In this document: positions 1-64,000 of the stretch, piece by piece
Layout of the letters: the number at the start of each line of letters is the position of its first letter
How positions within the stretch are numbered: the first letter of the stretch is position 1
Assembly (NCBI RefSeq): GCF_037042905.1
Contig: NC_087250.1
Location: 10,170,001-10,234,000, forward strand
DNA: 64,000 bases
Origin: Lytechinus pictus
Taxonomy: Eukaryota
Direction: 5' to 3'
Translations under genes and position numbers: made by a program
The notes under the pieces: generated by a model
The model's database searches: none
Told to the model about the DNA's origin: nothing
The model's input: only the letters and a program-made list of their open reading frames with translations

Positions 1-602
1 GAGGGTGTTTAAATAAAATCAAATACATTTCTTGATCATAATGTTGTGAATTAACGAGTCCTCTATTCAGAACAGTGGACCCATGAATAAAACAGCGTGC
101 GTAACCAAGGCAACAGGCGTCAATTTGGCACCTGTGACACAAGCGTGCATCAGTATTGGACATTTTTTAATATACGCAGGTTCAACCAATGGTTTTCAAA
201 ACTACTTTTGTGAATTCGGGCCAATGTTACCAACTTTAAATTTCCAAACAGCTAGTCAAAACATCTTAAAAACTTCAACTGGTCTGTTTTTCCGTAAGTT
301 TTAAGTGACAGACAATGTCTATCACTACATTACGACTTTTATTTTTCTGAATAAGTGACGGTCAACTGGTCATAACATATCTTAATTATCATAATTTAAC
401 ATTCACCTAGTTTCCCCCATATTTTTTCACCCATATATCGAGTTGGGTTGAGCAGACCATACAACAAAACTTAAAGGAAAAGAACAAACAAAACAGATTG
501 AAAAAATGACTACTACATATGCAAAACAAGAGGCACGGAACAAGCAAAACAAGACAAGAAAGATACAGAATGGGACCACAATGAAATGGGTTACATGCTC
601 AC

Positions 603-726
603 GTTTTTCATGCGTTTATCAGTACACTGAGCTGCGATTTCTCCGGCAAGCCTGACGACTTCCAGCGACGCCAGAGCGATCTTCTTAGCGATCTCGATTA
701 ATTCTTTCTTTGACGTTTTCTCACCG
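603..726 (-). CDS. VCL: Vinculin tail exon 18B (Vt helix-3 region), (S)GEKTSKKELIEIAKKIALASLEVVRLAGEIAAQCTDKRMKN, phase 2-0; mutually exclusive with 18A
   Basis: tag/gtgagc boundaries, 124 nt, ACTAAC branch-like motif at 780-785. Confidence 0.9.
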
Positions 727-2338
727 CTAGATAAGGGATGGAAACAAAGCTTATAAATCAGATCTTTGCAAAGTTTGGGGTTAGTCCTTGGATTTTCTTT
801 GTTGTTGTGTGGACACAGTGCATAGTGCAATCAATGAAATGAACTGCAAAAGTTACAATGGCCTGCCTTGCTGTAAAGGAATGGGAATTTTGGATTCAGC
901 TTTATTCAAAAATTTAGATAGCAATGAAAGCCCATGCCCCCCCCCCCCCAAAAAAAAAAAAGAAGAAAGAATATAAAACCTATTAATTCATATACATGTA
1001 TATGTCATATTTACCATGACTACCATCTTTATAATATTTCATTCCATTTTCTTATTTGCTTTTCTTGAATTAACTGCCAAACAGAAGTTGACAAATCAAA
1101 ACGTATGCAGTGCATCATCATTGATTATACTATGATAGAATCCAGGAGACGGGGAGCCCTGTTTCACAAAAACTGTCAACAAAAAATCATTCATAATTTG
1201 AGGTATAAGGTAGATATATATACATGTATGTATTAACTACCAATCTTGGCATATGATTGGTTGAGAGCGAATTTGTCAGAAATAAATTTTTGCTGTAGCA
1301 GGTTTCATGAAACAGGGTCCCAATAACAAACAATGATTTGAATAAATTCTCACAGCAAACTGGCTCCCTCTGTTGACAAGATTAGATCCAACTCTCACTC
1401 CTAAACATGACTTGTGCATCATTTAAGTTTATATGGGCCACTATTCATGTTACTAATCATGCTAAACATCCACATGAATAATAAAGTAATTTCAGGAATT
1501 TTTTTTTTTTAAGAAATAATAATTGGGACTATTCTCAAGTTGTCATACAATTTGTGTCCCCTTGTAATAAGAGGAATGTTTTCCCTGAGAGATTCTTCAT
1601 TCAACTTGACTAAGTCATGGAAAAGTCAATCGAAAAATCAGACTTTTCAAAGTGTTGTTGCATTATCTGTTGTATTATCAGTAGTTACTTTTGGGCATAC
1701 ATAAGATGATTATGCATACAGTAAAAACATAAAATACTAGACAGGCCCGTAGCCAGGGTTTTCCATTAGGGGGTTCAAACCCTTCTCTTTCCTTCACTTC
1801 TTATTTTCCTCCCTTATTTTTTCTTGCTTTTGAATATTTGAGGAGGTTGCTTTGAGCTCCCGAACTCCCCCGGCTATGGGCTTGCTAGATATTGTGGTAA
1901 AGCAATTTTAGCGATAATGTACATGTATTACAATTATGCCTTCTTTTCATGCAAACAGTATGCATATAATTTTTGTGAATTTTTCTTTTTCTCAAGGCAA
2001 TAAGGGACTACGCCAGGCATCATTAGCTACAGAGACATACATGTATACGAGGATTAAGCTATACAGCTCATTCATGCTTTCTTTATTTGGTATATGTAGT
2101 AAATATGCTTGGAATGTGAAACATAGAAATTCATTCGGACACACTACACATATATATCATAATAAAACATAATAGTACACACATATCTATGTCACAAAAA
2201 TCACGGATATAAGGGATTTGTAAAAAAAATTGTCAACAAAGAGAGCAAGTTAGTTACACTACATGCTATCCATGTTTTGGAACACCTTGTACTAAAACAA
2301 GGACGTGTCCAATTTTTTTCTAGACAGCCTATACCTAC

Positions 2339-2462
2339 CACTCGCATACGGATATCGGTGCACTGGTTGGCTATCTCGCGGGTTAGGCGGGTCACCAAGG
2401 CGGCGACCTTGACGATCTCCTTAGCGGTGTCTATCAGGTCCTTCTTATTACCACCCTCTCCA
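2339..2462 (-). CDS. VCL: Vinculin tail exon 18A (Vt helix-3 region), (S)GEGGNKKDLIDTAKEIVKVAALVTRLTREIANQCTDIRMRV, phase 2-0; mutually exclusive with 18B
   Basis: cag/gtaggt boundaries, 124 nt; resembles human [41 protein letters not shown]. Confidence 0.9.
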
Positions 2463-2539
2463 CTGATAAAGGTCATGGGGGTCAAAGGTTAAAGGTTACA
2501 GGGTCAACGGTTACAGGCAAATGGGATGCTGCCAGCATA

Positions 2540-3004
2540 TATGACCTACCACCCCAAAACCACCAATAAGTTGCCAGGTAAGGTTCTCTGTCAATAGCCA
2601 AAATAGTAATTTAGTCTCCAATATCCAAAAATTAACAAAATAGCTTATCCGAAAGAGCAATTCTTCTCCTTTATACTATTTGAAGTCGTGAAGTTGAATA
2701 AAAGATACAAGAGTTCCTTGGACACTACTTTTTCAGACTGCTTGGAAGTTTCAATGAGATTACACAGTATGCACATCTCATGCTTGAGTGAACCCCAAAC
2801 TCCAAACCTTGTTTTCTCCTTGTTTTTTAAAGCTCTTGCTGAATTTCCTCTGCATTCAATCAAGTACTTTTAATGGTTATTGCTAGTCAGTTTTAAAATA
2901 TTATATATCATTTTAAAGCTTAGGAAATGAATTTTCAAGCTCAATAAAAATATCAATATTCATTTTGGTCGACTTATTGTTGGTTTTGGGGTGGCAGGTT
3001 ACAT
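2540..3004. mobile_element. MITE with ~30-bp TIRs; second copy at 62633-63061, fragment at ~11600-11700
   Basis: ATGACCTACCACCCCAAAACC ... GGTTTTGGGGTGGCAGGTTACAT; near-identical body in the 62.6-kb copy. Confidence 0.8.
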
Positions 3005-3279
3005 ATAAATCATAAAGTAACTGAATGGAGCCAAGGGGAAAATATTCTTTGATTATTTGAAATAATTTGTTTTTCTTTCGACTTATACAGATGCTTTAAT
3101 AACAATATCTCAGAAACGTTAAACCTTGTACCAATATCAAAAAGACAAAGTGTAAATAGATATTATTTAAAAAAATAGTGATTGGTATATTTAGATAATA
3201 AGGAGAATGAACAAAATAAGATAACTTAGGTGTGGAGAAATAATAAATGAAGTTTTATACTTATTATATTAGCAAGGAG

Positions 3280-3610
3280 TGGAAGAAGAAGAATATGAAG
3301 AAGAAAAAGAAGGAGAAGAAGAAGAAGGAGAAGGAGGAGGAGGAGGAAAAGAAGAAAAAGAAGAAGAAAAAGAAGAAGAAGAAGAGGAGAAAAAAGAAAG
3401 AAAAAAAAAACAATAGGAAGGAAGAGAATTAAAACAAAATATAATGTAATGATGATGAAAATAATACAGGAATACACTAAAGATCAGACAAGAAGACAAA
3501 GGAAGAAGGAGAGAGAAGACAAATAAGGGAGAGAAGAGGAAGATGATGGAAAGGAAAAAAGACAAAAAGAAAAAGAAAGAAAAAGAAAACAACAAAGAAA
3601 AGGGAATCAT
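3280..3610 (+). repeat. GAA/AAG-rich polypurine tract (similar tracts at 27875-28000 and 29695-29800)
   Basis: Low-complexity purine run. Confidence 0.85.
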
Positions 3611-3713
3611 GATATGAAAATCATAATCAAAATGATAATAATAAAAACAATCATAATAAGAAAAACCTAAATAATAGTAGATTGTTATAAGATCATAAAA
3701 TAATCTTACATAC

Positions 3714-3829
3714 CTGACATGTTTGCTCATGGCAGCCATGAGTTGTGCCATTCGTTTAGCTGCGGCAATGAGATCGTTGTCCTTGCTTGACCACTGTGCT
3801 GTTTCAACATGGAGGTCATAAGCAGCTTG
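3714..3829 (-). CDS. VCL: Vinculin exon 17 (Vt helices 1-2), [38 protein letters not shown], phase 0-2
   Basis: cag/gtatgt boundaries, 116 nt; [16 protein letters not shown] motif. Confidence 0.96.
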
Positions 3830-4435
3830 CTGTAAAAAAAAATATCATAGTAAATTATATTCAAAATAATCATAGAACCTTAACAATGGTGTGTGTCTGC
3901 AGATATATTGGGTGGTATTTTTTTTTTTCTTGGCCCCAACAAAAATTGGGCAGTGTTTCGTGTAGAAATCTCTCGCGACCATGCCTACCGCATACCATTT
4001 AGCTGAGCATAAACCTAGGTTCGACCCTAGTATAAAACAGAATTTTAATCGCACTTCTATGGAGTGCTAATATTTCTTCCATATTTGTGGCAATTGTAAT
4101 GTACTAATTAATTCATTTAATACTCATGATATTTTTGTATATTCCTACTCTTTGACATTTCACAACTCAATTATTTTTGAAAACTTCTTGCACAGAATGA
4201 GAATAACTTTTGCTTGGTGGCATTCCATAAAATAGTGGTCTAAGTTTACCATGGCTAACAGAATAACACCCATTGAGTACACAGGTAATATCACCGATGT
4301 TAAGAAAAATGTAAATTTTTGGAACCTACTACCTTTTCTTATTTATGAAACACCCTCCAGGTGTGGTGGCCCCTTTAAGGCAGCCAACATACCACAGTAG
4401 GACTGGGCCCTTACAAACAGCGGTATAAAACACAC

Positions 4436-4676
4436 CAGGAACCCATCTTACAAAGAATTACGATTGCTCCGATCAAACTTAACTGTATGGAAATCCAACA
4501 AAGTCACATTTTTTGTACAAGAAATTGGCAAAATGTTCTTTTAGAGAGGCATGTGGATTTTTCAAGAAAGCAATGAATATACAGCATATCTAGAAAATTT
4601 CAGATGTTAATGATGCTGGCTTTCCATAGTTGTCTTTGATCGGATCAATCGCAACTCCTTCTAAGACGGTGCCCAG
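4436..4676. mobile_element. PIF/Harbinger-like MITE; copies at 11972-12254 and 37417-37686
   Basis: GGGCCCCGTCTTACAAAGAG-type TIRs and a shared internal sequence in three copies. Confidence 0.72.
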
Positions 4677-4708
4677 GTGTGGTAGTCCCGTTAATGTAGC
4701 TAACTTAC

Positions 4709-4821
4709 CATAATGGGTTGGTGAGATCCTTGCTCTGGGACCGGTAGGGACTGATCCTCGGGTGGTGGTGGGCGGGGTGGGGGTACATCACCAGGGAGGG
4801 GTGGCCTGGGTGGGGCAGCCT
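4709..4821 (-). CDS. VCL: Vinculin exon 16 (Pro-rich linker), (E)[37 protein letters not shown], phase 1-0
   Basis: cag/gtaagt boundaries, 113 nt; resembles human [21 protein letters not shown]...NQPMM. Confidence 0.93.
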
Positions 4822-5009
4822 CTGCAGAGTGAAAAAGACATTAAGAATGAAGTTGATGCAGTGAACAGGTGTTGTTTCACAAAGTTTGCTGGTGGTATAT
4901 GTAGAGTGCGTCCCAGAGGAAAAATTAACTGCAATTGGCACTAATTTCTCATGCATAGCCCAAATCATACGGATCACCATTCAATTCATTTTCTTTTCTT
5001 TTATACACA

Positions 5010-6370
5010 ATATAATAATAATAATAATAATTAACATTTATATAGCGCTTAATACAACAGTTTCTAAGCGCATTGGAAAGAGAAAAAAGAGGTAGCAAAA
5101 TACAGTGAAAGAGAACAGGATATATGGAATTAAGAGGACTGCTTAATGAGGTAAGATTTGAGGAGTGTTTTGAAAGATTCGACAGTGGATGCATTACGGA
5201 TGGAGATGGGGAGATTGTTCCAGAGTTTAGGGGCAAGAGCAGAAAAAGCACGATCGCCATAACGGGTAAAAGTGCGGGGTCCTAGAGATAGTCGAAGGTG
5301 AGCAGTAGAAGAAGATCGGAGACGTTGAGTTGCAGAGGATGAGTGACAGAGAGAGATAAGATTTTGAAGGTAGGATGGGGCGAGACCATGGATGATTTTA
5401 TAGACAAGGAGAAGGAGCTTGAAAATAATTCTATTATGAACCTGAAGCCAATGGAGGGAGTAGAGAATAGGGGTGATATGTTCAAATTTCTTAGTGAGGG
5501 TTACCAATCTAGCTGCAGTATTTTGAATTCTTTGAAGGGGGGCTATACTAGATTGAGGTAAACCAGCAAGTAAAGCATTACAATAATCTAAATGGGATGA
5601 TACAAAGGCATGTACTATACGTTCAGTAGATGATTTATCAAGATACTTTCTTAACTTCCCTATCTTACAAATACCCCATGATGCACAACGACAAACATTT
5701 CTGATATGCTGGTTAAGGGTCAAGTTGTTATCAATAATAACTCCAAGATCCCTTACAGTATCTGAACCACTGATATTTCCAGCGAGAAAATCTAAACAAG
5801 GTAAATGACCTGAACTCCTAAACCTAGAGAAAACATGCAGCATCTCAGTTTTTAGTTCATTGAGCTGAACCTTGTTGTCGAATGACCAACGCTTGATATC
5901 AGCAATACAGGCAGACAGTCTTTGAACAGCAACTCCTCGATCCGCTGGCTTCATGGTGAGATATATCTGAGTATCATCAGCATAGGTAGTATACTGGATA
6001 CCTGTATGAGAGTTGATAATCCTTCCTAAAGGACCAGTATATAGGATATACAAGAGAGGTCCGATAACGGAGCCTTGCGGGACACCATAGGGCAGAGAAA
6101 AGGGTTTAGAAAATGAACCATTCACGACAACCTTATGGCTTCGTCCGGCAAGGTAGGATTCCAACCAAAGAAGAACAGTTCCACTGAAGCCGTAATCATG
6201 TTCCAAACGTTGAAGAAGAACACCATGGTCCAGCGTGTCAAACGCAGCTGAGTAATCCAAAAGGATAAGAACAGCCTCTTGTCCTTTATCCACAGCAAGC
6301 AGAAGATCATTCTGAACCTTTAACAGGGCCGTTTCAGTAGAATGAAAGTGGCGATAAGCTGACTGATATG
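5010..6370 (-). mobile_element. 5'-truncated non-LTR retrotransposon, L2/CR1-type clade, in the intron between exons 15 and 16
   Basis: Uninterrupted RT ORF; 3' UTR with GCGCTTAG...TAAGCGCTATATAAAT motif ending in a (TAT)n tail. Confidence 0.9.
5130..6368 (-). CDS. Reverse transcriptase (RT domain plus C-terminus) of the truncated LINE
   Basis: QSAYRHFHSTETAL, LLDYSAAFDT, GVPQGSVIGPLLY, YADD, RDLGV and LHWL motifs; no stop in ~410 codons. The upstream Met in the ORF track probably comes from flanking DNA. Confidence 0.9.
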   Translation of the reverse strand, partial: YQSAYRHFHSTETALLKVQNDLLLAVDKGQEAVLILLDYSAAFDTLDHGVLLQRLEHDYGFSGTVLLWLESYLAGRSHKVVVNGSFSKPFSLPYGVPQGSVIGPLLYILYTGPLGRIINSHTGIQYTTYADDTQIYLTMKPADRGVAVQRLSACIADIKRWSFDNKVQLNELKTEMLHVFSRFRSSGHLPCLDFLAGNISGSDTVRDLGVIIDNNLTLNQHIRNVCRCASWGICKIGKLRKYLDKSSTERIVHAFVSSHLDYCNALLAGLPQSSIAPLQRIQNTAARLVTLTKKFEHITPILYSLHWLQVHNRIIFKLLLLVYKIIHGLAPSYLQNLISLCHSSSATQRLRSSSTAHLRLSLGPRTFTRYGDRAFSALAPKLWNNLPISIRNASTVESFKTLLKSYLIKQSS

Positions 6371-6651
6371 ATATAATTATGCTCTTTCTCATCCCATGGA
6401 TTGTTTGTTCATAATGGTAAAACTTTTTTTTTAATCTGTTCGTTTTCCACTTCTATTACATAAGTTTTCACAAAAGTAATATTGTAGCAAGAATTGGGAA
6501 ACAAAAATTGTATGAATAAACCTACATGGGGTGTGAGGCAAACTATGTACTAAAATTTCAAATCAATCATACAAATTGTATTTTTGTTTCTTAAAAAGGC
6601 TGGTTAGCAAAATGTAATTCGGTTTCTTTCAATAGAGTTATGAACACAAAC

Positions 6652-6748
6652 CTTCAAGCTGGAGTCTGCTCATATCGGGTGGTGGTGGAATAGCTGGCTC
6701 CTGGTTGACTGTAAGCGCCTTGCGTACATCTCCTACATCTGATTGCAC
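6652..6748 (-). CDS. VCL: Vinculin exon 15 (end of D4 and start of Pro-rich linker), VQSDVGDVRKALTVNQEPAIPPPPDMSRLQLE, phase 0-1
   Basis: cag/gtttgt boundaries, 97 nt; corresponds to human [31 protein letters not shown]. Confidence 0.9.
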
Positions 6749-7290
6749 CTGATATAAGACAATGCAATAGAAATTTAAAGTTAATACTAACATGAATCCT
6801 CATGTATTACTTCTTACCAGATATAAGACAATAATGCAATGGGAATTTATAGTAAATATTTATATCAATCCCCATGTATTATTTTACCCGAGTATAAGAC
6901 AATGCAATGGAAATTGAAAGTAAATACTTATATGAATCCCCATGTATTACTTCTTACCTGGTATATGACAATAATGCAATGGGAAAAGTAAATACGTATA
7001 TGAATCCCCATGTATTACCTCTTACCTGGTATATGACAATAATGAAATGGAAATTAAAAGTAAATACTTATATGAATCCCCATGTATTACTTCTTACCTG
7101 GTATATGACAATAATGCAATGGGAAAAGTAAATACTTATATGAATCCCCATGCATTATTGCACCTGATATAAGACAATGCAATGGGAATTTAATAGTAAA
7201 TACTTATATGAATCCCTGTGTATCATTCTACCTGGTATATGGCCACAATGCAATGGCAATTTACAGTGAATATTTAGATGACACCATAAT
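6745..7290. repeat. ~68-bp minisatellite (about 8 units) built from the exon-15 acceptor region
   Basis: Repeated (t/c)ACCTG(A/G)TATA(T/A)GACAAT...GCAATGG...AGTAAATACTTATATGAATCCCCATGTATTAC. Confidence 0.88.
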
Positions 7291-10200
7291 GCAATGGTGA
7301 TTTAAAAAAGAGGCCTTTGGCCTGAATACACCATATAATAATCCTTCACATTACAAATTGTATTACCTTTGACAAAGATTGGTTTCCAAACAAAATTCAG
7401 ACTGAAATGACTTTGCATAAGCCTTTGTTTTGTGTATTTTTTCAGCAAGTGCAGATGTGCATCTTTGGGCAATGTTTTGCTTTTACAAAAATGAAAAAAA
7501 ATAAAAAATAAACTAAACTGTAATTTTGCATCATCATGGAAAAAAGCTTCAGTATGGGTGAAGAATGCAAAGTTCATCTTTCTGAACATTCCTTTTTATG
7601 TTATGTTAAAAATACACTATCAAAATACAACTTATATACAGATGAATTCAGTTTGGTAAATGCAAGGTGTTCAATTATGTAATTGGTGCTGGGGAATTTG
7701 TTATCAATATCTTATTTGGTGTCCATGAAACAAAATATTTCTAAAGTTAGCATGTATATTCTGTTTTTCTTGCATAAGCTAAAGTACAAAGAAAAGCTTA
7801 AATGGAACAAAAACAAGTGGAATAATAAGGATGGTCTTCAATGTTCACATTTAAAACAGAAACAAAACAAATGATGAAAGCCATGTTCATACGCGATGCC
7901 AACACTTAGCGCTGGATTCAAATGTAAACATGATTAGTCTGAACACACTTCATAAAAACAAACAATAATACGAGTTAGTCAGAAACGTAATATATAAAAC
8001 TATTACATGCATATATCATAGAGCTGTATAGACAAAAGTAGAGTGTTAGTTTATGTACATCCGATGTACTGCAACAACACATTTTGATGCATTTCCATGA
8101 AAATACAAATATCTAAATGGTTATGGTAGCTCATACATGATGTTCGTTCAACTGGAGAACCTAAATGAAGAAAATCTCATGAGAATAGAAAAAAAAGTTG
8201 ACTTGAAGTTTATATTAACCACTTGATTGTCATGATCACAGATTCAACAAAAAACTCACATTTCGAAGCATAAATAAAACATGTTGTTAGGTTAGTCAAA
8301 TATATTGATTGCTACTTGTATCTGACATATATATAGCTACTGGTAAAGGATGATAGAGATTATTCATTCAAATACAATATATGATATAAAATACTTCACA
8401 AATAGTACAATTGTATATTTGAGGATATTCAAGTAATGAGAACAAAAGTAAAGAGTCAGATACTCAATAGAAGTCAATATCTTAGATGAGAATCATTTTG
8501 ATGTGTCAAAGAGATAAAGATTTTGTGCACATTGACAAGAAGGTATATAATATTGATATAGGACTGCACTATGTTGCTTATTTGGATAGTCAATTTTCAT
8601 GATTTCAAAGCAAGATATTATGTCCCCTGTGAATTGTAAAATAATGCTTGCAAACAACATTCTACAATTTATGTTGTATGGGCATTACAAAACAGTCTCG
8701 AGAAATGATGGAGTTGACAATTTCATGGCCCTTCCATTCCAGTTTGAAGAGATTCAAAGATAAAATTTTAAATTTATCGCCTTTTCAAAATAATCCATCA
8801 CTGTTCAAGGCATTTTCTTTGTCAGAATTTTATCTCTATTGTTCCTTTTATCCGGAGTGCTTGCATATTGTGTCACATAAAAAATGATATTGTTATTCAT
8901 GAAAGTTTCAGCTCTAACACTTTAATAATTCAAATAGAGGATATTTATTCGTTCCTAATAAGACAATACAAGTTAACACTTTTCAAGACTAGTGTCTTTA
9001 AAAACATAATACTGTTATTTATTAAAGTTTCAGCTCTATGAAACATGGATAGATCATATAATGCATATTTAATATTTTCTAATTAAGACAATAAAATTCA
9101 ACACTATTGAAGGCTAGTGTCATTTAAGAAAAACACCCTAATACTGTTATTCATGAAAGTTTCAGTTTTATCTAACACTTGGATAAATCAAATAGATAAT
9201 GTTTATCTGTTTTTATTATAGGGAAATATAGAAGTTTGTCGCAGAGTTGTGAAAACTTGTATCTCCAAATTTATAACAAATTCGGGCAACTCGAAATAGG
9301 GCAATGGTGCCAACCTCACATTGACTGAAAACAGTCTCGTAATTCCTGTAGAAGTGTTGCTACTCCTGTCTGTCACAACTTAATCGGTTTTTTTTAGTTG
9401 TCCTCACTTTTTTTTCACATGAGGGCAAAGGTAATTTTGTCCTCATAACTATGACAATTGCCCCTAAGCTTTCCCCAAAATGCATGCTTTGGGGCGACCA
9501 TTCTTACTAGAGTATCCCCAAGATCTTTCACAAACAACATTCAAGATTATTTTTAAAAATCAATATTCTAACTGTGGTAGAAAAATGACATTTGCTTTTC
9601 CCGCATACCTGCTTGTTGCTCCTAAAGATTAGCCCTTAAAATGATAGAAATATCCCCCAAAAATTATGTGATTGCCCCAATTTGAAGGAAAAAAAAAAGA
9701 AGATAGCCCCTAAAAATAAAAAAATATTTCCTATCAAGCACATTTTGATTTAAAAGATTTTAATCCCCAGCGACCATATGGTACATTACACTTCTGTGAA
9801 TATATATGATGATTCTGAAAACAACAATGCTAAAACCATACACTCCACAAAACATGAAAAACACTTAAAAATCACATGCTATCATACAACACACACACAC
9901 ACTGGAAAAAATATAAACACACAAATCTGCCACGTGGCCTTGAAGAAATAAAGAAAGAGTAATTAACGAAGACATAAATAAATCTTTGAATTTCATCTCC
10001 CTTGAAACAATTGATTCTCATTGAACACAAATAAGGGGAAAGGATTGATTGACACATTCAAACATAAGGGAAGGGACAATTTGTGAATTATATTTGTTTT
10101 ATCCCTATCAAAAAGCATTTTACTTTATTAGTCAACTCTCATGGGCCATTTCCCGCTAATTTTTTAATTAACTATACGATTGCCCAACCTGGTGTTTGGA

Positions 10201-10560
10201 ACAGGCACCTGGACCATGTTGCACAAAATATATTCACTGATGGTAACATTGTTATCAATGACATCTTATAAGAAACCTTGTTTTTGACTGGTCTTTATAA
10301 AAAAAATTGTGACTAGTATTGAACTTGACATTGTTGTCATCCTTACATTTACTGTATGTTACATTTCATGCAAGAAGAAGGGGGAAGTGTAAAATGAATA
10401 AGATGAATATTCAAAACACCATGAATATTCATAACATGAAATGAGAATAGGTACAGACATGTAAACAGTGGCACGATGCAAATGCAGTAAATGAATATTC
10501 TAATTGTGGACAGCACTCATGAATAATTCAACAGGACACAGGATGCAGTGATTGTTCGAC

Positions 10561-10692
10561 CTGTCTTGGCTTGGGATGCGTGGTGGGCGGAGCCGATCTC
10601 ACAGGGGGCGGGGCATAAGTAGGAGTCTCTACCGATGGCGTGCTAGGGTAATTTGGGAACGTTTTCAGCACGGCGTCCAAGTCGTCTTGTAT
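10561..10692 (-). CDS. VCL: Putative alternative hinge exon H7, IQDDLDAVLKTFPNYPSTPSVETPTYAPPPVRSAPPTTHPKPRQ, phase 0-0
   Basis: ctgctcccatatag acceptor, CAG|gtcgaa donor (or read-through to VEQSLHPVSC*); 132 nt CpG-rich island. Confidence 0.68.
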
Positions 10693-13600
10693 CTATATGG
10701 GAGCAGTGTGTGCAAGCAAACGTGATTGGCGGGTTAAACGTGATGTCATCAGCTTATTAATCAATCTGATATTGAGACAATCAGCCATCTACTTTCCATG
10801 GCTGATGGCTACTGTTATAATATGTAAAAATAAATCAAACCTAAATTTAGCGCAGTGAGCATACATATATTCAATCTCTTTATGGTTTTTACATGTCTAT
10901 ACATACACTTCTATTACAATGTTTACAACTAAAACTACATTTTTTCTTAAATACAACAATAAATGTGGCATGGTGAAGCATGTCTATGATGCATTCCAAG
11001 TGTCATTTTGCTCAAGATCTTGCATGGTATTCCAGAAAAATCTTCAGAATTTATTTTAAGAAATGGATTGTCTGATTCTGTTGAAAAAAAAAATATTTTC
11101 AAATGCCTTGGCTTTCTACAAATTCTTTCACCAATTTGAAATACCATCGTGTTAACATACCTACATGTGATATACATGAAGACATACAATATATAACCAT
11201 ATATATCAGACAAATAATCAGTAATAGTATACACAATCCCCTTTGGGAGTACGATAATGGGGGCGGGGATTCTTGATAAGCTAAAAAGAAGCCATGCAAT
11301 TTGCGGATGCCTTGATATGAATACAAATCACAATAAAGAAACATTTAAAAAATATGATTTTCAAAAGATCAACCATGAAGAATGTTAACCCTTAATCAGA
11401 GGTAGTAATATATTCAGACCAAGATTTTTGCAGACATCACTGCCAAGGATTATATTTTTTCCCCTTTTTTGCACATACCATACCTTAGGGAAACCTCAGA
11501 CTTCGATCCGTTATTTGAGGCTCTCATTGAATGGCTTCTACATTCAATCATTGTGTGGATTATTGTTGATCAATACTGAAAAATCATACACATACATGTA
11601 CATCATTTGAAAGCTTAAGATGGGCTATTTCAAGCTCAATATAAATCTCAAAATTCATTTTGGCAGACTTAAGTTGGTTTTGGGGTGGTGGGTCACAATT
11701 GTGGTCAACACTAAACCTAATTAAATATATCCTACAAATTTGGCACAATTAAACTTTTTTTGTGATGTTGAAAACACATTCAACTGGTTGATTTGTTGAA
11801 AGTTTGAGACTATGTAAAATTCCATTTAACGTTTTATACAGAACCGTAGCTACATACATGTACACATTAACAATTGAGTTCCAAATTCATGCCTGTTTGT
11901 CCTGGCAATTTTTCCTCAATGTTTACCAAAGTCTACAAATGGCAAAACTAAACCCATTAAAGACCGAGCATCTGGGACCCATCATACAAAGATTTACGAT
12001 TGATCTGATCAACCTCAATTGTATGGAAATCCATCAATGTCATAATTTTTTTTACAGGATATTTGCAGGATGTCCTTTTGTTAACGAAGAGAAGCACACT
12101 GAATTTTCAATAAAAAAATGAATGTGTGAATAAACAGCATATCTAGAAAATATTTTGAACAAACATGCATTTTAGATGTTGACGTTGACATTGCTGGCTT
12201 TCCATAGTTGTGATTGATCAGATCAATCTCAACTCTTTGTAAGACGGGACCCTGCTTTCTGCTAGGGTTGTAGCATACCCAGCCAGTCTCAGAATGGTAT
12301 TCTTTCTCCATCCATAGAACAATGGAGCAAAGTGGTTGCTCTTGTTCAATCGTGAATACAACAAGAATCAATGCACAAATAGTTGAGTAAACTGACTGAT
12401 AACAAAAGTATTTCAAGAATTAGATTAAAATAAAATGGAATTCATGGATATGACTCTCACAGTACTAACAGATTTTGATTGCTCCAATCGAAATCATTTA
12501 TAGATAGTGCATTAACAAAATATTGCATGAAGCATTGGCTGGTACTGACAGGACAAGCAGGGCTATAATCTATACCATCACACTACTATTCATTTGCATT
12601 GCAACAGTTAATCATTCATATCATATATTACATTCCTGCACTTGTTCACCAACTATGTACAGATAACTACACATTTACATGTACATGCAAGCTATTAAAC
12701 ATCTAAACACACACTGCCTTTCGCCTGATTGTCAGCAAAACTGTTCAACTTTTCATGGCCTTGAAGGACAATATCTCTGGCATATTCAATGAGGTGCTTT
12801 TCATGTTCTAGCTCTGGAAAGACAGTTTTTCAGCAAGAACAGGCTCCAGGGTGGCCTTTCATAAAGCTGTTCATGAGTTAAGAGCAACTTTATGCACAAC
12901 TTTGTTCATAACTTTATTCACAACTGATGACATATCATGTGCTAAATAAGCTAGCCTAATTTTTGTAAAATTGGGAGTGAATTTCCTATATCAAATTTGG
13001 ACAAATCATTCATTTTGCATGTGGACATTTGTTAATGCAAGAATTCTATTTCATAAAGATCTAATTTGAACTTAAGCTGATTGGAATTAAAAAAAATGAT
13101 AGGCATGCAAGAATAAGTAATCAGTTGTAGGTAAAGTCCTACTTATGAACAGCTTATGAAACGGCTAGCAGGATACATATAATTACCAACTTCATTTCTA
13201 CAATATCAAACATACTACAGATTCAATGGCCTACAAGCCTATCACACCGGTGTTATATTGATATACCTATAGCTACAAAGGTAATGTGGTGCATTGTTAT
13301 ACCATATATAATATGGTTTTCCTATATCATATGTGATTATTGAGCATGTATACTGTACTCACTCTAACAGGACATAGGTAGTTTGAAGAGTGAAGTCTTA
13401 AAACTTTGCCAATGAAGTCTATGGGCATGCAAAAGGTTGGGTGTCTTTATAGGGCTAAAATAGTGTGTGATACTAAAATGTATATGTACATTGGTGTGTT
13501 CAAGCCACATATGGTTTAATAGGTATAAGGGATTTAGAACTGTGGGTTGTTTCTAACACATATCTAAATAGTAAGTCAAACAGTAAATTAGCTTTATATA

Positions 13601-14509
13601 TAAGGAATTGAAAATCAAGTGGTGACTGTGTGCGGTCAATAAAGCAAATACATGTACTACATAATGGGTGCATTACACAGTATAAGGTTAAGGTGGCAAT
13701 GGTTTTAAACTAATGCATAATCTGAGGCATAAGAATTTTAAATCTAAAGCTATTATGCTATGTAGTGTGTAATGTGGGGAGAGGTGGAAAAGGGACTTAA
13801 CATGTCCTATGCACCCAATGTGATATACTTTCATTCATTATCTTTACTCATTCTCCACTGTGATTTCAAAAAGAATAAAAAAAATAATAAGACAAATTTA
13901 AAAGTGTACGTATATTTAAAAAAATTATCAAAGGAAAATAACCTGTAAAATAGGACAAAAGTAATATAGTGTAGTCACGTGGGGTTTTCACAGTTTGGCA
14001 TCTGTGTGTTTGATATCATAATTTGCACTACAAACATACACACACATATTCATACACGACTATGTACAAAACAAACAACACAATCCACCATACACAACAG
14101 ACATTTCTGACCACTCACAAATCCCGATACAAGTATGTTACAACAGAATCAGCCAATCACAAATGGGCTTGCATTCACGTATCATTCTCTTTTTAATTGG
14201 TAGAGTGCAATGACTTTTCAACACAGACGCTTGTTCTGATCGCGAGTAGCCAATCAGCTGCCTGCTTTCATTGTTAATTACACTCAACATGGGTGCTTAT
14301 GTATGGAGCTCTGCCATTGGTGCACATCTGCTCATCTGCAAATCATAGTATTTTGTTAGTGTGCAATAAAGGGGGTAAAATAAAAAATTTACAAAATCAT
14401 AAATCAAATATAAAAAAAAAACATTTAAGTGCAACATGAATATACAAAGGAGGAAAAATTAATGGAATATTTTTAGATTATGATGAAGAGAAGAAAACAA
14501 TATGAAAAC

Positions 14510-14626
14510 CTCTTGTGGAATAGTGAATGAAGGAGCCTTATGTTGACTTGCTGGATCGTGAGCAGAGGGAGCCCTCTTTGGTGAAGAACCGTGGCCGTGA
14601 GGAAAATTGCGAGATATCCCTAAGGG
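14510..14626 (-). CDS. VCL: Putative alternative hinge exon H6, PLGISRNFPHGHGSSPKRAPSAHDPASQHKAPSFTIPQE, phase 0-0
   Basis: ttctttcctaacag acceptor, GAG|gttttc donor, 117 nt GC-rich island. Confidence 0.6.
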
Positions 14627-15778
14627 CTGTTAGGAAAGAATTTGTGAGTAAATGAAGAAAGGTGTTAATAGTCAAAGTCTTCACTCCTGTGTCGTCAGCA
14701 TGCTTGTGAATCAAATAAATCAAAATCAATGCAAATCATTTATCTTTCAAGCAAATTTAAAAAATGCAGAGTTCCATTCCTTACATACTCAAAATGTGTC
14801 CTGAAATCTTGACTCATCTCTCAATCTCTCCCCCTCCCTCCCTTCCCCCTCCCCTCCCTCCCTCCCCCCTCCCCTCCCTCCCTCCCCAAATCTCTCTCTC
14901 TCCTCTCTTATATTAACTGTGAACTCGTAATTTATCAAACAACCTGCTGCATCATTTCTATATTTTGATGTTTATCTCACACAGAGTTTTACTTATTTGC
15001 TGTGAATCCTTCATTTATCTTAAATCCTGATATTACAACATCACTGACAGATAAAACTCAAACCCATCTAAAAAAAATTAAACATCAATGTCAATTATCA
15101 TAAATATAGACAAACACATCCACACCCGAGTACAATCACATAGGCCCTCACATATTAACCCACACTCATATAGGATAAAAACGTTATGATACATGTAGCC
15201 ATGAGAACATAATAGGAATTTAAACAAAATATTGAGCTTTCTTCATATCTGTACACATTAAAAACTGTCCCATTAATAAATTTTAACAAAAAAAATTGGG
15301 AGAATATGAAAAAGATCTAATCTAAAAGAATTCTGTTTGAAACTGTAATTACTTCCCATGAAGCAAACCGAAAACCGCTCGATAACTTTTCATATTACCA
15401 TCAAACCCATATTCAACTCTTCTACCTTATTTCATGTATATGAATTAAACAAAAACCAAAGTCCAAAAAATTACATTTCAAGTAAATAAAAAAAATGGAA
15501 TGTTGTTTATGTACGTCCAATGAGTTTCTCATACCTTTTGGGCCCTTTTGGATAAAATTCCAGGATATAAATTCACACATGAAGGGCTCATATAAGCAAC
15601 AATATCCCATGTTTCACTCATTCTGACCAAGAGATGGATTGGGATCGTTCTTAAATTCATATACTTGAATATACTTGTATGGTCATATCGTGGGATTCAT
15701 GTCATAATTTCAAGTCACACTTCATCTCAGAATCAAAACCAATCAGTTAAAGCATTCAAAGAGTTAATCGACAGAGAC

Positions 15779-15853
15779 CTGGTAGTCTGCAGGTTCCGAG
15801 GTGGCCTTTGGGGGTGGGGGCGGGGGAGGGGGCGGCACGGACTGCTCACCATT
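15779..15853 (-). CDS. VCL: Putative alternative hinge exon H5, NGEQSVPPPPPPPPPKATSEPADYQ, phase 0-0
   Basis: gatttcttaacag acceptor, CAG|gtctct donor, 75 nt. The poly-Pro run uses mixed codons (CCG/CCC/CCT/CCA), so it is not a microsatellite. Confidence 0.66.
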
Positions 15854-16184
15854 CTGTTAAGAAATCAAGACAATCGTTATCAGCACTTCAATCTCAGATT
15901 ATCAGTAAGGGCACGTGACAAAAAAGGTGGCTGGTAGTCACACAGCAAAAACCTGTGGTGTTTACCGGCGTACAAAGAGGACCGCACCAGTTAATTTACA
16001 CTGGGTGTTAAATTGACAGTGTTAGTTTTACACCTATAGGTGTTATTATAAAAGCTTCGGTTGTTACATTTACACCTGTTGGTGTTCTGTTCAATCCCTA
16101 GGGTGTAATTTGAACACCTCAGGGTGTGGTCCTCTATTAACACCAACTGGTGTCAGTTTTAACACCACGGTTTTTACAGTGCAC

Positions 16185-16965
16185 TAACCCGTTGGAGACT
16201 ATATTTTGCTTTTACAAATGTTTACCATAGACTCCAGGCCGCATATATCGTCAGTGATTTAATGATCTGGATCAAACCTCGGCTGGTCTCCAAAACCTGA
16301 TTTCAAGATATTCGCATTCAAAGTTTGAATGTTTTTCAGACCATGATAATTTGTGCTTTGAAAGAACTGTATCAATTAATTATAGCAATTTAAGGCATAC
16401 AGTACATTCTACTCTTTTATAATATGCAAAATTTTGTCTGCAATTCACATTTATTCTCTATTTGAAATGAAGCGCATGTATACATTTCAAAAGCTGCTAA
16501 ATTTTACTCAAAACAGGGGGTTCGAGTCACTTCGTAAAATCCCGCATACCATGCGCACTATTTTTTAGCGGCACAAACCAGATCGTGAAATCATTCATTC
16601 CGTGTGCATGATTTTTTAGAGGCACAAACCCTGCGGAAACCACATACATGTACGTGCCGCATACACGCAGCATCTCGGTCGGGTCTTTGACCTTTGCGCG
16701 TCATTCCAGAGACTTTATATTACACAAAGTACATGTATGGTTTGAGCCATTTCGTAAAATCAAAGGAGGGGGTTGAGCCGTTTCGTAAGAAATTTCAATA
16801 TGCTCTTATTCTTCAAATAATACGAATTTTAATCTGAAATTTGGCAACTCAATAGGGTGAATCACAGGCTTTTAGAATATGCAAAAAAAATAATTTCGAA
16901 AATTACGTTTGAGCCAGTTCGCAAAATCACTGACAATATTCAGGCCTAGTCCTCAACAGGTTAAG
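16185..16965. mobile_element. Nested TIR elements (outer piggyBac-like; inner TCAGTGATTT TIR element ~16247-16940), adjacent to a CACAG/CACTG MITE at 15940-16182
   Basis: Pairs of inverted termini visible by eye. Confidence 0.55.
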
Positions 16966-17154
16966 CCCCTAGAAATTTTCAAACTGGTCCCAGGTGATGC
17001 CTATTAATATTGTTAAAAACAAATTAAATTAGGAAAGAAACAAGGAGAAAAATTTCTTCCTGTAGAAAAATTATGGTCTTTTTCCTCAATGAATGTTAAC
17101 GTGTGGGGGCCGGAATAACACTTGCCCACAAGATAATCCTAAACTAAAACTACC

Positions 17155-17564
17155 ATTTGTTAAACAAATTTTCAGCATTACTCCTATTTGCTTAAGATCG
17201 GTATGCTCGATCTGTAATGAAAATCATAAGTCAGAAAAAATTGGAACCAGTTGGATTCGAACCTGCCATCTACTGCTTTCCGGGCTCCGGCTTAACCACC
17301 AGGCTATTCTGGTTCACGGCTAAACCATGATGAACTGGAATTCAAATACCCTCGATCCTCTTCTTTCTGACTCATTAATATGCCGTGGACAATAGATAGT
17401 AAATAAAGAAGCTTAAGTTTAAGGTTAAGTCGCTGCCCGGAAAGCAATAGATGGCAGGTTCAAATCCCACTGGTTCCAATTTTTTCTGACTTATGATTTT
17501 CATTACAGATCGAGCATACCGATCTTAAACAAATAGGAGTAATGCCGAAAATTTGTTAACAAAT
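17155..17564. mobile_element. Foldback element with ~140-bp inverted arms, each containing a tRNA-like Pol III module
   Basis: Arms 17155-17295 and ~17425-17564 are near-perfect reverse complements; B boxes GGTTCGAATCC / GGTTCAAATCC followed by T6. Confidence 0.75.
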
Positions 17565-17946
17565 TATAATTTCCTCCTATGAAAGCCTCTTTATTTACTA
17601 ACACTATCATCGTAGAATCATCATTTGGCTGTAACAGAAATATTAACCTAATACTAAATGAAAACCTCATGCCACGAACAATTTGGGCAATGCCTCAACA
17701 AAGTTCCCAGACAAAATAAAGCACTTAAAATTTCCTTAAATTTCAAATTTTCAGGCTCTTTAATTGTAGCTGGGAATATATTGTTTCATCTAAACTTAAG
17801 ACAAATTATATGATTTGATTCTCATGTCTGTTTTGTCCTCTTTTCTTTTTATAAAGTCCCTTGGGTATTTTAGTTAAAATGTAATTGGCAACTCATCAAT
17901 CAGATGAATTATGATTATCACTTTGATGTCATTGCAATATACTGAC

Positions 17947-18210
17947 CTCCAGGTCAACAGGGGTCATGCTGAGGTCATAGAGGGGTGAAGAGGTCACGGC
18001 AGGGTCGTGCAGAGGCTGAGGGTTCAAGCTTATTGAGGAGCTCGAGACAAAGTTTGGTTGGTTAGAGGAAGGACCACTTGTGTTAGGGTCGGAAGTTAGT
18101 GTTGGGTCATAAGGAGAGGTCATATGAAGAGGATGACCTTGGGGTCGAAGGTCAGAGGTCACAGGGTTCAAAGGATGATAGGATTGATGAGAAGCATTTG
18201 GTAGAGAATC
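17947..18210 (-). CDS. VCL: Putative alternative hinge exon H4, DSLPNASHQSYHPLNPVTSDLRPQGHP...PLYDLSMTPVDLE, phase 0-0
   Basis: ttattgacag acceptor, GAG|gtcagt donor; 264 nt open frame rich in Pro/Ser/Thr. Confidence 0.7.
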
Positions 18211-18944
18211 CTGTCAATAAGAATGGATACAGATAAGAGTAGAGAAATGACAGAACTGCACTACACTGTACAAACCATTGGGTATTTCCATTTAATGTGT
18301 ATACATGTATGTCCCTTCCCCCTACTTGTGAAACCGTCCAGAAACTATCTCTCTCCCTCTGTTCAATTTCATAATATGTAAGGTGTATTCTATTTAATTT
18401 ATTTACTCATTTATTCATTCAAATATATTTTTATATTGAATAAAAGCAATCAGCACAGAGGCTGTTTTACATTGCAGACTTTAGTACTTTGAAGTGAAAC
18501 AAGAATCTTGATAACTTCATGGAATCGCACGCTATATGCATAGTAAGCAGAACAAAATGAAAGCATGAAAGGAAACTAATTCAAATAAAATTGAGGTCTT
18601 AGAATTAATTTTTTCTGTGAAATCTATCCACTAACAAATAATATTAAATAGAAGGGGTGTCATTTTGCATCAAAAATACAATGAAGATTTTTAAATGGCT
18701 TGAAACTTATAATCATTTTTTTTTTAGGGGGGGGTTGGGGATGATACAGAAATGATATTATTAATAACGAAAATAACAGAATTACAGGTGAAGTAGTATA
18801 CAGACAAACGACCCCTCCCCCCACACAATTTTTTTATGATTGAAAAGGTGGATTTGCCAGGGGGAAAAAGACAGAAAACAGCATTTTGCAAAGGACTGTG
18901 CAGCTAAATATCAAATAAATTGGTATAATTTGAACGAGGGTAAC

Positions 18945-19070
18945 CTCATTGTAAAAGGAAGTTGAAGGATGGGAGGAAGGCTGAGGATGATCAGTTAAAG
19001 GGTTGTCATGGTGATAGGGATGGCCATTCATGGATGACATGTAAGGTTGGTTGGAGTCAGCATATGAAGG
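18945..19070 (-). CDS. VCL: Putative alternative hinge exon H3, PSYADSNQPYMSSMNGHPYHHDNPLTDHPQPSSHPSTSFYNE, phase 0-0
   Basis: cctgtccccttacag acceptor, GAG|gttacc donor, 126 nt. Confidence 0.65.
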
Positions 19071-19753
19071 CTGTAAGGGGACAGGATCGAAATAAACCAG
19101 GTAAAAAACCAACTACTGTTAACACTGTCAAATGCATTATTATTTTTCGTTGGGTCATGAATTAGGAAGGAATGAAAATATAAAAAGCACTTTCAAATGC
19201 TTTTTTTCTCCTTTATTTGTATTATGAATTAAAAAGGATTGTACAAATTCTATAACGATGCAAACTCCATGCATTTATTTATCATTATATCCCCCCGCAA
19301 CTTTTTTTTTAAAGAAAGGGTATAAAAAAAATCAATGGTTAAATAGTTAGCCCACCAATATCATCTTGTATCTAAGATTTTTAAAGTCATATATCAGCTT
19401 GTACATCTGTCAATGTCCAATAACATTTTTTTTTTTTAATAGAATGTAAATTTCATACTTGCAAACAGTGTAGTTTACAGAATAGGGAAAAAGTGAAGAA
19501 AAAATGAAACATGCCTTTATAGATAAGACAAACTATAATTTTTTAACAAATTCTTGATCATTATTGGTGAAACAGGTTTTTTCCCAAATAAGATGTTGAC
19601 TCTTTCTATTCATTACAGACACTTACATGTAGCAGATAAAAATATATGACATTGTTTAGGCCTAACCACATGTGTACCTTGTGACATGAATGGAATTATG
19701 TTACAACATGAATATTCAATATATTAATGAATATTCAATAGATAATAATGAAC

Positions 19754-19873
19754 CTGGTAAGAGGGTGTGGCTTGGTTGGCGTAGGCGGAGCTTGGAGGTG
19801 GAGGGGGCACGGCTGGTGCACTCTCTGTTGCGTAGCCGGACGATGCTTGGATTGGATCAAAGGACGGCCCTCT
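19754..19873 (-). CDS. VCL: Putative alternative hinge exon H2, RGPSFDPIQASSGYATESAPAVPPPPPSSAYANQATPSYQ, phase 0-0
   Basis: GC-rich island; tttctatccatag acceptor, CAG|gttcat donor, 120 nt. Confidence 0.68.
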
Positions 19874-21784
19874 CTATGGATAGAAACCGCCCAATCAATA
19901 GATCATGAATATGCATGCCTAAAACTAAAACTTAAAATTTGTATTTCTACAAAATACACATTTACACATCAGCATAGGGAGTCCCTTTATTGTGTCTATA
20001 GGTTCAAAGTACATTTACCAATGTTCATTAGGTTCAATTACTTGAAAATTCTAATTTAATTTTGAACTTTGGGTTCTAAGGAATGGATTCGATTTAGATA
20101 TAATTTCAGGAATAGATTGAAATACAATTCTTCTAGTTTTACAAATTAAATGGATAAAAATGATGCTGCCTAGAAATAATAAATTACTACCAATAGTATT
20201 CATTTGTAAATTGTCTTTTATAAAGTGCAATAAATGAATTGAAATGCGTTGAATTGAATTATTCTGATGATTAATAAAATTCTTTATCCATCTTTAAAAA
20301 TAAATACATAAAGACTTTTTGATTATGAAATTACATTATCACTATTCCACATCCATTTGAGGTTTGTACTTAGGAAAAGAATAAAAAATGTCTGAATAGG
20401 TACAGATATGAAATTTAAATCCTACTTTTTTACTATAGAATATTAATTTATCAAATTAAATAAAAGATATATGCCTAACACAAGAAGATAAATTCTTCAG
20501 TAAAAATGACATGTACTTCCATGCAGACAGGTGCAAAACATGTACAATGCAATTACAGATTACACATGGTCTTATGGACATCATAATAGTGTGCTGTATA
20601 CACAGTGCATCTGTTTGAATTATTACCTGGAGGGAGACTTTTGTGTACTCTATACCATGTAGTACTACTTATATTTCAAAAGTTTGAAAATGATGAGTAA
20701 TAATTTGCAATCATTTTATGCTGTAATAATTTGTGGAACAGTACTTTCATAACCCGGGTTATCATTTTTACACTAAAACAATTTGGTAATTTCAGCATAA
20801 CTTCATGCAATATACAAGTGTGTTTCTTTTTGTTTTTCTTGTTTCAAATAAAAACTTGTTGGGCAGAAGATAATGATTATTCCCTATCAAGATAAAAGAA
20901 AACCAAGTTTTTCATGCAAAAATCATTGATTTTATTTATATCTTGCTAGCAATAGGCATTGGTATTTATCCACTTAAAATACAAATCATGTAACTCTACA
21001 AGGCACACCTCCTTATAATAATTTAAAAAAAATTATCCTCTTATATTCTTGCAGTTTCATATAAACTAGGATTACTTTAGAGGGAGAATACATGTACATC
21101 CATGGTATGTAATTAGCCCCAAAATTTAAAGAACTGCCTAATTTTCATGCAATCTTGATTGATTTCATTTCAATCTTGTCAGCAATTGGCATTGGAACTG
21201 ATCCAAATAAAACAAACAATTATTTACAATAGATTCCTCAGAGAAAACAACACACAAACATTCTCATTTCTTACATGTACTTAGTATGCACAGTTTACAC
21301 ACACAATCAAAATACACAAATGTAATCAATAAGACACAGTCTTCATAAAAAGATACACACAATAGTCGTACATATATACATTCTCACTTAGTATACACAC
21401 ACACACATACACACAACATAGAGCAAGCTTGAACATGTATCAGCCACTAACCATTTCACACACTTACGATAATCACTTTTCAATCCCAGGTCAAACATCA
21501 CATGCCTAACCCTTCATTCCATTCTATTATCATTTTACATCAGGAATTTTATTAAGATTTTAGGTTGCATATTACAGTATGATTGTCGGTATTTAAGGAT
21601 GCATATCCCACGGTCAAAATTTCATGCAATGATATTGAAGGCCATTGCCTTGGATGCCTTATTCATTAGCCTCAAAGTCCCTTTCATGGGCCTACAGAAA
21701 TGTTGTGTGCCTTTTGTTTTCCTCAATTGTACTGTAATATGGGGAAAATCCAGTGGCCTTCCCAAAAAGATGTAATGATCTTGT

Positions 21785-22105
21785 AATTTATAATGCGCTT
21801 AAGACATGCACTGTAAGTATTGAAGCACTGAGAATTTATTGTTACCCCAGTCGTCGGACTCATTCAGACATGATTGCACACAATGTATGCACATCCTCCC
21901 CTCCCTGGGGAGGATTCCAGCCAGTCGCCATTGAGGCGCACAGAGTATGCAACAATGACTTTCACATCCTACCGGGTTCCCATTTAGCACCTGGGTGGAG
22001 AGTGGCAAAGGGTGGATTAACGCCTTGCCAAAGGATGCTAGGCCATGGTGGGATTCGAGCACACGACCCTCTGATTACAAGGCGAGATTCGGAACCACTA
22101 CATGA
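21785..22105 (-). mobile_element. tRNA-derived SINE with conserved-domain-like centre and L2-like tail
   Basis: Degenerate head (GTAGTGG...GCTCGAATCCC), central CCTTTGGCAAG...CCACCCAGGTGCTAAATGGG, tail TTAAGCGCATTATAAAT similar to the LINE 3' end at 5010-5070. Confidence 0.7.
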
Positions 22106-23592
22106 AGACTCTTCAATGTAAGACCCATTACTATGGCAAACAAAGGCAATCCCCCTCACATTCATGTACACACATTTGAAAGCTGAGCATTCACTTTACA
22201 ATTCCCCTTTTTAAAATTTCTCTCAACAGAAGGTCTTCACTGTTTATCTTCTTTAATCACAAATATCTCTTATCATTCCCAACCCCCCCCCCCCTCCTTA
22301 AAAAAAATAATTTGCTATTGGGTGCAATCAGGATATGAGTGTTTCACAAAGCAACTTGCTCATGATTTTCACTGGCAATTCACTCTCAGCCAATCATATT
22401 CAAGCATTTGTGTAGCTTGAAACAGCTGTCAGTGAAAATCACAGGGAAAGAGCTTTGTGATATGGGCCCCTGATGTGGAGGTATATTATATGCAATCTAA
22501 TTGAATATCATGAAACTGTCAGGGGGTGGGGTTCTACATACTCATTTACATGCTGTTAGCTGATTGGTTGCTCCACTCCACTGTGCTTATGAATATTCAT
22601 CAGGTCATCAACCATGCTGTGGGCAAGAGATATATACATGGATCTAAAATGTTAGATAAACACAGCTGCCAACCATTAGAAGTGTACTGTTAACAAATGC
22701 CTAATGCCAGATTGAAAAACACAATCATAACATTTAAAGCATCATGGTCCGTTTTCTGAACTCGGGTTTTATGCAAACTCTGGTCTTCATGAAGTTGCGG
22801 TCTATCTATTGATAGCCAATTGTCACAAAGATATTGAATAGTACATGCTTGACTTAACGGCTTATTTTTCACTCAGATCATTAATACACATAACTCTCTG
22901 GGAATTCTGGGAATTTTAACAGTTTTCTTTTTGCGATCATATCAAGAGCACAGAAAACAAAAGAAACATACAATGTGAACAAAATTTGAGCATTTTTTAC
23001 TGCCTACAATTTTAGTGCAGAGTTTAATAGACAAGATTCTAAGCAGACTTCAGAATACAGGCCAAAATGTGTATATTCCGTGCATACAAATTCTGCATTC
23101 TTGAAGCTGATTACTTTCAATGCACTCTCAATTATTCGAAGCTGTGAGGAATACGTCATGAACAGCTTTCAAATGAATATTAAAAAACATGTGAAATTTT
23201 CTGCAATGGTTGGCAACTTTTGAGGAAGGAAAAGTACAGTGACCTGCAAATTAGTACGCTATATGCATGGCAGGAGAAAAGATTAGATTGATAAATGTAC
23301 ATAAATTGGCATATGATTAATAAATTCTTTACATAAATCATGTGTTTTTACTCACATTAAGAGCATTCTACATGTACATGTATATGAATCACACAAAACA
23401 AGTACATACATGTACACAAAACTGGACAAAAATCGGTCTTCACACATTTACTCATGCTACAAAAAATAAGCTTGTTTTGATTCTTTGGTTAGCTTGCTAC
23501 ACTTTTCGTGAATGATTAATGAGGGAGGAAGTTAAATGGGGACTCATTTGCATATCGCTTTGCATATGATCTGCGTGAATTAGGTCAACAAC

Positions 23593-23715
23593 CTGTGGCA
23601 CTGCAGAATGTTCCATCGCTCCCATGGGGGGAAGAGGAGGTGGTGGTGGGAGGGACTGCTCCAGAGGAATTTCGACCGTGAGAGGGATTCGCACAGCTGC
23701 TATTGACTTCCTCAA
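23593..23715 (-). CDS. VCL: Putative alternative hinge exon H1, LRKSIAAVRIPLTVEIPLEQSLPPPPPLPPMGAMEHSAVPQ, phase 0-0 (paralog-like to exon 15)
   Basis: Strong acceptor ttctttttcccttag; 123 nt if the donor is CAG|gttgtt. The 3' end is uncertain because the frame stays open to a stop at 23497. Confidence 0.72.
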
Positions 23716-24452
23716 CTAAGGGAAAAAGAAACTCATACATATTCATTGCGAACAAAAGAAAATCAATATTCATTCATGTATGAAAAAATAAAACCAAATT
23801 CACGTAAAATAAATTCAAATATATAGATCAATCTGATACATAAATATTAATGAAAATAAATAATGAATATGAATTTAAATACATCATAACTACATGTATA
23901 ACTGAAAATACATCCTACAAAATTAATATATGACAAATAAAGTAACATCCTTATTTAGGAAATGCCAAAGATGTATTAATCAAAGTATTTAAGTAGCATC
24001 CACAACAAATCCTGTTTTTATTAACAAAAAGTAAGCATTATCAATCAGGAAACACTAAAAAAACATAAAATATTCTCTCAATAAAAAACAATCATAATAA
24101 AAAAAATAATACAAGATTGATAATAATGAAATGCAATTCATATATTTTGCAGGAATGAAAAGTTGATTCCAGAAATATGTGAATAGCAAGAAATAAATAC
24201 ATTATACAACCAACATATCTGAAGTTCAAAATCATCTTTGACTCATATTAAAGAAAAATATTAAGAACAAAATCATATGAAAGACAGATTCACATACTCT
24301 GCAAATTGCTCCCATATTAAGGAATGAATTCACTTTTAATTTCCAATGATAATGATTAATTTTAGAACAAGAAATTTTCTTTCAAAAAACATACAGGTGT
24401 CGGAAGAAAAAAATTGAGTAGAATAAATGAATAACCGGGTATTACAGCTTAA

Positions 24453-25787
24453 AGGAGAATGAAACCCAAAATGTAATACCACATAATATCATTGATAAGT
24501 AAATGATAATCAAAATGAATCCACTTATACCCAAATCCGATTTCCCAGAGTGGAGTACCACCTCTTCAAAGTTGGGCTTCTTCACGTTCAAAGTCTCTAA
24601 ATGGAGATCGCCATTGTTGCGAGGTTCATTCAAAATCGTGACGTCAGCGACGTACAACTGCTCTCGGTACTAACTTCCATGTGCAGCTAGTCACAGGCTG
24701 AAACCAACCCCGAGTTTGCATAATATAGATAATTTTTTACAAGATATGAATATAATATACACATAAAACACTTTAAATAATTATCAAAAAGCTATTCAAA
24801 TTATTTTATGGTTTAAAACACAAATTGATGAGTTTTGATGAAAATGTTTACACATTTATTTACGATATCCAAATTGGCAAATTTGACAAAGCTAAATTTG
24901 TTCGTAGACAGTATACAGCCACCCACTCATCACACGTATTGCGAGGTTAGTATATAGCTAGCACCGTGAACCGCGTTTTTCAGTGGATTTCTATCTAGTG
25001 GGTCGCGCGTGCTGGGATCTTCCTTCTGGTGTCCACAACACACGACTTCCATGGCTTGATTTTTCTGTGCGCGGCAGCATGTAATGAACTCTTGAGTGCC
25101 GACCGCCGGCCCCTGAACCGAGTGATCGTGTTGACTTTTATGTTGGAAGTTTGGTTGTTTATCCCGTTTGAATATCGTTAAATTGTTAATTGTGCTATAT
25201 TTCAATATATCTAACGTTGTTTATTATTTGTTACCGTCGATTTAAGTATTATCGGACGTTTGTATTGAAATAGAACTTAGTTAGAAGGCCTGAGAGCCTA
25301 CGACTTCAAGCCCCAATACTCGGCCGAAGAAATCGGTAAAATGCTCGCTACCAACAACATCATTCCTCTTGAATTTGGAAGAAATGTAGTTTTTTTCCAC
25401 CTTTAGTGCAGCCAATCATTTTTAAAGAGATTTCTGGCCTCTTCTGCGGATCAGGAATTTGGCAAAAGCTGCATTTTGTGCCCCTTACTGACCTATTTTC
25501 GGCAGCCAGATCCACTCTGGCCCATGTATTTTATGCTAGCAATCAAAGGCGAGTGCCGAGGTCGGACATCGAGTTGTACGTCGCTGACGTCACAACCCCC
25601 CACAGAGATATAGGGAGGATGAGCAAAATGGCGATCTCCACGGGTCTTTCAAAATCAAAATATTGATAACTTTGACTTGGCATATCATGGGAAATAGGAA
25701 ACCGTTCTGCCTCATTTTACTTTTATTTTAATCAGTGAAATGTAATCAGTTAATGACCAGATAATAAATCTATCCTTTCATTTTCCT
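24453..25787. mobile_element. Non-autonomous TTAA-target DNA transposon (Kolobok-like), 1.3 kb
   Basis: ttaa|AGGAGAATGA ... TCATTTTCCT|ttaa termini; internal inverted GTGACGTCAGCGACGTACAACT (~24638 and ~25571). Confidence 0.7.
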
Positions 25788-26810
25788 TTAACATCTGCAT
25801 ACAAAATCATAGATATTTATCTACAATATGATTTCTGCAATAAACAAAATATATTAAACACTTTCTTTTGCCATATTGTAAGATAAAACAAACGAGGATT
25901 ATCAAAAAGTACTCTCATAAATATTTTTACATTATGGGAGGAGTCTAAAAGGAATAGATCTGTGCCAATACTTGCCATACATATTATCCCATTTACACTA
26001 TCTATAATATGTACAAGTGAGTTTTCATTTACTTAATAGTACTTGATTTGAGAAAGTGAGCAATGTCCAATTCCAGTTTACAAAAAATTATTGCCACATT
26101 TAAATGATTCAGAACAAAATGGTTCAACAAAGTTAATTTACCCCCCAAAAAACAACTATTCCTGGGGAGCGTTTCATCAACATTTTTATCTGACAAGTTA
26201 TCAGCTCTGACAACTTTCCTTGATTATGATTGGCTGAGAGGCATCGTTACCATAGCAACTGTCGGATAAAACAGTACTTGTCGGATAAAACGTCTGACAA
26301 TTCCTTTCATGAAACTGTTTCATGAAAGCTGTTTGTAATATAAGAGTGACTAAACAAAAGACAGGTAATCTTTTCTTGTAGTATTATGTGCACTGTATTT
26401 TCATTGGTGTGGATTTAGCTCCTGAGAAAGGATCACCAGTCGTTTGTAAAGTCGCTTTTAACTTAAGAACCGCTTGATGAAACACCCACCAGGTAAATGG
26501 GACAATATAAATGACAAGAGAGGGCACCAGGGGGCAGTTTCATAAAGCTGTTCGTAATTTAAGAGCGACTTTAAGAACGACTGGTGAACCCTTCTTATGC
26601 GCTAAACCATCGCCAATACAATATACCATTTACCCAAGAAAGGATCACCAGTCGTTCTTAAAGTTGCTCTTAACTTATAAACACCTTTATGAAACCCCCA
26701 CCTGTAATAGTGGTAAATATATGCACATTGCTATATAGATATTTATATGATTTATATATTGGTTAATATAATGATTATATACTGTAATGGTTAATAAAAT
26801 GATATATCAC

Positions 26811-26902
26811 CTGTTTATTTGCTGAATACCAATGGTCTTGTCCATTCCGGTCATTGGGGTTTTGGGAAACTGTCTTAGCTGCTATCACAGAAGCTGGTAT
26901 AT
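26811..26902 (-). CDS. VCL: Vinculin exon 14, (D)IPASVIAAKTVSQNPNDRNGQDHWYSANKQ, phase 1-0
   Basis: tag/gtgata boundaries, 92 nt; corresponds to human [30 protein letters not shown] and fits both neighbouring phases. Confidence 0.88.
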
Positions 26903-27311
26903 CTAATATTGGATTAGAGCACAATCATGACGATTAATGAATAGTAAACATAATTAAAAAAAATAACAATATACAAGAGTCCCAAGCTCATATTGCTAAA
27001 CATACTGCATTCATTTGGCATCTGCCATTAATTTAGAAATTTGTTGATTAATGATCTATTAAAAAATGGCAATACAAAGGAAACTTTACAACAACAAAAA
27101 AATTCCCAAAGCCTTTCACATATTTTCAGGGGGATTCGTGCTTGAAAAATTAAGCAAAAGTGCAGCCATGAAAACAAAAAAATACTAAGGTTGCCTATCT
27201 GAAGAACAACAGCATAACAAAAAGTGTTCCCACTAAGTAATCATCCAAATGGGTTGGCAAAGGAAATTGTAATCTGCCCAACCCATTGCCCCATGACCCT
27301 TGACCTCTGAC

Positions 27312-27509
27312 CTGCTGAAAGCTGATTGGCTGCCTGGCTGACGTCATGGACGAACTTGGGGTCCTCTGAATTGGCGGCTTCTTTGGAGGCGACCACGGCA
27401 ACCCGCTGGGCACGCCTAGCGATGTTGGATGCCTTCTCCGCGATGACAGGGGCGTTGTTCTGCTTGATGGCCCTATCTACATCTTCACTCTCCGCCTTGA
27501 TCGCTTCCT
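27312..27509 (-). CDS. VCL: Vinculin exon 13 (D4), (E)EAIKAESEDVDRAIKQNNAPVIAEKASNIARRAQRVAVVASKEAANSEDPKFVHDVSQAANQLSA, phase 1-1
   Basis: cag/gtcaga boundaries, 198 nt; IARRANR...NSEDPKF motif. Confidence 0.94.
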
Positions 27510-28011
27510 CTGTGAGAGAGTGGAAAGTTGAACAGGGATGGTCATAAGGGTGACACAACATTTGCTCTCAGTAATACTTGATTACCCTGATGTCCAAGTT
27601 CCATGAACTAGCACATAGGGACGCATTTGGCAGTGATATGCACTATATAAGCATGTTGGTATTATTATTATTAGGTCCATATATTTTATTATGATGACAT
27701 TAAAAAAAATTAATCTTGGTTAAGATTTCAATGTTGACAACACCACCACCGCCGCCGCCGCCACTTCCGTCAGAAAAGCGGCGCCTACAGTCTCGGTTTG
27801 CTATGCAGGCGAGACAATAAAAAGTGCACTTGAAATCCCTCCCGAATATCAAACAATAAGATGGCGTGTAAAATAAGAGAAGAAGAAAAAGAGGAAGAAA
27901 AATGAGAAGTATAAGAAGAAGAAGATGAAGAAAAATATGAAGAAAAAATACAAGAAGAAAAAGAAGAAATTCAAGAAGAGGAGGATGGGGAGGAGAGGGG
28001 AAAAAATATTT

Positions 28012-28985
28012 AACAAGTGGAATGCCTCTGGCCGTCTCACCTGCATCACGCGATTCAATATAGCAGCAGTGCTGATTTTGAAAACTACTATAACTCGCAC
28101 AAGATGTTCAGTGATACTTGGTTACTCTTATTTCCACGTTTTATGAACTAGACCAATACACTTATAGAGATATGATGGCAATTCAACAAATACCCCCAAC
28201 GTGGCCAAAGTTCTTTGACCTTACATGACCTTTGACCTTGATCATGTGACCTGAAACTCGCACAGGATGTTCAGTGATACTTGATTACTATTATGTCCAA
28301 GTTTTATGAACTAGACCAACACACTTTCAAATTTATGGCTGTAATTCAACAAATACCCCAATTTGGCCAAAGTTCATTGACCCTAAATGACCTTTGACCT
28401 TGATCATGTGACCTGAAACTTGCACAGGATGTTCAGTAATACTTGATTACTATTATGTCCAAGTTTCATGAATCAGATCCATAAACTTTCAAAGTTATGA
28501 TGGTAATTCAACAGATACCCCCAATTCGGCCAAAGTTCATTGACCCTAAATGACCTTTGACCTTGGTCATGTGACGTGAAACTCATGCAGGATGTTCAGT
28601 GATACTTGATTAACCTTATGTATAAGTTTCATGAACTAGGTCCATATATTTTCTAAGTTATGATGACATTTCAAAAACTTAACCTTAGGTTAAGATTTTG
28701 ATGTTGATTCCCCCAACATGGTCTAAGTTCATTGACCCTAAATGACCTTTGACCTTGGTCATGTGACATGAAACTCAGGCAGGATGTTCAGTAATACTTG
28801 ATTAACCTTATGGCCAAGTTTCATGAACTAGGTCCATATACTTTCTAAGTTATGCTGTCATTTCAAAAACTTAACCTCAGGTTAAGATTTGGTGTTGACG
28901 CCGCCGTCGCCGCCGCCGCCGCCGCCGCCGCCGTCGGAAAAGCGGCGCCTATAGTCTCACTCTGCTATGCAGGTGAGACAAAAAT
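28012..28985. mobile_element. Helentron/DINE-1/Tsp-like non-autonomous element with an internal ~180-bp tandem array
   Basis: Subterminal inverted GTCTCACCTGCAT / ATGCAGGTGAGAC, about 4 units containing TGACCTTTGACCTT...CATGTGAC...CAGGATGTTCAGT, (GCC)n near the 3' end. A second decayed 3' end lies at 27560-27822. Confidence 0.65.
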
Positions 28986-29462
28986 GGAAAGAAACGTGAT
29001 GAGAGGAAGAATAACAAGAACAAAAAAAGAAGAAAAGAAAAGGGAAAAGGAAATAGTACTTCTAGAATTATTCTACTTACAATGATGTTTATAATAATAA
29101 TATTAATCTTTAGTCAATCAGCATACAAATGATCAATACCAAGATGTGAGTGCATTGGTAGGTTTTGTGAGCATGAGGTGACTATGGAACTGTTAGAATA
29201 GTTTCCATAGCTACCGCATGCTTACTATTCCTACCGATGCTTGAACAAACCTGTGCATCATTTGTTTTATAGAATGGTGGAATTTGGGGGCAAATAAATC
29301 AATCCTTTTACAACCATGCTTAAGTAATTACCGGCACTCGGCTAGCCATGTATCCAGTAAATTTACCATGGATAAGTAATTACCCAATGCATGGCTGACC
29401 ATGTGTCGGGTAATTACTAATGCATGATGCCCATTCTATAATGTCCTTTTTTTCTCTCTCAC

Positions 29463-29574
29463 CGGATGCTTTGACGAATTCCACAGTATCAACAGCCTGG
29501 TCTACCAAGTCGGTCAAAGCCTCGACTTTTCCCACATATTCCTTCTTCAACTCATCAAAGTGGGATACTGCAAT
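29463..29574 (-). CDS. VCL: Vinculin exon 12, IAVSHFDELKKEYVGKVEALTDLVDQAVDTVEFVKAS, phase 0-1
   Basis: tag/gtgaga boundaries, 112 nt; resembles human [30 protein letters not shown]; absent from the ORF track. Confidence 0.92.
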
Positions 29575-30332
29575 CTAGAAGTAACAAAATAAAGAATAAT
29601 ATTAGTCTGGTCTACCAAGTCGGTCAGAGCCTCGACCTTTGCCACATATTTCTTCTTCAACTCATCAAAGTGGGCGGCTGCATCAAATAACTATGACAAA
29701 GAAAAAGAAGTAGAAGAGGAAGAAGAAAGGAGGGGAAGGAGAAGAAGAGGAGGAAAGATAAGAAGAGGAAGGACGGAGAAGAAAAAGAGGAAGAAGATTA
29801 AGCAGCTTCCCATCTCCATATGCGATCAGATTATATGTACCATTTTTTTCACCGAGGTCGCAATTTAGGCCAAATAAGAGCGACATGTAAATTAAGAAAG
29901 CACAAAAGCCTAAATGTAGTAAAGACCCGCAGGTCTCCATCCATTTGAGCATAAAATAACTTTTAGTGCCAATATCCCCTCAAAGTTGAAAAAATAAATG
30001 AATCCTTCATCTGGAAATCAAGGAAATTATTGAGCTTTTCAAGGTTACCAATGAAACCATGCCTATTTAAACTCTACGGAATCCTGCTATGGTGTTTGGG
30101 GGTTTTCTTAAACAATAAACCAATTATCTGTCTATCTACAACTGTCTGGAAATAACAACTCAAATAGTTTTCATCATTAAATCATGAGGAAAGAGTACAG
30201 TAAGCATATAAAGCAAATAATGTTAATAAAAGGTTGAAATCCTTGGCTTTCTGTAATTCTAGCAGAGGATCAGACAATGGTCAGAGTTAAACTGGACAAC
30301 ATAATACAGATAAAATTGGTTAAAGTGCCTAC

Positions 30333-30550
30333 ATGTTCATCCGGGTTGAGCAGAAGAACCTTCCCAGCTGCCACCACCTGAGGGGCAAGATCCCTCACTT
30401 CCTGCGCTTTGTTGTTGAGTTCTACGACCAGCAGCCTGTCGTTGCTGGCCCCAGCCTCAGCCACAAGCTTGGCGGTGTCTGACACCTTGTTGGCATGTTT
30501 CAAGAAGATTGTTGCCTTTGAGGTGTAGGTCTGTTGCCTGTCGGGCACAT
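30333..30550 (-). CDS. VCL: Vinculin exon 11, (N)VPDRQQTYTSKATIFLKHANKVSDTAKLVAEAG...LAPQVVAAGKVLLLNPDEH, phase 1-0
   Basis: tag/gtaggc boundaries, 218 nt; resembles LTPQVVSAARILLRNP. Confidence 0.94.
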
Positions 30551-31880
30551 CTATACGTGGAGGAAAATCAGTGATCAATATTAAATCAAGATAAATACAA
30601 AGATAATATCTTGTTGAGACATTTAAATGTGGCACGGACAGTCTTGCAGGGTTCGAAGGCATTGATCAAAGTACAAAAAGGAAATCTTGTTTGCATGGTA
30701 CAAGAAGGCTGTTGCCTTTGAGGTGTAGGTCTGTTGCCTGTCGGGAACATCTATACATGGAGGAAAATCAGTGCTCCATAATAATAAAGATAAATATACA
30801 ATGTCAGTTCTCATTAAAACAATTTATATAAGATACTGACAAACTGGTTCAGAAAAATATTGATCAAAGTACAGATAAGGAAATATTGATTGCATGGTTC
30901 AAGGAGACTAGGAGGCCGTTCTCATTACGCTTTCTAAAACTAGTTTACTGGAAACCGATTCAGGAAACCAGTTTGGAAGATCGCTTTGCTAGCGTTCCCA
31001 CTTGATCACAAGAAAGTGGTTTTCTATATCATTTCACGTAAAGCGCTCTTGTTGCTATGGAAACGCTCTCAGAGGGGTGACACGTTTTGCGCAAAATTCG
31101 AAACCGCAGTATAGGCATTCTACACCTGTCGTGTGGAGTAGCGCACTCAAAATGTGGGAAGATCGCTTCCCGAAGAACGGTTGTGTCCTCACTTACGCTA
31201 AAACCAGTTTAACGAGGCAAAGCGATCTTGAAAACTACATCACAAGGTGGTTTTCCAAAATGGTTTGGAAGATCGCTTCCAAGACCGCTTAGACCGTTCT
31301 CACTCCGCGTTAAACTAGTTTCCAGTAAACTAGTTTTAGGAACATAGTGAGAAAAGCCTCTAGGACTTTCAGGTGTAAGTCTGAATGATACCTGTTGGGC
31401 ACATTCATAGGTGGTAGAAAATAAGAAGTCCATTAAGACAAGTTCTCATTAAGAAATTGACACGTGGCACGATCAGTCTTCAAGGGATCAGAAAATAATG
31501 ACCAGAGTAGAGAAAAGGAATCTTGTTGCATGGTTCAAGAAGACTGTGGCCTTTCAAGTGTAAGTATGTTGCCTGACAGGCACATCTATAAGTGGTGGAT
31601 AATCGGTGGTCCAATAAAGATAAGGACGATTTCTTATTTGAAAATTCATATGGGGCATGGACAGACAACAATAGTTCAGAAAATATTGATCAAAGTACAG
31701 AGAAGGAAATCTTGTTGGCATGGTTCAAGAAGATAGTGGCCTTTGAGGTGTAGGTCTGTTGCATGCCGGGCATATCTATCTATATGTGGTGGGAAATCAG
31801 TAGTCCATATTAAAGACAAAGTTCTATTGTTATGAAATTGGCGAGTGCCACGATCAGACTACAGGGTTCAGAAAATTTCA
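30485..31880 (-). repeat. ~190-200-bp tandem array containing the acceptor and first ~65 nt of exon 11
   Basis: Four extra copies of CTTTGAGGTGTAGGTCTGTTGCCTG..GGCACATCTATA; one is split by a MITE. Confidence 0.85.
30912..31360. mobile_element. PIF/Harbinger-like MITE with 3-bp TSD (TAG), inserted in a duplicated exon-11 fragment
   Basis: tag|GAGGCCGTTCTCATTACGCTTTCTAAAACTAGTTTACTGGAAAC ... GTTTCCAGTAAACTAGTTTTAGGAACATAGTGAGAAAAGCCTC|tag. Confidence 0.8.
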
Positions 31881-31961
31881 GGATACCACCCTATGGCCTT
31901 AAGTACTGGTGGATGATTTCTACGGCTGGGGACTCAATGAGGTGGTAACTTTGTACTCACT

Positions 31962-32268
31962 GGCCCGTATTCTGAAGTCGGGTTTAACTTAAACTCAGGT
32001 TTAAAGATGTGGTTTAAGTATGGATAGCCAATTGTTACATAAATCACTTACAGTAGAGATATCATATTTCAGCTCATTTGGCTCTCAAATCATTCATAAT
32101 TGTCTAGGAATTATATATAGATGATTGTCTTCACCATTGAAGAATCAGGAAAGAGCGCAGTAAATATAAGAAATATAAAACTTAATAAAAATTTTGACAC
32201 TTTTGGCTTAGACAGAGCACAGAGTTAGACCATGGTCTAAGTTAAACCCGACTTCAAAATAAGGGCCC
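31962..32268. mobile_element. MITE (GGCCCGTATTCTGAAGTC TIRs); second copy at 47803-48114
   Basis: TIRs plus a near-identical body in two copies. Confidence 0.78.
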
Positions 32269-32345
32269 ATAAGTCTGCAAAAAAAATCAAATTTGGTTCA
32301 AGCTTTTCAATGCTATAGGAAAAGAGGAAAAAAAGATTTTCTTAC

Positions 32346-32508
32346 TGATAGGAGCCTTAGCTGCTCTTTCTAACTCCTTGAGTGGTGTTGTCGTGTCCAT
32401 GAAAACATCGGCCACCTCCCTCACTAAGGCATTCTCTATAGCCTTCTGCAGAACGGGTAGTTTCTCAGCAAGTCTCCTTGCAGCCTCCAAACATGCTGGG
32501 GAATTCCC
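32346..32508 (-). CDS. VCL: Vinculin exon 10, GNSPACLEAARRLAEKLPVLQKAIENALVREVADVFMDTTTPLKELERAAKAPI, phase 0-1
   Basis: cag/gtaaga boundaries, 163 nt; EVSDVFSDTTTP-like motif. Confidence 0.95.
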
Positions 32509-33121
32509 CTGTAGCAAAATGAAATACACAAGGAATTCACAAGGGAGGCATGATGCCACTAAAAAACAAGATGAATGGACCAGTTGTAAAGTTAAATTGA
32601 AAAAAAAATTGATTAAAGGGTTCCTTTTTTCGGACTGATAGGATGTTTCACTGAAACTGCATCATGTACTCATCTAATGCTTGTGTAAACCTCGAAATTA
32701 AAGCCTTGGTTTATTTTTCCTTATTTTATAAATCCCTCACTGATTTGTTTTTCAATTTAATCAAGTTAATCGGTCAGTTATCGTCGATAAATTTTGACAA
32801 GTTTTATATCACTTTAAAGCTTAGGATGTGCAGTTCAGTTCAATTTATTTATTTTCTCAGCATTAAAAAAATGATATATATACAATATGTACAGAAATGA
32901 CAGATAATATCAGAGAAAATTTGAAACTACAAAAAGGTTTATAAAAACTTGTGAGTAGTATTTCCCACATTGAATGATAATAACATTGAATGAAAAAAAT
33001 GCACACACAGCATCAGCATACACCAGCAAACACACAGGGAGGTTGGAGCGGTAAATGTATGATATTTCAGCAAGGAGAAAGGAAATAAATCATTTTGCAT
33101 ATTCATTTATATACATTCTTT

Positions 33122-33373
33122 TCAACTTAGATTTAAATGACGTAATTGTTGTTGAGTACTTAATTCCATCGGGGAGATTATTCCAATGCGTGGGCCATAA
33201 TGCCTCAATGAATTTAGGAGAATTTGTGTTTTAACCTTGGGATAATGAAATTTATTACTTGAGCGAGTATTGTGACAATGAAGAGAATTATTTATCAAAA
33301 ACATACGGGATATATTTGAAGGAATTATGTTATGGATAGTATGAAACATATTTGAGCTGTATAAGATTCTCAA
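33122..33373 (-). mobile_element. Degraded 3' fragment of a CR1/L2-type LINE ORF2
   Basis: Translation HCHNTRSSNKFHYPKVKT...SLRHYGPRI resembles the C-terminal HxYxTR...GPxxWN region of these ORFs. Confidence 0.55.
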
Positions 33374-34126
33374 TACAAAATATCAGGCGACATTAAATTG
33401 GGTAGGGGGTGGCTATTTAGATATGTATATTCATCATTAATCTACCACAGTTTTCTTTAGGAAATTACATGAACAAAATGTTGCCATATTGATGATTGAG
33501 ATTGATGAAAAGTGGTTAAAGGGGTACTCAGGAATGAAAATATTATCATTTGAACAGATAAAGAAAAATTAAACAAACAAAATGCTGAATATTTTACCAA
33601 AAATCAGACAAGGAATAACAAAGTTATTGCATTTTAAAGATTTGCATTATTCCAGTGAAACAGTTCTAGGCATGTCTTTATGAATATTCAATGAGCAAAC
33701 TGATGCTGTCATATCCCCTCTTGTTCTTTGTATTTCATTATATGAAATTAGGTTTATTCAATTTATTTTCTTCAGAAACCAACAACTGATTTATTTAGTA
33801 CATTAGATATTCTTTGCTGCAACTTATTTCATTACAAGATAGACATATCATTCACAAGTGTAGAAAAATGAAAAATGAAACAATTATGATTTCATGAAAT
33901 AACATAAGAAAAAGGAAAGCACCGATGTGAAATCATCAGCCCACCTAATGACTATTCATGACATCATGCATTTATTTTCACAATACATTGCTAAACTTTA
34001 AAATTCAATAACTTCACTATTTCTTATCAGATTTTGATGAACTTTTCAGCATTTTGCTCTTTAAATTTTTCTCTTTTTATTTAGATATAAATATTTCCAG
34101 GTCGGAGTACCCCTATAGTAACTCAC

Positions 34127-34272
34127 TTGTCCCCTGTTCACAAGATCCGTTATTTGTTGAGAGAGGCCTTCGACTTCATCACAGAGCCTCAGGAGTTCTG
34201 ATCGTTCCGGGCCTGTCAGGTTCTGGGCCACCTTCCTTCCCTGGGCAACGATACCAGCAATGGCTTTGCGTC
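34127..34272 (-). CDS. VCL: Vinculin exon 9, (G)RKAIAGIVAQGRKVAQNLTGPERSELLRLCDEVEGLSQQITDLVNRGQ, phase 1-0
   Basis: tag/gtgagt boundaries, 146 nt; same length and phase as exon 7 (internal repeat). Confidence 0.94.
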
Positions 34273-34656
34273 CTAAATAAAAAGGGCAAATAGTAGAATA
34301 ATACATGCGACTCTGCCGAACAGTTAATAAGAGATGAAAGTGACTAATCCACTAATTTGACGCGTAAATCTGCCATAGATCTTTCATACACTTATCTGCA
34401 TATCCCACTTTACATGATACTTTATTTTGTTCATTATATACAAAGCTTTATAAACTCAAGGCCTGTTGCATAAAACTGTTTACATGAGAAAACTCTGGTA
34501 AAAACTGAAAACTAAGGTTAATCTGATTTCTGCCATTGACTTTAACACAGGGCAAAAACTCCTGTAAAAACAGCCTGAGTTTTCTCAGGTAAAAAGTTTT
34601 ATGCAACGGGCCCAAGGTGAATCTCCCCTCCTAGAAAGTGGATCGGTCCAACTCAC

Positions 34657-34849
34657 CCAGTCCTTTGTCATCTTGGGCAGGGTTCCTAAGCCACTTCTGG
34701 GCCTGCTCCACTTTACCCGCAAGGGTGTAAGCAGTCCTTGTCACCCCACTCCTAACGGCTTCCTTGACAGAACCATCCACCATCCGATGAAGGTGGTCTA
34801 GTTTCTCCGCGATCTGCCTCGAAAGTTGCAGAGCACGAGGGGAATTACC
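34657..34849 (-). CDS. VCL: Vinculin exon 8, GNSPRALQLSRQIAEKLDHL...LAGKVEQAQKWLRNPAQDDKGL(G), phase 0-1
   Basis: cag/gtgagt boundaries, 193 nt; resembles human [23 protein letters not shown]. Confidence 0.94.
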
Positions 34850-35079
34850 CTGCAAAAGAAATCATGATAAACAATCCCTTAGTTTAGAGCACTACTTTGC
34901 ATGAATTAAAGTATCCATTTCTCTCTACATGACCTGCATCACATTTGTATTTTGCCACAAAAATGTTCTCAGTGACGAGAAAATCTTTCAGAAACAATGC
35001 AAACCACATAAAATGACAAAAGTAGTATTGAACATGTGCTCGACATAAAAGAAATCTCCAGTGTAAAGGGAAACGGTAG

Positions 35080-36838
35080 TGTTCGGGTGAGAATGAGAAG
35101 ATGATAGTGAGAGTAAGTGAAAGGGTGAGAGTAATAGTGGGTTCATGGTGAAGGGGACGTGAGAGGGGAAAGGATGTGTGGATAAGGAGAAAGAGAAGGT
35201 TAGGGTGGGGGACGGGATGAGGGAAAGGGTGAGGGGGCGGGGTTCAAGAAATGGTGAGAGCAAGTACGCGCGTGAGGGTGATGTTGAAAGGGGGTGATGA
35301 GGCTTGAGGGCAGGGTGGGTGTAATATGGTGAGGACGATGGTAGGGGCGAGGATGGGAGAGAGGGGTAGGGGCGAGGATGGGAGGGTGGATATGATAGTA
35401 ATAGTAGGGGTGACGGTGGAAGATAGAATGAGAGTGGGTGTGATAGTGACAGTAAGGGTCGGGGAGAGGGTGGCGTGATGGAGGAAGACGGTTGCGTGGG
35501 GGAGAGGGTGAGTGTGATAGTGACATTGAGAGTAGTGAGGATGTGGGTGAGGGTGGGTGTGAAAGTAATGGTGAGGATAGGGGAGGCTGGGTGAGGAAGA
35601 TAGTGGGTGTGATAGTGAGAGTAAGGGTGGGGGAGAGGGTGGGTGTGATAGTGACATTGAGGGGAGTGAGGGTGTGGGTGAGAGAGAGGGGTGGTATGAT
35701 AGTGACAATGAGAGGAGTGAGGGTGTGGGTGAGAGAGAGGGTGGGTGTGAAAGTGACATTGAGCGTGGGAGAGGGTGGGTGAGAGAGAGTGGGTGTGATA
35801 ATGACATTTATTAAAATAGGAGTGTGGGTGAGGCCGAGGGAGATGGTGAGGGTGATAGTGACAATGAGAGGAGAGAGGGTGGGAGTGAGGGAGAGAAAGG
35901 GTGTGATAGTGACATTGAGAGGAGTGAGGGTGTGGGTGAGAGAGAAGGTGGGTGTGAAAGTAATGGTGAGGATAGGGGAGGCTGGGTGAGGAAGATAGTG
36001 GGTGTGATAGTGACATTGAGAGTAGGAGAGAGGGTGGGTGAGGGAGAGTGGGTGTGATAGTGACATTTATTAAAATAGGAGTGTGGGTGAGGCTGAGGGA
36101 GATGGTGAGTGTGATAGTGACATTGAGAGTAGGAGTTGGGTGGGAGAGTGAGTGAGTGTGATGGTGAGGGTAGGAAAGAGGGTGTGGTGAGGGAGAGGGT
36201 GGGGTGATAGTGACACTCAGAGTAGGAGAGTGGGTGGGATTGAGGGAAAAGGTGAGTGTGATAGTGAGGGTGGCATGAGGGACAAAGTGGTTTGATAGTG
36301 GCATTGAGAGGAGAGAGGGTGGGAGGAATAGGGCAAGTGTGATAGTAACAGTGATATGAGGGTGGGTGGGGGGAGAGTAAGTGTGATAGTGACATTGAGA
36401 GTAGGAGTATGGTGGGGCTGAGAGAGTGAGTGTGATAGTGAGAGGGTGGGAGTGAGGGACAGGGAGGGTGTGATAGTGACATTGAGAGTAGGAGTGTGGG
36501 GCTTTTGGAGAGGGTTAGTGTGAAAGAAAGGGTGAGGGTGGGATAGAGGCTGGGGTGAGTGAGAGAGTGGGTGTGATAGTGACATTGAGGGTAGAAGAGA
36601 GGGTGAGGGAGTGAGTTGGTGTGAAAGTAACAGTGAGGGTGTGATAGAGGCTCTGGTGAGGGAGAGAGTGGGTGTGATAGTGATATTGAGGGTAGAAGAG
36701 TGGGTGAGGGAGTGGGTTGGCGTGAAAGTAACAGTGAGGGTGGGATAGAGGCTGGGGTGAGGGAGAGAGTGGGTGTGAAAGAGGGTAGGATAGAGGCTGG
36801 GGTGACGGAGAGAGAGAGTGAGTGTAATAGTGACATTG
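35080..36838 (+). repeat. 1.75-kb G-rich degenerate minisatellite (core GGGTGTGATAGTGACATTGAG)
   Basis: Many imperfect copies; the plus strand is almost free of C; generates spurious His/Pro/Ser/Thr ORFs. Confidence 0.9.
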
Positions 36839-37204
36839 AATTCTAAGAGGCTGTATGGTTCATTTTTCTGAAATAAGATTTTTTCATGAATTAATTAGGC
36901 TAATTCATGCATAAAACAATGAATTTGTCTACTTAACTAAACGAGGTGTTTTAATATTCATTCATCCCTTCTCTCAGTAAAAACAGTATGTTACAAAATG
37001 AGCCAGCAATTTTATGCCTTCCTTTTAAGGAGATTAGCCAATTGACAACACTTCAATAAGACCTCAGGGGACAGTTTAAAAAAATTGTAATACAGTTAAA
37101 AGCTACTGAAATGCTTCAATCTTACTGGCTGATGGTAAATTTGTTACAGAAATTGTGCATTTGTTACTATAACAAGTCTTGATAAAACGGGACCCTGAAC
37201 TTAC

Positions 37205-37350
37205 TTGTCCTTTGGCCCTCAAGTCACAAAGTTCATTCATCATTGCCTCAATTTCATTGATTGCTGTAAGGAGACGTTCCCTTTGGGGTCCCTCAAGGCG
37301 GTCTGCTACCCTCCTGGCATCCCTCAGGATATCTCGTACTGCTTTCTCAC
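37205..37350 (-). CDS. VCL: Vinculin exon 7, (G)EKAVRDILRDARRVADRLEGPQRERLLTAINEIEAMMNELCDLRAKGQ, phase 1-0
   Basis: tag/gtaagt boundaries, 146 nt; vinculin internal repeat ending DLRARGQ. Confidence 0.94.
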
Positions 37351-37914
37351 CTAAATTGCATGAGAATTTAACACTCACTTTAGGTATTAAACAACACCAA
37401 ACAGTGAACATGATACCTGGGCCCCGTCTTACAAGAGGTTACGAATGATCCCATCAACCTAAATAATATGGAAGTCAAACAAGTCTAATTTTTTTTCTCC
37501 ATGGAATTTGCAGAATGTCCTTTATAAGCATAGAAGAACACACTAAATTTTCAAGCAAACGATGAATGAATGACTTAACATCATATTGAGAATTTTTAAA
37601 CAAACATGCATTTCAGATGTTGACATTGCTTGCTTTCCATAGTTGTGGTTGATTGGGTCAATCGTAACTCTTTGCAAGACGGGGGTCAAGGGGAGGGGGG
37701 CACTCTATCACACATCTTGTCAATGATTTAAAAGGTAAGTTGCTCTGACTCTGTCACATGGAAGGAGTTCAGTAGCTTCTTACAACTTGCAGTTAAGCTT
37801 GATAGGAAAAGCATTGCTGGGCATACAGCATAACAGATATGACATCAAGGCAGTGTCAAAATATCACACATTAATATTGACAGTTCTAGAAAAGAAATGG
37901 TAGGGAAAAGTGGC

Positions 37915-38596
37915 AGACTAGCCTAAGCCACCGGGCTCAGATGTGGGGTTGGCTAAAACATCTCAACATGATCACAGCGGTTATAAACTTAACCTAACCC
38001 ACAAGGCTATACATTAGGGCTGCCTTACCCAATTTGAGCAAGGCCATGATATGAATCAGTATCCTGCCATCAAGATGGCATCAAGATGATCGCATACACT
38101 TACCTAAGCCACTAGGTTCACCGTCAGGATTGGCCAACCAAGTTTGAGCCATAGTCATCTGGTTGTTGATATTCAACAAGGAATGAATGCGGTTATACAC
38201 CTGACCGAAGCCACAAGGCTCTACATTTGGGATGCCTCACCTAATCTGAGCAAGGCCATGATATGAATCAATATCCTGCAATGAAGATGATCGCATACAC
38301 TTACCTAAGCCACCAGGTTCAGCATGAGGAGTGGCCAACCAAGTTTGAGCCATGATCATCTGGTTGTTGATATTCAACAAGGAATGAATGCGGTTATACA
38401 CCTGACCTAAGCCACAAGGCTCTGCATTTTGGGATGCCTTACCTAGTCCCAGCAAGGCCATGATATGAATCAATATCCTGCAATGAAGATGGCATCAAGA
38501 TGATCGCATACACTTACCTAAGCCACCAGGTTCACCGTCGGGATTGGCCAACCAAGTTTGAGCCATGGTCATCTGGTTGGTGATATTCAACAAGGA
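37915..38596 (-). repeat. ~205-bp tandem array containing the 3' end and donor site of exon 6
   Basis: Two full extra copies (38104-38181, 38305-38382) of the SLLNI..AQTWLA..PGGL|gtaagt segment plus a decayed copy. Confidence 0.88.
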
Positions 38597-38742
38597 CTTC
38601 TTCATGATTGCTAGATCATCCAGGGACAGTTCATCGTCATCAGCAGAGGTGAGCTGCAGGATACGGATGATCTCGTTGACATCGTGGGACATGCATCCAA
38701 TGATGAAGTTGCGGTTCTGCTGAGCCTCATCCCGTCCTGCTC
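38518..38742 (-). CDS. VCL: Vinculin exon 6, (G)AGRDEAQQNRNFIIGCMSHDVNEIIRILQLTSADDDEL...AQTWLANPDGEPGGL(G), phase 1-1
   Basis: tag/gtaagt boundaries, 225 nt; NRNF...EIIRVLQLTS motif. Confidence 0.95.
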
Positions 38743-38846
38743 CTAATTATTCAAAAAAGATGTGCTGAAAAGAGTTAGTTTTTCACTTGCACAAGGGAGC
38801 ACTATTAATCTATGTACAGACACCTGTAACTTCAGTAGTACATTAA

Positions 38847-39447
38847 AGGACAAGTCCACCACAACAAAAAATTGATTTGAATAAAAAGAGAAAAATCAAC
38901 CAAGCACAACATTGAAAATTTCATCAAAATTGGATGTAAAAAAGAAAATTATATAATTTTTAAGTTTTGTTTAATTTCTCAAAATTGTTAAATGTACATC
39001 CCGGTTAGTATGCAAATGAGGGAACTGATGGCATCACTCACCATTTCCTTTGAATTTTATCATATGAAATATAAAATATTCGAAATTTCTCCCTATTGTC
39101 CTGTGAAGCAAAGTTTTTTTATTTCTCCCTTAACATGTGGAATTACCATTGTTTAACTTTTTATGGATCAGTCAAGTTGTTCTTAATGTCAAATCTGTAA
39201 AAATTGAAATATTGTATAATTCAAGCAATAAAAAACAAAATAAATATTGAGTGAGGGATATCATTGATTCTCTCATTTGCATGTGACTAAACAGCGCATA
39301 TAACTATTTTGTGAAAAATAAGCGGAACTTTAAAATATCATAACTTTCTTATTTTACATCCGATTTGTGATGTAACTTTCAGCATTATGCTTGCCTGATT
39401 TTTCTCTATTGATTCAAACCAACATTTTTCTGGAATGGAGTTGACCT
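38847..39447. mobile_element. Kolobok-like TTAA MITE (family copies at ~50125-50755 and 52299-52886; relatives at ~33520-34105, 53568-54142 and 54338-54856)
   Basis: ttaa|AGGACAAGTCCAC ... TTGACCT|ttaa termini and a shared body between copies. Confidence 0.75.
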
Positions 39448-41125
39448 TTAATGAGGTTCAACAGTGCAGCATGGCAAACTAGATTTTGAGCACAAAATAC
39501 TCTACACAGAGGGCTATACTGCACCTGGAACAAGAGCAGAGCAGTGCAATATTGGGAACAACTCTTTGTACAGTGCGTCCCACAAAAAATGAAACCGAGA
39601 ATCATCGATAATCTATCATAACTTATTCACAAATACAATAGACAAGTGACATACCATTGTAAAGCTTAGAATCTCCTCTTTTATCTGAAATTACTTAGAT
39701 TATTCCTCATTCACGCATGAGTGAGCAAAAATAATTTGAAGAAAGGATACCAAAACTCATTTGGCGAGGGGTATCTGAATTTCAAAAAGAAAATAATTCC
39801 TAAAAAGTTCAATATCTGCTCTTTTATTTGATACATTAATCACAGAAAATGAAGTAAAAAAGTTCTGTTCCCTCGAAACAATGCTTGTATTTCCATAATT
39901 TCATTAAATAGACATGTTCTCACTGGTTTCCCACAGAAGCTATCGCACGATTAACAAAAGACTTATTAATGCATGGCTGATCGTCGACAAAACAGAGTGT
40001 CGAGTGAGTCTTGACGCTTGCCTGTAAAACCTCTTCATTTTATGAAATTATTGAAATTGAAGCCTTATTTCAAGTATCCAGAACTTACGCTTAATTTAGC
40101 GCATATCGGGAGCGTGTATAAAACATGTCCAATGCTGATGCGTGCTTTTGTCACAGTTAGCAAAATTGATGCCTGTTACAATTGTAAGATACGCTATTTT
40201 ATTCATGAGACCTCTGTTTGAATAGTGGACTCATTATTCAAAACAGTGGACTCATTAATAAAATTGGGCATATTTTAATATACGCGGTAAAATAAGCGTG
40301 ATAGATACAGGAAATCTGCATAAACCATGGACTCAACCGTGGGTTTTCAAAACCACCTTTGTGAATTCTGGCCATAAGGTTCCGCATGAAACTTATACCC
40401 AAGTCATGGTTACATCTTTATGCAACAGCCCATCAAGATTTGAACCCGGAAGCTAGGCTGGCATGACCAGTGCCCTTCCAACGAGTTCACTGGGCTCCAG
40501 GAGATCTTGCTTTACTCCGTGTGAGCGAAGTCACAAGGAGTGAAGAGAGATTTAGGTACCTTGTTAAAAGTCTGTCCGCGTCTTTTGGCAGGAATCCCAC
40601 TACAAAGGCACTTTGAGGAAGCATGAGAAAGGCCTCTGGTGGGACTCCCACGTGAAAGATACAGCTTTTTTGACAAGGTACCTTACAGGGTGGTACATAA
40701 GCACTTGCCTGATTGCCCGGGGCAAGTAAAAGTTAGAGTCGGGCAAGTGTTTTGAAGTAAAAATCCAAAACCACTTTAAGCAAAATTCTCACAGTAGAAT
40801 GTCCAAAATTTGGGTCAATATGATATCATATCGACCCTAAGACCCTTATTTTGGTCATGGCAGGCAAGATAAAATCACTTTGGAAAAAGAAATGCAATAA
40901 CAGGGTAGATCAGTTCATGTGAAAAGCAAGAAAAGGGTCAATGGTTTAAATAACCGCAAAACTTTCCTTTGAAGAGGTAAAAAAAAATTACAAAGATTTT
41001 TTCGGGCAAGTGAAATAGATTTTTGGGCAAGTATATTCCAACTGTTTAAAAATTTACTTGCCCGACCGGGCAATTGCTTCTAAGAAGTTATGTAGCACCT
41101 TGTAGCTTAGCTGAAAGACCCATAC

Positions 41126-41297
41126 CTCCTTTCTTGAGTGTAGCGACAAAGATCTTCATAGAGGAAACCAGGATCGGTGTGGTCCTCTTGAGGTTCTCGG
41201 TGTGGTTGATCAGTCCGTTGGCATGGGCAGTGTGGGTCAGTTCCTTGCTTCTTGAGGTCACTTTGTTGGCCATGTTGGCCATCCCGGGAGACAAGTT
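41126..41297 (-). CDS. VCL: Vinculin exon 5, NLSPGMANMANKVTSRSKELTHTAHANGLINHTENLKRTTPILVSSMKIFVATLKKG(G), phase 0-1
   Basis: cag/gtatgg boundaries, 172 nt; contains the vinculin ELTH and SAMKIFV-like motifs. Confidence 0.95.
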
Positions 41298-42028
41298 CTG
41301 TTTAAGAAACCAGGGGGGTGTTTCACAAAGATTTAAGTATGACTTAAGTCGCATTTAAATACCGACGCGTACACGACATGCAACGCGCGATCTTATTGAT
41401 CAATACGCAGTAGTGGGCGTCCTCATGACGCGATCTGACCAATGCGGTCTAGCCTTTTATACTGCACGCAACTAGACATTAAAGTGCGACTCTAAGTCAT
41501 ACTGAAATCTTTGTAAAACACCCCCATAAAACAACTTGATAATGACCATAAAAGAGTACATCCCTTCTTTGAAAATCTGTATTACATGCCCTCCTTTAGA
41601 AAGAATACATGATCTACTGATAGATGTGATAAAAGAGGCAGTTTAAGTATATACTAAAGTAATGGGAGACTTGTTCACAAGTGACATCACACATCTTTGT
41701 TGCATTGCCAATAGGAGGATCTCCATAGCATCAGTGATCGCAGTATTCAAATGCTCATAACTTTCTCATTATTTTTTCAGATTTTTCTCAAACTTTTCTT
41801 GATCTGTTTCTTTGATTTTTCTGTTTTCACACAAGCATTCTTGTTCCAAATGTTTCATTCTCCTTTAACTTGAGAAAGGTTTTGTTGAAATAAAATGCAT
41901 TCAGGGCAACAAATTGAACCTACGAATCATGGTGGATTTTCTCTCTCTCTCTCTCAAGTTCGGTCCAGAATCTTCAAAATGCTAATTCTGCTTTGAATAG
42001 ATTTAAGTTTGAATATACGGTGACTTAC

Positions 42029-42174
42029 CTTTACAAATGTCACCAGATCTTCCAGGCATTCAACCACTTCAGAGACTGCCAGGTATTCCAGGACACCTTT
42101 TGCCACCCGGACAATCTTGCGGACCTCAGACTGGTCGAAGCAGAGAAGGAGATCAGAAGTTCCACCAAGAATAC
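42029..42174 (-). CDS. VCL: Vinculin exon 4, (G)[48 protein letters not shown], phase 1-0
   Basis: aag/gtaagt boundaries, 146 nt; very close to vinculin [21 protein letters not shown]. Confidence 0.96.
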
Positions 42175-42811
42175 CTTCCAAGGAAAGAAGAAAATTTTAT
42201 GCCAACTACCATTACCTGGCTGAATGAACGTAGTGGAGAATTAATTTTGCTTCCAATATGTACAATGTAATCAAGAACATAAAAAATGCATTGCCAAGGG
42301 CAATTCTATAAAATATGTACGTCCGACCCCCTATATGTGGGGCCTTCATGAATTTTTTTGTTTCTCATTTCTTGTTCTTTTGAAAGTCTGTAATGTTCTC
42401 AAGGGACAATGACTTGGTCAGTTTATGAAGTGAAGTAAGACTTGAGAGGGGGGGGGGGGGTCGGACGTACAAAAACGTTTATTATTTTATGGAACTTCCC
42501 TCAAACGCCCTTCATGACAATGACGAGAAGTCAATGTCAAGAATTGGTGAATCAAAACAGCAGTTTCGTCCTGGTCCCCTGAAAAACCACATATTTGCCA
42601 TTTTTCATCAGTTCCAAACTTAGGACGAAACTGCTGTCCCGGGTCACCAATTTCTGACAAAGACTTCCCAGCTGTTCATTGTGACTTGACGGTCATTTTC
42701 AATACATTTACTGTGTTCTTGAATGCGTTATGTGTCGTGGAAGCGAAAACTCCCAAACGATAGGATCAATCACCGATCTTGGTAAGATAGGCGCTACACG
42801 TAGATACTTAC

Positions 42812-42983
42812 CTCTTGCCCCGTCAATCAGCTTTTTCCTGGCCGGTGAGGAGTACGGATCTTGCTTGAGTTGCATGGCCGCTTCGGCCAGCTTGTTGGCT
42901 GATTCTTCTACACCTGTGAAGGCGGGAGGCATCTCTTGCTTCAGGATCTTGTCGTCTGTGCTGTTGGCAGTGTCCTTCCCAAC
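42812..42983 (-). CDS. VCL: Vinculin exon 3, VGKDTANSTDDKILKQEMPPAFTGVEESANKLAEAAMQLKQDPYSSPARKKLIDGAR(G), phase 0-1
   Basis: tag/gtaagt boundaries, 172 nt; resembles human [22 protein letters not shown]...DPYSVPARDYLIDGSRG. Confidence 0.95.
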
Positions 42984-44598
42984 CTATACAGGGTGTCCAA
43001 GAAAAAGGGAAATCCATGTCATAATACTGTTACAAAATCATCAAATATGTTTTTATTCATGTTTGTCAGTACTTAATAGCAAGTTTAATAAGTTGACTTA
43101 AGAAACACTTTGTACAGAAAATCATTATTAGTGATTAGTGATTCTGTAATTCAAGTTATTGGTGACGTTTGTAATGTCCTGAACGACCAATACAGGGTTT
43201 CCAAGAAAAAAGGGAATGCCATTGTAAGATATAGAAATTATCAAAAATGTTTTGATTCCAGTTTAATACCCATAGAAAGCACTGATCTTTAATGCATGGG
43301 AATTTAGAGACATTATAGACTATGCCCATCGAAATGTTTTGTGAGGAACATTATGAGTGAATCTTTATTCAAAATCTTGTCATCCAAATATCACATTGCA
43401 TGGAAGATTACACAGGACAATGATACTTGTCACAAACAAATCAAGATATAATTCAAACTTGATTTTGGTAGCAAAAGTTAATCATTTATGCATAGAAGAT
43501 TATGGACATTTTTTACTAGAAAATTGTATTTGGGGATCAATTTTCACATAATTTTGAAAATAATATCATATTTCACCATCTCTCCTTTACTTGTCTTCCC
43601 TTTCTCCTTCTTTTTTTCTTTTTCATTTATTGGTCTTGAAATTTGGGGGGATCTTAAAACCCATTTAACACCTGGGTGGAATAAAAATGACTAGTTATAT
43701 GTATATAGCACTTAATAATGTTTGTTTCTCAGCACTTTACATGTAATTATTATGACCCTGTCATCGGATCCTGCTATGCATGCACACAGGGTGTAAAAGA
43801 GGAAACATGAATTCTGCCTTTAGACAGTATACAAATAGCGAATAGGCATGAGTGCGATGGTGCAAGATTTCGCATGAGGTGAAAGAAAGATACTCTATTC
43901 AACCAGGCGTTAGCCGAGTTGAATAGAGCGTCTCTTTCTTTCACCAAAGGCAAAATCTTGCACCATTGCAAAAATAAGAATATTCGCTTTTTGTGTTGTA
44001 CAACGCCTTGGAGGTTAGCGAAAATTTGAAGAAAAAAAAACAGGAGTTTTTCCCTGCAGTTATCTATGAAAAGGGGCAATTTTGAAAGTGTAAAGCAAAA
44101 TCCCACAAGCGCAAATGACCTCGGGCAGTATCGTGCATTTAGCCATTTCACCTTCATTTTTCACTTAGCGCACTGAATTGAATCGTATTGTGACGTCACC
44201 TCCTAAAGCCGTGCAACGGTATATTTTACATGGTAGGTACATGTACGTTGTGTGTGCAACGGTATGAAAGTTTGACATTCAGTCTCCCATTTGCTCGCGT
44301 ACAACAAGCTAAGAAGGCATTGTACAATACTTATCTTACAATATTCTGTAATGGTAACTCCCATAGGAACTCAGCACAAGAGCTTTCTGCTGGTATAACG
44401 CTGAAATAACCAACTAAATAGGGCAAATCTTACGTCAAAATTAGTCAATGATAGTGGCTGACTTTATAGAAGACCAAAATTACTCTCGGATCTTTTTATC
44501 AGAGTGGAGACAATGGCAGAGCAGGGATTAGAACTGATGACCTCACGATCATGAGTCCAATGCTCTAACCGCTAGACCAAAGGAAAAAATGTTGTTAC

Positions 44599-44706
44599 CT
44601 TGACCAGGTTCTGGACAGCAGCACTGACCGCCATGACAGGATTTGATAGGTCGGGCATGGCGTTTCCATCCTGGGCTTCTTCATGGAGGATAACCAATTG
44701 AGAAAC
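44599..44706 (-). CDS. VCL: Vinculin exon 2 (head D1), [36 protein letters not shown], phase 0-0
   Basis: cag acceptor, gtaaca donor, 108 nt; resembles human [37 protein letters not shown]. Confidence 0.93.
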
Positions 44707-44734
44707 CTGTGAAAGATAGATAAAAAAATAAAAA

Positions 44735-44994
44735 TGATGAAAATCCATATTTTATTGTTCGAAATAGACATGAAATGAAATACTCCGAAAATTTGTTCTG
44801 CCCGATTGATCGTAAGCCCAGCAGCCGCTGTGCAGCGCCAGATCGACGAGGCTCTATCCCTTTAATCGTTGAACGCCAAACAGGGTAGCAGCAACCCCCA
44901 ACTTTTAACGTCTTTTGGTCTGACGCGGCCGGGGTTTGAACCCCGACCTCCCGGTTGTGAGACGGACACTCTACCAACTGAGCCAACACACCGG
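44735..44994 (-). mobile_element. tRNA-derived SINE, about 30 nt upstream of the exon 2 acceptor
   Basis: A box TGGCTCAGTTGG and B box GGTTCAAACC in a tRNA-like head, then a non-tRNA body and AT-rich tail. Confidence 0.8.
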
Positions 44995-45274
44995 TTAGAA
45001 AAAACACATCAGTGGGTGGAAAAGTCTATACACATTAAATAATGCTGTATATACAGTATATAAATGGATTTAAATAAAAAACTAAAAATTCCAGTTCTTT
45101 AAATTCAAATCCGTAAAAAATATTGTTTAAAATTTCTATACAATGCTGTTTACTATATGGACCTTGCAGTTAAACAGTTAAAACAAGTGTTAAAGATCCT
45201 TAACAGTTTAACTCTCAATAAATTAACCATGTTTGTTTAAACTGTTAAACAGCTACTGTATACAAGGTTCATAA

Positions 45275-47654
45275 GGGCATTTTCACGGTAACTGACATTA
45301 CACGGCACAATGTTTTCACACCTTTCATTGTGTGTATCTCTAAAACAACAAATGATGAGAGTTTGCTTTTGATAGAGTTAATAAAGTGAACCTTGCTGTA
45401 TACTCTAATACTAAGTTTTCATATGTAACCACATTTTTTTACGCATCAGCAAGCAAAAATGTGTCGGTAACTGACATTACGCAAAAGGACATGCAATTTC
45501 AGGGTGTTCATTAAAATTGAAATATCTCATGTCCCTGAGTAGATAGAGTAATAATTTGAATATGTAAATATACCTTCGTTACTAGGTTAACATGTGTCAA
45601 ATTAGTAAACATTTTGTTTTTGTCTTTTGGGGGCTATGATAATTTTTCCACAACCATGCTGGTAACTGACATTACGGTAACTGACATTACACTTAATTTG
45701 CCATAGAAATAACACATGGAAGTCAAATGTGTGGAATCATTGCATTGTATCTTCTGTGCAGGGCTTCACATAAAAGTGAGCTTGATGTGGAAGTATACCC
45801 GAGTTTCTAGGAACATTTCAATGAAAAAACTTTTTCTTTTTCTTAATTCCTTTCTTTGATTTGAACATTTTTATAATTACTTGTCGGTAACTGACAATAC
45901 ACATTAACATTTACCAGTGCTATATGATTTTCAAAGGCATAATTTTCTTGGTACTTATATGTAAGGCTTTTTAAAATCATAAAAGTTTCATAATACTTTA
46001 CATTTTTAATTATCAAAAGATAAGAAATTTTCCTATTAGTAATTTAATATTGCATTGACTGTACACATGGATTTTTCTGACTATATACCCATAATATATT
46101 CATCAGTTTTATATTGACTTTTTAAACCTTTTCCTTCTCCAACCTCCCCCTCCCCTCAAAAAAGGCAAAATGAATAAGGGTCTCCTCCCCTAGGCTACAC
46201 ATACCCCTCCCCCGAATCTCATGCAGCCATGTAGTTTTATTGATTTCTATTCTGGTCAGTGCAAGCAATGCTTGTTCATATCTGTCGGATTTCAATTCTC
46301 ATCATAATTTGTTTAATAATTTTCTTTGCTAATTTCTTTTTTAAGCTGTCAACAAAAAATAAACTCCAGCTTCTAAACTGAAACTGAACTATTTGTAAAT
46401 TAGAAGAAAAAAAAACACAGTTTTAGTAGATCCATGCAACATTGATCAGAACTGTCAAATTTCACTTTTCATCTATATTATGGTTGTTCCACTTTATATG
46501 TTTGTCATTTTGCCTCCGACGAAGATTCTGCTAGGATCGAAAGCTTAGGCCCCTTTTTTACTTTAAAAAAAACTTGAAAACAAAATTGTATCACACATCC
46601 ACACTACTAACAGGTATAAAAACCAGGAATTTACTTTTAGCGAGGCAATGCTCAAAAGAATCCTAGAAACTAAAAAAGGGACCCTGGAAATCCCCTTCAT
46701 CACAATGTTAAGCTTAAAAAATGTTGCAGATTTAGGCAATAGGTTGGGAAAAGTACCCCCTACCCCCCCCCCCCCCCCCCCCCGAAAACCAAACAAAAAA
46801 TTGTCTGATACAAACAATTAGGTACTTGGTAAGTGCATGTACAAAACAATTTCATAGTAATTTTTTTTGCACGATGGGAATGCAACTTCCTTCACAATTT
46901 CATTAATTTCATATAGTATTCCTTGTGAACTATACCTTTTAAAAGTCAATAGCAAGCTCCTTCTGGTGTGACTTTTAAAGTGAAAGACTTAAATAACAAG
47001 TATACAATATTTCTTCACCATAAAATTGACCACATATTTGCATTTCAATATTGGTAACCAATGTTTTATCATGGTAACTGACATTACATTTCGGTAACTG
47101 ACATTACATTTTCCACTTGGTAACTGACATTACATATATTTAATGGTACCCTATGGCTTCATTGTTAATTGGTAATCTTTAATTTTGGTGTAGAAGGGAG
47201 GGGTGTTACCTAGAGAGGAAATCTACCAAGTTTCATATAATATCCTCTTTTCCAGGAAATGAGAAAAAAAAGTTCATGTTTTCGGTAACTGACATTACAT
47301 ACCATATCACATACTTCATCAATGTTTTTTTATCAGATAAATGAATTACTGGTGTTTCTTTCTGTGGGATTTTAAAGAGTGTTATAATAGCAAGCTAAAT
47401 CACAGGCGAAAACATCATGATCAAACCTGTTCTTTAAAAATCTGTCAAAACAAAATATGTATCAATATACTATTTTCAACACTAATTTGTATCCATACTT
47501 TGGCAGCCATTTTGAAATAAAAAATGGCTGCCAGAGTCGGAAAATTTTTTGTCTCAGAAACTTCAGGTCTTGTTTTATTAAAAAACATAAAGCATTTGAC
47601 ATGAATATCAACTTGATTTTTTTGCCTCTGTGTCCATCTATGGTGAAAATGCCC
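45275..47654. mobile_element. 2.4-kb non-autonomous TIR element with 4-bp TSD (ATAA), nested in a palindromic MITE
   Basis: ataa|GGGCATTTTCAC ... GTGAAAATGCCC|ataa; about nine GGTAACTGACATTAC motifs inside. Confidence 0.7.
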
Positions 47655-48703
47655 ATAAGGTAAACAGCGTTGTATATTAGAGCATGTACCACACATTAAA
47701 GTACAGGAATAATTTACACACTGCAATACACAATGCTATTTAAAAAAATCATGCAACCCCTTTTAGTCAGATATGAACCTTGAGGTAGCCGTTTAAACAG
47801 TAAGGTCCATATTCTGAAGTCAGGTTTAACTTAAACTCAGGTTTAAAGTTGCTGATTAAGTATGGATAGTCAATTGTTACATAAATCACGAATGGTAGAG
47901 ATATCACATTTCAGTTCATTTGGCTCTCGAATCATCCATAATTGTCTAGGAAGTATAAATATATGATTGTCTTCACCATCGATGAATCAGGAAAGAGCAC
48001 AGTAAACATAAGAAACATACAACTTAATAAAAATATTGACTCTTTTGGCTTCCCATAATTTTAGCACAGAGTTAGACCATGGTATAGGTTAAACCTGACT
48101 TCAGAATACAGGCCTAAGTGTTTAAAATATCAAACAACAGTTCTCCACAACTACACCATGTACTGTGAGGTTAAACATGCATACAGTTTTGAACCAGTGT
48201 TTTTACTGTGTATCAGGTGCAGAATGTTGATAATTTGCTTGACGAATCTCTAATTCAATTAGCATGATGTGCCATCTTCAGCGAATGCCTATCTTCCACT
48301 TAATTAGACCCTGTCAATATGGGGCACATCTATTGCTCACTCGGCTTACAAAGTCAATTAAGCTAAACAAATTCCTTGCTTACATACAATACATGTATGC
48401 ATAATGCGGTTTACTTGGTACTGTAGACCAAAATGCAATGCGCAGTATAAAAGACATGCTGATTTGTTTGCAGTAACTACATGTACTCATGTTTGTGGTT
48501 TACATGTATATTGCAGCACTTGTTCCCAACTGACCATTTTAGTCATTTCTAAGTCTGATTCATTTCAAAGCTGAGTCATCTCTAACGTTTTTGTTTTAAG
48601 GGGGTTTAATTCATCTAAAATAATTTTGATAATTTTTTTTTTTCAAATGATAACATTTGTTCAAAGGTACCGTAGGTCCTCCATACGAGCAGTTAGCTCT
48701 ATA

Positions 48704-49108
48704 AAGGCGACCGCACACCTTACGATTGGTCTGCGACCCAATTTTGGAATAAAACCTAGTACAATTTGATGCTAATATTGAGACATGGAATATCTTACTG
48801 TGTAATGTTCGAAACCATCATATGAATAAAATCTGTGACTATGCTATCATCCTTCTTAGAAAAAAAGCAAATTTAATATCTAGTCGTAATGACGTCATAG
48901 CAGTCGTATGATTGGCTACGATTTGAAACTAATTTGGCCTTCACTCCAAAATAAAGGTTTGCAATCTTTCAAAATTGTTATATTAGTATTCTTTAAATTA
49001 ATTTTGACCTCAAATAAAATATGTTCCATTCACATTTCTAGAAAATGAGCAAAGTGCGATTTGTTCCAAAATCGGATCACGAACAGTCGTAAGGTGTGCG
49101 GTGGCCTT
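48704..49108. mobile_element. MITE (Harbinger-like)
   Basis: AGGCGACCGCACACCTTACGA ... TCGTAAGGTGTGCGGTGGCCT TIRs. Confidence 0.7.
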
Positions 49109-51744
49109 AAGGGGCACTCAACCCAGACCTGTGAGTGGACAAGTACCAGGTAGGAAGAAAGTTTACAGTTATACCTGAAGAGACTGGAACTTAATGGTGT
49201 GTTTGACATGTTGTCTGTTACCACATATCTTTAACCCCCTTTATTATCACAGTGTACACAATTTATGTTAATTCTAATTGCTATGGCTAAAGAAAAGCAA
49301 TCCTAATGAGTAATTGAAGTGCCTAATCACCCACAATTGTTTATCAATTATGTGGTACTGAATATAGTATTGTGTTTGACACTTTGTAATCACCTCAATA
49401 AGCTCCTATTAAAGCACCTCTAATTTTCTGATTATTTACATGTATCTACATTTCAGTGTTTCCACAGATCCAAATCAAATTTCCCGAAACTGAATCCCAA
49501 ATTTCGTGAAATTCATAGACATTTCCTGGAATTTTCAAGTTTGATTTTTAACATAAATCAGGCAATAATACAGGTGACCAAATTCAGGGAATTTAACATT
49601 TTCTTTTTTTTCACGCCCTCTTTAAAATGGGAACAAAATTACAAAATGCGAGCGCGGAGCACGAGCAGAAAATTTTGAGCTATGTAATCTATTGAGGTAA
49701 ACAATTCCTTAAATACAGACCCTAACCTAACATGAAAAGTTGCTATATTTTTTTGTTGTTTAATGGTAATTTTCTGATTTCCCAGGATTTCCTGGAATTC
49801 TTCTTTTCCCAAAACTTTCCTGGAAAAAGTCAAATTTCCCAAATTTTGGGAACAGTGGAAACACTGCTGCATTTAAAGGGGGAGCGAACTGACCAATGCT
49901 GTGTGTAGTCTTTCATTGACTGTGTGTTATAAATAGCTAGTCTTAAAATATATGCGTTAAGTAATAACAATTAGTGATACAAAGAATAAAACAAACTGTA
50001 ATATTACATCTGTGGAGAAACTGAAGTGTGTGGGGTTTGACCTAAGGTGGGGCTATTGAGGCTGCCTGTTCATACATGTAATGTATATATCCTTTAATAC
50101 TTGAAGACTGTGTTACTTAAGGACATGTCAAGTGTCAACTCCCACAAAAAGTTGATTTGAATAAAAAGAAAAAATTCCAACAAGAATAACACTGAAAGTT
50201 TCACCAAAATTGGGTTTAAAATAAGAAAGTTCTGAAATGTTATACCTTCACTTCATTTCACAAAACGGTTACATGTACTTTCACATCTTGTTCAGTATGC
50301 AAATGAGGACTGATTATGTCACCTACTCACTATTTCTTTACAAAATATTTTAGATTTCTCCTTATTGTCACGTGAAACAAAGATTTGTTGCTCCCGAACA
50401 TGTGGATTTACCAAATAAAATTTTGTGGTTCAGTCAGGTTGGTCAATATACATGTACATGTACATGTATTGCCAAATCTGTACAAATTGAAATATTCTAT
50501 ATTTCTACTTATGTATAATTCAAATTTCAAACAATAAAAAGAAAAATAGTGAGTGAGGAACATAATTAACACTCCTGTCTTTTCTTTGCATTTCACCAAG
50601 GTGTATTAAACTGTTTTGAGAAAAATAAGCGAACGTTTTAAATGTCACAACTTTCTTATTTTACACCCGAGTTTGAGGAAATCATCAGTTATGCAAGTTT
50701 GATTTTCCTCTCTTAATTCAAATCAACATCCTGTTGGGGTAGACTGGACCTTTAATAGTATGTCTGGCATATTGCCTGCTAACAGCTCACCCTTTAAGTC
50801 TTTATACCACCATGTACACAACATATTGTACCCTAATTGCTATGGCTTAAGAAGAGCAGTCCTAACGAGTAATTAAAACCCCTAATCACCCCAAAATTGT
50901 TTATCTGTGGACACAAGACATATCAATTTATTCGAAGGTCTGTTCTGGATAAAGCGGACTGGTCTGTAATAAGGGGTTCCCATATGAGGGAATGGTATGT
51001 AGGATGCTATTGGTTGTGTGTGTCAGGGGCAGGGTAGTAGTCTAAGCCTTCCAGACACACAAGAGCAGGGAATAATTTAGCTTTACAAATTTCGATAGCA
51101 TTTTTGGTCATAAGAGAAATGCTCTCAACTATTAAGTAATGTACAGTCCTATGTAAAAATATGCTACCTATACAAAAGACTTTATGCATAGCAGTTTTTC
51201 AAAAATGTGGAGCAAATTGCGACACGATACTGGGAAAACTATTCCTGGCAATAGTATGGTTTGACCATGGAGATAGCTCCATGGTTTGACCGTTGAAAGG
51301 ATGCAAGAGTTGGTGCATGGACCTATTACAAAGGTCCATGGTTGGTGCGAGATTCATCAGGGCCTCCTAATGATACTTGTCACGCGAGTCACACTCCTGT
51401 GTTACGCGAGTCACATTTTCAAATGGCAATCGACTCAAAACAATAAGTCAGGCGTTGATGAATTTTTTACATAATATTTCCAGATGTTTCAAAATACTCT
51501 CCAGAAAATTTTATCAAAATCTGGTGAGTATCTTGACTATCTCCTTAGGAAATTACAGACAAATGCAGTAAGGTCAGGAATCTTCAATAATGTCGCGTCA
51601 CACAAGTCACAACAAATTGAAATATCTCCAACAAATGCGACTGTAAATATAAAAAAATTGGACAATGTGTGTTATCAACAATTTGATTGAAATAAATAGG
51701 AAAAACAAGTCTGCAATATACAATTTTCAAGTAATGAATCTTAA

Positions 51745-52294
51745 CCCTTTGAACCCTAAATTATTAGGGGGGGTGGTGACCTTAACCCTGAATTACTTGC
51801 ACATATTGACCACATTCACAAATTCCCATGATATGAGACCCAACGGCATCTTCCCCCCCGCTAGTACCCGGACCGAGCCGACTGGAGTTGTTTACCTTCC
51901 CGTAGACCTAGTCTACAAACAGAAATATCAACTTTAGTGTCTGTTTTGGGCTCAAAATCACTGTTTTTACCAAAGTCAGATATATCAGTTGCTTCCCCAT
52001 AGTAAGCACTTGACTCGCCGCGTATTACACCGTGTGTTACCACACATAACCACAAAAAAGTGGCATATTTTGGCAATTTTTTATGCCAAACCTTCCGAAA
52101 CCATTGCCGCCCTTGACTGAAATTATCTACTAAATATTCCTATACGTTTTGCTACATACGTACTAGAGAGATGACGTCATTGTTAAAGATCACCTGACAT
52201 TTTGAAGTCACATGGCTGTAGGCCGGTATTCCGGCCTATCGGGTATATGCGCGTTCAATGGTAGGCCGGTATTCTGGCCTATCGGGTTCAAAGG
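51745..52294. mobile_element. piggyBac-like MITE
   Basis: ttaa|CCCTTTGAACCC ... GGGTTCAAAGGG|ttaa. Confidence 0.75.
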
Positions 52295-52298
52295 GTTA

Positions 52299-52886
52299 AA
52301 GGACAAGTCCACCCCAACAAAAAGTTGGTTTAAATAAAAAGAGAAAAATAATACAAGCACAACAAAATTTCATCAAAATCGGTTGGAAAAAAAGAAAGTT
52401 ATATTTTTAAGTTTCGCTTAATTTCACAAAACAGTTATATTCACATCCTTGTCGGTATGCAAATGAGGAGACGGATGACATCATCCACTCACTATTTCAT
52501 TACATGAAATATGAATTACTCAAATTTTCTCCTCATTGTCATGTGAAACAAATGTTTATTCCTCCCTGAACATGTGAAATTACCATTGTTTTAACATTCT
52601 GTGGTTCAAACAAGAGGGTCCTTATTGTCAAATCAGTAAAAATTGAATAATTGTATAATTTAAACAATAAAAAACAAAAGAAAGAGTGAGTGAGGGACAT
52701 CATCGATTCTCTCATTTGCATATCACCGAGTTCTGCATGTAACTGTTTTGTGAAAAATAAGTGACTCTTCAAAATGTCATAACTTTTTTTATTTTTCATC
52801 CGATTTTGATGAAATTTTCAGCGTTATGCTCATTTGATTTTTCTCTATTGATTCAAATCAACTTTCTTCTAGGGTGAACTTGACCT
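52299..52886. mobile_element. Kolobok-like TTAA MITE, same family as 38847-39447
   Basis: Same termini and body; shares its TTAA with the adjacent piggyBac-like element. Confidence 0.75.
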
Positions 52887-55328
52887 TTAAGAAGCGGAAA
52901 TTTTGAGTGAATGTCACGCGAGTCAAAATGGAATGGCTGATAGACACTTTTACATGTACTGTACAATGTGATAAGTGGAGACATCAGATATAGATATTAC
53001 GTTCATGCAAAAGATGGAACATGATTGATGACTGCATCAAATTGTCCGACAGTCATTAAAGGGATACTCTGGGCTGAAAGTTTTTATTAAATAAAGAGCA
53101 AAATGCGACAAAGCGGCCTGCCATAGAAAAATCTTGGGAAATTGAATCAATACGAAATTTGCAAAAGGCCAATTGACTTGCATAATATAATCCGTCCATC
53201 ATGAGAGCCTGTCGGACTAATGCGATCAAAGTTCGGACAGCACAAATTTGACCGAACTTGTGATCGTTATTTATTTCGGATCGTCGCAGTTCTAGTTTCA
53301 AACGATCCCAGTTCCTAGATTCTCTTGATTGCTAGACCAAAATAAATAACCTCTGAGAAGTTACATGTTTCAAAGTGGAAAACATTCAGTTTACTTCTGG
53401 TTGGTTAGTCTACTAAACTATTGCTCTCCTATATTAGACCTCCCAGACATGCTGGTTTCTATTACATAACATCCCCAGGCATGCAGCCTAGTGAAATACT
53501 TGAATCCCTACTCTGTTCTGAGATTAGCCTTGATTTCCCTACGATTTGTCATGGAAGGTCGCTTTAAAGGGGTACTCTGGGCTGAAAGTTTTTATACCCG
53601 TCTGTATTTAAAAATAAAGAGCAAAATGCGACAAATTTCATCAAAATCTGACAACTAATGACACAGTTACTGAATTTTTTAAAGTCAAGAAATATTTTGT
53701 GAAATATGCATGTCGTCATGAATATTCATGAGGTGGGCTAATGATGTCACATTCCCACTTTCCTTTTTCTTTAATATGTCATTACATGAAGTCATAATTG
53801 TTTCATTTTTTCATCCAAGTGCGAATGATATGTCTCTTCTATGATAAATTAAGTTGCAGCAATGAACATGTAATGCATTAAATCAGTGTAAATCCAAAAT
53901 TAATTAAGATAATTACATACATTTGTACATAATACAAAAGAACAAGTGGGGATATGTCATCATCAATTTGCTCATTGAATACTCATGAAGACATGCACAG
54001 GACTGTTTCACCAAATAAATGCAAATCTTTAAAATGCCATAACTTTGTTGTTCCTTATCCGAATTTGATCAAAATTTTCAGTGTTATGTTTGTCTGATTT
54101 TTCATTATCAGTTGAAATCAAATTATTTTCAGCCTGGAGTATTGCAACCAGACAATCCCCTCTGCTGACCCCCCCCCCCTCACCCCCACCATAACACTTT
54201 GAATTAAAGCAAAATTAATTTTAACTGCAAGTGAACTTCTTTCTTTGAAATCTCTCGACACTAGTAGACTCTGATCATGAGGAGAGGCCCCCACAATTCA
54301 GAGGGGGTGGGGTAGGAGGGGGTAAGACCTGTCTTAAAGGGGAAGTTCACCCTGATAAAAGGTTTATTGTAAAAATAGCAGGAAAAAAAGGAATATTGGT
54401 GAAGGTTTTTAGGAAAATCCATCGAAGAAAACAAAATATATGATTTTTTTTTATATATACCGTACTGTATAAGCAAGCAGCATCATGAGTACCACTCGTT
54501 CAGTACAGAAAAATCAATGAAATGTCATTTTCTCACAAAAATGATAATGGCTTTCATTGTATATAGGGCCTACTTTCAGTATACCGTATCAACAAAATAG
54601 TCATTTCTCACCCATTTCTGAAAGAAAACTAATTCTACATCATATTTATCATCATTAACCTTTAAAAAAAAGAAAAATTATGCATTTCATATTACATAAA
54701 ATATGGGGCAGCTGCTCATACACGTATATGTCACAAATCAAAAACTTAAAATGATTACAACTTTCTCTATCTTTGATGGGTTATCCTAAAATCTACACCA
54801 ATGAGCTATTTATTATTTTCTGGTATTTTTACAAAAAATCCAGTTGAACTTCCCCTTTAAAACTGAATTCATCCTACCCTGGCCTGGGGATCTATATTTA
54901 TCTGACTAGAAATAATCTATTCTGAGTTGAGCATGCTATTATTATTATTACCCTGTCTCTGGCATTCGCTTGAGCTATACGGAAAGTTCAATATCGATTC
55001 ACAGGCAGGAGGAAGGTCAACTATCAATTACCTAGTTTGCTTCTAAATAAACCTCGCTTCATTTGATAGTTTTTACAGGTATGCCATTGTGCTTTGAATT
55101 TCATATGTAACTTCCAAGGGGTGACCTATTAAAGCTGCAGAAAGTTGGCCTTTTTTTTTAAAGAGCCCCTGGCCTGCAATCATAATGGGCAAAAACAAAG
55201 AATTCAAAGCTCTTTCACAACCGGTGGTGCAACTGCTTACACCCGTTGTGATTGTGTGTGACATATATTGTGACCAAATGATCGCAAACGGTCATAGGAG
55301 CAGTTGTGAAAGCCCCTTAACATGAATA

Positions 55329-55820
55329 CAGAGTGAGTCATAAAAAATGTCCCATCATTTTGAAGTTGTCTTTCAGGTCTTTCAAGACTGAAATATAATA
55401 TCATTCATGTCCTGATAGTGTTATTATCCCCCACATATTTTGGTACCATTTTCTTTAGGGACAGTTATTTTCCATTTTACCGGTAAATAAAACAGAAATT
55501 CTGTTTGGTTCGTATACATGTACTTTTCATGTAAAAATAATGGAATTAACCTTTGCAAAACGGAATTCAGGTTTTTGCTGTGTACATTTTCAGTGACAAA
55601 ATAGAATTTCTATTTTCAGATCAAGTTTAAACGGAATTACAGATTATCAGAAACGGAAAAGACCATTTTCTGAAATTGAAAATCACTGTCTCTATTTCTT
55701 ACAAATCTTTGCATGCATGACTGACTACAAGACAATCTCCAAAAGTATCTCTTCAGTAGTTCACACTTTTCAGACAAGACAACTTCAAAATGATGGGACT
55801 TTTTTTCTGACTCACTCTGT
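55329..55820. mobile_element. Tc1/mariner-type MITE (TA TSD) with a nested inverted-repeat insert at ~55458-55692
   Basis: ta|CAGAGTGAGTCA...CCCATCATTTTGAAGTTGTC ... GACAACTTCAAAATGATGGG...TGACTCACTCTG|ta. Confidence 0.78.
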
Positions 55821-58800
55821 ATAACCTAATTTGTCATGTCTTTGACTTTTTCTCGAAAATAAAAAACTAGCCAGTTCTCATGCTTGCTACGCTCAACTCC
55901 TCGAAAATAGGGTATGTGTGAGATATCAATGCCAAACAGTCCTCACCTTTGCCATCATAGACAACATACACTGTAAATGATGCTGTGCTGAGACTCAGCA
56001 TATCATAAAATTTACTGAAATTCATTACAAGGAAAGACCAACAAATGGCAACTTTATGAAATCTGTCAGATGCACGAAGAAAATGTTTTCTTCTTTAACT
56101 ATCCAATACCATCATCTGAAGTTAATGGCCTAAAAACTCTTGATAAAAAGTGTGAGCAGACACTTTTAGGCCTATACAGCCTGCATCATACATGCAGGCC
56201 AACACCACAATAAAGAAGGAGCTACATGTTGGCCTACACTGTAGACTGTGTAGTGTAGACCTACTACATGAATGAAATGAAAGTTGATCATATTGCATGC
56301 ATGTACTGTAGTGACACATAGGATTAGTATGCTACATGTACTTCATTACTTCTACCCACTGTGCATGTACATGTAGAGATTTACATACCCCCCCCCCCCC
56401 CCATGCCAAATGCACACAGACACACATCTATTTAATGTACTATTTAAGCACGAATGGGACAACTTTAAAAAGGTACAATAAATACATCCAAAACCAACTG
56501 AGGCCAGGTAATGGGACATTCTTGGCGAGATGGCCTTGGCCATGACCTTGTATTAAATTAAATCAAGCCCTGTAAGCCCTAGAAAACATGGCCACCCCTA
56601 TGAAAGTGTTCTCTTTGCGCATTAATTGCAGGGAGTGATTTGGGTTGCAAGGATGGCAAAAAACGCCCTTACCACTGGCGGATCCAGGGGGGCACAGTTG
56701 GCCCGTGCCCCCCCCCCCCCTCCCCCCACCATTTTGAGAAGCAAAATTAATACTTGTAATGCAAAAAAGCTGTTAAAACAGAAGTGACGCAATATCCTTA
56801 ATTTTTGGTTAAAAACCTTCTTTTTTTGATCAAATTTTCCAAATGTGCCCCCCCCCCCTTGGAAAATCCTGGATCCGCCCCTGGCCCTAACCATTTCCTA
56901 CACTGCCACCCGTAATATGTTCAAGATTAGTATATCTAGACATGTTTAAATTTTCATTCTTTCTTTATTGTGGCAGCGGTGGGATCGGATTGGCATATAA
57001 CTGGGTCTGTGACAGTAAGACTAGTGTACTGTAATTTTGGTTTGCAGCATGACACACTGACATACAATGCTAATGGCTATCACAGCTTTCTATGGGTGAT
57101 ACCCTCCTCCCATCTGCCCTTCAAATATCAAGTAATAAACGGGAACTAGTAACCAGATCCATGTACATGTAGGCCGAAGTGTATGTGTACACGTCCATGG
57201 TCTTTACATGTACACATACATGTACATTTGGCTTTGGAAAAAGGATATTATAATTCTGTGCATATACCTGCCAGAGATGTGGGGGAGGGTTTTTTAATAA
57301 TACTGTACATTACTAATTAAAATTATAGACCCTTTACGAAAAGTTTAAAAATGCTTTAAATGACAGAAACTTTCAAGTGCTGTTTCTGCTGGTGACACAA
57401 TATTTGCTGCGCTGACCACTGCTCTGGGCTTTATTTCGTCTAAGATATACATGTAGGGTTAGGGTTGCATTGTTGCGATATAGGGTTTTATGTAGGGTTT
57501 AGGGTAAGGACAGGTTTAGGATGGGGTATAGTGTTAAATCCAGGGTTAAAGTTGGTTATTTCTTTAGCGTGTGGAATTTACAGCGGAGCAATTGGCGCCA
57601 GAGCAAATGTCATGGAACCCGTTTTTGCTACCACCATCAAGATATTTCCCCTTTTACATGGAAGCACATTAAAGCATAGTTAAGTTGTGATTCACTTTGC
57701 AAATATTATTGCTCAGGGAAGACAATGGCTTATGAATGATATTGCTTTCCTCTGGCTTTGTTTGAAGTTTTTACTATACTATTTTCCCCTTTACTCTCTC
57801 TTCCAAAATTGACAACATTTTACACTGATGATTTTTTTTTCTTCTTCTTTTCCCAGCGTTTGTCAAACCAAATTAACTTTTCCTCAAGCTTCCACTCCTT
57901 CAGGAATCCAAGAATATCCTACATGACTGTGCTCATTAGAATTTTGGAATTCCACTCCAACATACTTGGTCAGACTGGGCTTTACCCAGTAGCGTTATTT
58001 AGTCTGTAGATTCAGACCATTTTACTCCAATCAATAAAAAATTGTTGTACATTTCCCTGTATAAGCGTTCAGTCAAGTTTAGACAAGCTATACCTTGGCT
58101 TTTCGCCTACACCATTTTTTTATCTAATACGCCGCATTACCATGTGTTAACTTGTATTTTTGTTTTAACATATTACTGTAATATCTGTTTTACTTGTGAT
58201 TGTTTTTATCTAATGCTTTGAATTGATTTGGAAATAAAGTTTAGCTAGTTCTACCTTATTAATGAATTTATAAAATGAATTTCTTTTCAGCAAATATTGA
58301 AACTTCTGCAATTACTTATAAGTCTCTACAATTAGTTGAAAATATTGTGTTGATTAATATTAACCCCAAAAGTAATGATTTTATATTTCTTCATGCTTTG
58401 TATATATTATTTTGATAGTTATGTTTTATATATTTTTTCAAATATGTAAAAGTTCTGTACAATTCAGCCCTTGCTGCAAACAGTTTGAGACTTGAGTGCA
58501 CAATTACTTTCAGTAGCCTGTGTGCCTAACAAACGCCCTCGTGTATTTTGTGCCAATGTATGGGAATGTAAAAATTTCCAGATAGGCCTGTTTACACATT
58601 GGAATATTTCTTACAATTTGGCCCTACATGTACTCAGAGGCTTTAACGATGAAGAAAACTATTTTAATCATCATTCCCAGACAGTTATGAATGATTTAAA
58701 ATCTCAATTGATTTGCGTCACTATCGTAGTCCAGCACAAATTCAGACCAGAGCTAATAAATACGGACCAGTATGGCTCTGTTTTATTTGTTTTATTGAGA

Positions 58801-60530
58801 AATATTACCTGTTTTATCCAAATTTTTCGAGCACTTTAATATTCACTTGGTCTAAAAAACAACACAAGGCTAGCAAAATTGGATTTTCATTTCAGTCTAC
58901 ATTTCCTTTTCCTGCTTTTGATATTTCATGAGGGTTTAATGACCTCATTCCTACATGTACTTCTTCTTTTGCACATTTGCATATTATGTTTCACTGTGAA
59001 ACATAATAGGCAAATGTGCACAGGCGGGGATATCAGCTCATGACATGCCATGCTGAGCAATGATTCAGTTACTACAGTCACTATTTTTCATATCTATTCC
59101 TTTGCATACTTGGCTAATCAAGGCCTACATGCTATATGTATGTAATAGACATGATTTCATTGGGGATATTTCAATGTAAGCCTGCATATATGCATTAATC
59201 TTACTTTCTCTTACGTTTTTGTTCGCCATTATACTTTCATTTTTGTTTCCTTAGTCTGCCCAGGGGCCCGTTGCAGAAAGAGTTGCAATCAAACGCAACT
59301 CTGAAAATCATGCGCAACTTGATTTTCAACCAATCAACAGCGCGCATTTTGGACTTGCGATTGATTTTTTTACTTGCGTTTTTAAACGCAACTCAAGAGT
59401 TTTGCAACGGACCCCTGATGAACATTCTGTCTTTGTATCCTCCCTATTCCTCCTCTATTGTTTATGTTTACATTATTTGGTTTCAAACCGCCTCGATCAC
59501 AAGAATCTCCGTTAAATTATGAAAAAATTTTCAAGCTAAACAATACTCGTTAATTATTCCCACATTCACACCATCCCATAACATATCCTTCAGATAAGTT
59601 CCTGAAGTTACAATAATGCGCAGTATGGTCTGATAAGCAAGCAAGGCTCGAGATTCAAAATCGCTAGCTCAGCAGCCTTGGAATCAAACCAACATCCCTC
59701 AGATTGAAAGACGAGAGTCTTCACCACTAGACCACGACGTCCCTGTATACATGTATACAAGGGAGAAACAAATAGCCAATGATTTTCACTGACAAAAGCT
59801 GTATGCAGAGGCGGATCCAGGATTTTCCAAAGGGGGGGGGGCTAGGGGGGGCATTTTGAACAGCAAAAATCTAAATGCAAAAAAGAAAAAAGGTCTTTAC
59901 TATTGAGGTCACTTTGTTCCGACACAAAAAAAAATCAAAAAAAGAAGAAAAAAAAATCTTCATTGGTGTGAGCATGACATATTCCTCTAAAAAAAATTTA
60001 AGGGGGACCTCACAAAAGAGGCTGTAAGCTATCAAACACCTTGCATCTGACTGATTCAGGGAAAATTAGACTGTAAAAATAACCTCCTCCATGTACAGGT
60101 ACAATGAGTAGGTCTATTCGTTTCATGACCTACTCCATCCTCACCATGGCTCATAAGATCAAAGTAACAAAGGCCTGCAAAATGAGACTAGCACGTCTCT
60201 GGCCATTGAGGTCATTTGAGGTCACATTGAGGAGTGAAGGAATGCACACAACTTGAGGTATTGATTTTGACATCTAATGAAATCATCTGAATTTTTCAAA
60301 AACCCTAAAACTCTTTTAAACTTATAAAAACACAAAACCTACATGTACATGTAAGCCCGGGCTTTGGAGGGTAGGTTTTTTTCTTCTGAATTCTTCTTCT
60401 TTCTTTTGCTAGGATCATTTCACTTCTCTAATTATCACCAGTCAAATTCAAATTCTGTAAATACTCCCCCCCCCCCCCCACTTCTCCATATCTTCTTATC
60501 CTACCCATGTCTCATTCCCTGCAATCTTTT

Positions 60531-61155
60531 TCCTTTTCTTCTTCTCCTTCTCCTTCTCCTTCTCCTTCTCCTTCTCCTTCTCCTCCTCCTCCTCCTCCTC
60601 CTCCTCCTCCTCCTCCTCCTCCTCCTCCTCCTCCTCCTCCTCCTCCTCCTCCTCCTCCTCCTCCTCCTCCTCCTCCTCCTCCTCCTCCTCCTCCTCCTCC
60701 TCCTCCTCCTCCTCCTCCTCCTCCTCCTCCTCCTCCTCCTCCTCCTCCTCCTCCTCCTCTTCTTCTTCTTCTTCTTCTTCTTCTTCTTCTTCTTCTTCTT
60801 CTTCTTCTTCTTCTTCTTCTTCTTCTTCTTCTTCTTCTTCTTCTTCTTCTTCTTCTTCTTCTTCTTCTTCTTCTTCTTCTTCTTCTTCTTCTTCTTCTTC
60901 TTCTTCTTCTTCTTCTTCTTCTTCTTCTTCTTCTTCTTCTTCTTCTTCTTCTTCCTCTTTTTCTTCTTCTTCTTCTTCTTCCTCTTTTTCTTCTTCTTCT
61001 TCTTCCTCATCTTCTTCCTCTTCTTCTTTTTCTTCCTCCCCCTTCTTCTACTTCTTCTTCTTCTCCTTCTTCCTCTTCCTCTTCTTCTTCTTCTTCTCCT
61101 TCTTCCTCTTCCTCTTCTTCTTCTTCTTCCTCTTCTTCTTCTTTTTTTTTCTCCT
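60531..61155 (+). repeat. Polypyrimidine microsatellite: (CTTCTC)n, then (CTC)n, then (CTT)n, then mixed
   Basis: About 620 nt almost purely C/T. Confidence 0.97.
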
Positions 61156-62632
61156 AAGTTTTATGTTGTTTACCTCTTCTCTCAATTCCCTCTTGTTCAT
61201 AATCACCTACAAGTACATGTACAACAATCCAGACTAAAGAAATATTTCCTTTACATTACTGATCAATGATTAAAAAAATGGTCTGCATTCAAGACTAGCA
61301 TTGTGTCAACCACAATATTGGCATTACCAGACTACTCAATCTCTGTAATATTTGCCCTTTTGCCTTTCACGCTGAAGTGTGTTGGAGATTATTTCAAAAA
61401 CTAAAGCATTCATCATGTACATTGTAGGTCTAATATACACATCTGTGTGTAAAGGGCAAGTTTTTAATTTAATTAAAGAAATGCTAGATCATATAATAAT
61501 ATACCAGGCTAGATGTATGTAGCTCCAGTTAGGTCATTTGTTGAAGGTGGATGCGACAGCATTCTATGCAAAATTAAATTGGAATTAAAGAGCACACTTT
61601 GATTTGAAATAGTTCTTGCCTACATGAACATAGCCACACATCTACTTTTGCGCATGTATCAATGTTAATATACAGAGAGAAAGGAAATCAAAGCATACAA
61701 ACTTGTTTAAAATCATTTAAACAAATTTTCAATATCGAATTGAGAATAACAAAATACCCAATAATTCTTGTTACTCTCAATTTTTTTAAGAGATTTTTTT
61801 TCATTTTTTTTTATAGGGGGGGGGATAGTCCTCATCAAGGGGTGTCGCACTATCACTACAGTGGAGCAGGGATAGACCTCCTCGCCCTCCTGACTTTTCG
61901 AACAGAGAGAGACCACACAAGATTAGAACAGAGAAAAGAAAAGAAGGAGAGAAGAATGATATAAAGGTCTGTATTAAAACAGTATATTATTCAATTTCTG
62001 AATTGAGGGGGAAATGTCACCTTTATCACATACATTGGTATATAAATGTGATGTAATCTAATCTACACCCCCCCCCCCCCCCACCTCACAAATAAATTAT
62101 GAAAATACTCTGGTCAGTCTGATGCTGCACTTGGCCACACCCTAAATTTATTGGAAACATAACCAATGCCCACACACTCTTTAGACTCCCGAGTTGATCT
62201 TTTGCTTCGAAAGTGCTACTGGTATTTCCTGTACATGTAATCGAAACCTGTCAGAGAAGTGTGTCAGAAAACTGATTTCCTGCCAGCTTTTTACCACAAA
62301 AGAAGGCTTGGATAGCTCGCTGAAGAAAACCCTGGAAATGTTTGCAAATATGTGCAAAAACATCCTGATAGAATTCATTTCATTATGATCGCATTACAAA
62401 CATTATTGAAATTATGGTATGGAAATTCGAAATAACAGGATATTGAATGTATATCCTGAAGGCCCAACACGTAAATGGCTGAAGACATGCATCCCTCTTC
62501 CGGAAATTAGTAATATCAAGGAGATAAAATTTCTATTTTGTTGTCAAGGGGAAAGAAAAGTGATATAGGATTTATTTACGCCATAACCTCAGGACTGCAA
62601 TACATAATGCCCTCCTCGGTAGAAAATCTACA

Positions 62633-63061
62633 CATGTACCACCCCAAAACCACCAATAAGTCGCCAGGTAAGGTTCTCTGTAAATACACATAGCCACAAT
62701 AGTAATTTAGTCTCCAAAACCCCAAATTTCAAAAAAGCTTACTGTATCTGAAAGAGCATAATTTCTTCTTCTTTATTCTTCGAAAATTTGAAGTCGTGAA
62801 GTTGAATAAAAGAAAAGATACAAGAGTTTCTTGGACACAACTTTTTCAGACTGCTTGGAAGTTTCACTGAGATTTTTTTTTAGCTCTTGCTGAATTTCCT
62901 CTGCATTCAATCAAGTACAGTACTTGTAATGGATATTGTTGGTCAATTTTAACATATTATATATCATTTTAAAGCTTAGGAAGTGAATTTTCAAGCTCAA
63001 TAAAGATCTCAGGATTCATTTTGTTTGACTTATTGTTGGTTTTGGGGAGGCAGGTCACATA
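62633..63061. mobile_element. MITE, same family as 2540-3004
   Basis: Shared TIRs and internal sequence. Confidence 0.8.
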
Positions 63062-64000
63062 TACATGTATAAAATGAAAAAGAAAGGGAGAAAGGATAGA
63101 GTGGGAGAGAGGGAAACAGGATACGATTTTGATCAAGTGTGTTGTAAATTTATACAGAAAGTGATTCATTAATTTCATTCATCTATTAATATAAATAGCA
63201 TCCATAAACATATTGATGCAATTATAATTTGAAACAAGGATGTGTAATTATCATGGATTATTTTTATTTATAAGAATGATGTTTCAAGTGCGAGTGTACA
63301 TTCATGTATATGTATACCAACAGGGGGGAAGTCAATAAGTGTAACAAATGGACAAAAGAAATGTTGCCAAATTGAAGAATAGGTTAATACAAAATGAAGG
63401 GCTTTAAGAATTCATTTATTGTCTTAAAAAGATTTTACAATGTACAGTGTACAGTAGCGTATAGCTTCATATCTTTGACAAGATAAACATTCAGTGACTA
63501 ACTGTTCTTTTCTTCTGTACAATGATCTATGGAATGCTTCCTGATATAAAAATCATTTGAGAAGAAAGTGTAGCAATGGACTAAAAGATTGTACATACAA
63601 AGCTACATGTACATGTATGGCCTGATCTAATATCTTAGTCACACTGATCCACTCTTCTCTTCTTAGTCATAATACATAGATCTATGGAATGCTTCATGTG
63701 CAGGGATAGATTCTTCCTCTCGATATAAAAAGCATTTGAAAAGAAAGCTTTAATAGCAACCAGACTAAAAGAAATGTGCCACCTGGGGCTTTAAGAATTC
63801 ATTTATGTACAGTGTATAGTAGTGTTACCTAAAATTACCTAAAATTAAAAGAATGGACAGTTTACTGTCAGTGTGTACATGTACATTATTGTATAATACT
63901 GTAATAATAAACATTATTTGTATAGCGCTTATCACAAAACATGTCTCTAAAGCGCTTAGCAAAAATAATAGAGAGAAGGAATTTCAGCAAAAAACTAAAA

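What the first reader, a model, noticed from the sequence alone, without database searches (positions are those of the whole stretch)
603..2462. Mutually exclusive duplicated exons swap the helix-3 region of the vinculin tail
Seen: 2339-2462 and 603-726 are each exactly 124 nt, phase 2-0, with canonical splice sites. They encode colinear paralogous peptides (GEGGNKKDLIDTAKEIVKVAALVTRLTREIANQCTDIRMRV vs GEKTSKKELIEIAKKIALASLEVVRLAGEIAAQCTDKRMKN). As 124 is not a multiple of 3, including both or neither shifts the frame, so productive mRNAs carry exactly one. Both frames are intact despite heavy divergence, which argues for selection on both. Known: Vt binds F-actin, PIP2 and paxillin and clamps the head; the vertebrate splice variant metavinculin instead replaces the helix-1 region through an inserted exon. 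Inference: this is an independent solution that tunes tail ligand binding or autoinhibition by swapping helix 3. Both copies differ from the usual [13 protein letters not shown] pattern, so a third, more canonical copy may lie just left of the window.
Basis: partly seen in the sequence, partly recalled or inferred. Interest (0 to 1): 0.85.

Follow-up and report, generated by a model that had tools for sequence, protein, structure and literature searches.

The report
Sea urchin vinculin alternative helix-3 exons
A sea urchin vinculin gene carries two old, interchangeable copies of the small exon that builds helix 3 of its actin- and membrane-binding tail, so one gene makes two tail versions; gene catalogues already list both forms, but I found no paper describing them.

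Summary
On the minus strand, 2462-2339 (18A) and 726-603 (18B) are each 124 nt with AG/GT borders. They encode collinear peptides, 21 of 40 identical, and both align to human vinculin 940-978, which covers tail helix 3.

The window matches Lytechinus pictus vinculin. Of 24 NCBI sea-urchin isoforms from 5 species in 3 genera, 11 carry A and 13 carry B. Five equal-length isoform pairs differ only in these 41 residues. One model (L. variegatus X5) ends as expected if A and B are both included, with a stop at codon 2 of 18B.

RNA reads from the window's species join exon 17 to 18B (22 reads and one contig) and run on into the next exon. No read touched 18A in the four runs laid. Yet 18A is 41/41 identical from Diadema to Strongylocentrotus, while 18B is 35/41.

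Crinoids, hemichordates and one sea cucumber (55 proteins) each show a single version. There is no sign of a third copy.

A keeps the basic ladder but lacks Lys975, the anchor to head domain D4, and the acidic 959/960 pair. B keeps those but lacks the basic residue at 966. An effect on autoinhibition or lipid binding is inferred, not tested.

It is an ordinary kind of splicing switch in an interesting place. The scan had not noted it before.

The parts
4709..4823 (-). Vinculin exon called 16 here; encodes the proline-rich end of the head-tail linker (EAAPPRPPLPGD...QPIM).
   Evidence: tblastn of P0006 residues 991-1028, 100% identity. RNA joint 3829->4709 with 9, 5 and 7 reads and one contig.
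3714..3829 (-). Exon 17, 116 nt; encodes tail helices 1-2 ([10 protein letters not shown]...AMSKHV). It ends with AG, the first two bases of the split Ser codon. Its donor is AG|gtatgt.
   Evidence: Sequence. tblastn 100% identity. RNA joints on both sides.
3226..3620 (-). Long CU-rich (CUU/UUC) low-complexity tract in the intron between exon 17 and 18A, as read on the transcribed strand.
   Evidence: Direct-repeat family D1 at 3251-3433 and 3526-3603. The frames translate as poly-Leu/Phe/Ser. A role in splice choice is an idea only and was not tested.
2537..3006 (.). Repeat element bounded by 35-nt inverted ends, 75 nt upstream of 18A in the intron.
   Evidence: Inverted pair I1, arms 2537-2571 and 2972-3006, 89% complementary. 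In the RNA runs it shows high depth on both strands, with loose ends at 2542 and 3006, so it is a dispersed repeat read from elsewhere.
2339..2462 (-). Exon 18A, 124 nt; encodes GEGGNKKDLIDTAKEIVKVAALVTRLTREIANQCTDIRMRV, which corresponds to human vinculin 939-979 (helix 3 and the turn that docks on head domain D4).
   Evidence: Identical in 11 NCBI isoforms from 5 sea-urchin species. Depth was zero in all four runs laid.
727..2338 (-). Intron between 18A and 18B, 1612 nt.
   Evidence: Coordinates. At this length, steric hindrance between neighbouring splice sites (a recalled mechanism) cannot explain why only one exon is used.
603..726 (-). Exon 18B, 124 nt; encodes GEKTSKKELIEIAKKIALASLEVVRLAGEIAAQCTDKRMKN. 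This is the form used in the RNA sampled here.
   Evidence: Joint 726->3714 with 2, 11 and 9 reads plus a 2750-nt contig. Loose ends at 603 (7 and 10 reads) read NLLQVCERIP. 100% identical to L. pictus isoform X6.
1..602 (-). Start of the intron after 18B. The remaining tail exons (NLLQVCERIP... to the C-terminus) lie outside the window.
   Evidence: No vinculin match here. Reads leave the window at 603.

Best explanation
This is the 3' part of a sea-urchin vinculin gene (Lytechinus pictus or a very close relative), transcribed from the minus strand. An ancient tandem duplication left two alternative versions of the 124-nt exon. That exon encodes tail residues 939-979 in human numbering: the loop before helix 3, all of helix 3, and the turn that docks on head domain D4. 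A productive mRNA carries exactly one copy.

Exclusivity is enforced at least by the reading frame. A followed by B stops at the second codon of B, and skipping both shifts the frame. Whether splicing itself also forbids the double form is unknown.

18B is the default in the RNA sampled. 18A is a rarer or conditional form under very strong purifying selection.

Inferred, not shown: the swap re-tunes two surfaces that helix 3 carries in vertebrate vinculin.
- The A tail keeps all the basic-ladder positions, but replaces Lys975 (the main tail anchor on D4) with Ile, and Ser958/Glu959/Glu960 with Ala/Ala/Leu.
- The B tail keeps Lys975 and Glu960, but loses the basic residue at 966 and changes the Gly-Gly loop at 941-942.

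I therefore expect the A isoform to have a weaker D4 lock, and so easier opening, together with a less acidic, more hydrophobic helix-3 face. I expect B to be the tightly autoinhibited housekeeping form.
For: Anatomy:
- Equal length, equal phase and canonical AG/GT borders.
- A and B are homologous (E = 2e-12).
- Both align to 940-978 of solved human vinculin.

Identity of the gene:
- Exons across 44.7-0.6 kb match L. pictus vinculin-like isoforms at about 100%.
- PF01044 scores 783 and 776 bits.

One exon or the other:
- Of 24 isoforms, 11 carry A and 13 carry B; none has both in frame and none has neither.
- 5 of 6 equal-length pairs tested differ only inside the exon.
- Joining 17+A+B in silico gives ...IRMRVR then a stop. 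That is exactly the C-terminus of L. variegatus X5.

RNA:
- 22 reads in three raw RNA runs and one 2750-nt contig join exon 17 to 18B.
- 17 reads continue from 18B into NLLQVCERIP.

Selection, Diadema against Lytechinus or Strongylocentrotus:
- A 41/41, B 35/41, exon 17 38/38 or 37/38, the rest of the tail 80/85.
- The whole protein is 754/951 between D. antillarum and S. purpuratus.

Residue roles, from passages read:
- Helix 3 is 943-971, and the basic ladder includes K944, R945, K952, K956, R963, K966, K970 and R978 (PMC12180986).
- D974, K975, R976 and R978 form the Vt-D4 interface. K975 is the only strong tail anchor there, and mutating all four weakens head-tail affinity 100-fold (PMC5807537).
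- K944/R945 bind PIP2 and raver1 (PMC4259812).

Conservation of these positions:
- The D4 partner motif NSEDPKF (N773, E775) is kept in the window's gene.
- Among 105 non-urchin invertebrate vinculins, position 975 is K or R in all 105, position 960 is E or D in all 105, and position 958 is S in all 105. Position 966 is K or R in 99 (the printed numbers there are one too high).
Against: - No read lay on 18A in any of the four runs (depth 0 in bin 2297-2460), and 0 of 22 exon-17 donor joints went to 18A. Only about 6% of each raw run was read, and the tissues are unknown to me.
- The use of A therefore rests on automatic NCBI models, whose evidence I could not inspect, and on conservation.
- I had no DNA from other species. 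Protein-level selection (dN/dS) on 18A cannot be told from nucleotide-level constraint.
- Ile at 975 is not unique to A. 8 of 127 unnamed representative proteins read CTDIK at this place, and one reads CTDVR. A non-basic 975 is therefore tolerated in some animals.
- Position 956 of the ladder is Glu in 70 of 105 invertebrates, so the vertebrate ladder does not carry over residue for residue.
- No structure, binding or lipid test was done.
Confidence: 0.8

Rival explanations
1. 18A is mainly a regulatory 'poison' exon. Its inclusion ahead of 18B puts a stop codon two codons into 18B, giving a decayed or truncated message that lowers vinculin output. Its extreme conservation would then reflect RNA-level constraint and not a second tail protein.
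For: 17+A+B stops at once, and an NCBI isoform with exactly that end exists (L. variegatus X5, P0131). 18A is more conserved than the rest of the protein (41/41 against 754/951 overall). No 17-18A joint was seen.
Against: Ten other isoform models in five species carry A without B, in frame. After synonymous sites have saturated against B (14/41 third positions shared), A still keeps an open frame. It also keeps the helix positions shared by A, B and all outgroups: L947, I948, K952, V961, C972 and D974 in all 105, and R963 (97 of 105) and L964 (102 of 105) in most. That pattern points to selection on the protein.
Confidence: 0.08
2. 18A is a dead or decaying duplicate that automatic annotation pipelines splice in by homology; only 18B is ever used.
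For: Zero depth on 18A in four runs, and all 22 exon-17 joints go to 18B. All proteins that carry A are automatic models.
Against: A dead exon would not stay 41/41 identical between Diadema and camarodont urchins while the used exon 18B changed at 6 of 41 positions and the whole protein at about 21%. Both splice sites and the frame are intact. The partial exon copies elsewhere in this gene show what decay looks like: truncated, 62-84% identical to the parent exon, and one with a stop.
Confidence: 0.04
3. 18B belongs to a separate, partial downstream copy of the gene and is not an alternative exon of this transcript.
For: None beyond its position near the window's edge.
Against: 22 reads and a 2750-nt contig join 18B to exons 17 and 16 of this gene, and 17 reads continue from 18B into the next tail exon.
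Confidence: 0.01

Closest known systems
NCBI automatic isoform models of sea-urchin vinculin (L. pictus X1/X2 and X6/X7, L. variegatus X1/X2, D. antillarum X1/X2, S. purpuratus X1 against X2-X6)
   Same: They hold exactly this exon pair. The A peptide is identical in all of them, and the B peptide is 100% (L. pictus) or 98% identical to the window's.
   Different: They are unnamed automatic models labelled only 'isoform X'. In four literature searches I found no paper that points out or studies the helix-3 swap. The library holds open-access papers and bioRxiv only.
Metavinculin, the muscle splice form of vertebrate vinculin
   Same: Both are alternative splicing events that change the tail bundle of vinculin and its head-tail dynamics and lipid binding (passages of PMC12180986 and PMC5807537).
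   Different: Metavinculin adds a 68-residue insert after residue 915 and replaces the strap and helix 1. Here nothing is inserted: a same-length exon is swapped, and it changes helix 3 and the D4-docking turn. The event is confined, as far as I could see, to sea urchins.
Vinculin-T12, the laboratory mutant D974A/K975A/R976A/R978A
   Same: Exon 18A naturally lacks one of the four T12 residues (K975 becomes Ile). K975 is the one scored as the strong tail anchor on D4.
   Different: A keeps D974, R976 and R978, so any weakening should be milder than in T12. No affinity was measured here. A also changes positions 955-960 and 965, which T12 does not touch.
Tandem-duplicated mutually exclusive exon pairs in cytoskeletal genes (for example tropomyosin and alpha-actinin; recalled, not checked here)
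   Same: Same architecture: neighbouring homologous exons of equal length and phase, with one used per message.
   Different: The 1612-nt intron between A and B rules out the short-intron steric mechanism known for some pairs (recalled). Here the frame (124 nt, not a multiple of 3) is the only shown safeguard, and a double-inclusion model exists.

Membership tests
Vinculin (Pfam PF01044) and its tail domain | Whole protein scores above the family's curated cut-off | tested here: met
   P0006 (A form) scores 783.4 bits and P0125 (B form) 776.3 bits against a cut-off of 38.1. The window's exons match these proteins at about 100%.
Vinculin (Pfam PF01044) and its tail domain | The exon peptides align to helix 3 of solved vinculin tails | tested here: met
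   The A and B peptides each hit about 20 vinculin or metavinculin chains at E = 6e-8 to 2e-6. Residues 2-40 (A) and 4-40 (B) align to 940-978 and 942-978 of 1tr2_A. Helix 3 is 943-971 (PMC12180986 passage).
Vinculin (Pfam PF01044) and its tail domain | Five-helix-bundle fold with either exon | not tested
   No structure was predicted. The fold is inferred from the sequence match and from the helix positions shared by A, B and the outgroups.
Mutually exclusive, tandem-duplicated exons | Adjacent homologous exons of the same length and phase with working splice signals | tested here: met
   Both are 124 nt, each with AG before and GT after; 21/40 identical residues.
Mutually exclusive, tandem-duplicated exons | Messages that carry 18B without 18A | tested here: met
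   Joint 726->3714 in 2, 11 and 9 reads and one contig, and onward into the next exon.
Mutually exclusive, tandem-duplicated exons | Messages that carry 18A without 18B | tested here: inconclusive
   No read on 18A in four runs. Ten in-frame NCBI isoform models in five species carry A alone, but I could not see the evidence behind them.
Mutually exclusive, tandem-duplicated exons | Both in or both out is unproductive | tested here: met
   124 is not a multiple of 3. 17+A+B reads ...MRVR then a stop, and P0131 ends that way.
Mutually exclusive, tandem-duplicated exons | A known splicing mechanism that forbids double inclusion (short intron, incompatible splice-site types, competing RNA pairing) | tested here: inconclusive
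   The intron between A and B is 1612 nt, so a short-intron block does not apply. All three donors are gt[ag][at]g type by eye. The inverted-repeat scan gave only low-complexity or transposon pairs, and no convincing docking or selector pair. No other species' introns were available for comparison.
Metavinculin-type isoform | A 68-residue insert after residue 915 that replaces helix 1 | tested here: not met
   The A and B isoform pairs have equal length and differ only at 18-20 positions inside the 41-residue exon.

The most novel reading that the evidence does not exclude
Sea urchins have evolved, by exon duplication, a natural 'primed' vinculin. The ultra-conserved A tail, lacking the Lys975 anchor on D4 and the acidic 959/960 pair, would open at lower force or ligand load and sit differently on acidic membranes. 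It would be used in particular tissues, for instance muscle or other load-bearing cells. That would be a functional parallel to vertebrate metavinculin, reached through helix 3 instead of helix 1.
Probability: 0.25. Interest if true: 0.6.

Novelty: new member of a known kind. Interest (0 to 1): 0.42.

Why it matters
Vinculin is a central force-sensing linker of cell adhesions. Its tail helix 3 carries the basic ladder for acidic lipids, and its end carries the residues that lock the tail onto head domain D4. Here evolution has kept two versions of exactly that segment for a long time. The split is at least as old as Diadema versus camarodont urchins, which I recall as a couple of hundred million years; I did not check that date.

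One version is frozen at 41/41 residues. That gives a ready-made pair of natural variants for testing what helix 3 and Lys975 contribute to autoinhibition, lipid binding and adhesion dynamics, in an embryo where splice-blocking is routine.

It is not a new kind of mechanism. Both forms are already in gene catalogues.

Tried and rejected
- Whole genome for the window: none is held. The DNA left of position 1 and the remaining tail exons could not be read.
- Run search: no listed holder is on record as RNA. I laid three raw RNA runs carrying the same species label and one contig run instead.
- Third copy: none in the window, none in 24 isoforms, and reads leave 18B directly for the next exon.
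- A-type exon outside sea urchins:
  - The word-based search with A found only 6 clusters, all sea urchins.
  - The full scan of 1.84 billion representatives gave 128 hits. After the urchin cluster (69.8 bits) the best scored 47.3 bits at 65% identity. The 33 top segments I printed are all of the ordinary GEGG...ASEEVTRLAK type.
  - Isoforms are merged within clusters in that library, so absence is weak evidence.
  - No starfish or brittle star protein appeared by name in any list, so those classes remain unexamined.
A degenerate DNA pattern scan of metagenome contigs found nothing.
- RNA pairing that could choose between A and B: the inverted-repeat scan gave nothing convincing.
- Earlier notes of this scan: nothing on this sequence, this genome or vinculin.
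- Literature: four searches (vinculin with 'mutually exclusive exons'; with 'sea urchin' and 'alternative splicing'; with 'exon duplication' and 'mutually exclusive'; metavinculin with invertebrate and splice) returned 80, 14, 0 and 1 papers. Going by the listed titles and abstracts, none concerns this event.
- Structure prediction and complex prediction were not run. The tools return no coordinates, so they could not distinguish the A tail from the B tail.

Full report
**What is there**

Read on the minus strand, positions 2462-2339 and 726-603 are two 124-nt segments. Each has a pyrimidine-rich stretch and AG in front and GT behind (gtaggt and gtgagc). Each contributes one base to a split codon and then 41 codons.

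The upstream exon, 3829-3714, ends ...GTCAG|gtatgt. The split codon is therefore AGT or AGC, Ser in both cases.

- A and B share 21 of 40 residues (E = 2e-12).
- They share only 66 of 124 bases, and 14 of 41 third codon positions. The copies are old.
- A relaxed search of the whole window found no third copy.

**What gene it is**

Each peptide alone finds solved vinculin and metavinculin tails at E about 1e-7. They align without gaps to residues 940-978 (A) or 942-978 (B) of human vinculin 1tr2_A. All human numbering in this report is taken from those alignments.

Word-based searches returned NCBI models named vinculin or vinculin-like from Lytechinus pictus, L. variegatus, Strongylocentrotus purpuratus, Diadema antillarum and D. 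setosum.
- The A peptide is 100% identical in all of them.
- The B peptide is 100% identical in L. pictus and 98% in L. variegatus and S. purpuratus.

tblastn of L. pictus isoforms places about 25 exons between 44.7 kb and 0.6 kb of the window, at or near 100% identity. The window is therefore L. pictus or something very close. Both full isoforms pass Pfam PF01044 by a wide margin.

**One exon or the other**

I collected 24 sea-urchin isoforms, including members hidden inside 90% clusters. Eleven carry A and 13 carry B. None has both in frame and none has neither.

Six equal-length pairs were compared.
- Five differ at 18-20 positions, all inside the 41-residue exon: D. antillarum X1/X2, L. 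pictus X1/X2 and X6/X7, L. variegatus X1/X2, and the 995-residue L. variegatus pair.
- The sixth pair has a different make-up elsewhere.

Joining 17+A+B in silico gives ...IRMRVR followed by a stop (CGG TGA). L. variegatus isoform X5 (P0131) ends with exactly those residues. So a double-inclusion message has been modelled, and it is truncated before helices 4 and 5.

But exclusivity is probably not absolute at the level of splicing.

The run search listed no holder on record as RNA. I laid three raw RNA-seq runs carrying the species label of the best DNA holder, plus one contig run, on window 1-4900.
- Joint 726->3714 (exon 17 to 18B) is seen in 2, 11 and 9 reads and in a 2750-nt contig. That contig also joins exon 17 to exon 16.
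- At 603, 7 and 10 reads carry on into letters that translate as NLLQVCERIP. Those are the residues that follow the exon in every isoform.
- The bin covering 18A (2297-2460) has depth 0 in all four runs.
- No 17-18A or 18A-18B joint was listed.

Only about 6% of each raw run was read, and I do not know the tissues. So 18B is shown to be used and is the default in these samples. The use of 18A was not observed here.

The high depth at 2461-3116 comes from a repeat with 35-nt inverted ends at 2537-3006. It does not come from the gene.

**Selection**

Comparisons between Diadema and Lytechinus or Strongylocentrotus:

| Segment | Identical residues |
|---|---|
| 18A | 41/41 |
| 18B | 35/41 |
| Exon 17 | 38/38 or 37/38 |
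| Rest of the tail | 80/85 |
| Whole protein (D. antillarum against S. purpuratus) | 754/951 |

An unused exon would not stay unchanged while the used one drifted. The partial exon copies elsewhere in this gene show what decay looks like.

I could obtain no DNA from other species. I therefore cannot separate selection on the protein from constraint on the RNA. That leaves a poison-exon reading of 18A alive at low probability.

**How far the pair reaches**

A search with the whole A-type tail listed 120 vinculins. Aligned, only the sea urchins show two versions of this segment.

After opening the clusters, the following all carry one version per species:
- 38 Ptychodera isoforms;
- 6 Glandiceps isoforms;
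- 2 Saccoglossus proteins;
- 5 Anneissia isoforms;
- 3 Antedon isoforms;
- 1 Holothuria protein.

A scan of 1.84 billion representative proteins with the A peptide found nothing between the urchin cluster (69.8 bits) and ordinary vinculins (47.3 bits or less). Many of those hits are short reading frames from genomic contigs. They begin ...R-GEGG and leave the protein after the 41st residue with V. This suggests that the exon's borders are widely shared among animals.

Starfish and brittle stars did not appear by name in any list, so the duplication can only be placed at or before the Diadema-camarodont split.

An unnamed 97-residue fragment (P0015) carries a B-type exon that keeps Lys at 966.

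**What differs**

I compared both copies with 105 non-urchin invertebrate vinculins (subtract one from the printed numbers).

A changes these conserved positions:
- Ala955 to Val (Ala in 104 of 105);
- Ser958 to Ala (Ser in 105);
- Glu959 to Ala (Glu in 94);
- Glu960 to Leu (Glu or Asp in 105);
- Ala965 to Thr (Ala in 105);
- Lys975 to Ile (Lys or Arg in 105).

B changes these:
- Gly941-Gly942 to Lys-Thr (Gly in 105 at each);
- Thr962 to Val (Thr in 101);
- Lys966 to Gly (Lys or Arg in 99).

Both keep Lys944, Lys945, Lys952, Arg963, Cys972-Thr973-Asp974 and Arg976. Neither copy is 'the canonical one'. Identity to the Ptychodera version is 27/41 for A and 29/41 for B.

**What those residues do in vertebrate vinculin**

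This is from passages I read, not whole papers.
- Helix 3 is 943-971. The basic ladder that inserts into acidic membranes includes K944, R945, K952, K956, R963, K966, K970 and R978 (PMC12180986).
- K944/R945 bind PIP2, and R945 binds raver1 (PMC4259812).
- D974, K975, R976 and R978 form the small electrostatic Vt-D4 interface, and K975 is its only strong tail anchor.
- K944 and R945 are anchors on D1.
- The T12 mutant of all four D4-interface residues weakens head-tail binding 100-fold and enlarges adhesions (PMC5807537).

The D4 partner motif NSEDPKF is conserved in the window's gene.

My inference is as follows.
- A keeps the ladder but weakens the D4 lock and makes one face of helix 3 less acidic and more hydrophobic.
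- B keeps the lock but trims the ladder at 966.

Two cautions apply.
- Ile at 975 also occurs in 8 of 127 unnamed representatives, as CTDIK.
- Position 956 is Glu in most invertebrates.

**Comparison and verdict**

This is a textbook-style tandem-duplicated alternative exon pair, already present in automatic gene models of at least four species. It is not metavinculin: nothing is inserted and helix 1 is untouched.

Four literature searches found no paper on it. The scan's earlier notes hold nothing on it.

- The main reading (mutually exclusive helix-3 exons under selection) is supported, with the gap that A's use was not seen in reads.
- The functional tuning is untested.
- The third-copy guess has no support.

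Interest is moderate: a known kind of event, placed on a functionally loaded helix of a much-studied protein, with one copy frozen across the whole sampled range of urchins.

Noticed in passing
window 38383-38273, 38182-38090, 31779-31705, 31589-31518, 30754-30680, 29681-29583 (minus strand): Partial, degraded copies of neighbouring vinculin exons lie in the introns. Two are copies of the last ~32 codons of the exon at 38743-38504, each with its first intron codons. Three are copies of the first ~25 codons of the exon at 30554-30327, one of them with a stop. One is a copy of the exon at 29574-29458. They are 62-84% identical to the parent exon. They look like young local duplications and pseudo-exons, unlike the complete and ancient 18A/18B pair.
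   Followed up: partly
window 23715-23593, 19882-19754, 18213-17947, 14629-14465, 10707-10537 (minus strand): These are exons for a long Pro/Ser-rich head-tail linker. They are present in the 1193-residue L. pictus isoforms and absent from the short (about 951-residue) urchin isoforms. NCBI isoform lengths run from 951 to 1332 in urchins, and Ptychodera has at least 39 isoforms, so the linker is heavily alternatively spliced in ambulacrarians.
   Followed up: partly
P0131 (L. variegatus isoform X5), not in the window: This annotated isoform ends ...QCTDIRMRVR, which matches inclusion of both 18A and 18B and a stop at the second codon of 18B. Such a protein would lack tail helices 4 and 5.
   Followed up: yes
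window 2537-3006: A repeat element of about 470 bp has 35-nt inverted ends that are 89% complementary. It sits 75 nt upstream of exon 18A. It is covered at high depth on both strands in the RNA runs and contigs, with loose ends at its borders, so it is a dispersed, transcribed repeat.
   Followed up: partly
window 3226-3620 (minus strand): A long CUU/UUC-rich tract lies in the intron between exon 17 and 18A. Tracts of this kind are bound by polypyrimidine-tract-binding proteins in other alternative exon systems (recalled). Whether it represses 18A is untested.
   Followed up: no
window 5133-6452 (minus strand): An open frame of 440 codons inside a vinculin intron matches reverse transcriptase (PF00078, 76.5 bits), so it is a retroelement.
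   Followed up: yes
window 35614-36839: A G-rich minisatellite (units of about 51-101 nt) in an intron explains the strong GC skew at 34-38 kb.
   Followed up: yes
P0162, P0163, P0181, P0195, P0198, P0214, P0224, P0245 (unnamed representative proteins): A group of vinculin-like sequences from unnamed sources reads CTDIKMR at the D4-docking turn, with Ile at 975 and Lys at 976. A non-basic 975 has therefore arisen elsewhere too. Their organisms are unknown to me.
   Followed up: no
window 3764-3821 and 4634-4799: In the RNA reads, several linked differences from the window occur in part of the reads over exons 17 and 16 (for example 6 of 10 reads at 3764-3776 in one run). They are probably allelic variation.
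   Followed up: no

Follow-up and report, generated by a model that had tools for sequence, protein, structure and literature searches.

A probable array of seven cassette exons at the head-tail hinge of vinculin in the sea urchin Lytechinus pictus

Results

The window analyzed here, 64,000 nucleotides of the Lytechinus pictus genome (assembly GCF_037042905.1, contig NC_087250.1, positions 10,170,001 to 10,234,000), contains the vinculin gene on its minus strand. Matches to the Pfam family Vinculin (PF01044), obtained in 9 of 150 minus-strand open reading frames (ORFs) of one search and in 3 of 114 of another, show that the gene spans the stretch between about 44.7 kb and a point below 0.6 kb. 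Two constitutive exons, numbered 14 and 15 as in an earlier note on this DNA, were placed by tblastn and exact junctions. Exon 14 (26811-26903, minus strand) ends in ANKQ at 26811 with the phase 0 donor AAACAG/GTGATA and aligned to human vinculin through R823, within the last helix of domain D4. Exon 15 (VQSDVGDVRKALTVNQEPAIPPPPDMSRLQLE; 6652-6748, minus strand) has the acceptor ...TATATCAG/GTG, starts in phase 0 and ends in phase 1, and aligned to human vinculin from I824 to ...FPPPPPDLEQLRL. Given its match to the corresponding vinculin segment of amphioxus, fish and horseshoe crab (hhalign P 1.3e-8), exon 15 is, as judged by sequence, the orthologue of the ancestral exon carrying the helix end and the first poly-proline stretch. 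A second constant proline-rich exon (AAPPRPPLPGDVPPPRPPPPED...; 4709-4821, minus strand), found by tblastn, exact junction and human alignment, corresponds by the same kind of comparison to the stretch that binds vinexin in vertebrates. A tandem array of about eight units of about 68 nt was found at 6742-7281 using TRF and reading of the units. Its last unit is the exon 15 acceptor, and the units contain pseudo-acceptors and CAGGTAAGAAGT donor-like motifs.

The interval from exon 14 to exon 15 measures about 20.06 kb and has a GC content of 0.343. The earlier note had described seven islands here, each preceded by AG, followed by GT and open in frame 0. This anatomy was confirmed in full, and all seven islands lie on the minus strand between 26811-26903 and 6652-6748. 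The island lengths of 123, 120, 126, 264, 75, 117 and 132 nt are divisible by three and amount to 319 codons. The islands contain the quoted peptides LPPPPP, VPPPPP, P9 and RGPSFDPIQ..., and all seven cassette junctions of model X2 share the phase 0 of exon 14. H1 (23593-23715, 41 codons) and H7 (10561-10692, 44 codons) were identified by the open AG/GT frame, tblastn, gene models and exact junctions. The first 12 residues of H1 (LRKSIAAVRIPL) continue the D4 helix and are followed by LPPPPPLPP. H7 begins with IQDDLDAVLKTF, continues with FPNYPSTPS...YAPPPVRSAPP and has a weak donor (CAG/GTCGAA). Open frame, tblastn, models and junctions also identified the inner module H2 (19754-19873, 40 codons) with the VPPPPP motif, H5 (15779-15853, 25 codons), which contains nine consecutive prolines, and the inner module H6 (14510-14626, 39 codons). 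H4 (17947-18210, 88 codons), an inner module rich in Ser, Pro, Thr and His, was assigned by protein identity, tblastn and junctions, while H3 (18945-19070, 42 codons), rich in Tyr, His and Ser, is a probable exon recognized by its open AG/GT frame and its homology to S. purpuratus.

We counted how often such intervals arise in the 20 kb between exons 14 and 15, taking every AG...GT interval of at least 75 nt that is open in frame 0 and a multiple of three in length. They are commonplace, the minus strand holding 202 and the plus strand 212, and a crude filter (pyrimidine tract of at least 0.7, donor matching at least 6 of 9 positions) was passed by just two of the seven islands. The 25 most proline-rich of the 202 minus-strand candidates all overlap islands, the seven islands rank between 1 and 21, and the top plus-strand candidate reaches a proline fraction of 0.15. 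Island GC lies between 0.45 and 0.69, compared to 0.343 for the whole interval. The islands are distinguished by composition, by identity to annotated proteins and by conservation in other urchins, not by these formal properties. The donors share a further feature: a pyrimidine at position +3 (GTY) occurs in 7/7 H exons, but in only 2 of the 16 remaining vinculin donors (Fisher p = 1.5e-4). Since all seven H donors are therefore weak, inclusion of these exons should depend on splicing regulators.

Six islands are letter-for-letter exact substrings of NCBI isoform models named vinculin-like in L. pictus, and H4 matches XP_063956942.1, recorded as "vinculin-like isoform X2 [Lytechinus pictus]", with 100% identity and 100% coverage. 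The cassette is thus not hidden, as the earlier note had it, with six of the seven exons already present in models of the locus (X1, X2, X3, X5, X6, X7 and XP_054757278). Nor is such an isoform system without precedent, since S. purpuratus, L. variegatus, Diadema, a sea cucumber and a sea star have comparable annotated series. What stood of the proposed modular, spliced hinge is that the islands belong to vinculin, sit where head and tail are linked and are combined modularly in gene models; six of them had been annotated before. Given the six exons in public models, the finding is mostly ordinary. H3 was absent from every Lytechinus model examined, and no protein in a collection of 5.8 billion shared three 5-residue words with it. 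In the open literature we found no paper describing echinoid cassette isoforms.

We compared the RefSeq series of L. pictus (XP_063956941-47), S. purpuratus (X1-X6), L. variegatus (XP_0414668xx) and Diadema. These represent the same gene with the same exons, and counterparts of all seven occur in S. purpuratus X1/X2; they differ in that H3 is missing from the Lytechinus models, and the records are automatic predictions. Twenty-four protein models from five echinoid species all read the cassette in frame, flanked by exons 14 and 15, and contain 11 cassette combinations reaching exon 15. The extremes are a form without any cassette exon (951 aa) and S. purpuratus X1 with all seven (1332 aa). The exon directly behind exon 14 is H1 in 19 models, H7 in three, exon 15 in two and one of H2-H6 in none, and H2 occurs only immediately after H1. 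Models with H1 only, H7 only and H1 plus H7 are all present. H4 is left out of L. pictus X5, X6 and X7, H5 of X6 and X7, and H7 of L. pictus X3 and S. purpuratus X2. The H1-H2-H5-H6-H7 form is common to L. pictus X5 and S. purpuratus X3, and the forms with H7 alone, H1 alone or no cassette each occur in both L. variegatus and S. purpuratus. Model pipelines such as that of NCBI also draw on proteins of related species, so finding an isoform again in a second species counts as only partly independent evidence.

The exons differ markedly in conservation. Identity to S. purpuratus is 95% for both H1 and H7 and 86% for the folded head; compared to Diadema setosum, the values are 80% for H1, 75% for H7 and 75% for the head. 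Identities to S. purpuratus and Diadema are 80% and 62% for H2, 82% and 58% for H6, and 62% and 40% for H4, the least conserved module, which in S. purpuratus is enlarged by an internal repeat that leaves a 49-residue gap. H5 is without counterpart in the Diadema models. H3 is about 50% identical to its homologue in S. purpuratus vinculin X1/X2, which likewise sits between H2 and H4; residues 801-848 of X1 match 19103-18939 (tblastn, E 7e-8) with two frame-keeping indels. All indels of H3, H4, H5 and H6 relative to S. purpuratus keep the frame, and across the urchin species compared the inner exons stay open, frame-neutral and in the same order. Beyond urchins, the hinge of both Apostichopus japonicus X7 (1197 aa) and Patiria miniata X3 (1065 aa) is long and rich in Pro and Ser, begins with an H1-like sequence and contains a second exon-15-like copy.

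Searches for known families and motifs gave little. No cassette exon had a Pfam family or an Atlas neighbour, none of the 43 plus-strand ORFs of the interval matched Pfam, and neither did the island-holding minus-strand ORFs, barring chance-level matches. No Rfam family and no tRNA was found within 6-27 kb, and the PPxY pattern of WW ligands had no match in the cassette. The [FLWY]PPPP motif binds EVH1 domains; its only match is in H1, and exon 15 of L. pictus has IPPPP.

RNA reads came from three raw L. pictus runs of unstated tissue, of which about 6 in 100 of each were read. In this sample depth was 0 to 0.57 in the H-exon bins and 1.1 to 3.1 in the exon 15 bin, which also contains the tandem repeat. 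None of the 15 RNA joints listed was an H-exon splice (236 further joints exist besides these). Most placed reads fell within intronic repeats and were only 90-95% alike. In run X1, two contigs continue without a break from H4 across its donor, as the genomic sequence does, and therefore represent DNA or unspliced RNA. With this sampling, the comparison is compatible with tissue-restricted use of the H exons.

Among the eight exons (H1-H7 and exon 15), only H1, H7 and exon 15 carry hydrophobic residues at positions 1, 5, 8 and 12 together with at most one Pro or Gly in the first ten. H1 resembles exon 15 (BLASTP E 2e-4; hhalign P 0.0018) and the helix-end segments of outgroup vinculins (hhalign P 0.0012); kinship of H7 and exon 15 was not significant (hhalign P 0.08) and BLASTP gave no alignment. 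In an AlphaFold2 model of exon14-H1-H7-exon15, the D4 helix 704-728 spans the 716/717 junction (pLDDT 94 and 85), and residues 731-858 all have pLDDT below 50. For exon14-H7-exon15, helix 704-726 spans the junction (pLDDT 92 and 79), with residues 731-817 below 50. H1 and H7 were the cassette exons included in the folded models, and both are of low confidence past their first residues. The models thus place the first 12 residues of H1 and the first 10 of H7 as the predicted end of the last head-domain helix. AlphaFold2 tends to lengthen helices, and these capping models have no negative control, no non-capping exon being found after exon 14. Since outgroup helix ends were aligned under H1, the H1 model is not independent of the homology.

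Past the H7 donor the frame stays open for 10 codons (VEQSLHPVSC and a stop; 10531-10560, minus strand) by sequence reading, and an unused donor would let read-through end a tail-less vinculin. The alternative C-terminus suggested by the earlier note has a hint in its favor, in that one D. antillarum model, isoform X3, ends just past H7 with a C-terminus (…VDQSQHPICSLLNYS) resembling the read-through peptide. Hexamers resembling polyA signals lie nearby at 10168 and 10129.

Discussion

Taken together, the seven islands are very probably alternatively spliced, phase 0/0 cassette exons that lengthen the vinculin linker of L. pictus. The missing spliced reads and near-zero depth in about 6% of three RNA runs, the 202 comparable open intervals on the minus strand and the basis of the NCBI models, which is not visible in the records, would also fit prediction artefacts, stitched by software, copied via protein alignments and hardly or never spliced. 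We consider this very unlikely, because H1 and H7 are conserved as well as or better than the folded head in both species compared, the indels of H3 to H6 preserve the frame, the sea-cucumber and sea-star models share the H1-like start and the long Pro/Ser-rich hinge, and the 25 most proline-rich candidates all fall on islands; so small a share of the RNA leaves room for tissue-restricted use. That the islands form a gene of their own within the vinculin intron is scarcely credible. Although the interval is long and the cassette shows no similarity to the vinculin Pfam model, all 24 models read the islands in frame from exon 14 to exon 15 with phases that fit both flanks, and the first residues of H1 are, by outgroup alignment, a copy of the ancestral end of the D4 helix. 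The interval also lacks Pfam families beyond chance-level matches, Rfam families and tRNAs of its own.

A different question is what the array does. With the same anatomy, H1 and H7 could be docking peptides and H2-H6 a fast-evolving spacer, linker length not being regulated. The strong identity of H1 and H7 to S. purpuratus compared to that of H3 and H4, the lack of H5 in Diadema, the repeat expansion of H4, the isoforms with H1, H7 or both, and the sole [FLWY]PPPP match in H1 all point this way. On the contrary, the inner exons remain open, ordered and frame-neutral in the urchins compared, and H4, or H4 together with H5, is skipped separately in models, which suggests that graded length is in use. 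We regard the docking account as possible, if somewhat doubtful.

Optional exons in vinculin have parallels. Metavinculin, the vertebrate muscle splice form, likewise gains length from an optional frame-keeping exon, its insert being given as 68 residues in PMC6726196 and PMC3365496. There it is one exon inside the actin-binding tail, where, according to PMC2873289, the insert replaces a tail helix, whereas the urchin array comprises seven exons at the border of D4 and hinge and is modelled as disordered (H1 and H7 folded). According to PMC2148117, chicken vinculin binds VASP through residues 842-846 and has its vinexin site within 849-893, and the hinge is a short segment with high conservation between C. 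elegans and human. Urchin exons 15 and 16 align to the vertebrate hinge, including PPPP and APPRPPLP...PPPRPPPP, but urchin isoforms place as many as 277 residues before it in annotated form, or 319 if H3 is counted, and in Lytechinus the [FLWY]PPPP pattern is on H1 and not on exon 15. The horseshoe crab Tachypleus tridentatus (isoform X7) also lengthens the proline-rich hinge by several optional exons, with many isoforms in public records. Its insert follows the first poly-Pro exon (...PPPPDMQNLYITE to APPRPPLP), one junction further on than in urchins, and no sequence likeness to the urchin cassette was seen in the one arthropod protein compared. The different junction and the lack of likeness suggest that the arthropod and urchin arrays arose independently. 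The PEVK spring of titin consists of many small frame-neutral exons encoding proline-rich disorder, and their differential inclusion sets connector length. Titin is a different protein without homology to vinculin; the likeness lies in a flexible connector of variable length built from frame-neutral exons, and by this analogy we infer that the urchin hinge may act as a comparable spring.

For the cassette reading favored here, we propose that 0 to 319 residues rich in Pro, Ser, Thr, His and Tyr would be inserted at the equivalent of human R823/I824, which falls within the final D4 helix of the head and 18 residues ahead of the VASP-binding FPPPP. H1, H7 or exon 15 alone would join exon 14, the amphipathic start of each completing the D4 helix, and H2-H6 would be inner modules riding after H1. 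The head-tail linker would thereby range from about 50 to about 330 residues with the six annotated exons (+277 aa) and reach about 370 with H3, and long forms would bring extra poly-proline in H1 (LPPPPP), H2 (P5) and H5 (P9). Tissues or stages may differ in which of these isoforms they make. With a longer linker, the effective concentration of head and tail for one another would fall and the contour reach would grow by as much as about 100 nm, and the long forms would raise the valency for candidate EVH1 and profilin-type partners.

A Vinculin Gene on the Minus Strand

Scanning all 264 minus-strand ORFs with 45 or more codons against Pfam revealed a vinculin gene that runs on the minus strand from ~44.7 kb down to below 0.6 kb. 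PF01044 matches lie on both sides of the islands studied here, in 9 ORFs of a first batch of 150 and 3 of a second batch of 114. We mapped the gene by tblastn of XP_063956942.1 and its cluster mates and set the exon borders by exact junction search. Exon 14 (26811-26903, minus strand) ends at 26811 in phase 0 with CAG/GTGATA, and exon 15 (6652-6748, minus strand) begins in phase 0; the ~20 kb between them is called the interval below. The L. pictus models X1-X7 (NCBI isoform names) begin with MPDLSNPV... (window ~44596-44709 and upstream) and thereby lack 35 residues compared with other urchin vinculins, which begin with MPVFHTKTIE.... A search of the minus-strand translation of the window did not find this first coding piece.

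Tandem duplications at 37977-38596, 30486-31813 and 29494-29674 each copied one head-exon end and the adjoining intron (77-93% identical), leaving intronic pseudo-exon pieces such as SLLNINNQMTMAQTWLANPDGEPSGLGK, which is followed by its own gtaag donor. A head intron contains a G-rich minisatellite (35614-36839; periods 51, 88, 101 and 259), which accounts for a GC skew peaking at +0.8 and for long, proline-like open frames on the minus strand at this position. Upstream of the gene there is a ~600-nt (TTCTCC)n run (60536-61143). Between exon 15 and exon 16, the next Pro-rich exon (4709-4821), a 440-codon minus-strand open frame (5133-6452) encodes a reverse-transcriptase domain (PF00078, E 3e-21) and is a retroelement remnant.

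Two versions of one tail exon are present on the minus strand at 2339-2467 (GEGGNKKDLIDTAKEIV...) and 603-728 (GEKTSKKELIEIAKKIA...), ~53% identical to each other. They are mutually exclusive in L. pictus X2 versus X1 and likewise in other urchin models. Since both match the same Pfam vinculin stretch (positions 717-763) and are used exclusively, they constitute a further isoform switch, distinct from the cassette, in the actin- and lipid-binding tail.

The Islands Between Exons 14 and 15 Form a Frame-Neutral Exon Cassette

Seven islands, termed H1 to H7, lie on the minus strand of the interval at 23593-23715, 19754-19873, 18945-19070, 17947-18210, 15779-15853, 14510-14626 and 10561-10692. As the earlier note had described, each is preceded by AG, followed by GT and open in frame 0, with lengths of 123, 120, 126, 264, 75, 117 and 132 nt. 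Borders and phases make all seven frame-neutral for inclusion or skipping, and an exact junction search showed that all cassette junctions of model X2 are in phase 0, matching both flanking exons. Splice borders and an open frame are weak criteria by themselves: AG...GT intervals of at least 75 nt that are open in frame 0 occur 202 times on the minus strand of the interval and 212 times on the plus strand. Composition was more discriminating. The 25 most proline-rich candidates all overlap islands, the highest proline fraction of a plus-strand candidate was 0.15, and the GC content of the islands was 0.45-0.69 versus 0.343 for the interval. A crude splice-strength filter, which kept two of the seven islands, was dropped as uninformative.

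A database search with H4 returned a single protein, XP_063956942.1 ("vinculin-like isoform X2 [Lytechinus pictus]", 1193 aa), at 100% identity over the full query. H1, H2, H4, H5, H6 and H7 are exact parts of the L. pictus models X1, X2, X3, X5, X6 and X7 and of an older record, and for these six exons an origin as chance open frames is excluded. For H3 this question turns on one cross-species match. No protein in a collection of 5.8 billion shared three words with H3. A counterpart is found between H2 and H4 in S. purpuratus X1 and X2, and tblastn of this S. purpuratus segment against the window matched H3 with E 7e-8 and 47% identity over 55 columns, including two in-frame indels. On this match we treat H3 as a candidate exon.

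The earlier note had proposed a hidden set of modular hinge exons. The modular part of this proposal is supported at the level of public models, where the array, at the border between the hinge and D4, the last vinculin head domain before it, occurs in many combinations. The term "hidden" has to be given up for the six exons annotated in L. pictus models and applies to H3, for which there is no Lytechinus record.

Pro makes up 21.6% of the cassette and Ser 14.4%; Trp and Cys are absent. Pfam searches with each H exon yielded nothing beyond one chance-level match at E 4.5. Among Atlas neighbours, the best scores for the whole cassette were 0.77 and 0.76, and H7 had no usable match. Class I ligands of EVH1 (Ena/VASP) domains carry the motif [FLWY]PPPP. 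A pattern search of the cassette found this motif in H1 only, as LPPPP, which by pattern fits an EVH1 ligand and is a putative site; H1 of Diadema carries FPPPPP, and L. pictus exon 15 has IPPPP. H2 contains a run of five prolines and H5 a run of nine, and the pattern search detected no PPxY in the cassette. H7 begins with ..DDLDAVLKTF. The consensus of paxillin-type LD motifs is LDxLLxxL; H7 agrees with it at L, D and the third L and has V and F in place of two leucines. This LD-like start, which might bind the vinculin tail, had no Pfam and no Atlas match.

Public Models Combine the Cassette Exons in Many Ways

A search with the X2 hinge retrieved 14 proteins, all of them echinoid vinculins (three from L. 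pictus, six from S. purpuratus, three from L. variegatus and two from Diadema). We then read the exon content of 24 echinoid vinculin protein models by script and found 11 different combinations of cassette exons that continue into exon 15. The short forms contain no cassette exon, H1, H7, or H1 and H7. Longer forms are H1-H2-H6-H7, H1-H2-H5-H6-H7, H1-H2-H4-H5-H6-H7 and, with H7 omitted, H1-H2-H4-H5-H6. All seven exons, and all seven minus H7, were also found, and Diadema setosum has H1-H2-H4-H6-H7. Across the models six exons are used optionally in L. pictus and L. variegatus, and all seven in S. purpuratus. Entry into the cassette is restricted: exon 14 is joined to H1 in 19 of the 24 models, to H7 in three and to exon 15 in two; none joins it to any of H2-H6.

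Conservation of the Cassette in Echinoids and Other Echinoderms

Conservation was compared at the protein level. Identity to S. purpuratus was 86% for the head, 95% for H1, 80% for H2, 62% for H4, 76% for H5, 82% for H6, 95% for H7 and 90% for exon 15. Against Diadema setosum the values were 75% (head), 80% (H1), 62% (H2), 40% (H4), 58% (H6), 75% (H7) and 78% (exon 15); the value for H5 (8%, mostly gaps) was omitted because Diadema has no H5 counterpart. Measured against the head, H1 and H7 show that the end exons of the cassette are constrained at least as much as the folded domains. Exon 14, which is structured, is far less conserved than the optional H1 and H7, with 67% identity for S. purpuratus and 35% for Diadema.

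Two further explanations of the islands were considered. One is that the cassette exons are prediction artefacts, which is unlikely because H1 and H7 are conserved beyond the level of the head and the indels keep the frame. The coding-type, frame-preserving conservation in related urchins that the earlier note had named as a check is present at the protein level. Alternatively, the islands could belong to a separate gene nested in the interval. We saw no sign of such a gene: none of the 43 plus-strand ORFs of the interval matched a Pfam family, and Rfam and tRNA scans of 6-27 kb were empty.

Beyond echinoids, 1901 relatives were found among 1.84 billion representatives. Of ten sequences retrieved and eight looked up by name, two were informative, Apostichopus japonicus X7 (sea cucumber, 1197 aa) and Patiria miniata X3 (sea star, 1065 aa). 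Both have long, Pro/Ser-rich hinges with an H1-like segment first and a second exon-15-like copy last; the middle resembles the cassette in composition only. The horseshoe crab model Tachypleus X7 differs from the urchins in that its insert lies one junction downstream, behind the first poly-Pro exon. Ten representatives (P0065, P0067, P0068, P0070, P0075, P0077, P0079, P0083, P0085 and P0094) are giant proteins of 3,200-4,900 residues that end in a stretch of ~170 residues with a match to the vinculin tail (identity 33-38%, E between 1e-44 and 1e-60).

The Cassette Is Inserted at the End of D4

Alignment of the cassette-free form placed the junction of exons 14 and 15 between R823 and I824 of human vinculin. 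From there it is 12 residues to the end of D4 and 18 to F842. PMC2148117 gives the VASP site as residues 842-846. A metavinculin-type insert was ruled out: the metavinculin insert lies inside the tail domain, whereas the urchin insertion is found at the end of D4, ahead of the hinge and outside the tail domain.

Hydrophobic residues at positions 1, 5, 8 and 12, together with at most one Pro or Gly in the first ten residues, occur only in H1, H7 and exon 15. In the AlphaFold2 model of L. variegatus X1 (exon 14-H1-H7-exon 15; mean pLDDT 79.5), the last D4 helix (704-728) spans the 716/717 junction and stops after the twelfth residue of H1, with pLDDT 94 and 85 for the helix blocks and <50 for 731-858. 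In the model of L. variegatus X2 (exon 14-H7-exon 15) the helix covers 704-726 (block pLDDT 92 and 79; 731-817 <50). In the X1 alignment outgroup helix ends sit under H1, while under H7 in the X2 alignment there are echinoid H7 sequences only, and this pair of helix-capping models has no negative-control isoform. The LD-like stretch of H7 is non-helical in the model with H1 and H7, and part of the D4 helix when H7 directly follows exon 14.

By sequence comparison, exon 15 is the orthologue of a segment that amphioxus, fish and horseshoe crab have in single copy (hhalign P 1.3e-8). H1 resembles both exon 15 (hhalign P 0.0018, BLASTP E 2e-4) and the outgroups (hhalign P 0.0012), and is probably a duplicate of an ancestral exon encoding the D4 helix end and FPPPP. 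For H7 we saw no significant likeness to exon 15 (no BLASTP alignment, hhalign P 0.08) or to H1 (BLASTP E 15, hhalign P 0.15).

Weak Donors and a Possible Early End

In animal donor sites position +3 is mostly a purine. All seven H exons have a pyrimidine there (GTT or GTC), compared with two of the gene's remaining 16 donors within the window (Fisher p = 1.5e-4), and one of these two belongs to exon 15. Rbfox-type GCATG motifs were not enriched near the H exons (seven within 300 nt versus ~6 expected; 29 in 21.5 kb).

A tandem array at 6742-7281, with ~8 units of ~68 nt, ends in the unit that forms the exon 15 acceptor. The acceptor core recurs unchanged in one unit, near 7183, and other units bear the donor-like motif CAGGTAAGAAGT, which is near-perfect. 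Such an array may serve as a set of decoy splice sites before the exon that closes the cassette.

Read-through of the weak H7 donor would add VEQSLHPVSC and a stop (10531-10560, minus strand). Diadema antillarum isoform X3 ends with ...VDQSQHPICSLLNYS at the same place, after H7, and PolyA-like hexamers are located at 10168 and 10129. Read-through behind H7 is a possible source of a conserved tail-less vinculin, judged from these endings. Behind H1 a 3/6 match arises by chance, showing that short likenesses such as that of the H7 read-through can be accidental.

RNA Reads Over the Interval

A sequencing-run search with H4 found no run recorded as RNA that contains it. We placed three raw RNA runs of the same species label, ~6% of each run being read, and one contig set on 6653-26652. 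Most placed reads, in run X18 19586 out of 23753, had a likeness of 90-95% and fell on intronic repeats, a degree of likeness which indicates that they derive from other genomic copies. These read-rich repeats lie at 11989-12655, 16658-17991 (within a repeat-dominated stretch of 16.0-18.0 kb), 21327-22660 and 25996-26652, with depths from hundreds to ~1500. Bins with H exons had a depth of 0-0.57 and the bin of exon 15, which also contains the tandem repeat, 1.1-3.1; in the latter the first mate was always on the plus strand. No H-exon joint was among the 15 joints listed, besides which there were 236 further joints, in ~6% of three repeat-dominated runs. The near-zero depth over the H exons would fit low inclusion in those samples. 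An element at ~21952-22102 shows sharp read ends and a GGATTCGAGC stretch reminiscent of a tRNA-type B box; no Rfam family or tRNA was detected in 6-27 kb, this element included.

Discussion

The urchin vinculin gene contains a frame-neutral array of weak-donor exons at the D4/hinge border, with three alternative helix-capping entry exons and many combinations in the models. Exons and combinations are already in public databases and the weight of the finding is modest. Among 8.1 million open papers and 0.36 million preprints we found no account of echinoderm vinculin hinge isoforms. What we add is the bias towards weak donors, a rule for entry exons, H3 as a candidate, the probable duplication of H1 and the hint of a tail-less form; these are leads and not discoveries.

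PMC2148117 calls the vinculin hinge short, proline-rich and highly conserved from C. elegans to human. The hinge is commonly regarded as a short tether that does not vary; the echinoderm models change its length several-fold by exon choice. Regulated inclusion would set the head-tail tether from ~50 to ~330-370 residues and would also add poly-proline sites. By polymer reasoning, lengthening the disordered tether should reduce the effective concentration of head and tail for each other and extend their reach.

A bolder reading, which we consider rather unlikely, is that H1, H7 and exon 15 of echinoderm vinculin are capping exons which can replace one another, at least H1 having arisen by duplication of the ancestral exon, and that the splice choice sets the head-adjacent peptide, the spacer count and the hinge length. 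Each of the three would be able to finish the last D4 helix. The peptide next to the head would then be the LPPPPP EVH1-type site, the LD-like DDLDAVLKTF or the ancestral IPPPP, and the same choice would determine how many inner spacer exons follow. The weak GTY donors of all seven exons and the repeat array with decoy splice sites before exon 15 could act as regulatory handles, and an unused H7 donor would lead to a conserved tail-less vinculin.

If the isoforms are made, they would represent a natural series of variants in linker length and motif valency, which could be used to probe how tether length relates to head-tail autoinhibition, force transmission and the recruitment of Ena/VASP or profilin; L. 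pictus is an animal where such tether-length tests could be tried. Should the capping-exon reading prove true, regulated hinge length (~50-370 residues) would be a parameter of cell adhesion, both mechanical and in signalling, throughout the phylum.

Follow-up and report, generated by a model that had tools for sequence, protein, structure and literature searches.

The closest described precedent for an optional exon that re-makes part of a vinculin fold is metavinculin. As described by Rangarajan et al. 2010 (PMC2873289), the 68-residue insert of vertebrate VCL brings a helix, H1', that replaces helix H1 of the tail. The duplication is visible in an HMMER comparison, in which one query stretch matches both human 828-917 and human 941-1007. 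A further point of reference is provided by tandem-duplicated mutually exclusive exons (reviewed in PMC9013439). The vinculin isoform X7 of Tachypleus (P0019), finally, has a hinge between head and tail that is lengthened by optional, frame-preserving exons rich in proline and serine.

Here we describe a cassette exon, H1, in the vinculin gene of the sea urchin Lytechinus pictus. Like metavinculin, it is an optional exon, with a probable copy of a neighbouring helix end, of which the copy nearest the bundle would take the site and the original would be displaced. The metavinculin insert, however, lies on the tail side of the hinge, is vertebrate-specific and is known from crystallography, whereas H1 lies on the head side, where it would replace the end of the last helix of domain D4, and its packing is predicted. 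Unlike the vertebrate insert, H1 was recovered from echinoids, holothurians and a single asteroid only, and it heads a series of further cassettes. H1 and the constant exon 15 recall tandem-duplicated mutually exclusive exons in their residual similarity, common entry phase and alternative use, but differ from them in that length and exit phase are not the same and both exons enter the same messenger in nearly all annotated models. The Tachypleus insert follows the equivalent of exon 15 (after PPPPDMQNLYITE) and so has no helix to re-make, whereas the echinoderm array sits inside the codons of the D4 helix with the probable helix-end copy coming first.

The exon itself is ordinary from the standpoint of annotation, since H1 and its junctions are already part of RefSeq models (among them L. 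pictus X1-X7, S. purpuratus X1-X6, A. japonicus X1-X12). These records carry H1 without reading it as an exon-15 copy or as a D4 cap. A literature search, with subscription journals outside its scope, found no paper on echinoderm vinculin isoforms.

Results

Layout of the vinculin gene

The window, that is, the whole 64-kb stretch of DNA analysed, contains the vinculin gene on the minus strand. When P0006 was compared with PDB sequences, it matched 1st6_A (E 0, 1050 bits) through head domains D1-D4, hinge and tail, and PF01044 is assigned to all H1-bearing models. The layout in Table 1 was obtained by tblastn of L. pictus isoforms against the window, in which most exons are 94-100% identical to the L. 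pictus models; borders were refined by sequence and by contig joints. Exon numbers are those of the initial annotation, made from the sequence of this DNA. Of the last D4 helix, exon 14 encodes the first half and exon 15 the canonical end; exon 15 also carries the initial proline motif and occurs in all but one of 40 echinoderm models (39 of 40).

Table 1. Exons and splice-related features of the vinculin locus discussed in the text (window coordinates).
Feature	Position	Strand	Description and basis
Exon 13	27312-27510	-	contig pieces
Exon 14	26811..26902	-	codes (D)IPASVIAAKTVSQNPNDRNGQDHWYSANKQ; enters in phase 1, leaves in phase 0 at CAG|gtgata; tblastn to P0005, joints
H1 acceptor	23716..23735	-	strong pyrimidine tract tgagtttctttttcccttag; at joint 23715|26811 the intron is bounded by CT..AC (plus strand)
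Cassette exon H1	23593..23715	-	123 nt, 41 codons, phase 0/0; translation LRKSIAAVRIPLTVEIPLEQSLPPPPPLPPMGAMEHSAVPQ; contig record X1-5 of run X1 spans exactly H1
H1 donor	23585..23592	-	CAG|gttgttga; sequence
Cassette H2	19754..19873	-	RGPSFDP..TPSYQ; phase 0/0; tblastn, joint 14626|19754 to H5
Cassette H3	17947..18210	-	DSLPNAS..PVDLE; phase 0/0; tblastn, annotated models
Cassette H4	15779..15853	-	NGEQSVPPPPPPPPPK..ADYQ; phase 0/0; tblastn, annotated models
Cassette H5	14510..14626	-	PLGISRNF..TIPQE; phase 0/0; tblastn, contig joint
Cassette H6	10561..10692	-	132 nt; starts IQDDLDAVLKTF; phase 0/0; tblastn, annotated models
Putative read-through frame after H6 donor	10528..10560	-	VEQSLHPVSC then stop; resembles D. 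antillarum X3 end VDQSQHPICSLLNYS
Exon 15	6652..6748	-	97 nt, phase 0 in, 1 out; codes VQSDVGDVRKALTVNQEPAIPPPPDMSRLQLE plus one base; begins VQSDVGDVRKALTV..PPPP
Exon 16	4709-4822	-	tblastn

Other features were noted along the gene. Two alternative versions of a tail exon, GGNKKDLIDTAKEIV.. at 2339-2467 and KTSKKELIEIAKKIA.. at 603-728 (minus strand), are about 53% identical to each other; these form the true mutually exclusive pair of the vinculin gene, annotated isoforms using one or the other. Partial extra copies of constant exons lie in adjoining introns, all on the minus strand (29583-29681; 30680-30754, 31521-31589 and 31705-31779; 38099-38182 and 38273-38383; 44596-44658). They match residues 549-581, 474-498, 233-269 and 1-21 of P0005 with 65-100% amino-acid identity and could represent pseudo-exons or alternatives missing from the annotation; one of them, at 29547-29690, has the sequence AAAHFDELKKKYVAKVEALTDLVDQ. 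Five intron stretches (11528-12861, 15530-16196, 16864-17530, 21533-22199 and 26202-26868) showed a summed contig depth of 505-11,613 over the three sequencing runs described below, with many joints among one another, and are probably dispersed repeats or transposons, present in all three runs. Base composition is skewed at 34001-38000 (G over C, +0.40/+0.42, with GC raised to 0.44-0.47) and, in the reverse direction, at 60001-62000 (-0.43). Weak Pro-rich tblastn matches at 35074-36497 and 60439-60764 fall in these low-complexity, skewed tracts.

H1 is included or skipped

H1 is bordered by ag|..|gt, its length is divisible by three, and junctions for both its inclusion and its skipping were found, as befits a cassette (skipped) exon. 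It is preceded by a pyrimidine-rich acceptor sequence, tttctttttcccttag. The donor does not follow the GTRAGT consensus, which is common among optional exons. The junctions come from contigs of three sequencing runs of one study (X1, X2 and X3), presumed to be RNA; the contigs do not display whole transcripts. The joint between exon 14 and H1 (23715|26811; CT..AC on the plus strand, GT..AG on the minus) is present in contigs of runs X1 and X3, and a contig of run X1 spans precisely the 123 bases of H1, with extra letters at both sides. Skipping is represented in run X3 by a contig that leaves exon 14 into 23 letters identical to the reverse complement of bases 4-26 of exon 15. Contigs were placed on 7526-27525 and the distance from exon 14 to exon 15 is 20,058 bases, so that joints into exon 15 are visible as loose ends only. 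Annotated echinoderm models likewise include vinculins with and without H1. Exon 14 is thus spliced either to H1 or straight to exon 15, as the initial annotation had proposed; the exon 14-H1 junction, on which that proposal hinged, was recovered in two runs.

Elsewhere in the gene, the joint between exons 13 and 14 (26902|27312) was found in all three runs and that between H2 and H5 (14626|19754) in runs X1 and X3. In run X2 hardly any of the H1 words occurred, and neither a contig nor a joint of H1 was among those listed for it, which is not evidence of absence. Contig depth was 21.7 and 30.2 over H1 and 85.7 and 133.1 over exons 13-14, depths being no measure of inclusion. Allelic differences were seen at two positions in H1 (23632 and 23677) and one in exon 14, all three synonymous.

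H1 and exon 15 occur together in annotated models

Forty echinoderm vinculin models, from seven species plus one further record, were tabulated; the models are computational and share evidence, so the counts are not independent. The exon directly following exon 14 is H1 in 35 models, H6 in three and exon 15 in two, and in none of the 40 is it one of H2-H5. Exon 15 is also present in 34 of the 35 models that bear H1. A full tail is found in 33 of these 35, and one L. variegatus model ends inside the tail. H1 is joined straight to exon 15 in S. purpuratus X5, L. variegatus P0186 (992 aa), A. japonicus X12 and P. miniata X4. H2 follows H1 in six of the seven L. pictus models tabulated, and the join after H1 in P0183 is also to H2. 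The sole H1-bearing model that lacks exon 15 is D. antillarum X3 (898 aa), which runs through H1, H2, H5 and H6 to a stop and has no tail; its C-terminus, VDQSQHPICSLLNYS, arises by read-through past the H6 donor.

Reading frame accounts for the constancy of exon 15. Because H1 leaves in phase 0 and the phase-1 end required by exon 16 comes from exon 15 alone, an in-frame messenger must keep exon 15. Having different lengths and exit phases (123 nt, 0/0, against 97 nt, 0/1), the two exons are not interchangeable. Nor does the rule of "one and only one" apply, since both are carried by the same messenger in 34 of the 35 H1-bearing models. With neither defining feature of mutually exclusive exons found on testing, H1 and exon 15 do not constitute such a pair. 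The suggestion that H1 is the entry to an alternative, mutually exclusive-like route is therefore not supported: co-occurrence in the models, the direct H1-exon 15 joins and the differing phases all speak against it. The choice at the exon 14 donor is a three-way one between H1, H6 and exon 15, and the paths rejoin at exon 15; it is a matter of inclusion and skipping, not of exclusion.

The start of H1 resembles the start of exon 15

Over their first 14 residues, H1 and exon 15 have five identities in register (V8, R9, L12, T13 and V14), for an ungapped BLOSUM62 score of 21. The confirmed coordinates and peptide thus bear out the earlier remark that VR and LTV fall in the same register from the acceptor, with a proline run after each. 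Scored in the same manner against the start of exon 15, H6 reaches 15, and H2-H5 range from -10 to -23. By shuffling, a score of 21 has a p of 1.5e-5 when all of H1 is used and of 1.8e-4 when only its first 14 residues are. Among the 3,154 distinct 14-mers of three echinoid vinculins, seven attain it: three exon-15 orthologues, two H1 orthologues and two unrelated segments.

Both exon starts map to the end of the last D4 helix, again in line with what had been proposed. When the S. purpuratus X5 fragment, in which H1 lies directly before exon 15, was submitted to HMMER, two matches to human (meta)vinculin were obtained. In one, H1 residues 1-10 (LMKSVAAVRI) align with human 824-833 (ILGAVAKVRE) in continuation of exon 14; in the other, exon 15 aligns from its fifth residue with human 828 onward. 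Each exon start thereby corresponds to human 824, and chicken vinculin agrees. A 14-column profile of the D4 helix end, built from 20 non-echinoderm vinculins, was then used for a six-frame scan of the window, comprising 57,402 stop-free 14-mers. Exon 15 scored 10.0 and ranked 6th overall and first among the 3,265 14-mers that follow an AG; H1 scored 6.9, ranking 39th overall and third after AG. True members of the profile scored 4.0-19.5 in leave-one-out runs. Outside the echinoids, the H1 sequences of the sea cucumber A. japonicus (1.9) and the sea star P. miniata (-0.3) fell below that range. In an hhalign comparison of seven H1 rows with a 17-row alignment of full-length canonical vinculins, H1 residue 1 was set on residue 717 of P0010, which is residue 1 of exon 15: the exact register among 951 template positions (P 0.0031, at a probability of 10%). 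H1 also shares seven of 14 residues with the canonical segment of amphioxus.

Other searches speak against the resemblance. No cross match between H1 and exon 15 appeared at E<=0.1, poly-Pro aside, in tblastn of the isoforms against the window, and neither exon alone found a vinculin among PDB sequences at E<=10, both being too short. Exon 15 alone did match ATG3 among the PDB sequences, by chance, through the similar pattern V.K..TV...P..PPPP. Similarity between the two exons is upheld by the profile methods, but at a low hhalign probability and with no match at the level of BLAST. Tested as a tandem duplication, the pair gives a short similarity with the shuffle and hhalign values quoted above. 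Taken together, the comparisons indicate a real, in-register resemblance that exceeds chance by a moderate margin only, and they make shared ancestry of the two exon starts likely. Given the low scores of the sea-cucumber and sea-star sequences, the main grounds for ancestry are the echinoid copies and the place of H1 in the gene.

Conservation and spread of H1

A word-indexed search with the H1 peptide returned eight proteins at E<=0.01 among 104 candidates, all annotated as vinculin isoforms. These eight belong to L. variegatus and L. pictus (both 100% identical) and to Strongylocentrotus purpuratus (95%). Additional searches recovered H1 from Diadema setosum, D. antillarum, Apostichopus japonicus, Holothuria leucospilota and Patiria miniata, so that the exon is annotated in three classes, Echinoidea, Holothuroidea and Asteroidea. 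When a profile of five H1 sequences was run against 6,567 candidates, 21 proteins came up at E<=10, and all were echinoderm vinculins except for one protein that matches the Holothuria sequence over the stretches compared. At this threshold none lay outside echinoids, holothurians and one asteroid, which is weak evidence of absence; crinoid, ophiuroid and hemichordate models are not among the matches listed. From its occurrence in the three classes it follows that H1 is at least as old as their common ancestor, which lived several hundred million years ago.

H1 is better conserved than the constant exons 13 and 14 and about level with exon 15. Between L. pictus and S. purpuratus or Diadema, identity amounts to 95% and 80% for H1, 68% and 35% for exon 14, 79% and 68% for exon 13, and 91% and 78% for exon 15. 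The exon is laid out as a probable helix-end copy (residues 1-13) followed, at residues 23-30, by PPPPPLPP. Hydrophobic residues at positions 1, 5, 8 and 12, spaced as on one face of a helix, are present in all six H1 orthologue sequences, as are the invariant Pro11, Ile16 and Pro17.

The best-conserved part of H1 is the P-x4-I-P stretch formed by residues 11-17 (23665-23685, minus strand), which is without a counterpart in exon 15. It reads PLTVEIP in L. pictus, PLIVIIP in the sea cucumber and PFIYVIP in the sea star.

Ligands of the Ena/VASP EVH1 domain have a core of the [FL]PPPP type with flanking acidic residues. Candidate EVH1-like motifs can be recognized in H1 (SLPPPPPLPP) and in exon 15 (IPPPPDMSRLQL), the latter like human FPPPPPDLEQL.

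Predicted packing of H1 in D4

In the AF2 model of the canonical S. purpuratus isoform X6, the last D4 helix extends over 704-729, includes residues 1-13 of exon 15 (pLDDT blocks 95/87) and is followed by a low-confidence hinge. In the model of isoform X5, where H1 precedes exon 15, the helix extends over 704-728 and includes residues 1-12 of H1 (pLDDT blocks 95/86); the exon-15 copy (758-789) is non-helical and lies inside a stretch of pLDDT<50 (731-814). This result is not independent, since in the MAFFT alignment the H1 columns already contained the canonical helix ends of the non-echinoderm rows.

In view of this bias, an alignment-free docking was run with ESMFold2, using no alignments. 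One chain was D4 truncated where exon 14 ends (residues 610-716), and the 41 residues of H1 were supplied as another. The docking score was 0.86, against 0.00 for the best of three controls. In the calibration, which does not extend to peptides, 51 of 78 solved complexes attained that mark, as did two of 108 mismatched pairs. The runs agreed on at least 91% of contacts, with a partner pLDDT of at least 58. In the predicted interface, H1 residues 1-13 face residues 612-627, 649-663, 672-690 and 713-716, and the tightest pairs involve H1 residues 4, 5 and 8. Since vinculin D4 is a solved structure, the pass may reflect a memory of the canonical helix; the docking thus shows that H1 resembles the D4 helix end in the eyes of the model, not that it binds.

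These two models bear on the further proposal of the initial annotation, that H1 completes the head fold. That part stands to the extent that AF2 and ESMFold2 both put the first 12 or 13 residues of H1 in the D4 bundle; they are predictions, possibly biased toward known vinculin. A replacement of the metavinculin type is likewise at the stage of prediction: the alignment-biased AF2 model gives a helix at 704-728 with the exon-15 copy unstructured, and the docking gives a placement that the controls do not.

H6 as a second candidate cap

H6 is the only cassette besides H1 that is annotated straight after exon 14. Its start is identical to that of exon 15 at Q2, D4, V8 and K10 and has hydrophobic residues at 1, 5, 8 and 12. 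Compared over 12 residues, the two score 19 (shuffle p 4e-5), a value reached by four unrelated 12-mers of 3,073. In hhalign, the Pro-rich part of the hinge was all that the H6 family aligned with (P 0.008), which leaves the register-fixed score as the basis for considering H6 a third cap. H6 may thus be a second, younger copy of the helix end.

The read-through frame that follows the H6 donor in the window (Table 1) may correspond to a conserved, tail-less vinculin consisting of head and hinge. Alternatively, the conservation may be that of an intronic splicing element.

Discussion

The results describe a genuine cassette exon that is probably an old partial copy of exon 15 and that probably replaces the end of the D4 helix, pushing exon 15 into a longer hinge. 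Other readings of the same data differ in how much of this they retain. The initial interpretation, in which H1 and exon 15 are mutually exclusive-like and the H1 route bypasses exon 15, is largely refuted and scarcely tenable. D. antillarum X3, with H1, H2, H5 and H6 but neither exon 15 nor tail, is the one model of this kind, and the frame VEQSLHPVSC that runs to a stop after H6 in the window resembles its end; but this tail-less route depends on H6, not on H1. Against it stand the presence of exon 15 in all other H1 models, the direct H1-exon 15 join in four species, and a length and exit phase that bar substitution in frame. H1 could instead be a plain linker insert, with D4 ending (or fraying) at exon 14, H1 disordered throughout and the likeness to exon 15 due to chance. 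The invariant proline at position 11, which would shorten a helix, the weak pairwise signal (in tblastn and against PDB sequences) and the openness of both structure predictions to bias toward known vinculin would all fit such an insert. We nonetheless consider it quite improbable: H1 is more conserved than the folded exons adjoining it, the 1-5-8-12 hydrophobic pattern is kept by all six orthologue sequences, the non-helix-like cassettes H2-H5 never come directly after exon 14 in the 40 models, and the alignment-free docking sets residues 1-13 in the groove where controls score zero.

The alternative that retains most of our reading is convergence. H1 would then be a real D4-capping cassette whose likeness to exon 15 arose without common ancestry, any exon placed after exon 14 having to bring the same amphipathic turns and a proline linker. 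We regard this as unlikely, if less so than the preceding readings. It would explain why, outside the echinoids, only the hydrophobic pattern and the proline run are shared, and why the A. japonicus and P. miniata sequences score so low on the canonical profile; H6, too, has the same pattern and little else, its best hhalign match being confined to the Pro-rich part, and the same pattern turned up by chance in ATG3. On the other hand, convergence accounts poorly for the five in-register identities of the 14 in echinoids, for the seven residues shared with amphioxus and for an hhalign match that falls on the exact register. Moreover, helix end, short spacer and PPPP follow one another in the same order in both exons, which also agree in entry phase, and tandem exon duplication is a common source of similar neighbouring exons (PMC9013439). 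Together, these points favour descent of H1 from the start of exon 15.

The arrangement that we consider the most probable is the following. H1 heads an array of frame-preserving hinge exons situated in an intron of about 20 kb that cuts the last D4 helix. Its first 12-13 codons most likely derive from an ancient duplication of the exon-15 start and have diverged since, with a proline run after them as in exon 15. Placed after exon 14, the N-terminus of H1 would form the three final turns of the D4 helix, where residues 1, 5, 8 and 12 would face the core, and the head domain would be complete despite the long disordered insert that comes next. Exon 15 is always kept downstream, since it alone restores the phase for exon 16, and its own copy of the helix end would become part of a longer, proline-rich hinge in the H1 isoforms, to which H1 would add a proline motif of its own.

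A more speculative extension, which we rate as highly improbable, may be worth stating. H1 isoforms would be single chains with two or three interchangeable D4 caps (H1, sometimes H6, always exon 15) separated by 40 to about 580 disordered hinge residues. When the protein is loaded, with its head on talin and its tail on actin, the cap in place could peel off and one further downstream could re-dock, releasing hidden hinge length stepwise as the head stays folded. The result would be a helix-exchange store of slack, built by exon duplication and set by splicing according to tissue.

How vinculin opens under force is set by the length of its hinge and by the contact between head and tail. Optional exons can extend the echinoderm hinge from about 60 residues to several hundred, and they do so from a place inside the codons of a folded helix. 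By re-making the helix end ahead of the insert, H1 appears to be the adapter that enables this growth. If this is confirmed, the vinculin family would twice have replaced a helix by means of an optional, duplicated exon, in the tail of vertebrates (metavinculin) and in the head of echinoderms, and H1 and exon 15 would be a clear example of duplicated exons included jointly, not exclusively.
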